This document shows positions 1 to 29,183 of a DNA stretch of 29,183 nucleotides, in pieces; positions within the stretch are counted from its first letter, which is position 1, and every line of letters begins with the position of its first letter. The DNA lies in the IMG/VR virus record IMGVR_UViG_3300033182_000875, positions 1-29,183 of that record; one strand, 5' to 3'. The notes beneath the pieces are model-generated. The model worked only from the letters and a program-made list of their open reading frames with translations, was not told the DNA's origin and did no database searches. A program made the position numbers and the translations under genes. This DNA is from a virus.

Positions 1-141
1 ATTTTTTTTTTTGGCTTCAAAAAAGGAGGACCCCGAAAGGTCACTCCTCAATTTTTAGTTTAGTTGATTGTAACTCCTGACAATACATCAGAAAGTCCCA
101 ACCCGTCTGCGAGACGAACCATTGGTTCATCGCTGTAAGTA
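1..141. repeat. Terminal direct repeat, copy 1, identical to 29043..29183. Circular-assembly overlap or terminal redundancy; unit genome length is about 29,042 bp.
   Basis: Base-by-base comparison shows 1..141 equals 29043..29183, including the T11 run, the hairpin and the 3' end of the 60..599 gene. An overlap of 141 nt equals a commonly used maximum de Bruijn k-mer. Confidence 0.95.
25..47. terminator. Bidirectional rho-independent terminator hairpin (second copy at 29067..29089).
   Basis: GGAGGACC (25-32) pairs with GGTCACTCC (39-47): 8 bp with one bulge and a 6-nt loop. It is flanked by A6/T11 on one side and TCAATTTTT on the other, so a U-tract follows on either strand. It lies 13 nt downstream of the stop of the 60..599 gene. 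Confidence 0.75.
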
Positions 142-599
142 GTGATGGAAACACTGTAACCATTACGGTCACCAAACGCGGTTCCTGTAACACCCTCACC
201 AGCACTGACGAATCCTCCATCAAAATCACCTCCCAAGTAGAAGATGTTATCGTTGTTGTCAGTTACGAATAAAACGATACCACGGTTTCTTGCGAGTAAT
301 TTCAATTGGTCTCTTTTCGTTGAGTCAATTTTGTTCATGACCGCTGTGGTCAATTGTTCAAAATACGTCGTCCCATTTTCCAAAGACACCTGGAAAGTTT
401 CCGTCAAGTTACTTGTTTGTTTCTGTAACGAGAAGTGGTAAGTGTTACCCGTTCCCGTCGCTCCTGTAAGTTCACCCAATGAGTTGTAAGTTAATCCTGA
501 GATTTCACCCGAAAGGACATCAATACGCTTGATTCCACCAACGGAAGACGCACATCCCAAATCAATGTTTGAATTTACGAGACAATTTGAATAAGACAT
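60..599 (-). CDS. Virion structural protein, possibly the major tail (tube) protein.
   Basis: 179-aa ORF with an ATG at 599, lying immediately downstream of the capsid gene. It is beta-rich and Gly/Thr-rich. The segment NRGIVLFVTDNNDNIFYLGGDFDGG resembles the conserved core of siphovirus tube proteins. This is a by-eye assignment only. Confidence 0.4.
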   Translation of the reverse strand: MSYSNCLVNSNIDLGCASSVGGIKRIDVLSGEISGLTYNSLGELTGATGTGNTYHFSLQKQTSNLTETFQVSLENGTTYFEQLTTAVMNKIDSTKRDQLKLLARNRGIVLFVTDNNDNIFYLGGDFDGGFVSAGEGVTGTAFGDRNGYSVSITTYSDEPMVRLADGLGLSDVLSGVTIN

Positions 600-626
600 A
601 ACTTGTGTGTTTTATTAAATGGTTTA

Positions 627-1556
627 TTATAGGTTGTTTGTAACGAAGTATTCAGGGAACGCAATTTGTGCTCCGATTTTGAAGTTAGCACGGATTTTTA
701 CAACATCCACAGATTTGTCATAAAACGCCTCTAACCTTTCAGAGTCGTCCAACAAGTCAACACCAACAACCATGTACTCAGCAGGACCCATGTACACACC
801 GTCGTCGTTGATACCAGATGTTCCAACTACGCGGAAGTTTGTACCCGGATGAAGAGTTACATACTCTTTCATTTGGTCACCTTCCATTACCCATGGTTGG
901 TAGTAATTCGTGTCTCTTAAGTTAATAAGATATTTTCTGTACGCTGACATTGACATCCAGATAACGATGTCTGAGCGGTCAGCAACTTCGTTTGGTAACA
1001 ATTCAACCAACTTGTCAACCTCAGAGATTGCGTTAGATGAAGTGATTGCCGATGCGCCTGTAACCGCAACAACACCCGTTGTACCAGTTGAAATCAAAGT
1101 ACCGAACCCGTCAAAACAACTTGTACCAGTTGTCGCTCTCCATAACTGATTCTCAATGTATTCAGAGATTTGGTCAGCCTTTAATTGTACAATCATTTCC
1201 TCAAACGGAACAGATTCGTTGTAAGAACCTGCGTTCAAGAAAGCAGATTGGTAGTAATTGTTCAAGTCACGAGGACATAATTCTTCGTTGACCTTTTTGT
1301 CACATACAGTGATTTTACGAGTTGTGTAAGTTGTAGAACCTGAAGATGTCCAACCACACGCACCGTCTTGTACGTTCAATGTTGATGAAAGGATGTTGAT
1401 ATTTTGTGAACCTTTCACACCACTTTGAACATAACATAATTCAGCAGTTTTTCCTTTTACCACTGCTTCCGCAAGCATCAACCCACCCGTTTGGTCTGTG
1501 AAGGATTCCAAACCTGAAAGGTCAAATGAAAAGGAACTTTTGTCATACTTGTTCAT
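627..1556 (-). CDS. Major capsid protein (HK97-fold type).
   Basis: 309 aa, directly downstream of an acidic scaffold-like gene. Size and sequence pattern are typical of Bacteroidota-phage major capsid proteins. There is a 9-nt gap to the upstream gene. Confidence 0.75.
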   Translation of the reverse strand: MNKYDKSSFSFDLSGLESFTDQTGGLMLAEAVVKGKTAELCYVQSGVKGSQNINILSSTLNVQDGACGWTSSGSTTYTTRKITVCDKKVNEELCPRDLNNYYQSAFLNAGSYNESVPFEEMIVQLKADQISEYIENQLWRATTGTSCFDGFGTLISTGTTGVVAVTGASAITSSNAISEVDKLVELLPNEVADRSDIVIWMSMSAYRKYLINLRDTNYYQPWVMEGDQMKEYVTLHPGTNFRVVGTSGINDDGVYMGPAEYMVVGVDLLDDSERLEAFYDKSVDVVKIRANFKIGAQIAFPEYFVTNNL

Positions 1557-1565
1557 AATAAATGA

Positions 1566-2357
1566 TTATTTGTTTTTTGATTTTAATGCCTTAAGTTGTT
1601 CAATTCTTGAAAACTTATTTTTGTTTAACATTTCAATGTACTCCTCTCTGTGAGTACGTACGCGTTCACCCGCAGGTTCGGCACTGAACTTTTGGAAGTT
1701 CTCCTGTAAGGTGTCGTATTTTTCTCTCATCAATTCCAATTCAGTATTCAAGTGGTTGAAACCAGCAGTGAAGACTTCCAACATTTCGTTGAAATCAACT
1801 TCCTCTGATAACTCCTCTTCAACAACTTCCTTTTCCTCAATTTTAACGATAACAGAATCAACCGTCTCAATGAGTTTTCCGTCAACAGTTTCGTGAATCG
1901 CATCAGGTGCGTCCGTCAAACCTTCTTCAGTTTTCACTTGAATCTTGTCACCAATCTTCAATTCCTCTGAGTCAGTCTCAACGATAGTACCGTCAATCAA
2001 TTCAGCCGTAACCATTTTTACTTCTTCCTCAACTTCAACTTCTTCTTCCATTACCTCTTCTTCTTTTTCGTCTTCGTTTTCTTCCATGACCTCTTCCTCA
2101 ACCTCAATAGGTTCAATGTAGTCAATCTTGGTGATTTCACCGTCTTCACCGATGATAAGTTTCATACCATCTTCAAATTCAAATGTATCCTCAGGTGCTG
2201 GTAGTTCACCCTCAGGGGTAACCACGTATAATTTCTTACCCAATTCCACATCACCTTCAACTTTCATTTCAACACCATCTTTGGTTTTGATTGAAGAGAA
2301 CTTTTCAGAACCGAACAACAAGTGTTTGATTTTTTCAATCGCTTCTTTACTTGTCAT
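1566..2357 (-). CDS. Scaffolding protein.
   Basis: 263 aa, extremely Glu-rich (EEEVMEENEDEKEEEVMEEEVEVEEEV), with a helical C-terminus. It sits between the head-morphogenesis/protease gene and the capsid gene. Confidence 0.7.
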   Translation of the reverse strand: MTSKEAIEKIKHLLFGSEKFSSIKTKDGVEMKVEGDVELGKKLYVVTPEGELPAPEDTFEFEDGMKLIIGEDGEITKIDYIEPIEVEEEVMEENEDEKEEEVMEEEVEVEEEVKMVTAELIDGTIVETDSEELKIGDKIQVKTEEGLTDAPDAIHETVDGKLIETVDSVIVKIEEKEVVEEELSEEVDFNEMLEVFTAGFNHLNTELELMREKYDTLQENFQKFSAEPAGERVRTHREEYIEMLNKNKFSRIEQLKALKSKNK

Positions 2358-4026
2358 GTTTTGTATCTTTAAGAATTTGTTTTATTCCTTCCATAAGAAG
2401 GTCTTCCTTGGACATTACGATTTTCTCGGTGAAGTAACCCTCCACTGAGAACCCCGCATAATCCCCATTTTTGATTTCTTCCCACACCTTTGGAGAATCG
2501 GTCTTCATCGTGATGACCCATGTCCCCTCAGGGTAGTCCAATCCCAAGGCTTTTGATTTGTCGTTGTTCTCATCCGTGACCAACCACGATTCAACAACAT
2601 AAGTACCCTCGGCTTTTTCATCGGTGTGTTCAATGTTTACACTGTCCGATAATTTGTCACGAAGGAATTTTTGTGATAAGGTCTTGATGGTTTCCTTTGA
2701 GAAATACACGTAGAACTCACGACCCATCATATCACGACGAATAATCAACTTCTCAGGTATCATTGCGGCACCTGTGATTTCCATTTTGTCATCGTCGTAA
2801 TTGAATGAGAATTGTTTACTGTTTTCACTCCTTACACAATTTGGAACCACTTTCCCATCTTTTACTTTTGTTCCATAAGCAACATATCCCGCTTGACACG
2901 GGTTCTCATATAAGAATGCGGTTTCTTCAACAACGGTCTTACCCGTTGAGTCAACATAAGGTTCAAGAGCACTTACGTCAATACTCATCTCCTCACGATT
3001 GATACGAGTTTCCAACCACTTCTCAGCGGAATCACACTCGTCCTTTGAACGACATCCCCATGCTGCCATGGCCAGTTTTCCACATCCCTCGTCATAACTC
3101 TTTGAGGTATCCAAATCCTTTCTGTGACGGGTGATGTAGTTCTTCATGCGTTTCATCGTCTCCAATGAAATCGGTTTTTTCTGTGCGAGTTGTTGGGCCC
3201 TGACTTTTCCTGTTTGGGTCATACAACCGTTTGGATTACCACTTTCCTCAATGTAATTCAGAGCGACTTGCGCTGCGTCCGACATGTATTGAGGGTAATC
3301 GGTAAATGACTCAAATTCCTCAGCACTCATTCGGTTCCTTCTTGCCCTCGCTGCGGCAGTTGGTTTGGTTTCCGTTGGTACGTTGATGAGGTATTGTGTC
3401 CCTTCCAAATTTCTCTTCCTCTTATCCGAAACCAAGATTCTGTTTTCGGTGGCTGTCTTACCAACTTCTTTTCCTTTGTAAACGAGTTCAACCCAATCGT
3501 GACGACAGTTGTACGAACCGCGATAAGTAAAAATATCATACTCACCGAATTCTTCGTTCGCCATCTCGTCCGTCATACGTTGGATGTCCTCAATACGATA
3601 GACACGACCCGCACTCATCATTGCGGCACAGAAGTCACGATTCTTACTGTCTTGTGGACCGACATATTTGTAACGGATTCTTGTTCCCGCATAATCCTGA
3701 CCTGAGACCTCATTGGGTTGTGATGAAATATCACCGACAAATTGGTGTTGATGGAACTTGAAACCAGGACCGATTTTCTTAACCGATACAATCTCAAATC
3801 CTTCCTCTTCCAATTGACCAGCAGGTTCACCCATCTTACCAAGAAGGACACCCAATTCATACATCTCCTCAGGGGTCAATCTCTCAAAGATTGGTTTTTT
3901 CTCTTGGTTAAACGCCATCCAATTTTCCTCATGTGCGGGATTTTTGACCAACGCAATACCGTCAATACCAATGAAGGTGTCAGCGGTCTCGTCCAACATG
4001 TCCACAAGTAACTCAACAATTCTCAT
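2347..4026 (-). CDS. Minor head protein: a Mu F / SPP1 gp7-like head-morphogenesis domain fused to an XkdF-like putative prohead protease domain.
   Basis: The central motif YRGSYNCRHDW is the Mu F-family signature. The C-terminal stretch VNIEHTDEKAEGTYVVESWLV...WEEIKNGDYAGFSVEGYF matches the XkdF pattern. The track ORF starts at a TTG (4032); the first ATG is at 4026 (MRIVELL). Confidence 0.75.
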   Translation of the reverse strand: MRIVELLVDMLDETADTFIGIDGIALVKNPAHEENWMAFNQEKKPIFERLTPEEMYELGVLLGKMGEPAGQLEEEGFEIVSVKKIGPGFKFHQHQFVGDISSQPNEVSGQDYAGTRIRYKYVGPQDSKNRDFCAAMMSAGRVYRIEDIQRMTDEMANEEFGEYDIFTYRGSYNCRHDWVELVYKGKEVGKTATENRILVSDKRKRNLEGTQYLINVPTETKPTAAARARRNRMSAEEFESFTDYPQYMSDAAQVALNYIEESGNPNGCMTQTGKVRAQQLAQKKPISLETMKRMKNYITRHRKDLDTSKSYDEGCGKLAMAAWGCRSKDECDSAEKWLETRINREEMSIDVSALEPYVDSTGKTVVEETAFLYENPCQAGYVAYGTKVKDGKVVPNCVRSENSKQFSFNYDDDKMEITGAAMIPEKLIIRRDMMGREFYVYFSKETIKTLSQKFLRDKLSDSVNIEHTDEKAEGTYVVESWLVTDENNDKSKALGLDYPEGTWVITMKTDSPKVWEEIKNGDYAGFSVEGYFTEKIVMSKEDLLMEGIKQILKDTKHDK

Positions 4027-4029
4027 TAC

Positions 4030-4041
4030 CAATAAATATAA
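4030..4041 (-). promoter_or_regulatory. Late-class motif TTATATTTATTG (minus strand), 3 nt upstream of the ATG at 4026.
   Basis: The plus-strand sequence caataaatataa is an identical 12-mer to 15419..15430. It contains a -7-like box, TATATTTA, and no TTTG lies 19-20 nt upstream. Confidence 0.45.
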
Positions 4042-4060
4042 ATTTGTCCCGAATAATTGA

Positions 4061-6085
4061 TTATATCAACGAACGGGTTTTAATGACCCTGTCAAGTTGT
4101 TGTTGAGAGGTCACATCTGAACTTACCACGTAAGTCTTTATCACCGGTGTTTCTTGGTTTGAAGGTTGAGAAGAACTTTGGTTCAATCCCTTGAATCTCT
4201 TTCCTCCACCGAGTTCGTTAATCAAAGATAAGGTCTCATAAAACATTCCCGTACTTCTTGCGTTGATTACGGCTTCCCCGTCTGAGAGCCTCGCAGTAAC
4301 GGAATCACTCATTGAGGTACCAGGTCCTTCAACCATACCCCCCGTGTTGAATGTTGGGATTTCCACAGAGTTAATTTCTTGAACCTGTTTCAAACCTGCC
4401 GCGATGATACCCGCAATCAATATCGGTTTCAAGATTGTTGGTAAGGTTTCATCTGAGATTACCTGTGAAGCACCAAGGTAAGTGTTGATGAGCGCCTGTG
4501 CGGATGCCGCCGCCTTACCTGCCGCAGTCTCCTCACCCAATATTCCTGTGAGTGCTTGTGCGGCGGCCCCTGCGGTCGCAATCTTCTTGTTCATCTGCTC
4601 AATGTCAAACTTGTTCAGATTTTCCTGAGACGCTTTGTACTGGTCATCGTATCTCTTTCTTATGAGGGCCTTTTCCGCTTCGGTCAAATTCTCATTCTCC
4701 AATTCCAACATCATACGTTGGTCAAGAAGTGTTTTCAACGCCGCAAGGTCTTCCTCGTTTTCAATTTCCAACAGTTGTAATCTTGCGTCCAAATCTCTTT
4801 GACGGATTTCAAGGACTTTCTGCTGTGCGGCATCCGCATCGTCAACCATCTTATCAAATCTTTCCTGTGCCTCTTTTTGTTCTTGGTCACGTAAGACCTT
4901 GAGACCGTTTTGGTATTTCTGTTCAACCTTGGTTCTGAGTTCCGCTTTCTCCTCATCACTGGCAACCAAAGTTTCAATTTGTTCCAATTCAGCATCACGG
5001 GTGATTTTGAGTTGTTCCTTAGCACGTTCTCTTTCGTCAGTAATCAATTCCAAATTAAGACCTTGACGGAAGTCTGCGAGCGCTTGCTCTTGGGCCTCAA
5101 TCTCTTTACGGACCCTTTCGGCTTCCGCAATCCTTTTATCATTCAACATCTTACGTTGGTCAAAGACCTGTTTCTCTTGACGAAGAGATTGTTGTTCAAT
5201 CTGTGCGAGTTTAATTCTTTGAGCCGCAAGAGCATCCAAAGTTTCAGCATCCGAATCACTTTGGGCCGCAAGGGTTTCCATCGCTTGTAACCTTTGACGT
5301 TCCAACGCAAGTTCTTGTTGGAGGAGTTCTTTCTCAGCCTCACTTACCTTCTCCAAGGCCTTAACCCTTTCATCGTAAGATAAAGTCTCGTCATTGATGA
5401 GTAACTTAGCGGCCGCAATTTCTTTGTTTTGTTCCGCACGAGCGACAGACAATTCTCTCGTCGCATCCTTTACTCGTTGGAGGGTTTCAGTCGCTTCCGC
5501 AGCAACACGGAATTCCTCGGCCATCTCGGCCCCAATCCCTGATACCGCACCTCTGAAATCTTCAACCGCACCTTTAAGGTCACCCTTGAAAAACTTCAGT
5601 AACGCACCACCAACTTTTAAGACACGGTCACGTAATACATCCATCACCGCAGACAATCCCGCCATGACTTTCTCCAATGTTTCCGCACCCGCCTTTGTTG
5701 AGGTGAACGCCTTATACAATGCGGTAACCGCAAGAACGATTGCCGTGATGACCGCCCCAATTGGGTTCATCGCAAGAGCCTTCAAAGCAGTACCAAATCC
5801 TTTGATACCTTGAACCACCTGACCGACAGGACCAGGGATTGACGATAGTTGGTCACCCAATCCCTTACTGGAATTTTTCGCTTTCTCAAGTGCCCCCTCA
5901 GCGTTCTTAACTTGTTTGGAGAGTTTCTTGAATTCCTCACTCCCAATTTCAGCCTTACCGAGTTCTGAGTTCAAATCACTCACTGCGGTGTTTAATCCAT
6001 CAAGGGATGATGCGGTCTTTTCAACTTCTTTAACCCCGTCTGCGGTTTCAATCTTTATCTTGTATGTAAATGTCTTATCTGCCAT
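4061..6085 (-). CDS. Tape-measure-like protein.
   Basis: 674 aa. It has a long Ala/Glu/Lys/Gln coiled-coil core, hydrophobic segments (AMNPIGAVITAIVLAVTALY and ILKPILIAGIIAAGL) and a C-terminal GGMVEGPGTSMSDSVTARLSDGEAVIN motif typical of tape-measure proteins. Confidence 0.65.
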   Translation of the reverse strand: MADKTFTYKIKIETADGVKEVEKTASSLDGLNTAVSDLNSELGKAEIGSEEFKKLSKQVKNAEGALEKAKNSSKGLGDQLSSIPGPVGQVVQGIKGFGTALKALAMNPIGAVITAIVLAVTALYKAFTSTKAGAETLEKVMAGLSAVMDVLRDRVLKVGGALLKFFKGDLKGAVEDFRGAVSGIGAEMAEEFRVAAEATETLQRVKDATRELSVARAEQNKEIAAAKLLINDETLSYDERVKALEKVSEAEKELLQQELALERQRLQAMETLAAQSDSDAETLDALAAQRIKLAQIEQQSLRQEKQVFDQRKMLNDKRIAEAERVRKEIEAQEQALADFRQGLNLELITDERERAKEQLKITRDAELEQIETLVASDEEKAELRTKVEQKYQNGLKVLRDQEQKEAQERFDKMVDDADAAQQKVLEIRQRDLDARLQLLEIENEEDLAALKTLLDQRMMLELENENLTEAEKALIRKRYDDQYKASQENLNKFDIEQMNKKIATAGAAAQALTGILGEETAAGKAAASAQALINTYLGASQVISDETLPTILKPILIAGIIAAGLKQVQEINSVEIPTFNTGGMVEGPGTSMSDSVTARLSDGEAVINARSTGMFYETLSLINELGGGKRFKGLNQSSSQPSNQETPVIKTYVVSSDVTSQQQLDRVIKTRSLI

Positions 6086-6095
6086 GATTTACTTT

Positions 6096-6103
6096 GAAAT
6101 ATA
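6096..6103 (-). promoter_or_regulatory. Weak late-class -7-like box TATATTTC, 10 nt upstream of the ATG at 6085.
   Basis: The minus strand reads TAA-ATTATATTTCAAAGTAAATC-ATG in the 20-nt gap between genes. Confidence 0.25.
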
Positions 6104-6105
6104 AT

Positions 6106-9100
6106 TTATCGTGGACATGAAGAACAATCGTTGTACGATAATCCCGTATCGTAAACATCGTATGGTCCACTGCCCGTTGAATTAATCTGCCAGCAATTTC
6201 CGTCATTACCTTTAACCACCTTACCAGGAACGTAGAATGTATTGGACCCCAATACTCTTGTATCCAATGGGTCATCACAATTTTCAACATTGTAGTAATT
6301 ACTCACCGATGGGAAATTGGATGGTGTTGGAGTTGGTGAAGGTGTCACCCCAGGGGTTGCCGTTGGTTGTGGTGTTGGAGATTTAATCGGTGTTCTTGTT
6401 ATGGACGGAGTTACCGTATTTGTCGGCGTTATGGATGGGGTTACCGTATTTGTTGGTGTGATAGATGGGGTTACCGTATTTGTTGGTGTGATAGATGGAG
6501 TCACCGATGGTGATGGTGTCGGTGTTGGGTTCGGTGGGTCTTCCTCGTAAAAAGCGTCAAAACCACCACCGTCAAGAAGAGTTGTTGTACAGGTACATCC
6601 CGACTGATACACATCCGTCAAGTCCACCCTTTGGTAAGTATATCCTGAATTGTAAGTTCCCGCAGAAACCGTGTAACAGGTTCCATCAATCTTCACATTG
6701 TATCCCTTGTATGCGTACACACCAAAGGTCAAATCCGTTGAGGTATGAAGGTCATCACCTCCACCACAGTTGATAAGGTCATAATACCTCACCCTGTGAC
6801 CAGGATATTGTTTGGTCAACTTAATCAATTCCACATCTGCCAGACCACCCTCCAATAATGAGTAGTTCCAAATTCTGTTGATACGGAATAGGGTGTTGTC
6901 CACAAATATCTTCTCAGAGAAATCCAACTCGGCGAGTTCATGAGGTTCAAAATACATCTTACAACTGACCAACCTGTTTTCATCAGAAATCAAATCCTCC
7001 ACAAAGTCCTTCCAATAGATGTCGTACAAATCTTCGTACTGAGATAAGTCTCTTTCATCCGCTGAATGTCTGTGGTCCTTGTTCCAGTTCATAGAATGTG
7101 TAAGTTCTGAAACCCCCCAAGGATATGTGATGAATCGGTTGTTGTTGTACCAATACTGTTGGGTCGTTGGTGAGGTTCCATCGGTATCTGCGAGATTCCA
7201 AAACTGAGTGGTTCCCGATTGTCTTACCGAGTTGATTGGAATTGGAACCGAACGGAACAACATTCTCGGTGGTGTCTTATATGGTTTGAACTGAGACGCA
7301 ACAATACCATCCACATCTTGGACCTCCTCCAAGAAATACATCGGCATTGTCAATCCCTTCACAAGGTCGGTCACGTTCAAAGTGTAATCCGTCTGTGAGG
7401 AGAAGATGTTGTCCATACCAATAATACGGTCACGGAAATCCTGATTCAATCTCACCTGATTACTTCCGAACTTTTTGTCCCTCTTGAATTTGAACAGTTG
7501 GTTACCATAACCCTCATCATCCGCATAAGTGAAATCAATCGTACCATTTAAGATGGTCTCAATCGGTTGAACATTGATGGGTTGACTCCTGTCCACCTTC
7601 TGTGTCCAATCCAAAGTCTGACCTTTACCCAACCAATCAATCACGGGTTCCACCCTCAAGGTCTTGGGTTTATCCGAATCAGGGATGACCAATAAATTGA
7701 AGAGTTTGTTGATACCCGTGATAAAGTCAATCTGTTTAACATTCGGGTCAGGTATTTCAATGGACGGGTCAAAGGTATCGTCGGTGATAAATCTCGGTCC
7801 ATCAATAATGTTGAATTGAACCGATGCGAGGTTAATCTGCCAGCCAGGAAGGGTAAGGTCAGGAACGAAGTCCAACGCATAAACATAGTTACCCGTGATG
7901 TTGTCATTTTGGAAAGAGAACCTTTCAACGATTTCTTGTGGTGCTTCACCCTCACGTAATACCCTCAAACTTGTGGAGTAAATGGTCTGACCCGTGTTGA
8001 AAGGTGTACCACCCGTCTGTGTTAAATCCCTCGTTCTGAATTTCATCTGATGAGGGATGATGACAGGGATATTCCCTTGGTCAGGGACATACGCAGTGTA
8101 TCGTATCTCCGCAGTATACAACCCTGGTTTACTCAGGTAAATGTAATTCGGGGAATAGTCACCAGCACCGAAGTTGTCGGTATCCGTATAGTTGTTCGGA
8201 ACACGGTAACAATCTTCATTACCATTGTCAGTATCAGTGAAGGTGATTGATGTCGTTGGAATACTTCCTCCCGTAATCGGTGTATACTCATTTGAGAATT
8301 GGTATTCAGGAACGTAAGAGTTCAACGGATACAAGGTCTCATTGGAGAAGGTCAATGGGGTATACAATCTGTTGAAGTATGCGGTGTCCATAAAATCACT
8401 CTCAATGGTGTAACCGGCCTCAGAGAAAATCCTCTCGTAAAAGATTTTGGTTTTGATACTTGGAACCATATACCAATCAGGAACGAAATACGCCGTTGGT
8501 GAATCCACATCCCAGAAATCATTGGATGTTTGGGACGGATACGGCCAGTTCAGACGGGGAACATCCGAAGCAACAATTTCTTGAGCCCCCGTGACGTTAT
8601 CCGCAACATATGAGTAACCCTTGTTGATGACGGTCATATACACATCACCGTTTACATACGGACGGGTGTCCGCAGATAAAGACGGGTCCAAGTCAGGGTC
8701 CGTAAGGTAATGGTTGACCACCTCAGTATATCCCGTGAAAGATAAGTCCTGTAAATCCAAATCCCCAAGGTACTTATCCCCGATGTTGGAAACCACATCA
8801 CCAATCTGATTGTAAAAGGTAACCGAATAAATAATCTCGTTCTTAATCCTTGATACCGACTCCAATCTCAAGAACCCCTGATACAGAATCATCCCGTTGT
8901 CAATGAGTTCACATTCAAATTTCCTGCGAGCCTCATAGTCAAGGGTCAACGCATTGAAATCGTAGTAATGATTGAAGATGTCGTTGTTGTTCTTACTTCC
9001 TGGTAATTTGAAGGACTGAGTAAACACGGAATTCTTTACCGTGATGTCCTCAATCTCCGCATATGAGATGGATACCTTGATATCCTCATCTCCATAAAAA

Positions 9101-9147
9101 TCAATGAGTCTGTGTTTTCCGTTTAAGGTCGTTCTTATCTGTAACAT
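6106..9147 (-). CDS. Large tail/baseplate protein. It carries two paralogous C-terminal Cys-containing modules separated by a repetitive Pro/Thr linker.
   Basis: 1013 aa. The C-terminus reads YYDLINC...DGTCYTV...GCTC, then the linker [11 protein letters not shown]([10 protein letters not shown])x3..., then YYNVENC...DGNCWQI...CSSC. Confidence 0.6.
6401..6520. repeat. Tandem 30-bp repeat, about 3.5 copies, encoding ([10 protein letters not shown])n of the Pro/Thr linker.
   Basis: Units lie at 6401-6430, 6431-6460 and 6461-6490, with a degenerate unit at 6491-6520. Copies 2 and 3 differ at one position. Confidence 0.9.
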
Positions 9148-9150
9148 GGA

Positions 9151-10968
9151 TTACCCTTGTGTATTGTAGTCGTTTATTGGTGTGTATTCCAACACGAATC
9201 TGTATTGAGTGATTTTGTTGTATCTGTTTTTGAATTCCTCAATCATATCTGTCCTTAATGTAACAGGAAGGAGATAAGGGTTGTATTCTTTCTCCGTTCC
9301 CAATTTGTGGTCCTTCATAATATAAACCTCAGGGGACATGAATAGGTCTTCAACAATCTGTAAGTCATTGTCCTCCAAATACCATGTGGATACATTCATC
9401 GTCTCCACGATGTCTTGGTCAAATATCACCTGACGTCTCTCACTTGAAAGTTGAGAGTATACCGACAAGTTTCGGATACCACCCTGTTCGTAAGTCTTCC
9501 TTAGAATACTCTTGGTCTCCACACTCTTTCTGTCCAATGTCCATGTATCCCAAACTCCTTGACGGTTTAAGAACAACACATGGACAGGGTCACTCAGACA
9601 ATCATCTTCCTCAATGTAAAACTCAAGTAGTTCACTGTATGCGTATCCGTCATATTCGTAATCACCAACATCACCTGCCGTCCAAAACGCAATCTTACCA
9701 CCAGGATTTCTTGTTGATGTTGTCGTGTTTAATGGATAAGTCATGAAACTCTTGATGCTCTTATTGGTCGGTGTTCTTCCTGTGAAGGTATTTCCGTCAA
9801 TGGAATATTCTGAGATGGACGCTGCGTCATATGAGGTTTGGTCAGCACTGGTAACCATCGTAAAACATCCAAGGTCATTGTCAAATTGGAATTCTGTATC
9901 CGTTGAGATTTGACCATTGAACCAACTGACAATAATCGGACAGTCAGGGTGGTGTCTTCGTCTGCGTGCTCTTGAAGTGGTGGAACCGATGTTATTATCG
10001 TTCACATAAAAGTGTTGTGGTCCCGCAGTGGTCAAGAACAAAGATGGTTCTTCATCATTGACCGTGGTTCCACTCATTCTGTATTTCTTCACTTCCCAAA
10101 ATTGATGTGAGTTTTCAGGTGAGGTTGAATCCCAATATGGATTGTTGTATACACTTGAGATGTACGACCCTTCATCCAATGATGTCCCCGGCCAGATGTA
10201 TACCGCTGGTGGTGATAGTGATGGGTCATATTCTGATGGGTTGTTCTGTCCTGAATCCACCCATTCTTCACCGTCATAAGTGAAGACCCATTGAATACCT
10301 GAATATTTCTCTTCCACCACAATCGTATTTCCTGATGCGGGAATTGGGAAGGCCGTTGATAGGGCAACAGAACCGTCTTCTGTGGAGGTTTCCCCTGATG
10401 CGGAACCAACCCATGTAACACCTTTTTCATATGAGGAACCTTCCACGATTCCTGAACCTGCCCCATACCAATAAATGGTTGAACCGACCAATTCCGCATA
10501 AAACGATGAACCTGGTTCTTGGGATTGGTCAGAGATGTTGATGATGGTTCCCCCTGATAAAGACCATTGTTCACCAACCATCACCCTGTAATCTCTTACA
10601 TGGTATCTCTGTGGATATTTGGAATTTCCGATGTATGAGTTTTGATTAAACGGACCATTGGTATTGGATACCAACCCATAAGCCGTTGTTCCTGTTGTTG
10701 ATACTGATGTCCATTGGGAGTTATCACTCATCGCATTTCCTTGAACGTAATTTTGAATGATTTTGTCCACGTTGATGATACCCACACCATAAGTGTTTGG
10801 TGAGACCAACATCCTTGATACTTTGGTTGGGTTAGATGTGGTGGTATCCACATAGATGTCCACCACATATCTGAAATCTGTATTCCCCGTATTTGGTGAC
10901 GAGAAATTGTATATGTGTTCCACATTACTCGGAGTGAGTGGTAGTGGTCGTTGTAAAACTGTTATCAT
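9151..10968 (-). CDS. Tail structural protein of unknown family.
   Basis: 605 aa, Ser/Thr/Gly/Asn-rich. Its start forms an ATGA overlap with the upstream gene, and only a 3-nt gap separates it from the downstream gene. Confidence 0.5.
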   Translation of the reverse strand: MITVLQRPLPLTPSNVEHIYNFSSPNTGNTDFRYVVDIYVDTTTSNPTKVSRMLVSPNTYGVGIINVDKIIQNYVQGNAMSDNSQWTSVSTTGTTAYGLVSNTNGPFNQNSYIGNSKYPQRYHVRDYRVMVGEQWSLSGGTIINISDQSQEPGSSFYAELVGSTIYWYGAGSGIVEGSSYEKGVTWVGSASGETSTEDGSVALSTAFPIPASGNTIVVEEKYSGIQWVFTYDGEEWVDSGQNNPSEYDPSLSPPAVYIWPGTSLDEGSYISSVYNNPYWDSTSPENSHQFWEVKKYRMSGTTVNDEEPSLFLTTAGPQHFYVNDNNIGSTTSRARRRRHHPDCPIIVSWFNGQISTDTEFQFDNDLGCFTMVTSADQTSYDAASISEYSIDGNTFTGRTPTNKSIKSFMTYPLNTTTSTRNPGGKIAFWTAGDVGDYEYDGYAYSELLEFYIEEDDCLSDPVHVLFLNRQGVWDTWTLDRKSVETKSILRKTYEQGGIRNLSVYSQLSSERRQVIFDQDIVETMNVSTWYLEDNDLQIVEDLFMSPEVYIMKDHKLGTEKEYNPYLLPVTLRTDMIEEFKNRYNKITQYRFVLEYTPINDYNTQG

Positions 10969-11522
10969 GATTCTGTAAGTTTTAATACTGTGTTGTTTAA
11001 GAATTGTTCCACCATCTCCTCAAACTTTTCGGGGAATACCTCCTCAATAAGTTTGGTGATGTTTTCAATACTGCGTCCGTAAAATCCTGTCGGTTGTATT
11101 CCGAACTTCCAAATGTTACGACGAATTGCGAAGGCTGCCGAGAGTGGGTTCTGAAAGCCTTTACCACGAGCCCATGATTCAAGAGCCGTAATAAAAGGGG
11201 AGTTTCCACCACTTCCTTTTCCATTCAAATATTGTGGTTGTGGATTGACTCCTCGGTCCACGAATTGTCCATACCCAAACATCTCAATGTCCAAAGAGTT
11301 TGTTTCAGGATTCCATGTGGTGGTGATACTGTTGGAAAGAGCACCCGAACCGAACTGAGACTTGGGTGCGTTTCCTGCGTATGCGGGATTACGACCCTGA
11401 CCATACGCATTCCCATCATAACCTGGTGCGTATGAATAGAGTTGGTTGAGTTCCAACTTGAAAGTCTCACTCAACATGGAACCCCATTGAACCATAAACA
11501 TTTCAAATTGCTGTTCGTCCAT
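10965..11522 (-). CDS. Hypothetical virion protein.
   Basis: 185-aa ORF, translationally coupled on both sides (TAATG and ATGA overlaps). No family recognised. Confidence 0.6.
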   Translation of the reverse strand: MDEQQFEMFMVQWGSMLSETFKLELNQLYSYAPGYDGNAYGQGRNPAYAGNAPKSQFGSGALSNSITTTWNPETNSLDIEMFGYGQFVDRGVNPQPQYLNGKGSGGNSPFITALESWARGKGFQNPLSAAFAIRRNIWKFGIQPTGFYGRSIENITKLIEEVFPEKFEEMVEQFLNNTVLKLTES

Positions 11523-12025
11523 TATTCAAAATCATTGATTGGTGAGACACACCTGTCAAGAGGTGAATCCACCACGATGTTTAATGTGGTATTCCATCCA
11601 ACCAAGATGTCGTCGTATCTCTCTGAGAACGGGGTCATCTGAGCAGGAAGGGTGATGTCGTACTTTGATTCGTAGTCACCATCTGCTGTGGTCACCGCAT
11701 ACTTGAACTGAGCGAGGATGTCCTCACTGATTTGTAAGGTGTCCGAGAACAAGTCCGTTTCAATGTCGTAGTTCTTGGTGTTCATAATATCCGCAATGAT
11801 GATTTGGAACGGATACGTGATTTGTCTCTCATCACGGGTAACCACCTGAGGGATGACAAACATCAACGGGTAAATGGGTTCACTGTTTTCCGTGTTGTCC
11901 TCCCCGTCAATCTGTTGGGTAAGATAAATCAGTTGGGTGATGTCCCCCGTCCCGAAGGAGTTAATCTGTTTGTGTTTGTCCGCAAGGAGGGACAAGTCAT
12001 CAATTATGTTTTTGTAATTTATCAT
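11522..12025 (-). CDS. Hypothetical virion protein.
   Basis: 167-aa acidic ORF. Its ATG forms an ATGA overlap with the stop of the upstream -1-frame reading frame at 12022. Confidence 0.6.
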   Translation of the reverse strand: MINYKNIIDDLSLLADKHKQINSFGTGDITQLIYLTQQIDGEDNTENSEPIYPLMFVIPQVVTRDERQITYPFQIIIADIMNTKNYDIETDLFSDTLQISEDILAQFKYAVTTADGDYESKYDITLPAQMTPFSERYDDILVGWNTTLNIVVDSPLDRCVSPINDFE

Positions 12026-12797
12026 TTTCTGAATTGTTTTTCCATTTCTCTGTTTCGTTTATTGGTAAGGTCACTCATATACGTCATAAAGTTCAAGACC
12101 TCAAGGTGATGTTTTGAAACCACCCTGTCAATGTTGAGAATGTTCTCCCCTGCCAGATAGACGATTGTTGAATACCATCCAAACGGGTTTTTATCCATCT
12201 CCTCAAATTGTTCTTCGTCTGAATCATCCACCATCTGCTCAGGAAAGAGTAAGGGGTATTTTGACGTAAGATGGTTCCGATATTGTAAAAAAAAACCATC
12301 GCTCCGTTGAGGTACTTCATGGGTAATCGTCTGAAGAGTTCTGCGTTCTTCTTAATCCTGTCAATCTCATAAGGGAGGTAATCCCCGTTTTCATCAACCT
12401 CGTGATACAACATACTCATGAACAAACTGAGTTTAACTTTCCTCTCCGTCTCAGGGAGTTTTAAGTATTCGTCAATATCAACGAATTGTCCGAAGGTCAT
12501 GTTCCCCATATCAAAGAACTTGTATGTCTTTCCCGCATATTCAAAGGTCTCGTAAAACTTGGTGGACTGATTCAGGTAATAATCAATAATTCCTTCGGCA
12601 GCCGTAATGACCGATGATGCGGATGCTTGAGAGATTTCGTCCTCATCCAATCCTGTTGTCCATGAGATAAGGGATACCCCCATCTCAATGTCGTTCTTCC
12701 AGTTGATGTGGTTGGAAATCATCCCCCACGTATCCAAGGTCGGTTCTTTGACCTCGTATTCTTTTCCATCGTATTCAATGTAATGGGTTTCCTTCAT
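12022..12797 (-). CDS. Tail-assembly-chaperone-like protein. The 258-aa product requires a -1 shift at the U9 run. The 0-frame ORF as given is 12093..12797.
   Basis: The 0 frame after the U9 run becomes Trp/Arg/Gln-rich junk-like sequence. The -1 frame is open from the run and encodes plausible protein (DDSDEEQFEEMDKNPFGWYSTIVYLAG...). The -1 frame ends in an ATGA overlap with the next gene. Confidence 0.55.
12287..12295 (-). other. Slippery homopolymer (U9 on the mRNA): candidate -1 programmed frameshift site or homopolymer assembly error.
   Basis: The minus strand reads ATG GTT TTT TTT TAC. This contains the heptamer U UUU UUU in the X XXY YYZ register of the 0 frame. Confidence 0.5.
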
Positions 12798-12802
12798 ATT
12801 GG

Positions 12803-12810
12803 TAAATATA
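12803..12810 (-). promoter_or_regulatory. Late-class -7-like box TATATTTA, 5 nt upstream of the ATG at 12797.
   Basis: The minus strand reads AAATATATTTACCAAT-ATG in the 33-nt gap after terL. The box is embedded in the 10-bp palindrome AAATATATTT. Confidence 0.35.
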
Positions 12811-12830
12811 TTTGTTTTGATTGTCTCACT

Positions 12831-14057
12831 TTAATACAGGTAATAAGAACCTGTGGTTTTCTTTTGTTTGAGGGTGTTGTAACAAATCGCAAGACTCATC
12901 ACACAGTCATCGTGGTGTCCCGTCATCGCCTCATACCTGATGGTCCTTGACTTTGGGTTGTATTCAAAGGTGAAGACCTTCATCTCATTATACAGATAAG
13001 GGAACAACTCGGATGTTGGTAACTGGATGGAACGCTCATTGGACGCATAAATCAAATCTTCAATGATGTTGGTCTTACTGCTATTTGTCGTCACAAATGG
13101 GTGGACCTGTTGGTATCGTGATTTGATTTGTTCGTAGATGACATCCCCGACATTGTTGACCTCAATCCCCAACTGACAATTGTATCTCTTACAAATCTTA
13201 ATGACGTTGTCCACCAATACATCCCATGGTTTGTGTCGGTCTCGGTAGATGTTGACCACCCTGCCGTTTTGGTCCATGATGGTCAGAACCGTGTAATCGT
13301 CATTACGACCCAAATCCAATCCACCGTAGTATTTCTTCTCAGGTCTCTTGGGTTCCCATTCGTGGACCGTACAATACTCGTCCAACTCCTTGAAGACCTC
13401 ACCACCTGAGTCAATGAACTCACCCATTATCTCCTGTTTGAAGACCTCCTCAGGTAATGTCCTTCTCGCCTCTTCCAATTCCTCTGCTGAGATGAACGGG
13501 GTATCGTATGATGTTCCCCGTAAGGTGAGGTATGACTTTTGGTCGTTGTCCAATCCTCGTTGGTTCAAGGAATACAGAAAGTTCTTTCCCTTTGGAGTGG
13601 ATATGAACAACACCTTTTTCCCTTTGACCAATACTGTTGGTTTTAGGACCGTATCCCAAACTTCTGTTTTCATGAATGCCGCCTCGTCACAGATGAGGTA
13701 ATCCAAGGTGTGACCCCTGAGTCCATCAGCCCTCTCAGCAGACCTGAACAGAATCTTACTCCCATTGACAAAGGATATTTCCATCTCTGAGATGTTGGTC
13801 TGTTTGTGGACGGGTGTACCCTTGATTGCCTTATCAAGAATTTCAAACGCATTCTTGGATTGTTTGTATATGGGGGATACCCACATACATTTGGTGTTGG
13901 ACTTACTCAATCCCCATTTGAGTATCATGTTAATACCCAACATGGTCTTACCCCACTGACGACCAGTAGTTAAGACCACGTATTTCTCCTCACCTTGTTC
14001 AATGAGGTTTATCTTCTCCCTTTGGTCGGGATGGGGGGTAAATCCTTTTACCGTCAT
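12831..14057 (-). CDS. terL: Terminase large subunit.
   Basis: 408 aa. Walker A-like TTGRQWGKT and Walker B-like YLICDEAAF are present, together with a C-terminal RNase H-like nuclease motif, GGLDLGRNDDYTVLTI. Confidence 0.9.
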   Translation of the reverse strand: MTVKGFTPHPDQREKINLIEQGEEKYVVLTTGRQWGKTMLGINMILKWGLSKSNTKCMWVSPIYKQSKNAFEILDKAIKGTPVHKQTNISEMEISFVNGSKILFRSAERADGLRGHTLDYLICDEAAFMKTEVWDTVLKPTVLVKGKKVLFISTPKGKNFLYSLNQRGLDNDQKSYLTLRGTSYDTPFISAEELEEARRTLPEEVFKQEIMGEFIDSGGEVFKELDEYCTVHEWEPKRPEKKYYGGLDLGRNDDYTVLTIMDQNGRVVNIYRDRHKPWDVLVDNVIKICKRYNCQLGIEVNNVGDVIYEQIKSRYQQVHPFVTTNSSKTNIIEDLIYASNERSIQLPTSELFPYLYNEMKVFTFEYNPKSRTIRYEAMTGHHDDCVMSLAICYNTLKQKKTTGSYYLY

Positions 14058-14206
14058 TTCATAATACTTTGGATGTATTGGTCAATGGAGGTAAATCCAT
14101 GTTTTTGTTTTTCCTCTTTGAGTTTCTTATGAGTCTCTGACTTCACATAAATCATCTTCGTGTCGTACTCGTAATCTCTTCCTCCAGTTTTTCTCTTAAT
14201 TTTCAT
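14054..14206 (-). CDS. Ribbon-helix-helix (Arc/MetJ/CopG-like) DNA-binding micro-protein, 50 aa. It is absent from the ORF track.
   Basis: My own translation is MKIKRKTGGRDYEYDTKMIYVKSETHKKLKEEKQKHGFTSIDQYIQSIMK. It shows a beta-strand then helix-turn-helix pattern. Its ATG overlaps the terS end by 11 nt, and its stop forms an ATGA overlap with the terL start. Confidence 0.6.
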   Translation of the reverse strand: MKIKRKTGGRDYEYDTKMIYVKSETHKKLKEEKQKHGFTSIDQYIQSIMK

Positions 14207-14648
14207 CTCCGAATTTGAATGTTATTTCACCCATGTGGTTGATGTCAACCGCATCAGGTTCGTTTAGTCCGCCCATTCTCGCAAGGTCGTTAAGGGTCTG
14301 TCGGGCGGTATTGAAATCCCCTTTGTCCACACTCTTGGAATACAAGTCCCAATATGCGTTGATGTGTTTGGTAATCATCTTGTCCTTTTCCATTTTGAAT
14401 TTCTCCTCCACGGTTTTCCATGAGTCCTTCCAGTATTTGTTACAACGGTCTTTGGAAAGTGAGAAATTCTTCTTACACCATACGATGTATTGGGTGTATG
14501 AGATATGGTCTTGGAATATCTTGTCAATGGACCTTTTCCTCAGGTCTTGGATTTCCGCATTGGTGAGGGTTACGTTCTTACTCCCCTTTGGTCTTCCTCC
14601 CTTATTTTTTTGTGGTTCGTTTTTTTCCATTTGTAGTTTTTGTATCAT
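14196..14648 (-). CDS. terS: Putative terminase small subunit.
   Basis: 150 aa. It has a basic N-terminal DNA-binding stretch (KNKGGRPKGSKN) and a helical body ending in ARQTLNDLARMGGLNEP. It lies upstream of terL. Confidence 0.55.
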   Translation of the reverse strand: MIQKLQMEKNEPQKNKGGRPKGSKNVTLTNAEIQDLRKRSIDKIFQDHISYTQYIVWCKKNFSLSKDRCNKYWKDSWKTVEEKFKMEKDKMITKHINAYWDLYSKSVDKGDFNTARQTLNDLARMGGLNEPDAVDINHMGEITFKFGDEN

Positions 14649-14904
14649 TATTTACAATCAATCTTTTATACTCGTGATGGATTGCGTTAACCACTCGTAT
14701 CACACAGTCTTTACAGTTCCTGTTGAACGCATTTTGACTGGGGAAGAGTTGGAAGTATACGTCCTCCACGAAGTCCCATTTTTCGTTGTTCATTGACGAC
14801 ATTCTTGATGTCATTTCGTATGCTTGTTTGAGGTCATCCAAATTGACGTTGGTCAATGAGGTTATGTTGTTTCCTTTCTTTTGTTTACAGGTGTTACATC
14901 CCAT
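14602..14904 (-). CDS. Small CxxC...CxxC (putative zinc-binding) protein with a basic tail.
   Basis: 100 aa. Cys pairs lie at C3/C6 (MGCNTC) and C64/C67 (NCKDC). The gene overlaps the sigma-like gene by 11 nt and terS by 47 nt. Confidence 0.55.
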   Translation of the reverse strand: MGCNTCKQKKGNNITSLTNVNLDDLKQAYEMTSRMSSMNNEKWDFVEDVYFQLFPSQNAFNRNCKDCVIRVVNAIHHEYKRLIVNNDTKTTNGKKRTTKK

Positions 14905-15415
14905 CGTTATTGATTTTGTTTTCCCATCGTTTATTGAGTTCGGATTTGATGTTTCTGATGTATGTCCCGACGCTGTTTAAGGGGATGGTGGTTTCCTTGT
15001 GGACTCCCACCAGTGTTCCTTGTTCCAACCACAAGAGGAAGAGGTCTCTTTCAAACCAATCAAACTCTTGTAGTTCTTGGTATACCCAATCCATGGTTGG
15101 TTCTTGATTGGTATGTTCTTGTTCGTACCGTTCTTGGTTTGGATTGAACTCCGTGTGTTTATTACGGAGTTTTATCCTTTGGTATTGGAACGGTGATGTT
15201 GAAGAATTCCAATTGTTTTTGACCACCCTTATGAAGTAGTATTTCTTCTGTGTGTCGGGGACTTCATTGAACTTATCGGGTTTGTTGAGGATTTGGTATA
15301 CGACATCAGAGAAGAGGTCGTCCGTTAATGCGTCCCCTTTTGTTATCTTTGTCGTAATGTCCCTCAACTCGTCGTAATTTTTGTTGAACCAATCATTCAG
15401 ATTCATCCCATCCAT
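14894..15415 (-). CDS. ECF-like two-domain sigma factor (regions 2 and 4 only).
   Basis: 173 aa. The N-terminal stretch YDELRDITTKITKGDALTDDLFSDVVYQIL...YYFIRVVKNNW fits the region 2 pattern. The C-terminal stretch FERDLFLLWLEQGTLVGVHKETTIPLNSVGTYIRNIKSELNKRW fits a region 4 HTH. It is the first gene after the early terminator. Confidence 0.55.
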   Translation of the reverse strand: MDGMNLNDWFNKNYDELRDITTKITKGDALTDDLFSDVVYQILNKPDKFNEVPDTQKKYYFIRVVKNNWNSSTSPFQYQRIKLRNKHTEFNPNQERYEQEHTNQEPTMDWVYQELQEFDWFERDLFLLWLEQGTLVGVHKETTIPLNSVGTYIRNIKSELNKRWENKINNDGM

Positions 15416-15418
15416 TTA

Positions 15419-15430
15419 CAATAAATATAA
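15419..15430 (-). promoter_or_regulatory. Late-class motif TTATATTTATTG, 3 nt upstream of the ATG at 15415.
   Basis: Identical 12-mer to 4030..4041. It lies 19 nt downstream of the terminator at 15450..15475. No -33 TTTG is present. Confidence 0.45.
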
Positions 15431-15449
15431 GGTTTTTGTATAAAAAGAA

Positions 15450-15475
15450 AAGGGGATGACATTACTCATCCCCTT
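15450..15475 (-). terminator. Rho-independent terminator closing the early region.
   Basis: AAGGGGATGA pairs with TCATCCCCTT: a perfect 10-bp stem with a 6-nt loop. On the minus strand it is followed by TTCTTTTTA. It lies 5 nt after the stop of the 15481..15705 gene. Confidence 0.85.
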
Positions 15476-15480
15476 TGTTG

Positions 15481-15705
15481 TTAATTCAAAAGATTGTCGT
15501 CGGTGACTTGTCCGACTTCAATGTCTGTGTCTGCCAGTTCTTCATCAGGAATGGTCATGACCTTGATGAGAAGGTTGATGGGTTCATCGGTGACTTCTTC
15601 AATCTTCTTGGTTTTGTGGTTGATGATGTACATGGTCAGGTATTCGTATTCTTCCACACAGGTCATCATGAGTTGTCCGATTTGTTTCTGTTCTTTCTTT
15701 GTCAT
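15481..15705 (-). CDS. Hypothetical early protein with an acidic C-terminus.
   Basis: 74-aa ORF with an ATGA overlap to the upstream gene. No family recognised. Confidence 0.55.
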   Translation of the reverse strand: MTKKEQKQIGQLMMTCVEEYEYLTMYIINHKTKKIEEVTDEPINLLIKVMTIPDEELADTDIEVGQVTDDNLLN

Positions 15706-16436
15706 TTCGTTTGTTTGTATTTTGTGATGATTGTTGAAACGGTCCCCCTTGAGATTCCAACTTTCTTTGAGATTTTTTTTTGTGAGAGTCCTTGGTTGTA
15801 AAGTTCCATCACCTCTTCTTTGTGAATGGTTTGTTTGTTTGGTTTTGTCGTCCCGTATTTCTTGAGGATTCTTGTGATGGTTCCATTGGAGATTCCTGTT
15901 TCTTCTCTGATTTGTTTGACATCGTATCCTTTGTTTCTCAGGGCCATGACCTCGTCGTGGTGCTTTTCCACCAAGGTCACCTTTCTCTTTCTGTTCTTCC
16001 CCTTGTAGTTGGTTTGGTAACCGTGTCTTGCCAGCCAGTAGTAAATACCTGACTCAGACAGTCCGATGGTTTCCGCAACCTTTTTGTATGAGACTCCCTT
16101 CTTGAGTTCAGAGATGATGTAGTCCAAATTGTCTTCCACCTTTGAACGTCTTTCAGGAACGGGTTTCCATCCACGGTTTTCATACCAACGGTTCAATTTG
16201 TGGTAGTTAAGTTTCAAACCTTGAGAATGTCCCTTTTTGTCTCGGTTTCTTTCTGAGTATCCCAACTCCTCCACTGCGTCAGTCCAAGAGAGGTAAGGGT
16301 CTTCACACAGGAGATTGTACAACCTTCCCATGAAATCTGCTGAAAACTTTGACTGTTGAGCCAGAACGGCTCTTCCTTTGGTGATTGGTTTGTCTGACCA
16401 ACTGTTGAGTCTTTGTTGAATTTCTTTGTAGTTCAT
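15702..16436 (-). CDS. DNA-binding protein with three tandem helix-turn-helix modules.
   Basis: 244 aa. Three modules are evident: KKGVSYKKVAETIGLSESGIYYWLARHGY, NKGYDVKQIREETGISNGTITRILKKYG and NQGLSQKKISKKVGISRGTVSTIITKY. Confidence 0.7.
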   Translation of the reverse strand: MNYKEIQQRLNSWSDKPITKGRAVLAQQSKFSADFMGRLYNLLCEDPYLSWTDAVEELGYSERNRDKKGHSQGLKLNYHKLNRWYENRGWKPVPERRSKVEDNLDYIISELKKGVSYKKVAETIGLSESGIYYWLARHGYQTNYKGKNRKRKVTLVEKHHDEVMALRNKGYDVKQIREETGISNGTITRILKKYGTTKPNKQTIHKEEVMELYNQGLSQKKISKKVGISRGTVSTIITKYKQTK

Positions 16437-16443
16437 GGTGCTC

Positions 16444-17292
16444 TTATTTGAGGTATTCCATCTCCCAAACCTCTGCGTAGTCTTCAGGGAATTGACGGTA
16501 TTCGTTCAACATCATTTGGAAAGTTCTGATGGACTTGGTCTTGAGGTTTGACCAGTTCTCGTAAGTGAAGTCAAAGACTTCTTCCACAACACTCATCGGG
16601 ATGTCTTGGAGACCCAAGTCTTCGTTGAGGACAACGTCCACACACCAACCCCATTGGACCATTGGTGAAAGGTCAAAGTCTTTGGTCTGACAACGAGAGC
16701 GGATGGCGTTGAGGTGCATCTTGCGTTGGTAATTCTTTGTCCCTTTGTTCTTGATGGAGTTGACCTCATCATCGGTTGGGAGTTTCTCGTTGGATGTGAA
16801 GATGAAAACCATGTTGTGTGTTGGGACTTTGAATCCCATGAAGTCTGTGGACATGTGTTTCTCCACCGCTGTTCTCATGTCAGGAGGAAGGTGTCCCAAA
16901 TTCTTGGACACGTCTTTTTGGTAGTGGTAAGTCTTGTACCCTTCCAAGATGTTTTTCATCGTGTTGATGGATTGGTTGTCACCGAAGATTCCGTCACAGT
17001 CATCCACGACCACAACGACCTCTTGGTCTTTGGGTGTGTTGTAGTTGATGAATGCGAGTTGTGTCCCGAAAGCCCACGGTGAGATGGAACCTGAGATGAC
17101 AAAGTGTGGTTTGTCAGAAGACTCCAATGAACTCTTGATGGTGTGAGTCTTTCCCAAACCAGGTACTGAATAAATGTAATAGTGAGGATATTGGTCATCA
17201 CTTGACACCTTTGAGATTCTCTTTCCCAAGAACGACAATTGACGTCTTTTCTTCTGACCTTCCTCGTAATGTTTTTGTTGTTGTTCTGTCAT
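16444..17292 (-). CDS. AAA+ ATPase of the clamp-loader clade (SRC motif).
   Basis: 282 aa. Motifs present are Walker A VPGLGKTHT, Walker B VVVVVDDCD, sensor-1 FIFTSN and AIRSRC, which matches the RFC/DnaX box VII SRC motif. Confidence 0.7.
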   Translation of the reverse strand: MTEQQQKHYEEGQKKRRQLSFLGKRISKVSSDDQYPHYYIYSVPGLGKTHTIKSSLESSDKPHFVISGSISPWAFGTQLAFINYNTPKDQEVVVVVDDCDGIFGDNQSINTMKNILEGYKTYHYQKDVSKNLGHLPPDMRTAVEKHMSTDFMGFKVPTHNMVFIFTSNEKLPTDDEVNSIKNKGTKNYQRKMHLNAIRSRCQTKDFDLSPMVQWGWCVDVVLNEDLGLQDIPMSVVEEVFDFTYENWSNLKTKSIRTFQMMLNEYRQFPEDYAEVWEMEYLK

Positions 17293-17329
17293 GGTGTATG
17301 TTGTTAAATGTTTGACTTGTATTGTTTTA

Positions 17330-17361
17330 CAAATATACGGTATTATTTGGTATCATCCAAA
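17330..17361 (-). promoter_or_regulatory. Early promoter P1 (Bacteroidota sigma-A type).
   Basis: The minus strand reads TTTGG-N-TATATTTGTA, with 20 nt between TTTG and the -7 box. The box lies 38 nt upstream of the ATG at 17292. Confidence 0.75.
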
Positions 17362-17390
17362 TAAATCATCCAAATAAATCATCAAATCAA
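17352..17390. repeat. Tandem 13-nt repeat, about 3 copies (atcatccaaataa x2 plus the degenerate atcatcaaatcaa).
   Basis: Seen directly in the sequence. It spans the last codons and stop of the sigma gene and duplicates the TTTGGATGAT segment that supplies the -33 element of P1. Confidence 0.8.
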
Positions 17391-18156
17391 TGGATTCATT
17401 TCTTAGTCTCCTTAAGGACTTCTCCTTGATTTGTCGGACCCTTTCTTTGGTCAATCCCAATTCATCTCCGATTGCCTGAAGGGTCATTGGAGACCCAAGG
17501 TAACCGTAGTATGACTTAACCACGAACTGTTCCCTTTCATCCAGTACTGAGAAAATCTCATTAACCTTATCCTTGAGGATTTGTTCTTGGTCTTCAAACT
17601 CATCAGGAGCCTCACAGTCATGGTTGATTAAGAGGTCCTTCATGGTCCCTGTTTCCTCATCATCACCAAAATGTTTGTCAAGAGATTCTGTCCTTGGGAT
17701 ACTGTGGTATTTGTCCTCGTGGTACCAGTCGTCCATCAACGGTTGTTTCTTTTGTTTGTTGATTTCTTGTACGATATTGACCGGTAATCTGATGGTCCTT
17801 GAGTAACTGTTTAGGTAGTCCATAATGGATTGACGAATCCACCATACCGCATACGTGAGGAATCGGGTCTCAGCCGACCAGTCAAATTTATCAAGGGCTT
17901 TCAAAAGACCGTAGTTCCCTTCCGCAATGAGGTCCTCAATGGGAACCGAATTGGTTTGGAATTTCTGTGCGGTCGTAATGACGAACCTGAGGTTACCCTC
18001 AATCATTTCGTTGTTTATCTCGTCTCTCTGAGACTTTGTCAGGTCTCCTGATAGAACCATTGTCTTAAGTTCCTTTTCTCTCTCAGGAGTGACGATAGGA
18101 AGTTTACGGATGTCTCTGAGGTATTCCTCAATCCGTTCAGTTTGTAAGTAACTCAT
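17353..18156 (-). CDS. Sigma-70 family RNA polymerase sigma factor with regions 2, 3 and 4 (RpoD-like architecture).
   Basis: 267 aa. IEGNLRFVITTAQKF fits region 2.1/2.2. EDLIAEGNYGLLKALDKFDWSAETRFLTYAVWWIRQSI fits region 2.3/2.4. RTIRLPVNIVQEINK fits region 3. MTLQAIGDELGLTKERVRQIKEKSLRRLR fits region 4.2. Confidence 0.9.
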   Translation of the reverse strand: MSYLQTERIEEYLRDIRKLPIVTPEREKELKTMVLSGDLTKSQRDEINNEMIEGNLRFVITTAQKFQTNSVPIEDLIAEGNYGLLKALDKFDWSAETRFLTYAVWWIRQSIMDYLNSYSRTIRLPVNIVQEINKQKKQPLMDDWYHEDKYHSIPRTESLDKHFGDDEETGTMKDLLINHDCEAPDEFEDQEQILKDKVNEIFSVLDEREQFVVKSYYGYLGSPMTLQAIGDELGLTKERVRQIKEKSLRRLRNESIDLMIYLDDLFG

Positions 18157-18276
18157 TTACCAGTTGTTTTTGTGTTTTGTTTTTCTTGTGTATTTCTTCT
18201 TGTTCTTGTAGATGTTGGGACGAGTTGCCATCCGAATCTCTTGAAGTGTTACTTGAATTGTCTGAATCTGTTTCAT
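18157..18276 (-). CDS. Micro-ORF of 39 aa with a very basic C-terminus. It is absent from the ORF track.
   Basis: My own translation is MKQIQTIQVTLQEIRMATRPNIYKNKKKYTRKTKHKNNW. Its TAA stop abuts the sigma-factor ATG directly (TGG TAA ATG). Confidence 0.35.
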   Translation of the reverse strand: MKQIQTIQVTLQEIRMATRPNIYKNKKKYTRKTKHKNNW

Positions 18277-18296
18277 TGTAGTTGAGGTTTGTGTGG

Positions 18297-18318
18297 GGTC
18301 TCCTTACTTGAGGAGACC
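18297..18318 (-). other. RNA hairpin spanning the stop codon of the 18304..18579 gene.
   Basis: GGTCTCC pairs with GGAGACC: a perfect 7-bp stem with an 8-nt loop that contains the stop codon. No U-tract follows on the minus strand, so it is not a classic terminator. Confidence 0.5.
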
Positions 18319-18579
18319 TTCACGGGTTTGTACTTGAACGAAATCCAACTTACCTGTTGGAAGGACTTTGACCATCGCTCTGTAACGGTAGTCAAACTTG
18401 ACACGGAAGATACCTTGTCCCGCGTAGTCGTTAATCCACATCTCCTTCACATCGTAAGTCTCCTTGAGGTCGTGGAGGGTAACACCCTTTTTAAGAGTTG
18501 AGAACAAGACCTTGAATTTCTTCTGAGTTGACTTGTTCATTCCGTTAACGACTTTCTGTTGTTTCTTTGTAATTGTCAT
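18304..18579 (-). CDS. Small basic early protein with a possible RelE/ParE-like fold.
   Basis: 92 aa starting at MTITKK. The longer track ORF would swallow promoter P2. The C-terminal stretch GIFRVKFDYRYRAMVKVLPTGKLDFVQVQTRE aligns by eye with the RelE core YKIKLRSSGYRLVYQVIDEKVVVFVISVGKRE. Confidence 0.3.
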   Translation of the reverse strand: MTITKKQQKVVNGMNKSTQKKFKVLFSTLKKGVTLHDLKETYDVKEMWINDYAGQGIFRVKFDYRYRAMVKVLPTGKLDFVQVQTREGLLK

Positions 18580-18616
18580 AGTTGTTGTTTTTAGTAGTTG
18601 TTGATTGATTACATGA

Positions 18617-18647
18617 CAAATATACGACAATATTTGTAACCACCAAA
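18617..18647 (-). promoter_or_regulatory. Early promoter P2.
   Basis: The minus strand reads TTTGG-N19-TATATTTGTC. The box lies 38 nt upstream of the ATG at 18579. Confidence 0.75.
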
Positions 18648-18675
18648 ACTTTTGACCACTTTTTTCAAAAAAAAA

Positions 18676-18699
18676 AGAGGGGACCACTGAAACCCCTCT
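18676..18699 (-). terminator. Rho-independent terminator.
   Basis: AGAGGGG pairs with CCCCTCT (7 bp) around a 10-nt loop. A U10 tract follows on the minus strand (the plus-strand A-run 18667-18676). Confidence 0.85.
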
Positions 18700-18744
18700 T
18701 GTGTCGAATCAATCAGATACTATGACACAGTGGTTTTATTATTG

Positions 18745-19134
18745 TTACGACTGAAGTCGGTTGATGATGAGTTTGATTTCAGAAGGTGACAAGATGGTGT
18801 ATTCGTTTCCTTCATTTCGGTTGATGATGACCATGTCCTTGTATCCAAAGTCAGTGATGTAGAACTCACCGTAGTCAACAAGATTGTTGTCAGGGTCAGT
18901 CAATCCCTTGAGTGCTGCTTTCAAGATTTCAATGGTCTTGGGAACTGAACCGAGAATCACGGCTTCAATGTCTTGGACATAATCGTATTTTTCGTTTTGG
19001 AAGGTCAACATCACTCCGTATTCAGAGACTGAAACCATTTTGTTGTAATCGTCAGAGACATAGATGTCTTTTGATTGTCCGTAAGAGATGAATGTTGCCA
19101 AGGTCATTGCGATTGCGAAAAGTGTTTTTTTCAT
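18745..19134 (-). CDS. Secreted or periplasmic early protein with a Sec signal peptide.
   Basis: 129 aa. The N-terminus MKKTLFAIAMTLATFISYGQS shows n-, h- and c-regions and has no lipobox Cys. The gene has its own promoter and terminator. Confidence 0.65.
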   Translation of the reverse strand: MKKTLFAIAMTLATFISYGQSKDIYVSDDYNKMVSVSEYGVMLTFQNEKYDYVQDIEAVILGSVPKTIEILKAALKGLTDPDNNLVDYGEFYITDFGYKDMVIINRNEGNEYTILSPSEIKLIINRLQS

Positions 19135-19172
19135 GTTGTTGTTTTTATTAAGTTGTTATTGTTATTGTTCTA

Positions 19173-19204
19173 CAAATGTAGGGAAAAAAAGGGAGACCAC
19201 CAAA
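19173..19204 (-). promoter_or_regulatory. Early promoter P3.
   Basis: The minus strand reads TTTGG-N-TACATTTGTA with a 20-nt spacer. The box lies 39 nt upstream of the ATG at 19134. The -33 element sits in the loop of the preceding terminator. Confidence 0.7.
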
Positions 19205-19210
19205 CTCCCT
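19190..19210 (-). terminator. Rho-independent terminator.
   Basis: AGGGAG pairs with CTCCCT (6 bp) around a 9-nt loop. A U7 tract follows on the minus strand. Confidence 0.75.
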
Positions 19211-19252
19211 AACAAAAAAAAGTAGAGATTACATTGGGGTGGTTTTAATGTG

Positions 19253-19459
19253 TTACATTGAGAATGCGATGAAACCCAAGAGACAGATTGCCTGAACGAT
19301 GAACAGACCCAAAGTGATTTTCATCACGAGATTGACATTTTTGACCATCTCAAACATCACAGGTGTGAAGTTGGGGTATTTTCTTGCCAGTTCTTTTTCC
19401 ATTTCTGAGTAAGGAGATTTTGTTGGGATTCCGTCCACGAATTTCGTTGTTTCTTTCAT
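19253..19459 (-). CDS. Small C-terminally anchored membrane protein.
   Basis: 68 aa. A soluble N-terminal half is followed by the hydrophobic stretch ITLGLFIVQAICLLGFIAFSM at the extreme C-terminus. Confidence 0.6.
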   Translation of the reverse strand: MKETTKFVDGIPTKSPYSEMEKELARKYPNFTPVMFEMVKNVNLVMKITLGLFIVQAICLLGFIAFSM

Positions 19460-19520
19460 AGTCGTTATTATTAAAGGGTTTTAGTATTTCTGTTTTTTTG
19501 TTTTGTTGTTAATTGTTATA

Positions 19521-19552
19521 CAAATATAGGGATTTATTTTTGTTCTGCCAAA
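19521..19552 (-). promoter_or_regulatory. Early promoter P4.
   Basis: The minus strand reads TTTGG-N-TATATTTGTA with a 20-nt spacer. The box lies 62 nt upstream of the ATG at 19459. Confidence 0.7.
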
Positions 19553-19830
19553 ACTTCATAAGAAAAATCGGTGATATACTCACAAAGTTCCATTTCCAAC
19601 CAGTTCCAAAGGTAATCAGTCATTTCCCCTTCATCGTTGAGTTGTTCTTCGTCAAACTCAAAACCATCAAAGGTGTATTCTGTCTCGTTTTGGAGGTCTT
19701 CAATAATTTCTTCAATTTCTTCTTGGGTGAATTGATTATCCAAGTTGTAATGACGGAAGTATTTTTCGTCAGTTAGATATTGGTATTGGATGTCGGTAAA
19801 TCGGATAGTGTAAGTCATTGTCGTTTTCAT
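19534..19830 (-). CDS. Highly acidic small early protein; candidate DNA mimic or anti-restriction protein.
   Basis: 94-98 aa. Counted from the second ATG (19818, 94 aa) there are 27 Asp+Glu against 4 Lys+Arg. The ATG at 19830 is only 9 nt from the -7 box of P5, so the mRNA is leaderless or the second ATG is used. Confidence 0.6.
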   Translation of the reverse strand: MKTTMTYTIRFTDIQYQYLTDEKYFRHYNLDNQFTQEEIEEIIEDLQNETEYTFDGFEFDEEQLNDEGEMTDYLWNWLEMELCEYITDFSYEVLAEQK

Positions 19831-19838
19831 TAGTGATA

Positions 19839-19870
19839 CAAATATAGGGAATTATTCTTGTTCCTCCAAA
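19839..19870 (-). promoter_or_regulatory. Early promoter P5.
   Basis: The minus strand reads TTTGG-N-TATATTTGTA with a 20-nt spacer. Confidence 0.75.
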
Positions 19871-20151
19871 TGTTCTTTTGAGTTTTCCAACAACATGTGA
19901 AGGAAATCTGTGAAGTTGGTGACGGTCATGTCCTTCTGATTGAAGTAGGCGTTCATCACCGCAGTCGCCGCTTTGATTCCTTTTTGTGTTGAGATGTCAC
20001 CGTTGAAGACAGGGACTTCGTCTCCTGAGACTCCGAGAATCAACATCGGGTCTCCACAACATCCACATGGATAAAGTTCAATGTCAACGACTCCATTGGA
20101 TACTTGGAACTGCTGGTTTCTGAGTTGTTTGAGTTTCTTTTGTACTGTCAT
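19852..20151 (-). CDS. Hypothetical early protein.
   Basis: 99-aa ORF containing a CGCC cluster. No family recognised. Confidence 0.55.
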   Translation of the reverse strand: MTVQKKLKQLRNQQFQVSNGVVDIELYPCGCCGDPMLILGVSGDEVPVFNGDISTQKGIKAATAVMNAYFNQKDMTVTNFTDFLHMLLENSKEHLEEQE

Positions 20152-20166
20152 GGTATTTGGTTTTGA

Positions 20167-20343
20167 TTACATTACTTTTTTGTTACCTGTCAAGATGGTG
20201 TTCTTTGGACGGTCATCAACGTACTTCTCGTTGATGTATCCCAAGTAACCTTCAGGAGTTTGGTATTCCAACATGATTGATTCTGTGAATTCCATTTTTT
20301 CAATCATTTGGTCAATTAGGATTTCAATTTCTTGTGGTGTCAT
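20167..20343 (-). CDS. Hypothetical early protein of 58 aa. It is absent from the ORF track.
   Basis: My own translation is MTPQEIEILIDQMIEKMEFTESIMLEYQTPEGYLGYINEKYVDDRPKNTILTGNKKVM. The ATG lies 28 nt downstream of the P6 -7 box, and the ORF fills an otherwise empty gap. Confidence 0.55.
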   Translation of the reverse strand: MTPQEIEILIDQMIEKMEFTESIMLEYQTPEGYLGYINEKYVDDRPKNTILTGNKKVM

Positions 20344-20370
20344 AGTCGTTGTTGTTATTTGATTACATTA

Positions 20371-20402
20371 CAAATATACGGAACATATTTGACATCACCA
20401 AA
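20371..20402 (-). promoter_or_regulatory. Early promoter P6.
   Basis: The minus strand reads TTTGG-N-TATATTTGTA with a 20-nt spacer. Confidence 0.75.
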
Positions 20403-20595
20403 CCTCAACGGAAACTTTTTCAAGTTTTTCGTCAGACCATCCTTGGAGGGATTGGAGTTTTTTCACCACTGAGACCGTGGGAACATTGAAGGTGTCTGAC
20501 TTACCTGAGGTCAAGTCCGTCAACCTGATGGTTGAACGGGACTTGTAACCCTTCGGCAATGAACGAACCATTTGGATGAGTTGTTCTCTTCTCAT
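20395..20595 (-). CDS. Hypothetical early protein.
   Basis: 67 aa from MRREQL. This ATG lies 1 nt after the stop of the upstream gene. The longer track ORF would overlap that gene by 80 nt. Confidence 0.5.
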   Translation of the reverse strand: MRREQLIQMVRSLPKGYKSRSTIRLTDLTSGKSDTFNVPTVSVVKKLQSLQGWSDEKLEKVSVEVW

Positions 20596-20596
20596 T

Positions 20597-20800
20597 TTAC
20601 TTGGAATCAATGTGTTTCTGAACGGCGTCAAGACGGTCTCCAATTTCCTTTGAGTAACCGTTCTCCACATAGTCAACCATCACGTTGGTGATTCCAACGA
20701 GTTCTTTCAGCGTGAGACATTTCTCACACGATTCTGCCCAATCCAAAACCACCTTGAGTTGAGATTGAGTCGCAATTTGTCTTTCCTTTGATTGAGGCAT
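20597..20800 (-). CDS. Hypothetical early protein.
   Basis: 67-aa ORF. Its ATG lies 48 nt downstream of the P8 -7 box. Confidence 0.55.
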   Translation of the reverse strand: MPQSKERQIATQSQLKVVLDWAESCEKCLTLKELVGITNVMVDYVENGYSKEIGDRLDAVQKHIDSK

Positions 20801-20847
20801 TTTACTGTTGTTTTAATATATTCGTTTATTACTTGAGTTTCTTAATA

Positions 20848-20879
20848 CAAAGATAAGAAAACGAAATCAAAGGGTCAAA
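20848..20879 (-). promoter_or_regulatory. Early promoter P8.
   Basis: The minus strand reads TTTG-N20-TATCTTTGTA. Confidence 0.65.
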
Positions 20880-20887
20880 TTTCAAGG

Positions 20888-20978
20888 GGAAAAAAAGAGA
20901 GGGGAGGAGAAAGAAATAATAATCAATAAAAACAGCAAGTTGTGAAACTCCTCCCTCTCTCAAGAGCATTATTGTTTG
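20888..20978 (-). ncRNA. Candidate transcript of about 90 nt (or terminator/attenuator): a -7 box, then a long hairpin, then a U-tract.
   Basis: The hairpin has arms at 20896-20909 (AGAGAGGGGAGGAG) and 20948-20960 (CTCCTCCCTCTCT): 13 bp with one G bulge and a 38-nt A-rich loop. U7 follows on the minus strand. A perfect TATATTTG box (20985-20992) sits just upstream. Confidence 0.3.
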
Positions 20979-20984
20979 TACTTA

Positions 20985-20992
20985 CAAATATA
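20985..20992 (-). promoter_or_regulatory. Isolated -7 box TATATTTGTA (P7) with no -33 TTTG at the canonical spacing.
   Basis: The box lies between the stop of the 21002..21475 gene and the long hairpin. The nearest upstream TTG elements lie 10 and 26 nt from the box, against 19-20 nt in P1-P6 and P8. Confidence 0.4.
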
Positions 20993-21001
20993 AAAAATTC
21001 A

Positions 21002-21475
21002 TCAATACATGGGAACATCAATTGGGAAATACTTCAAATTGAGTTCTCCCAAATCATTCTCTGAGATTGTACCGTCCATTATTGATTTGAACTTTGGTCC
21101 AAGTTCGTTGAGTGAAGTCAGGGATAATTGAGAATTTCTCACCAAGAACTCAAAACACATTTTGTGGTATACATCGTCACCGGCCTGCGTCACATATGTG
21201 GTCGGCGTTGGACTGTTGGATGACGGCTCCGCGGTTGGGACGGTTTGGGTGCTCTTTGGTTTGGTCAATCTCACTTTGGTGAATTCTTTCCAAACTCCAC
21301 CGATATTGATTTTCTTGATGTCTTGGAATTCCACATCGTAAGAATCGTTGGTGTTGATTTCCACTGGTGTCCATGTGACGTACTCAGTTCCTCCAATGTT
21401 GACCACATACTGGTCAGGGAAATCATCGTTTCCCTTTGATGTTAGTTGTACTGATTGTAATTTGATGTTTTTCAT
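21002..21475 (-). CDS. Hypothetical early protein with two domains joined by a Pro/Thr/Ser linker.
   Basis: 157-aa ORF with a TAATG overlap to the upstream gene. The linker reads KPKSTQTVPTAEPSSNSPTPTT. Confidence 0.6.
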   Translation of the reverse strand: MKNIKLQSVQLTSKGNDDFPDQYVVNIGGTEYVTWTPVEINTNDSYDVEFQDIKKINIGGVWKEFTKVRLTKPKSTQTVPTAEPSSNSPTPTTYVTQAGDDVYHKMCFEFLVRNSQLSLTSLNELGPKFKSIMDGTISENDLGELNLKYFPIDVPMY

Positions 21476-21768
21476 TATTGTTCAGATTTATTTATTTGAC
21501 ATTTGATTTCATAATGTACCCTGTAAAATTCTTGACAGGTCAAATCCTTGATTCCTTTTCCCATTGTTTCGTTGATGTATTCATCCAAATCCAAATATTG
21601 TTTTGGTGTTACTTCAATCACTTCAGGAGATAAAATCCCCTTGAGTAAAAATGAACCGTGTATGTTTTTCATTACCGTCAAACCCAATCCATTTGATTTC
21701 TCATCCGTGATTTGATGTGTTCCAATGTTGTCCAGTAATGTGATGTCCATATAATTTGTTTTTTCCAT
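21475..21768 (-). CDS. Hypothetical early protein, the first gene of the leftward block.
   Basis: 97 aa from MEKTNYMD. The 65-aa N-terminal extension in the track ORF is low-complexity and runs into the control region. Confidence 0.5.
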   Translation of the reverse strand: MEKTNYMDITLLDNIGTHQITDEKSNGLGLTVMKNIHGSFLLKGILSPEVIEVTPKQYLDLDEYINETMGKGIKDLTCQEFYRVHYEIKCQINKSEQ

Positions 21769-22165
21769 TTGTTTGTTTTTGGAGTTAATAAATGTTTTGT
21801 TTCCTTTCCTTACCAAAAGATAACAAATCCATTTCATACTGTCAAATTGGAATTGTTGTTTGTTGTTTTTTTGTTGTGTGATGATGTATGTCATCTGTTG
21901 GAGAAAAAGGTGTCGTAAAGAAAACCCCCAAAAAGAACCAACACATTGTTCATTGTACCTCATTTACAACATGGACTATCTGGTGCAACCGGCTCTCTCA
22001 ACGGAAGTTTGGAAGGGATTTGAGACTTACCTTCATTCGGTCTGTATCGTGGTGTATTTCACCTGTTGTTATACGGTCGTCAAGGTGTCGTCACTAAGAC
22101 TGTGTACCCGTAAGCATGAAATAAATATACCCAACAAATCTTTTATGTCAATCCTTTACAAAAAA

Positions 22166-22173
22166 TATTTTTG
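22166..22173 (+). promoter_or_regulatory. Rightward -7 box TATTTTTG for the plus-strand gene pair.
   Basis: It matches TAnnTTTG and lies 54 nt upstream of the ATG at 22227. The -33 region reads TTTTA, so the match is imperfect. Confidence 0.45.
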
Positions 22174-22226
22174 TGGTATACTTATTACAGGAAGGGAAAC
22201 ATAACAAAACAAAACAAAAAAGAATC

Positions 22227-22547
22227 ATGATTGGAAGTTGGAAATTAAATGAAGAGGATGTAAAGGTCATCAAGGACCTTCTCAAATTGGGTATGACCCA
22301 TCAATCCATTGGAGATATGTTCGGTGTATCACGTGAACACATTACGGCAATCAAACAAGGTCGTAGATGGAACACAGACAACCACAGTTTCACAATGAAG
22401 AAATCAAACGATTACCGTCAGTTTACAGACGTTCAAGAGCGTTTGGATGATTATGTATTTGAAGTGGATGAACCAAGGAAGGTGGAAACCATCCTCATCA
22501 AGTATTCAGACGGTACAAAGGATTTATTCAAGTCAGTCAATGGATAA
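22227..22547 (+). CDS. HTH DNA-binding protein; candidate regulator.
   Basis: 106 aa from MIGSWKL. The motif LGMTHQSIGDMFGVSREHITAIKQGRRW is typical of small phage HTH domains. It is one of only two plus-strand genes. Confidence 0.6.
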   Translation: MIGSWKLNEEDVKVIKDLLKLGMTHQSIGDMFGVSREHITAIKQGRRWNTDNHSFTMKKSNDYRQFTDVQERLDDYVFEVDEPRKVETILIKYSDGTKDLFKSVNG

Positions 22548-22881
22548 GACCTGTAACCAATGTGGTGAAACCAAACCATTGGAGTTGTTTGATAAGAACA
22601 ACAAAAACATGATTGATGGTCGTCAAGGTATCTGTAAAGGATGTCGTCATACCAATGACAAAAACAGAAGATGGAGAAATGAAAATATGACACCCATCAA
22701 CGCATCATTGGAGGAATCTTACAAAAAAGATGCGATTGAAATCCTTGAAGCACTCGGATACGATTTCAGTTCAAAGATACCCGTTCACGAGCAGTTCAAC
22801 CAAAGATGGGGAAGACTTATTGATTCCTCCATTGAGAATAACAAATCCCAAGGGCTTGAGGACGGGGATACTCGTCCTTGA
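22540..22881 (+). CDS. Zinc-ribbon (CxxC...CxxC) protein.
   Basis: 113 aa from MDKTCNQCGETKPLELFDKNNKNMIDGRQGICKGCR. It forms an ATGGATAA overlap with the upstream gene. No HNH catalytic motif is visible downstream. Confidence 0.55.
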   Translation: MDKTCNQCGETKPLELFDKNNKNMIDGRQGICKGCRHTNDKNRRWRNENMTPINASLEESYKKDAIEILEALGYDFSSKIPVHEQFNQRWGRLIDSSIENNKSQGLEDGDTRP

Positions 22882-22922
22882 TTTGTTGATAACACTTGGA
22901 GATGAACTCACTCTTTGATTCG

Positions 22923-23090
22923 TTACTCTGAGGTTTTGGAATCGGCATCTTTACGAAGGTATTTCAAAATTCGGATTATGGAGATGATGATGGTCAACAC
23001 CAACAACAATATACGCAGACCTTGTTCAATGTCCATAAAGGACAATGTCAGGACCCCAGCATTGAGGAACAAAAGTTTATCATGTAACAT
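22923..23090 (-). CDS. Holin-like small membrane protein of 55 aa. It is absent from the ORF track.
   Basis: My own translation is MLHDKLLFLNAGVLTLSFMDIEQGLRILLLVLTIIISIIRILKYLRKDADSKTSE. It has two hydrophobic segments, a charged C-terminal tail and a second in-frame Met at codon 19. It is the last gene of the late block, 15 nt after the upstream stop. Confidence 0.5.
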   Translation of the reverse strand: MLHDKLLFLNAGVLTLSFMDIEQGLRILLLVLTIIISIIRILKYLRKDADSKTSE

Positions 23091-23105
23091 TTGTTTTAAC
23101 ACCCC

Positions 23106-23693
23106 TTAATAGTCCTTACAACATTGGTCATCCGTCGGAGAGATGTATCCACCCTTAATCCAACTCGGAGCCAGTCTGCGAGGCATTTGGTTGGTGATGT
23201 GGATACCTGAGAAGTAATTCTCTTTTGAAGGAGGCATTCCGTCCGTTGAACTCCACGAGTAATAAATCGGGAAGTCGTTCGGATTGTTCTTCAAATAGTC
23301 CATCAGGCGTTGGGCGTAAAATTCGTACCTGTCCATAATCATACTTCTCATGTATCTCATGTCAGAAGCAGATACTCCAACACCCTGTTCAGTGTTCCCA
23401 ATTATGATTCCCTTATTTTGTTGACGGGCCCAAATATCAGGTAAGATTTCATAATGGGCACGTTGTATCAAATACGGTTGGATGTAGTCCTGTAACAAAG
23501 TGGTCTCAGGACCTGTCAATGTTGAATTCTCAGCAGCGTCCAAAATGTGGTTGTACATCTTCGTACCCAAAATATTTTGAAGGCCGATATCCGAGGCCAT
23601 CTGAATTCCGCTTAACAATAACGCTTCGTCAACTCCCGCATTGATTGAAGTGAACGATTTGATTTTTGACGCCGATACAAGTAAAACTCCCAT
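23106..23693 (-). CDS. Hypothetical virion protein, possibly a head-tail connector or adaptor.
   Basis: 195 aa with a TAATG overlap to the portal gene. The helical N-terminal half resembles gp6-like adaptors. The assignment is weak. Confidence 0.3.
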   Translation of the reverse strand: MGVLLVSASKIKSFTSINAGVDEALLLSGIQMASDIGLQNILGTKMYNHILDAAENSTLTGPETTLLQDYIQPYLIQRAHYEILPDIWARQQNKGIIIGNTEQGVGVSASDMRYMRSMIMDRYEFYAQRLMDYLKNNPNDFPIYYSWSSTDGMPPSKENYFSGIHITNQMPRRLAPSWIKGGYISPTDDQCCKDY

Positions 23694-24802
23694 TATTCTT
23701 CAATTGTTATATTTCCATCGTCATCAAACAGAGTATTCTGTATGATTTCAATTTGGTTTATCTCTTTGGTTTGGAAGAACAATAACTTTTCAAATTCACG
23801 GATGATTTTGTCCTGAAGTGGTTTTACCACCGTTGACAAGAAGTGAACGTATGAGTCCACCATCTCTGCTCTTCCACCCAATTGACCCTCAGTCTTAATT
23901 CCCAACAACATTGGTGATGAGATTCTGGTGGCGGTCAATAAAGTTTGTTGGACCATATCGTTGAGTTGGATGAACATATCAGCGGACGCATTATTTGTGA
24001 ATGCGTTTACCTCAGGTGCGTGTTCTTTGTCGTCTGAGAAAGTCACCATGAATTTTCCTGCGGCTCCTGTACCTCCATACCCTTCTGAAAGGTGACGGAA
24101 GATTTGTTCTCTCTCCTCCTCACCAGGGATACCGTTGTTCATTGATACAAGAATTCCACTGTTGTATCCATTCTCCAAATTATTCAAATGGAAGTCGTGG
24201 ACAGAAATCTCAATTTCTGCCGCTTGACGACCACTAATCCATTCATTGATTGGATAATAAAATTGTCCAGGTTGATACGACTTGAAGAAGTAGACCTGTG
24301 AGGGGTCATCAGAATTCAAATCAAACGCAGGAAGTTCAACTGGTTTGAACTTACGAATATTGGACCAATCAGGAGAGAAATAATACTCCTTGACTCTGTC
24401 GTCCAAATCTGCCTTACCCGCTCTTATCTTTGAAATGTCCATATGATAGAATTCCGCAATCCCCTCACCGTCTCTCCTCAAAATAGTATTAACCGAAAAA
24501 CCGTTATGAATCACCATATCCATGGTGGCCTTTTTGAAAACATCATACACCGACTCCTGACCATTGACCATCACTCTGTTTCCATCAACTCCGTTGACCA
24601 ACATCCCTTTCCCGATGATACCATCACGAATGGAGTTAAGAGCCGAACGAAGGATTGCCGAGTAATTGTAAAGGTCAATGGAGTGTGACGGCCAGAGGTT
24701 GTCACCACCCCAATATACGTAATCCTTATTATTGATTACCTCCTCAAAAGTTGGGAGTTGTACTGAGTTGAAGTCAAATGCTTTGATGTTTAATTGTTCC
24801 AT
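23693..24802 (-). CDS. Portal protein (PBSX-like family).
   Basis: 369 aa. The N-terminal YVYWGGDNLWPSHSIDLYNYSAILRSALNSIRDGIIGKG and the C-terminal GKFMVTF...SPMLLGIKTEGQLGG patterns are typical of small portal proteins. Confidence 0.65.
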   Translation of the reverse strand: MEQLNIKAFDFNSVQLPTFEEVINNKDYVYWGGDNLWPSHSIDLYNYSAILRSALNSIRDGIIGKGMLVNGVDGNRVMVNGQESVYDVFKKATMDMVIHNGFSVNTILRRDGEGIAEFYHMDISKIRAGKADLDDRVKEYYFSPDWSNIRKFKPVELPAFDLNSDDPSQVYFFKSYQPGQFYYPINEWISGRQAAEIEISVHDFHLNNLENGYNSGILVSMNNGIPGEEEREQIFRHLSEGYGGTGAAGKFMVTFSDDKEHAPEVNAFTNNASADMFIQLNDMVQQTLLTATRISSPMLLGIKTEGQLGGRAEMVDSYVHFLSTVVKPLQDKIIREFEKLLFFQTKEINQIEIIQNTLFDDDGNITIEE

Positions 24803-24809
24803 ATACTGT

Positions 24810-24817
24810 TAAATATA
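24810..24817 (-). promoter_or_regulatory. Weak late-class -7-like box TATATTTA, 7 nt upstream of the portal ATG.
   Basis: The minus strand reads AAATTATATTTAACAGTATAT-ATG in a 37-nt gap. Confidence 0.25.
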
Positions 24818-24839
24818 ATTTTGTTACTTATCTCACGAA

Positions 24840-25949
24840 TTAAGGTGTACTGAAATCAGCGTAGTGTCTAACCGTTATGTTTGTATCAAATACTTCCACT
24901 ACACATAAATCCACTCCGTTGTTTGTAAAGGTAGGATATGAACCACCCTCACAAAGAATAGTATAACCAGTTGCGGTAACACCGGTCACAGCATAAGTTC
25001 CCGTATTATTCACTTTCAATTTGTAAGTTGAACCATTCCTCAAATTGCTTAAAGTTAAATCGGTGTTAGCGTTCATTGAAAGCTCTTGAAAATTACCTAA
25101 GTTAAAATCAAGTGTGAATGTTGAACCTGTTCCGTTGTCGTAGTATCCATTTGATACTTGACCAAATGAGTAAAGGTTGTCCGTATGTAATGTTTGGTCA
25201 TATTGAGTTGTTCTCCCTGACGCCGCAATCATAGCTGAGATGTCATTCTCAATAGTACAAGTCTGTACTGCCGCACCTAACACCTTATACAAGTATCCAC
25301 CCTTAGAAGTTCCGTCAAAAGTGAGACCATTGAAGGCAAGAGCCGCATGGTCATTACCACCATCGTTAGTACAAGTTAGTTGGTATCCACCTGCGGCAAT
25401 AGCATAACGTGGTCCATCCCAACCTCCGCCTTCGACACCGATACCTGACGTTTTGTAACAGTTCGGACCTGTGTAAAAACCTTGAGTCCCCATAAGGGTA
25501 TTGTATTCACCACCATAGATAATACCATTAACGGAATTACTTATCATTTGGTGATTACCACTTGTTGATGTTCCACCCTTAGAGCCGATGATAGTATTGT
25601 ATTGCCCCCCGTTAATAGTTGGTTGGGAACTATCGTTATCTTGCTCTGAACCGATAATGGTATTCATCTGCCCTGAGGTAATGTTAGCACCCCTTGACGA
25701 GATAACTGCCGCATTGTTTATACCACCGATACGGATATGTGTATTAGGTGATGATGACCCACAGGCAATAATAGCGTAGGTCTGGTCTGTTGATGTAATG
25801 GTATATGTCCCACCACTATGGTTTGAGAATAAGGAACCATAAGTCCTCTTGTATGTTGTAGTGTTACCTGAGTTTACGACCGGAATAATTTCATTTAGGT
25901 TCCAGAGCTCGTCTGCTACAGGTAAAGCACTTATCTTAACATCTGCCAT
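24840..25949 (-). CDS. Tail fibre or tail spike protein.
   Basis: 369 aa. The N-terminus MADVKISALPVADELWNLNEIIPVVNSGNTTTYK is the conserved phage fibre anchor motif. Beta-helix-like NTIIGS/YNTIIGS/YNTLMG repeats follow. Confidence 0.7.
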   Translation of the reverse strand: MADVKISALPVADELWNLNEIIPVVNSGNTTTYKRTYGSLFSNHSGGTYTITSTDQTYAIIACGSSSPNTHIRIGGINNAAVISSRGANITSGQMNTIIGSEQDNDSSQPTINGGQYNTIIGSKGGTSTSGNHQMISNSVNGIIYGGEYNTLMGTQGFYTGPNCYKTSGIGVEGGGWDGPRYAIAAGGYQLTCTNDGGNDHAALAFNGLTFDGTSKGGYLYKVLGAAVQTCTIENDISAMIAASGRTTQYDQTLHTDNLYSFGQVSNGYYDNGTGSTFTLDFNLGNFQELSMNANTDLTLSNLRNGSTYKLKVNNTGTYAVTGVTATGYTILCEGGSYPTFTNNGVDLCVVEVFDTNITVRHYADFSTP

Positions 25950-25954
25950 ATTTT

Positions 25955-27415
25955 TTAAGTTTGTTCTGTTCTAATCGGGTCATTACCCTCTGTTGTTATC
26001 GTATCACTTCCCTCGGTCAATAAGTTATATGTTATCACCGCTGACGGAGTTGGTGTTGGCGTTAATGTGCCAGTTACCGTCGGTGTTGGTGTTAATGTGC
26101 CCGTCTGTGTAGGTGTTGGTGTTAATGTACCCGTCGGTGTTATGGACGGAGTAATAGATGGTGTTGGTGTAAAGGTTGGTGTCGGTGTAGGAGTCGGTGT
26201 TGGAGGCACACAAGTATCATAATACGTTAATGTACCGTCTCCGTTAAACTGTGCTACGTATCTTTGTCCTAAACCTCTATTAACTAAGAAGAAGTAAGTG
26301 TTGGTATCCTCATCGCCAGGTCCACATTTTTCAGTAGCATAAGTTATACTACTACCAGAGTTACTTGCCGTCCAGAACTCAGACTCGTCACTTGTATTAA
26401 AGTATAATGTAATATTTTCCGTACCAGCTTCACAGGCGTCTAACTGACTACATCTACATACATCACTGAAAGTTAAGCCACTAATACCACTTAGTCCATA
26501 ACCGTATGTTGTAGGACTATTACCCGATATAGGACCGACGTAAATATTCTTTGGTGTGTTTACATCCTTAGCCCATACCGTGCTACCAGTTGACGTTGTA
26601 CCGTCAAAGTGGTGGTCTATATAGTCGTAAGCCCAGAATATAGGTAAGAACCCTGGTCTGAAGTTGTAGTATGTTGTACCTGATACTTGGTTACCAGCCG
26701 CAGCACTATAATCCCAGTTATACCCTTTACTCAATACATCTGTTTCATCGTAATATACTTTGAATCCAGCCCACGTTGACCCTGTTGTAATCTCCTTGAA
26801 ATAAGTGTCCGTAAACACCTCGTTATACTCGTTACATAGACCTTCACCTGTAAGGGTATAAGAAAGGGTTTCAATAACATCCGTCTGTAAGTCTTTAATA
26901 TATACATCAGGGTAAGCATATTTCCATGTCCATCTTGACGCAGATGAGTTTTGGAAATTAGATTCCATACTTACCATTATACGTTCCTCGTTAATACCTT
27001 CCTCGTAGTAAATAAAGTTAGCATTATTCTCGTTGCTACTAATGTATGCGGTAAACTCGCTCGGTATAGTGTCGTCCTCTACAATGGCTCTACCCTCCTC
27101 TAACTTGTCAAAAGCATAATTAGGGTCAGTGCTATTTTCGTTAAAGGTCTCGTATACCGAATAGTAATGTTGACCCTCGTGTGGGAATCTTACAAAAGGT
27201 ATATCACCTGTGTAACCCTCAGGCTCCTCACCCTCTATGAACACAAACTCGTCGTAACGACTTGTACTTGTACTTACGTTTTTAGGGTAAAACCTCGTCT
27301 TCTCTTTACTGAGTATGTGCTCAAAAGAAAATAAATAAGAAGGGTCAGCAATAGTCTTATGTTGAGAGACCGTTACAACTAATCTGTTCTCCTCGTTACG
27401 TTTTATGTATAACAT
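25955..27415 (-). CDS. Tail-associated protein with a C-terminal Pro/Thr repeat linker and a short terminal TEG-D-I-TE repeat.
   Basis: 486 aa. The C-terminus reads CVPPTPTPTPTPTFTPTPSITPSITP(TGTLTPTPTx)x3 and then AVITYNLLTEGSDTITTEGNDPIRTEQT. Confidence 0.55.
   Translation of the reverse strand: MLYIKRNEENRLVVTVSQHKTIADPSYLFSFEHILSKEKTRFYPKNVSTSTSRYDEFVFIEGEEPEGYTGDIPFVRFPHEGQHYYSVYETFNENSTDPNYAFDKLEEGRAIVEDDTIPSEFTAYISSNENNANFIYYEEGINEERIMVSMESNFQNSSASRWTWKYAYPDVYIKDLQTDVIETLSYTLTGEGLCNEYNEVFTDTYFKEITTGSTWAGFKVYYDETDVLSKGYNWDYSAAAGNQVSGTTYYNFRPGFLPIFWAYDYIDHHFDGTTSTGSTVWAKDVNTPKNIYVGPISGNSPTTYGYGLSGISGLTFSDVCRCSQLDACEAGTENITLYFNTSDESEFWTASNSGSSITYATEKCGPGDEDTNTYFFLVNRGLGQRYVAQFNGDGTLTYYDTCVPPTPTPTPTPTFTPTPSITPSITPTGTLTPTPTQTGTLTPTPTVTGTLTPTPTPSAVITYNLLTEGSDTITTEGNDPIRTEQT
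26052..26141. repeat. Tandem 30-bp repeat, 3 copies, encoding (TGTLTPTPTx)3.
   Basis: The units at 26052-26081, 26082-26111 and 26112-26141 share ggtgttggYgttaatgtRcc. Confidence 0.85.
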
Positions 27416-27440
27416 TAGTAGGGTATTACTTGTTTATTAC

Positions 27441-27764
27441 TTAAAGTGTATTCTCCGTATCACCCGATGGTGAAGGTGCTGGTGTTCCACAAGCAACCCA
27501 GTCAGTAGGTAAAGAGCTGATAACTGCCGCCTCTTGTTCGGGTGTTAAACAATTACTGATTTCGTCCTTAACAATTACATACCAATTCTCCGTTGTTGCC
27601 GTTGGAAAATATCCATCAGCCAGACAGAAAGGGTCAGCCCAGGTGATAGTCCTACCATCTGGTGTAGGGAAACCCATACAATTATTTATCTGTGAAACGA
27701 AGATGCTTGCTTCACTTTCATCTCCAAATTGTAACCAGCCCGTATGTTCTAATTCGTGTGCCAT
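27441..27764 (-). CDS. Hypothetical small virion-module protein with four Cys and a Pro/Ser tail.
   Basis: 107-aa ORF ending in GTPAPSPSGDTENTL. No family recognised. Confidence 0.55.
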   Translation of the reverse strand: MAHELEHTGWLQFGDESEASIFVSQINNCMGFPTPDGRTITWADPFCLADGYFPTATTENWYVIVKDEISNCLTPEQEAAVISSLPTDWVACGTPAPSPSGDTENTL

Positions 27765-27776
27765 ATATCATATTTT

Positions 27777-29036
27777 TTAATAGGTCATAGACCCAAACCA
27801 TTTGTAGTTCATATATCTATTTATTTGTTCTTCCTCTGCCGATGTTAAATCCCTTGAATAGTGTAAACTTTCCCAATACTCACCGAATAACTTGTGGGCT
27901 ACTGATGTTCCACTCACATTACCCTGCGTTCCGATGATAAAATCCCTTACATACCAGTTAAGAGTTGCGGAGTCATAACCAGTTCTTGTAATATCGTTAA
28001 TAAACTGACTACCACCCGCACTTGTATCCCTTCTAATAACATACGCTTGTGGATAGTCTGTAAATGTTGCGTCATATGTGGTTTTACTATCCTCTGAAAA
28101 TGCGTATCCAATACCGAATATTTGTGATACATCATCCCTTCTACATAAGTTTCTCCGGTCAGCAAAAGATGTGCTCCCGTTTGCTGATATCATTCTACCA
28201 ATCTCCCAGTACATACTACGACCATTTGGTTCTCCGTTTCCTTTAACCTTCTGTGTTCCCATAGTAAATGATGTGTGGGCGGTAAATGTAGTAACAGGTG
28301 AAGCCAGACCATCAGATAAAAGGTAGTTGTCTATACCATCAAAAGAAGCCACTTGTAATAAACTTGAAGTATCAGTTGAACCACCCGTCAGCATAAGTGG
28401 TTGGTAAGATGCTGTTGTTTGTGATAAAGTCCAATTACCCGATTTGTCTTCAATACTTTCAATGTAGTTTGTTCCCGTTCTATATGTGATGGTGCTATCA
28501 TCACTAAAATCTATCCATCCAAATAAATCACTAATATCAGATGGACTAAATTCACTTACACTAAATGTTGAACCCGTGGCTGAACCTTCCGTTCCCGTGG
28601 CAACAACAGATACATTGCTACTACCCGTAGAGGTGAAATAACCCTCTGTAAGAGTTGCTCCCGTGTAAGATGATACTTGGGTATCAGTGGTATCATAAAA
28701 GTCCGTCAAAGTCCATACAAATGTTGGAGATGATAGGTTTGTTGATGCCGATAAGATTACATTCTCATATTGAGTAGCCGATGATGGTTGGATACTAACA
28801 TAATATACAATCGGTGATGGAGTAGGCGTTGGTGCTGGTGTAGGTGATACTGGTGGTTCAGGTTGGACCGCCTTAGCAACATAAACCGCACGAATTTCTT
28901 CCTTATCAAGGTCCCAAGAATTCTTGTTGAGTTTCTTCCTCAACGCTTCTTGTCTTTCTTCTTCCGTGGGAACTCTCCTGAATTCTCTGTGTTGAAGTTC
29001 AACTCGGTTCCTTCCTTTCCCCCAATACTTTCTCAT
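27777..29036 (-). CDS. Modular protein: basic N-terminal domain, Pro/Thr linker, Ig/PKD-like segment and a C-terminal LamG (concanavalin A-like lectin) domain.
   Basis: 419 aa. The linker reads PEPPVSPTPAPTPTPSP. LamG-like hallmarks are LFGWIDFSDDS, SGNWTLSQTTASYQP, VASFDGIDNYL and the terminal LTSAEEEQINRYMNYKW. Confidence 0.6.
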   Translation of the reverse strand: MRKYWGKGRNRVELQHREFRRVPTEEERQEALRKKLNKNSWDLDKEEIRAVYVAKAVQPEPPVSPTPAPTPTPSPIVYYVSIQPSSATQYENVILSASTNLSSPTFVWTLTDFYDTTDTQVSSYTGATLTEGYFTSTGSSNVSVVATGTEGSATGSTFSVSEFSPSDISDLFGWIDFSDDSTITYRTGTNYIESIEDKSGNWTLSQTTASYQPLMLTGGSTDTSSLLQVASFDGIDNYLLSDGLASPVTTFTAHTSFTMGTQKVKGNGEPNGRSMYWEIGRMISANGSTSFADRRNLCRRDDVSQIFGIGYAFSEDSKTTYDATFTDYPQAYVIRRDTSAGGSQFINDITRTGYDSATLNWYVRDFIIGTQGNVSGTSVAHKLFGEYWESLHYSRDLTSAEEEQINRYMNYKWFGSMTY

Positions 29037-29042
29037 TTGTTA

Positions 29043-29183
29043 ATTTTTTTTTTTGGCTTCAAAAAAGGAGGACCCCGAAAGGTCACTCCTCAATTTTTAG
29101 TTTAGTTGATTGTAACTCCTGACAATACATCAGAAAGTCCCAACCCGTCTGCGAGACGAACCATTGGTTCATCGCTGTAAGTA
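29043..29183. repeat. Terminal direct repeat, copy 2, identical to 1..141. It includes a duplicate of the terminator and of the 3' end of the 60..599 gene.
   Basis: Exact identity to 1..141 by direct comparison. Confidence 0.95.

Follow-up and report, generated by a model that had tools for sequence, protein, structure and literature searches.

The window, a stretch of 29,183 nucleotides that comprises the complete circular genome (~29 kb) of an uncultured Bacteroidota phage, carries short AT-rich boxes just upstream of late genes. The motif and its position are conserved in relatives, the boxes are separable from the early promoters, and they co-occur with a gene for an ECF-like sigma factor. 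We propose a model in which a family-wide late promoter class produces leaderless or near-leaderless mRNAs, with the ECF-like sigma as its likeliest reader; on the model in its entirety our confidence is evenly divided. The initial annotation, made from the letters of the window, had suggested a second promoter class that lacks a -33 element and starts at or next to the ATG, and comparison with relatives now supports such a class at the level of prediction. Early and late refer throughout to temporal classes assigned from gene function only.

Boxes upstream of late genes in the window

TATATTT is the top-enriched 7-mer of the non-coding DNA, which makes up 7.0% of the window. It occurs 14 times on the two strands, and 12 of these copies lie on the gene strand, all 12 in non-coding gaps. 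All five copies of the 8-mer TATATTTA also fall in gene-strand gaps, as do all five of the extended pattern TATATTT-N5-TA, for which 500 shuffles averaged 0.89 copies and never exceeded 5. The 12-mer TTATATTTATTG, described in the initial annotation as lying 3 nt before the ATG of both the sigma and the MuF/protease genes, is present in exactly two copies at the coordinates given there (4030-4041 and 15419-15430, minus strand); with up to one mismatch, shuffles averaged 0.27 matches and reached two or more in 1 of 100. Related boxes at 12803-12810, 24810-24817 and 6096-6103, ahead of the ATGs at 12797, 24802 and 6085, were also placed correctly, and the pattern is well above chance. A sixth box was overlooked: TATATTTA at 22122-22129 (minus strand), in a divergent regulatory region. 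This copy has TTGACA 16 nt upstream and no TA at the fifth and sixth bases past the box (+5/+6), and we assign it to the early type because the TTG of its TTGACA sits at the early -33 position.

Four boxes, which like their genes are on the minus strand, mark predicted late promoters. Before the 234-aa gene next after TerL, the promoter spans 12797..12810, with box TATATTTA at 12803-12810 and T-A at 12798/12797; the invariant A would be the A of the ATG at 12797, giving a predicted leader of 0 nt. The MuF/S78-protease gene (2347-4026) is preceded by a promoter at 4027..4040 (box 4033-4040), with a predicted +1 at the A at 4027 and a leader of 1 nt; the portal gene (23693-24802) by one at 24804..24817 (box 24810-24817), predicted to start at the A at 24804 with a 2-nt leader; and the tape-measure-like gene (4061-6085) by one at 6090..6103 (box TATATTTC, 6096-6103), where the predicted +1 is the A at 6090 and the leader 5 nt. 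The A of the ATG follows the 8-mer after 5 intervening bases at 12803, 6 at 4033, 6 at 15422 (before the sigma gene), 7 at 24810 and 10 at 6096. The earlier proposal of leaderless mRNAs is retained as a prediction for one of the five window genes, while the others would have leaders of 1-5 nt. Leaders of this length are not strictly leaderless.

Contrast with early promoters and conservation in relatives

The contrast set in the window lies at 17330..20992 (minus strand), where early promoters follow the pattern TTTGG-N18-19-TA(T/C)(A/C)TTTG-TA, in short form TTTGG-N19-TATATTTG-TA. These boxes are at 17330-17337, 18617-18624, 19173-19180, 19521-19528, 19839-19846, 20371-20378 and 20848-20855. 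That every early promoter has the -33 element, as first claimed, is nearly correct: an atypical box at 20985-20992 lacks it and carries TA at +5/+6. The companion observation that late boxes lack an upstream TTTG(G) needs a correction: the 6096 box has TTG (not TTTG) beginning at -24, 1 base off the early-class position. The late motif set consists of 28-29 non-redundant boxes drawn from orthologous sets, so its counts are not fully independent: TA at +5/+6 is found in 27 of 28 late boxes versus 3 of 19 early boxes (Fisher p=1e-8), TTG at -26..-17 in 5/28 versus 14/19 (p=2e-4), and TA directly after the box in 6/28 versus 11/19. A search upstream of the boxes of the late set found no over-represented k-mer. 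All five late-region boxes in the window have A or C at box position 8, and the contrast with early G separates the classes there; across the family position 8 is not diagnostic, because late boxes in the relatives L037/L038 have G and early boxes in L002 and L013 have A.

In relatives at 44-63% TerL identity the box is retained at the starts of the same four genes (the one after TerL, tape-measure-like, MuF/protease and portal), while the flanks are not conserved. In ~10 lineages the gene after TerL has its orthologous box at a distance of 5-8 nt from the ATG. The orthologue N-termini align from Met1; where the spacing is 5 nt, the A of the ATG and the invariant A are therefore one base, and the transcription start could not lie downstream of it. 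The MuF/protease boxes are 5 nt (L037/L038), 6 nt (L009) or 17-20 nt (L012-L014) from the ATG; orthologous boxes precede the portal gene in L013, L069 and L037/L038, and the tape-measure-like gene in L013, L014, L037, L048, L055 and L057.

Alignment of 28 late boxes gave the consensus TATATTT(A)-N4-TA or, more fully, an A-rich stretch, T, TATATTT(A), N4, T and A. Among the non-redundant boxes, all 29 have A at box+6, and 27 of the 29 have T at box+5. The distance from box to ATG ranges over 5-33 nt, with 5-10 nt in ~80%, and by hand count the TA stays anchored to the box rather than to the ATG in 19 of the 20 cases where the ATG is at least 6 nt away. A motif-first scan of 203 kb of relatives recovered 39 copies of TATATTT-N5-TA, with 35 on the gene strand; in 24 of these, an ORF of 45 aa or longer starts 0-5 nt after the A.

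Candidate readers of the late boxes

These observations suggest that the late box is the core (-10/-7-like) element of a late class common to this uncultured Bacteroidota phage family. We consider the late boxes likely to be promoters, and the invariant A a probable +1: RNA polymerase would start at this A, six bases past the 8-mer, with no need for a -33 contact. The promoters would occupy the 20-37 nt gaps before the gene after TerL and the tape-measure-like, MuF/protease and portal genes, and transcripts would start with the AUG itself (12797) or 1-5 nt ahead of it (4027, 24804, 6090). Such mRNAs may be translated in leaderless or near-leaderless form, beside any read-through polycistronic RNA. 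The likely host phylum has few leaderless mRNAs: they make up 5.5% of mRNAs in F. psychrophilum, and 3.7% of 5' UTRs are <10 nt in B. thetaiotaomicron.

An effect at the RNA level would place the motif in the message instead, as an AU-rich translation-initiation enhancer or as a site where an endonuclease cuts at U|A and so trims polycistronic RNA beside start codons. The prevalent 5-10 nt spacing fits this idea, as does the position of the genes inside apparently continuous operons, and Bacteroidota lack Shine-Dalgarno sequences and prefer A-rich unstructured upstream regions (PMC6847099). It is the variable distance to the ATG, set against a TA fixed to the box, that favours a promoter with its start site over a translation element. 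The invariant A falls at +1, -1, -2, -3, -4, -5 or further rather than at the favoured -3, early promoters with a -33 element have this very 7-mer as their core, the exact sequence is conserved beyond the needs of AT-richness, and the motif matched no Rfam family. We regard an RNA-level role as very improbable.

Given a promoter, its reader is a separate matter, and we lean toward a phage factor over the unmodified host sigma-A holoenzyme. The family-conserved ECF-like sigma would be the likeliest such factor, a candidate that we put forward tentatively. Its gene (14894..15415, minus strand; 173 aa, or 170 aa from Met4) encodes a protein with sigma-2-like and sigma-4-like domains that matches TIGR02937 (sigma70-ECF) over its full length at E=5e-7, below the NCBIfam curated cut-off; 22 of 23 homologues match the same model. 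Its AF2 model has a pLDDT of 83.7, and nearly all of its top Foldseek matches are sigma domains of ECF or ECF-like type, with weak E-values (0.016 or higher). The protein is found in every relative that covers its region, including the distant FRAM18 contigs. ECF sigmas normally need a -35 element with an AAC motif. They normally use a CGT-type -10 element (PMC9723704). Neither element is present at the late boxes.

The ECF-like sigma gene has a box of its own (TATATTTA, 15422-15429, within 15416..15429, minus strand), directly after a strong hairpin terminator (15449..15476, minus strand; 11 bp stem, then a T run) that divides the early operon from the sigma/TerL operon. The initial annotation had counted this box in the late class, an assignment that we withdraw: it has AA instead of TA at +5/+6, and the sigma-gene promoters of L002, L010/L066 and L069 have leaders of at least 21 nt and lack the TA. 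It probably represents a promoter type of its own, an earlier one. Because the orthologues all begin at the window's Met4 (ATG at 15406), the box may be 15 nt, not 6, from the true start, so that of the three spacings of 5-6 nt originally singled out, the counts (5, 6 and 6) are exact but the one at the sigma gene may not apply. A sigma gene behind a terminator, with a box of different type, suggests a cascade in which host sigma-A would read the early genes, the ECF-like sigma would be made, and the late promoters would then fire.

A second sigma gene (17353..18156, minus strand; 267 aa), of the RpoD/sigma-A-like primary type, might supply a diverged host-type sigma-A that keeps -7 recognition and dispenses with -33. 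With regions 1.2, 2 and 4 it is a complete sigma, and many cellular proteins of 262-280 aa that carry a primary sigma factor annotation share 50-53% identity with it; its gene sits in the early region, and a sigma-A-like region 2 would account for a late-box core equal to the host -7 core. Yet none of the relatives examined has the gene, not even L002 and L069, whose sequences span the whole stretch from portal to TerL, and these relatives keep the late boxes without it. It is therefore excluded as the family-wide reader, and we think it improbable that it reads the boxes here; the ECF-like sigma, being family-wide where the RpoD-like sigma is confined to this phage lineage, is the better candidate.

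More weight goes to the possibility that the late boxes are ordinary but weak host sigma-A promoters in short gaps, of the same class as the early ones, lacking -33 and, in the window, a G at -5; their timing would then have another source, such as replication, an activator or a phage protein able to displace sigma region 4. They share the TATATTT core with early promoters, and this core agrees with the -7 consensus of Bacteroidota. Across the F. johnsoniae genome the -33 element of promoters can hardly be discerned (PMC6847099), so its absence is compatible with host sigma-A, and the behaviour of position 8 across the family points the same way. Elsewhere, displacement of sigma region 4 favours -35-independent promoters (PMC7403470; compare P23-45 gp39 and T4 AsiA). 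Against this stand the T-A signature at +5/+6, the scarcity of TA directly after late boxes, and the A or C of the window's five late-region boxes where F. johnsoniae has a near-invariant G-5; a family-wide sigma-family gene would, moreover, still want a role. We judge this explanation unlikely, though well ahead of the two preceding ones. The TATATTT core is identical to a host-type -7 box.

Comparison with known promoter systems

Transcript starts at or near the start codon are a known phage strategy, undescribed for this phage group; kindred cases are T4, phiEco32 and Thermus phages. The Bacteroidota primary-sigma (sigma-ABfr) promoter consists of a -33 TTTG and a -7 TAnnTTTG, of which the window's early promoters are textbook examples. 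The late boxes share the TA..TTT core and the presumed start distance, with the box at about -13..-6 or -12..-5. Mapped Bacteroidota promoters have the box at -12..-5 (PMC9723704) and the start 4-5 nt past it (PMC6847099), which bears out the sigma-A-like spacing invoked in the initial annotation. Unlike sigma-ABfr promoters, the late boxes lack the -33 TTG and, in this window, the near-invariant G-5, and they carry a T-A at +5/+6 that early promoters do not.

T4 late mRNAs are not known to be characteristically leaderless. T4 late promoters, in which gp55 reads a TATA box of 8 bp (PMC2988020), resemble the boxes described here: the sole conserved element is AT-rich, 8 bp long and placed about one helical turn before the start, with no -35 and a small phage-encoded sigma-family reader (here a candidate only). 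In contrast, gp55 resembles sigma domain 2 only and works with gp33 and gp45, whereas the ECF-like protein has both sigma-2-like and sigma-4-like domains. No gp55 homology was detected, and the subset of window ORFs scanned against PHROGs or Pfam gave no match to gp33 or a sliding clamp. The promoters of phiEco32 gp36 likewise have only a -10-region consensus, AATGTA centred at -11.5 (PMC12276001), and gp36 is a two-domain, highly diverged phage sigma for middle and late transcription. Its motif and host are different, however, and its -10 is no mimic of the host -10; gp36 also requires gp79, which shuts off sigma-70 as well, and for which we identified no counterpart in this phage.

Among Thermus phages, Lalka27a is one whose late -10 element is distinct and whose transcripts mostly lack leaders (bioRxiv 10.64898/2026.04.20.719267). 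As in the model proposed here, the temporal classes share a TANNNT-type core with differing consensus, late promoters lack a -35 and are densely set before structural genes, the start is 6 nt past the -10 element, and most transcripts begin on the start codon, with its A or G as the 5' end; in P23-45, middle and late promoters are also independent of the -35 element. Their host phylum is rich in leaderless genes, unlike Bacteroidota hosts (~4-6%), and their late element, TAGGGT or an extended -10, does not copy the host -7. The host sigma-A holoenzyme is presumably modified by a phage factor in these cases (in P23-45, gp39 acting on sigma-A), whereas the present phage has a family-conserved sigma-family gene and leaders of which only some are predicted to be exactly 0 nt.

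Gene layout and boxes of the genome

The first and last 141 nt of the window (1-141 and 29043-29183) are identical, and this exact terminal direct repeat marks it as a complete genome, assembled as a circle of ~29.04 kb. The - strand carries nearly all of its genes. Annotation identified TerL (12831-14057), the portal gene at 23693-24802, a MuF-like protein (2347-4026) that includes an S78 protease domain, and a tape-measure-like protein at 4061-6085; a block of small early genes occupies ~15.5-22 kb, and two genes on the - strand encode sigma-like proteins: an RpoD/RpoS-like protein of 267 aa (17353-18156; Sigma70_r2, 6e-17; r4, 1.5e-13) and an ECF-like protein of 173 aa (14894-15415). No Shine-Dalgarno-like sequence was found before the window genes. 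A scan of the window with an E. coli-type promoter model returned 33 sites against 37 expected and was uninformative. Neither a near-identity DNA search nor a TerL protein search of a phage collection recovered a cultured relative; the best TerL match in that collection was only 30% identical and came from Thermus and Meiothermus phages, leaving no homologue with annotation or experimental study behind it.

The initial annotation had placed TATATTT-type boxes just before several late-region genes and before the ECF-like sigma gene, and all of its box and ATG coordinates were correct on recheck. The distance from the 8-mer box to the ATG is 5 nt at 12797 (box at 12803), 6 nt at both 4026 (4033) and 15415 (15422-15429), 7 nt at 24802 (24810) and 10 nt at 6085 (6096). 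All boxes contain a TA..TTT core, and the last bases of the five late-region boxes of the window are A, A, A, A and C. The 12-mer TTATATTTATTG has exactly two copies in the window, while shuffled sequences average 0.27 copies with at most one mismatch. In an unbiased count, TATATTT was the top 7-mer of the non-coding DNA of the window: of its 14 copies, counted on both strands, 12 are gene-strand copies, every one of them within the non-coding 7.0% of the genome. The longer motif TATATTT-N5-TA occurs five times in the window, always in gene-strand gaps, and four of the five mark late gene starts.

The early promoters of the window show textbook Bacteroidota -33/-7 architecture, TTTGG-N18-19-TATATTTG. 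Their -33 element exceeds the textbook TTTG and reads TTTGG-(A/T)G-(G/A)-(A/T)(A/T/G)-C (17338-20400, - strand), as in TTTGGAGGAAC, TTTGGCAGAAC and TTTGGTGGTTAC in the window and in TTGGTTGA, TTGGTTCA and GGTGGAAC at the same place in related phages; it may reflect a longer contact or a binding site for a second factor. The late-region boxes had been described as lacking any such upstream element. None of them has TTTG at the early distance, but the box at 6096 does have a TTG that is one base off (starting at -24). A sixth TATATTTA box, at 22122-22129, had been missed; TTGACA lies upstream of it with the TTG at the early -33 position, which identifies it as an early-type promoter ending in A. 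The late box at 12803 lies inside the palindrome AAATATATTT (12801-12814), so that a TATATTTG box is also present on the + strand (12807-12814), antisense into the 3' end of TerL, where there is no + strand gene.

Several other features of the layout were recorded. An early-region box at 20979-20992 (- strand; TATATTTG-TAAG-TA) has no -33 element and carries a T-A at +5/+6 (counted after the 8-mer box) as late boxes do. It closely follows the gene that ends at 21002, and a 46-aa ORF 15 nt downstream of it contains the next early promoter. The box could represent a promoter of late or middle type that reads into the early genes, or its match could be due to chance. The sole + strand block (22173-23109) is divergent from the early genes and encodes an HTH protein, weakly matching sigma-70 r4 and Crp HTH, together with a 144-aa zinc-finger-like ORF, a layout that resembles a repressor/switch region; no integrase match was found among the window proteins scanned. 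The gene at 15702-16436 (- strand), last in the early operon and immediately ahead of the terminator, specifies a 244-aa protein in which two or three helix-turn-helix domains stand in tandem; its matches include HTH_23, HTH_28, sigma-70 region 4, Terminase_5 and Cbp1, and it may act as a regulator of transcription or be similar to a small terminase. Because of the terminal repeat, the hairpin terminator that follows the gene at 60-599 (29-42, - strand) appears twice. Finally, four genes running from 29036 down to 24840 (- strand) follow a strong terminator and have no TATATTT box. The one sequence in common with a related locus (L013) at this place is AAGCCAA, and the four genes may be transcribed by terminator read-through or from a third promoter type.

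Conservation of the late motif and the predicted start site

Related contigs from IMG/VR, metagenomes and Logan/ENA assemblies were retrieved with TerL, MuF, portal and the ECF-like protein. An IMG/VR search with the sigma protein as query returned nothing, and relatives were reached via TerL, MuF, portal and the protein database. At least three contigs of ~24 kb from the MAG "uncultured Flavobacteriaceae bacterium FRAM18_bin221" are distant relatives of the window phage, and CAJIZF010000008 (L054), CAJIZF010000005 (L055) and CAJIZF010000007 (L057) each carry TerL, the ECF-like sigma and late boxes. This bin is at least partly a set of phage genomes, and its contigs hint at Flavobacteriaceae hosts.

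TerL of the relatives is 44-63% identical to that of the window and intergenic sequence has otherwise diverged, while the TATATTT box stands before the same genes. It lies 5-8 nt from the ATG of the gene after TerL in roughly ten lineages (in some cases reading TATACTTA or TATATTAA), 5-22 nt from that of the tape-measure-like gene, 5, 6 or 17-20 nt from that of MuF and 7 or 9 nt from that of the portal. That an 8-mer persists at orthologous positions although the gaps around it have diverged strongly indicates a function. A motif-first scan of 203 kb of relatives found 39 occurrences of TATATTT-N5-TA, 35 of them on the gene strand, and in 24 of these an ORF starts 0-5 nt past the A.

Boxes were classed by the kind of downstream gene rather than by sequence, and 29 non-redundant late and 19 early boxes were aligned; for late versus early statistics the sigma-gene box was excluded, leaving 28 late boxes. 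After the 8-mer, late boxes have four variable bases followed by T (27/29) and an invariant A (29/29). Position 8 of the late box is A in 19, G in 4, T in 3 and C in 3 of the 29, with T at -1 in 23/29 and an A-rich stretch at -6..-2. Early boxes instead carry TTG(G) at -23..-20, and their TATATTT(G/A) is followed immediately by TA, with +5/+6 unconserved. TA at +5/+6 was present in 27/28 late versus 3/19 early boxes (Fisher p=1e-8), TTG at -26..-17 in 5/28 versus 14/19 (p=2e-4), and TTTG in the same interval in 0/28 versus 6/19. No k-mer at -40..-14 of the 28 late upstream regions rose above shuffles, and there is thus no hidden -35 element; a weak G/T/A logo signal at -19..-14 appears, by eye in portal-upstream examples, to come from the stop codons of upstream genes. 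G versus A at box position 8 was rejected as a class marker: it fits the window only, with the exception of the 22122 box, and elsewhere there are late boxes ending in G or T (L037/L038) and early boxes ending in A (L002, L013, L056, L057).

The box-to-ATG distance ranges from 5 to 33 nt, and in 19 of the 20 late boxes with the ATG at least 6 nt away (hand count) the T-A is still found at +5/+6, so the T-A is anchored to the box rather than to the ATG. This bears directly on the alternative that the motif acts as a translation or RNA element rather than a promoter: a translation element should keep a constant distance to the ATG, whereas that of the late box varies, and Rfam and tRNA scans of the window found no Rfam match and no tRNA. 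Moreover, the late-box 7-mer is identical to the core found in early promoters with a -33 element. The sigma-A box lies at -12..-5 in F. psychrophilum (PMC9723704) and transcription starts 4-5 nt past the box in F. johnsoniae (PMC6847099); the invariant A, at a 5-nt spacing from the late box and preceded by a pyrimidine, is consistent with this mapped spacing. In lineages in which the box is 5 nt from the gene, the invariant A is the A of the ATG, and the N-termini of the gene family after TerL align from Met1, indicating that transcription cannot start further downstream. Taken as sequence evidence, these patterns favour a promoter whose start site is fixed, and the in-silico case for a late promoter class is strong.

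With the invariant A as +1, the predicted leaders in the window are 0 nt (12797), 1 nt (4027), 2 nt (24804) and 5 nt (6090), and in our own tally of late boxes across the family ~80% of the leaders are 0-5 nt and the rest 10-28 nt. The original proposal of leaderless late mRNAs is thus retained for 12797 and softened to leaders of 1-5 nt for the others: late transcripts would be leaderless or nearly so, but not uniformly. A published in-silico guide to leaderless genes places the first T of TANNNT ~12 nt upstream of the translation start (PMC3160421), in line with first-T distances of 13, 14, 14, 15 and 18 nt for the ATGs at 12797, 4026, 15415, 24802 and 6085. Leaders of 0-5 nt are unusual for the likely host phylum: 5.5% of mRNAs are leaderless in F. 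psychrophilum (PMC9723704), 3.7% of 5' UTRs are <10 nt in B. thetaiotaomicron, and 87% of leaders are >10 nt in F. johnsoniae (PMC6847099).

The box before the ECF-like sigma gene (15422-15429) had been assigned to the same class as the late boxes, and it has the 12-mer in common with the MuF promoter. Comparison speaks against this assignment. The +5 T is absent (AA), and in the orthologues of L002, L010/L066 and L069 the TATATTTA box lies at least 21 nt from the start and has no TA signature; all orthologues start at the Met4 of the window protein. A GC-rich hairpin and T run are found just upstream of this box in L002 and L010/L066. The sigma-gene box is probably a different, earlier promoter, a reading that fits the need for the sigma product before late transcription. 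The ECF-like sigma would then be made first, from this earlier promoter, and the late genes transcribed afterwards.

Candidate readers of the proposed late promoters

The 173-aa ECF-like protein matches TIGR02937 over its full length (E=5e-7, 29.4 bits, below the 42.9-bit cut-off), and its homologues match better, with 22/23 hitting TIGR02937 (best 2.7e-10) and 19/23 hitting Sig70_bacteroi1, a Bacteroidetes ECF subfamily. The AF2 model (pLDDT 83.7) has two helical domains, and its top Foldseek matches are almost all ECF or ECF-like sigma domains (probability <=0.99, E >=0.016, TM ~0.3). A profile search of the family against PDB sequences returned only a LysR HTH, and the fold search was more informative. 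It is credible that this protein is a diverged sigma. With a profile HMM its gene was located in all related loci spanning the region upstream of TerL, among them the most distant ones and L054, L055, L056 and L057.

The RpoD-like sigma contains regions 1.2, 2 and 4 and shares 50-53% identity with thousands of cellular proteins, 262-280 aa long, that carry a primary sigma factor annotation, and the cellular homologue cluster is itself named "primary sigma factor"; Bacteroidota sigma-A has no region 1.1 and is the same size as these RpoD-like proteins (PMC6847099). No relative examined carries it, not even L002 and L069, which extend across the entire early region. Contigs with P0029, a protein 51% identical to it, were ambiguous, carrying DnaJ, amidase and Hc1 genes. 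The gene looks like a recent lineage-specific acquisition, and its absence from relatives implies that the family-wide late promoters cannot depend on it. On these distributions the ECF-like sigma is the better candidate reader of the two.

ECF sigmas normally depend on a -35 element. Neither the AAC-type -35 nor the CGT-type -10 of ECF promoters is found in the late boxes, and the pairing of these boxes with the ECF-like protein is a candidate only. The main rival is that host sigma-A reads the late boxes, perhaps remodelled as in P23-45 or T4, and the late-box core is indeed the host -7 box. The canonical Bacteroidota sigma-A promoter, TAnnTTTG, has a near-invariant last G that late boxes fail to keep. 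They also fail to show its -33 TTTG/TTG 19-21 nt upstream, which is not decisive because the -33 element is weak in some Bacteroidota (PMC6847099). Against this background we put forward, tentatively and with considerable doubt, a full model in which a family-conserved ECF-type sigma of these phages (~25-31 kb, on Bacteroidota, probably Flavobacteriia) would initiate without -35 contact at TATATTTA-N4-TA. The -10 would copy the host sigma-A -7 box, the start would be hard-wired, most head and tail mRNAs would begin 0-5 nt from the AUG, and leaderless or near-leaderless mRNAs would be the main late route.

Implications and comparison with known systems

To our knowledge, almost nothing is known of transcription timing in Bacteroidota phages beyond the crAss-like group, and full-text searches found no published description of such a promoter class in this phage group or host phylum. 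If the model is true, it would yield a late promoter of ~14-20 bp, compact and portable, plus a small candidate sigma, for a phylum that is important and hard to manipulate genetically. It would also provide an instance of an ECF-like sigma that functions without a -35 element, and a natural test of 0-5 nt leaders on the ribosomes of a phylum without Shine-Dalgarno sequences. Leaderless or near-leaderless mRNAs, otherwise ~4-6% of the total in the phylum, would be the main late route, and TATATTT-N5-TA directly before an ATG could improve start-codon and operon calls in metagenomic genomes of the family.

The kind of mechanism is not new, as -10-only late promoters, phage sigmas and leaderless late mRNAs are found between them in T4, phiEco32 and Thermus phages. 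In the 29 late boxes a single element is conserved, roughly one helical turn ahead of the predicted start, with no conserved -35, and a phage-encoded sigma-family protein, the ECF-like one, co-occurs with them. The T4 late promoter is an 8-bp TATA box read by gp55 (PMC2988020). Whereas gp55 has sigma domain 2 only and works with gp33 and the sliding clamp, the protein encoded here has sigma-2-like and sigma-4-like domains, and neither gp33 nor a sliding clamp was matched among the window proteins scanned (PHROGs/Pfam; a subset of the ORFs); these differences set the window phage apart from the T4 system. A precedent exists in phiEco32, where gp36 is a phage sigma of two domains with promoters conserved only in the -10 region (PMC12276001). 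In Thermus phages the temporal classes share a TANNNT core, late promoters are without a -35, and most transcripts are leaderless (bioRxiv 10.64898/2026.04.20.719267). Set beside these three systems, the late system described here is of a kind already known among phages.

Follow-up and report, generated by a model that had tools for sequence, protein, structure and literature searches.

Two sigma genes in a 29-kb uncultivated phage: a putative ancestral late regulator of ECF-like type and a possible accessory surrogate of sigma-A

The window, by which we mean the whole stretch of 29,183 nucleotides analysed here, is the complete genome of an uncultivated phage that carries both a sigma-70-family gene of primary-like build (sigma267, after its 267 residues) and the gene of a small, very divergent ECF-like sigma. 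Our preferred explanation, tentative and given a probability of about 0.45, is a two-step switch in which the small sigma would be the ancestral late regulator and sigma267 an accessory surrogate of host sigma-A. Phage-encoded sigma factors are a classic means of timing gene expression, and both RpoD-like and ECF-like ones have been described. Transcription in the Bacteroidota, where the promoter type of this phage points for its host, is unusual in having its own -33/-7 code, no use of Shine-Dalgarno sequences and dozens of ECF sigmas, and to our knowledge almost nothing is known of gene timing in Bacteroidota phages. The mapped promoters and sigmas form a compact, directly testable system, and orthogonal sigma/promoter pairs for Bacteroidota engineering could come from these sigmas.

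An exact terminal repeat of 141 nt in the window shows that the genome is complete, with a length of 29,042 bp, of which 5% is intergenic. The early genes lie on the minus strand from about 22.1 to 15.5 kb and are closed by a strong terminator; the late block extends from 15.4 kb down to position 60 and wraps to 29,036-23,106, and its first gene is the small sigma. The two sigma genes together make up (804+522)/29042 = 4.6% of the genome, in agreement with the roughly 4.5 percent estimated in an earlier reading of the same DNA (the sequence-only reading below). Pfam and PHROG searches revealed no recognisable RNA polymerase gene among the phage proteins, and the phage, apparently lacking a polymerase of its own, would be transcribed by that of the host. 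Among GenBank phages, megablast with 8 kb of the window gave no match and tblastn with TerL gave at most 30% identity, so that no cultured relative was found.

The larger sigma gene is the following:

17353..18156, minus strand: sigma267, intact with an ATG start, identified by Pfam, NCBIfam, PHROG and PDB matches, alignment, AlphaFold2 and Foldseek; a putative region 1.2, regions 2.1-2.4, 3.0, a 3.2-like linker and 4.1-4.2, with about 20 residues of region 3.1 deleted

Its product is a primary-like sigma-70-family protein. In Pfam it scores above threshold for both Sigma70_r2 (61.7 bits, threshold 24) and Sigma70_r4 (50.5, threshold 24.1); region 1.2 scores 14.5 bits against a threshold of 22 for r1_2, with 33% identity to host region 1.2, and a PF00140 match is precomputed for many close homologues. 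Sigma70_r3 is not among the Pfam families reported for it. The sequence-only reading had named signatures of regions 2.1-2.4, 3 and 4.2 in this reading frame and proposed profile searches for r2, r3 and r4; regions 2.1-2.4 and 4.2 were borne out by the passing r2 and r4 profiles, and region 3 only in part, since 3.0 is kept and 3.1 lost. Matches to the NCBIfam RpoS and RpoD models have E-values from 1e-43 to 1e-51 but fall well below the equivalog cut-offs (173.7 bits against 378.7 for RpoS, 164 against 354 for the RpoD C-terminal model), and the sole NCBIfam cut-off passed is that of the superfamily model TIGR02937 (115.8 against 42.9). The protein matches PHROG 351, 'RNA polymerase sigma factor' (1.9e-54), and solved SigA, RpoS and RpoD chains both by sequence (best 2.5e-38) and by fold (E 1.9e-12).

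Alignment with sigma-A of Bacteroidota (eight proteins, 287-289 aa) shows what is kept and what is changed. Like the sigma-A of the B. fragilis type, sigma267 is short, has no region 1.1 and carries the region 2 and region 4 motifs; region 3.0 (RTIRLPVNIVQEINK) and the acidic 3.2-like linker are kept, and the core-binding and melting motifs DLIAEGNYGL and YAVWWIRQ are intact, including the core-binding region 2.2. It differs from these proteins in the absence of 20-21 residues of region 3.1, in a 6-residue insertion before region 2.1, in region 3.0 (N-I-V-Q-E against N-K-I-G-S in the host) and in an R-to-K change in region 4.2 that is present in 7 of the 7 phage-clade sequences aligned. In the AlphaFold2 model, built from a shallow alignment of 12 sequences, the region 3.0 helix is followed by residues 138-188 at pLDDT below 50, and the protein thus appears to have no folded sigma-3 domain. 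The recognition helices are similar, YAVWWIRQSI being identical and LTKERVRQIKEK standing against LTRERVRQIKEK, with 60% identity in region 2.3-2.4 and 74% in region 4.2 against 34-39% for the whole protein. Because these helices are so close to those of Bacteroidota sigma-A, a host-like -7/-33 specificity is predicted rather than a new one, and sigma267 is predicted to read host-type promoters. Conserved recognition helices need not mean the same specificity as sigma-A.

A neighbour-joining tree, the phylogenetic check that had been suggested, groups sigma267 with a radiation of phage sequences only, and the cellular FCB sigma-A proteins sampled lie outside it. Its nearest relatives (about 51% identity) are encoded next to genes for a primase, an exonuclease and gp46/47-like proteins, on contigs of 150-310 kb, and the clade appears to reside mostly on such large T4-like contigs. 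Contig P0002 is the only other one with a close sigma267 (68% identical), flanked by the same TATATTTG promoters; the matches listed in the contig scan, which covered up to 600 stretches and may have passed over closer relatives, are all cellular FCB sigma-A genes, at 34-39% identity, and the sigmas of Prevotella Lak megaphages match at 29-30%. An exact look-up of the sigma267 protein gave no record. A recent capture from the host was considered and rejected, as the nearest relatives are phage contigs and the branch is separate from the cellular sigma-A proteins sampled. We infer that sigma267 is a lineage-specific addition from a phage-only clade of sigma-A-derived factors, and by its distribution it looks like an acquired extra and not the required middle step of a cascade. 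TATATTT is among the most enriched upstream heptamers on the large-phage contigs (13 against 0.75 expected, 18 against 1.5). Enrichment of the TTTG-N-TAnnTTTG composite was also considered for these contigs and was rejected, there being none. RpoD-like sigmas presumed to steer the host polymerase have been reported in 'group 2' (T4-like) jumbo phages, including Prevotella Lak (PMC7824862); sigma267 resembles them in being phage-encoded and like cellular RpoD, and differs in that it is found in a 29-kb genome, the nearest relatives examined being on 150-310 kb contigs. The literature searched held no experimental study of a member of the sigma267 clade.

The early genes are preceded by promoters of the architecture TTTG-N19/20-TAnnTTTG, which is the Bacteroidota sigma-A type, with 10 composite matches in the motif scan against 0.8 expected; the -33 element is TTTG or TTG and the -7 element TAnnTTT(G/A) throughout the early block. 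Their assignment to host sigma-A in the sequence-only reading agrees with the published consensus (-33 TTTG / -7 TAnnTTTG; PMC6847099). In Flavobacterium johnsoniae, transcription starts 4-5 nt downstream of the -7 consensus, the -33 element is often weak or unclear, promoters are AT-rich near -18, and the G at -5 of host promoters is nearly invariant (PMC6847099). The signals of the early block, and the genes that share the sigma267 transcription unit, are these:

22122..22151, minus strand: leftmost early promoter, TTG(ACA) and then TATATTTA 19 nt after the TTG, within the divergent control region
19173..20878, minus strand: five more early promoters, TTTG-N20-TAnnTTTG, from the motif scan, with -7 elements at 20855-20848, 20378-20371, 19846-19839, 19528-19521 and 19180-19173
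18667..18696, minus strand: intrinsic terminator of the early unit before the sigma267 operon, GGGG..CCCC hairpin and T-run, close ahead of the operon promoter
18617..18647, minus strand: sigma267 operon promoter, TTTG at 18647-18644, 19 nt, TATATTTG at 18624-18617
18157..18582, minus strand: two cistrons ahead of sigma267 in the same transcription unit, 92 aa (18582-18304) and 39 aa (18276-18157)
17330..17361, minus strand: promoter of the next early unit, TTTG at 17361-17358, 20 nt, TATATTTG at 17337-17330
15441..15476, minus strand: strong intrinsic terminator closing the early block, hairpin 15476-15449, AAAGGGGATGA..TCATCCCCTTT followed by TCTTTTT

As had been stated, sigma267 is the third cistron behind an early promoter, after the 92-aa and 39-aa reading frames, for neither of which was a family match found. 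The unit that follows contains AAA-like, multi-HTH and 74-aa genes, and the -33 element of its promoter lies within the last sigma267 codons. The leftmost promoter (22129) has a -33 element, yet the last base of its -7 element is A; early promoters of the related locus L149 have the form TTGG-N18-TATATTTA. We therefore rejected the idea that the last base of the -7 element, A or G, marks two sigma specificities, given the A form in the early promoters of both.

The gene at the head of the late block and its promoter are the following:

14894..15415, minus strand: small ECF-like sigma gene, 173 aa, sigma-2 and sigma-4 only, first gene of the late block
15422..15429, minus strand: -7-type element TATATTTA with no -33 element, 6 nt ahead of the first small-sigma ATG

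Both parts of the earlier description of this gene, its position just after the early terminator and its different type of promoter (TATATTTA without a -33 element), are correct. The JGI call starts at the second ATG, 15406. Taken alone, the protein scores 29.4 bits against 42.9 for TIGR02937 (E 5e-7) and 14.8 against 24 for Pfam r2 (E 0.025), passes no curated Pfam or NCBIfam threshold and matches no PHROG family. The evidence from its family, for which 237 cluster representatives were found at E 1e-10 or better, is stronger: TIGR02937 matches 24 of 24 members (best 2.7e-10), a Bacteroidota ECF subfamily model matches 21 of the 24, and one distant member passes the Sigma70_r4_2 threshold. TIGR02937 aligns over the full length, residues 6-161 of the protein pairing with profile positions 3-162 out of 165, and AlphaFold2 predicts two helical domains at pLDDT 83.7 with a disordered linker at 85-107, an architecture of sigma-2 and sigma-4 with no region 1.1 or 3 that, like the length of 173 aa, fits ECF group 4 (about 160-200 aa). 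Nearly all of the best Foldseek matches in the PDB are ECF-type sigmas or ECF-sigma-like domains (probability up to 1.00; SigL, SigH, SigW and SigE), with about 165-175 columns aligned; their scores are weak (E 0.009-0.1, TM about 0.3), the low TM being as expected because the two domains are flexibly linked. Sequence searches of the PDB with the protein alone or as a profile found no sigma, the sole match being a LysR HTH (E 0.001), tblastn against GenBank phages found nothing, and hhalign of the family alignment against E. coli sigma-E gave a probability of 0.2%, which is uninformative with a single-sequence template. The family-wide profile matches and the predicted fold support the view that it is an ECF-like sigma, as the sequence-only reading had proposed, and a very divergent one, although the scores of the protein itself are below threshold and those in Foldseek weak.

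The late block has a second promoter architecture as its sole motif type: (T)ATATTT(A/C), lacking a -33 element and placed 0-10 nt from start codons. The sequence-only reading had recognised a TATATTT(A) class, and it is this form that marks the small sigma gene and late genes. All 12 TATATTT heptamers on the minus strand are intergenic (12/12 against 0.65 expected), which none of 5000 shuffles reaches. Besides the site at the small sigma gene, the following were recorded:

24810..24817, minus strand: late TATATTTA, no -33 element, portal gene ATG 7 nt downstream
12803..12810, minus strand: late TATATTTA, no -33 element, A-tract upstream, 5 nt before the ATG of gene 12797-12093
6096..6103, minus strand: late TATATTTC, borderline (TTG 21 nt upstream), 10 nt before the tape-measure-like ATG
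4033..4040, minus strand: late TATATTTA, no -33 element, 6 nt ahead of ATG 4026, which starts the gene after the tape-measure-like one; orthologous site in L156

Sites orthologous to the one at 12810 occur with the same 5-nt spacing in L146, L141, L160, L168, L171, L177 and L148, and sites orthologous to that at 24817 with the same 7-nt spacing in L144, L161 and L171. These short and conserved distances between element and ATG imply that late mRNAs would be leaderless or nearly so. The short gaps between late genes showed no further repeated motif, and thus no third promoter class. All promoters of the phage share one -7 core, (T)ATATTT; ATATTTA is one base off the host -7 consensus, and the late elements consistently have another base in place of the G at -5. 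We considered whether the small sigma alone might use ATATTTA and rejected this, as early promoters with a -33 element use the same core in some relatives (L149/L173). The longer string GTGAGA-N13-TATATTTA is seen at 12810, at 24817 and in L146, and is absent at other late sites and at the small sigma promoters.

Related loci, with TerL 55-63% identical and a syntenic late block, allow the two sigma genes to be compared in their distribution. The small sigma gene is present at the same position in all of them, usually with a terminator before it: a hairpin and T-run is visible just upstream in most relatives, and in the window, as in 19 of 19 other distinct loci, the 60 nt ahead of the gene contain an exact ATATTTA. 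No homologue of sigma267 was found in the related loci, among which L144, L149 and L158 have complete early regions, and Pfam detected no second sigma in those three regions. As relatives without sigma267 keep the ATATTTA layout and the late elements, a sigma267 step is not needed in the group.

We propose that the small sigma would be the ancestral late-gene sigma of the whole phage group, and that it most likely drives the -33-less ATATTTA promoters, including its own. ECF sigmas commonly drive their own promoter. The first small sigma molecules might be made by leakage past the terminator or by weak recognition by host sigma-A, and expression would then pass in two steps from host sigma-A to the small sigma. 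Autoregulation of the small sigma would need a trigger. No anti-sigma factor for it was identified. Sigma267 would be made early, from its host-consensus promoter, and its holoenzyme most likely reads the same TATATTT-core promoters as host sigma-A, which it would supplement or replace on phage DNA, with no obligatory middle tier of new specificity.

One alternative, which we think unlikely, is that the host sigma-A holoenzyme reads every phage promoter, the -33-less ones being weaker or dependent on an activator such as the multi-HTH protein or the following protein, and that the phage sigmas act mainly on host genes or as modulators.

22228..22547, plus strand: small HTH protein similar to region 4 of sigma-70 (21.4 bits for Pfam Sigma70_r4, below threshold)

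The early block does encode several HTH proteins by Pfam, the phage has a single -7 core that is also enriched in phages with only one or the other sigma, and ordinary F. johnsoniae promoters, which often have no clear -33 and are AT-rich near -18 (PMC6847099), look like the -33-less elements that carry an A-tract there; by this analogy, host sigma-A or sigma267 could read such elements. This view has difficulty with the late elements, where the near-invariant host G at -5 (PMC6847099) is systematically replaced, and with the strict retention of the small sigma as first gene of the late block, an unvarying heptamer preceding it, which argues for a role on phage DNA.

A further alternative, which we regard as improbable, is the three-step model of the sequence-only reading, in which host sigma-A would read the TTTG/TAnnTTTG early promoters, sigma267 would direct polymerase to the -33-less TATATTTA class including the small sigma gene, and the small sigma would act late. 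The layout of the genome fits such a scheme: sigma267 is preceded by an early promoter of host consensus, and the small sigma gene by a terminator followed by a -33-less promoter. The loss of region 3.1 together with the clade-specific changes in 3.0 and 4.2 could make a -33 element or the G at -5 less necessary. On the large-phage contigs, moreover, the relatives of sigma267 lie beside gp46/47 homologues and TATATTTA elements precede genes there too. In T4 the late sigma gene 55 has a roughly matching place near the gp46/47 genes. What speaks against a redirection of polymerase by sigma267 is that relatives without it retain both the late elements and the ATATTTA ahead of the small sigma gene, that it has recognition helices much like those of host sigma-A, that the terminal A or G does not divide the promoters, and that no third promoter class is left for the small sigma; such a redirection is not supported, although in this particular phage sigma267 may have some part at the -33-less promoters. 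It is, in our view, similarly doubtful that the sigma267 clade, lacking region 3.1, is a widespread class that initiates at -7-only ATATTTA elements with neither a -33 nor a G at -5, which would give the 29-kb phage a true three-tier cascade. If it were so, this would be the smallest genome known to us with such a cascade and the first case for Bacteroidota phages in the literature found, with largely leaderless late mRNAs.

That sigma267 is a competitor or decoy, binding host core and displacing sigma-A or ECF sigmas so that host transcription is shut down, with no productive promoter recognition of its own, is very improbable: the intact core-binding region 2.2, the missing sigma-3 domain, which might impair initiation, and the accessory status of the gene within the phage group would suit it, but the melting and recognition residues of 2.3, 2.4 and 4.2 are kept across the phage-clade sequences aligned, and a pure decoy needs none of them. 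That the late elements are translation signals only is a minor possibility; the heptamer lies at a variable 13-57 nt before small sigma genes and is found in early promoters with a -33 element as well.

T4 late promoters (TATAAATA) consist of a -10 element only, 8 bp in length and resembling the host -10, and are served by the small divergent sigma gp55, a combination to which the -7-only 8-bp late element and the small divergent sigma of the window phage are similar. gp55 has no counterpart of the sigma-4-like C-terminal domain of the small sigma, and no clamp or gp33-type system was identified in the window phage. The textbook example of successive phage sigmas replacing host sigma-A is Bacillus phage SPO1 (gp28, then gp33/34; PMC13401047). 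Of the SPO1-type cascade envisaged in the sequence-only reading, the two sigmas and the two promoter architectures stand, and the succession is doubtful, the first sigma being absent in relatives that keep the second with its promoter, and a third motif class lacking: SPO1 has its own promoter consensus for each tier, whereas the window phage has one core motif in two architectures, and one of its two sigmas is dispensable in related phages.

Three aspects of this system appear to be new: the small-sigma family, previously undescribed and very divergent within the ECF-like type, whose gene heads the late operon of a group of uncultivated phages, about 25-31 kb in size and putatively of Bacteroidota, behind an invariant ATATTTA and usually after a terminator; the large phage-only clade of sigma-A-derived factors without region 3.1; and the occurrence of both sigma types in one 29-kb genome.

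By analogy, the closest functional counterpart of the small sigma would be gp36 of phiEco32, a distant sigma homologue that acts with its partner gp79 on middle and late genes, early genes being read by the host primary sigma (PMC12276001). Like the small sigma, gp36 is small and very divergent, with sigma-2-like and sigma-4-like domains, and its promoters are recognised mainly through a short -10-region motif (PMC12276001), comparable to the -7-only elements of the window. The two proteins have no detectable sequence similarity (gp36 in PDB 9m7y comes no higher than Foldseek rank 31, E 0.52), the hosts belong to different phyla, and no gp79-like partner was identified in the window phage. A homologue of the region-4-like HTH protein directly follows the small sigma gene in L141, L144, L154, L155 and L157, and this protein is a possible candidate for the partner of the small sigma.

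The first and last 141 nt of the window (1-141 and 29043-29183) form an exact direct terminal repeat, and these identical ends make the window a complete 29,042-bp genome, circular/circularly permuted or terminally redundant. The minus strand carries almost every gene, the plus-strand genes being confined to 22228-22918 and starting in a divergent control region. PHROG and Pfam searches of the window identified a protease-like domain and the first three features below, and found no RNA polymerase gene.

12831-14057, large terminase (TerL)
23693-24802, portal
4061-6085, tape-measure-like protein
17353-18156, minus strand, sigma267 (267 aa, sigma-A-like)
14894-15415, minus strand, small sigma (173 aa, ECF-like)

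Among GenBank phages, neither 8 kb of the window (by megablast) nor the small sigma found a match, and the window TerL reached at most 30% identity. Read directly, the gene leaders are rich in A/C and lack a Shine-Dalgarno motif, and for this reason a Bacteroidota host fits (PMC6847099).

Two promoter architectures are found. The first, TTTG-N19-20-TAnnTTTG, matches the published Bacteroidota sigma-A consensus (TTTG-N-TAnnTTTG; PMC6847099) and occurs at seven minus-strand sites, all intergenic and all in the early block (~22.1 to 15.5 kb), with 10 matches to the composite motif against 0.8 expected; an eighth early promoter reads TTG-N19-TATATTTA. The second, late class is (T)ATATTT(A/C) without a -33 element.

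20855, 20378, 19846, 19528, 19180, 18624 and 17337, minus strand, -7 elements of early promoters (motif scan)
22151-22122, minus strand, eighth early promoter
18696-18667, terminator ahead of the promoter at 18647-18617
15476-15441, strong terminator closing the early block
15429 (small sigma gene), 12810, 6103, 4040 and 24817, late elements, with a start codon 0-10 nt away in each case

The sequence-only reading had placed sigma267 as the third cistron of an early unit, and the promoter at 18647-18617 indeed serves a 92-aa ORF, a 39-aa ORF and then sigma267; a further promoter (17361-17330), lying partly inside the end of the sigma267 gene, drives AAA-like, multi-HTH and 74-aa genes. The small sigma gene likewise lies, as had been claimed, after the early terminator and behind a different promoter motif, with 15476-15441 followed by TATATTTA and then the gene. 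The second gene of the unit after sigma267 (15702-16436, minus strand) encodes 244 aa with three or four helix-turn-helix domains in tandem (HTH_23, HTH_28, HTH_7) and is a candidate transcription regulator. Another early protein (18745-19134, minus strand, 129 aa) has a signal-peptide-like start, MKKTLFAIAMTLATFISYG, and may be secreted or a lipoprotein, e.g. for superinfection exclusion. In the divergent control region (21964-22172) the promoters stand back to back, with TATTTTTG on the plus strand and a minus-strand promoter that doubles as a near-perfect -35/-10 pair of the E. coli type (TTGACA, 16 nt, TATATT).

Every one of the 12 minus-strand TATATTT heptamers is located in the intergenic 5.1% of the genome, where 0.65 would be expected, a count reached by none of 5000 composition-matched shuffles; coding sequence holds none against ~3 expected. 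The short late intergenic gaps contain no other repeated motif that the small sigma could read. Among related phages the late elements reappear at orthologous sites with a conserved distance to the ATG: 5 nt ahead of the gene that follows TerL (8 of 9 phages), 7 nt ahead of the portal gene (four phages) and 6 nt ahead of the gene that follows the tape-measure gene (two phages). Since transcription in F. johnsoniae starts 4-5 nt 3' of the -7 element (PMC6847099), late mRNAs with this spacing should be leaderless or nearly so. At two late sites of the window (12803-12829 and 24810-24836, minus strand) GTGAGA precedes TATATTTA at a distance of exactly 13 nt, and GTGAGA-N13 is found at one orthologous site of the relative L146 (~3003-3030); the other late sites lack it, and it may be due to chance or serve as an upstream promoter element.

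The relatives, found via the small sigma and via TerL, have TerL proteins 55-63% identical to that of the window and syntenic late blocks, headed in every case by the small sigma gene. An exact ATATTTA stands 10-67 nt upstream of the small sigma start in the window and in 19 of 19 other distinct loci, usually directly following a hairpin and T-run, in surroundings that are not alignable. A sigma267 homologue is absent from every related locus examined, and in three of them (L144, L149, L158), which cover the early region completely, Pfam finds no other sigma there. On this evidence both the small sigma and the two-architecture design are ancestral to the group, and sigma267 appears to be an addition in the window's lineage.

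Taken alone, the small sigma falls under every curated threshold, matches no PHROG family and matches no sigma among solved structures by sequence. Its 24 close homologues, however, all match the sigma-70/ECF superfamily model, and 21 match a Bacteroidota ECF subfamily model. AlphaFold2 predicts two helical domains with confidence (pLDDT 83.7), and the best Foldseek PDB matches of this model are nearly all ECF-type sigma factors or ECF-sigma-like domains, with end-to-end alignments at weak scores (E 0.009-0.1, TM ~0.3). An exhaustive profile search returned 1,188 cluster representatives with E no higher than 0.001 (237 with E no higher than 1e-10), mostly of 160-200 aa; only 1 of 10 distant members scanned passed a Pfam sigma domain threshold. 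Together these results point to a very divergent ECF-like sigma family, probably phage-specific. In relatives a small HTH protein resembling sigma-70 region 4 lies directly 3' of the small sigma gene and overlaps it (L141 5556-5843; L144 10486-10710; also L154, L155 and L157); in the window it has moved to 22228-22547 (plus strand), behind its own TATTTTTG at 22165-22172. The small sigma may have it as a partner or co-factor.

Sigma267 is a genuine sigma-70 family member. It passes Pfam r2 (61.7 bits), r4 (50.5 bits) and the superfamily model TIGR02937 (115.8 bits), matches PHROG 351 (1.9e-54), and is matched by solved SigA, RpoS and RpoD chains in sequence and fold; RpoS/RpoD models match at E 1e-43 to 1e-51, with scores far below equivalog cut-offs. 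Aligned with eight Bacteroidota sigma-A proteins (287-289 aa) from genome loci, it keeps a segment that aligns with region 1.2 (a weak Pfam match, below threshold), the core-binding motif DLIAEGNYGL, region 3.0 and an acidic 3.2-like linker; the melting and -12 recognition segment YAVWWIRQSI is identical to the host's, and the region 4.2 helix, LTKERVRQIKEKSLRRLR, is 74% identical. Six residues are inserted ahead of region 2.1, 20-21 residues of region 3.1 are absent, and an R-to-K change in region 4.2 is common to 7 of 7 phage-clade sequences aligned. An AlphaFold2 model from a shallow 12-sequence alignment shows sigma-2, a region 3.0 helix, an unstructured stretch (138-188) and sigma-4. The description of sigma267 as primary-like rather than ECF is therefore right, and of the full architecture proposed for it regions 2, 4 and 3.0 stand, but a folded region 3 does not.

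Its best database match (68% identity) lies on a 1.4-kb contig; among the matches listed, a further 118 clusters are 49-53% identical (258-288 aa, contigs up to 311 kb). Relatives at ~40% identity lie on viral contigs of 23-298 kb in IMG/VR. A separate scan of genome contigs listed cellular FCB sigma-A genes at only 34-39%. In a neighbour-joining tree without support values, built with phage and cellular sigmas, sigma267 and the 68% relative form a pair whose sister group is the large-contig clade, all within a phage-only radiation apart from the cellular sigma-A proteins sampled. RpoD-like sigmas were noted earlier in 'group 2' jumbo phages, including Prevotella megaphages (PMC7824862). The neighbourhoods of two of the 49-53% identical relatives (SbcCD-like gp46/47, primase, exonuclease, Amidase_2, DnaJ, many unknown genes) are a replication module of a large T4-like phage. 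In the large-phage contigs L081 (7433-8816) and L084 (3810-5190) a DUF6576 gene always precedes the sigma267-like gene, the pair being preceded by a TATATTTG element and lying downstream of the gp46/47-like SbcCD genes. The T4 late sigma gene, 55, occupies roughly the same place, near gp46/47.

In the model that we tentatively prefer, at a probability of about 45%, host sigma-A would start the early units, that of sigma267 among them; the small sigma would be the ancestral late sigma, acting at ATATTTA promoters without a -33 element, its own included; and sigma267 would be an accessory sigma-A surrogate, reading host-type promoters on phage DNA. At late promoters the small sigma would work like T4 gp55. 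It would also resemble phiEco32 gp36 (PMC12276001). Full-text literature searches found no description of sigma-based temporal control in a Bacteroidota phage.

That host sigma-A reads all promoters, helped by phage activators, is rather unlikely: the late elements resemble F. johnsoniae promoters, many of which show no clear -33 element and are rich in A/T around -18, but they systematically miss the G at -5 that is near-invariant in host promoters (PMC6847099). The three-tier cascade of the sequence-only reading, from host sigma-A through sigma267 to the small sigma, is unlikely; its two sigma genes and two promoter architectures hold, but sigma267 as a required middle step is not supported, being absent from relatives that keep ATATTTA and the small sigma. 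In the large-phage contigs with only sigma267-like genes, TATATTT ranks with the heptamers most enriched upstream of genes (13 vs 0.75 and 18 vs 1.5 expected). That sigma267, with its core-binding motif retained, acts as a decoy is very improbable. The terminal A/G of the -7 element was rejected as a mark of sigma specificity, because early promoters of the relative L149/L173 carry TTGG-N18-TATATTTA; the base before ATATTTA (position -12) is not conserved upstream of small sigma genes.

Directly after the terminase gene, two minus-strand ORFs (12022-12234 and 12093-12797) overlap by 142 nt in different frames, an arrangement shared by most relatives covering the region, which may reflect a programmed frameshift or internal start; in several relatives ATATTTA lies within the first of them, 131 nt before the next start. 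The 1013-aa gene contains 30-nt tandem repeats and the 486-aa gene related 24-30-nt repeats (window 6361-6510 and 26053-26199), probably encoding repetitive fibre or tail protein segments.
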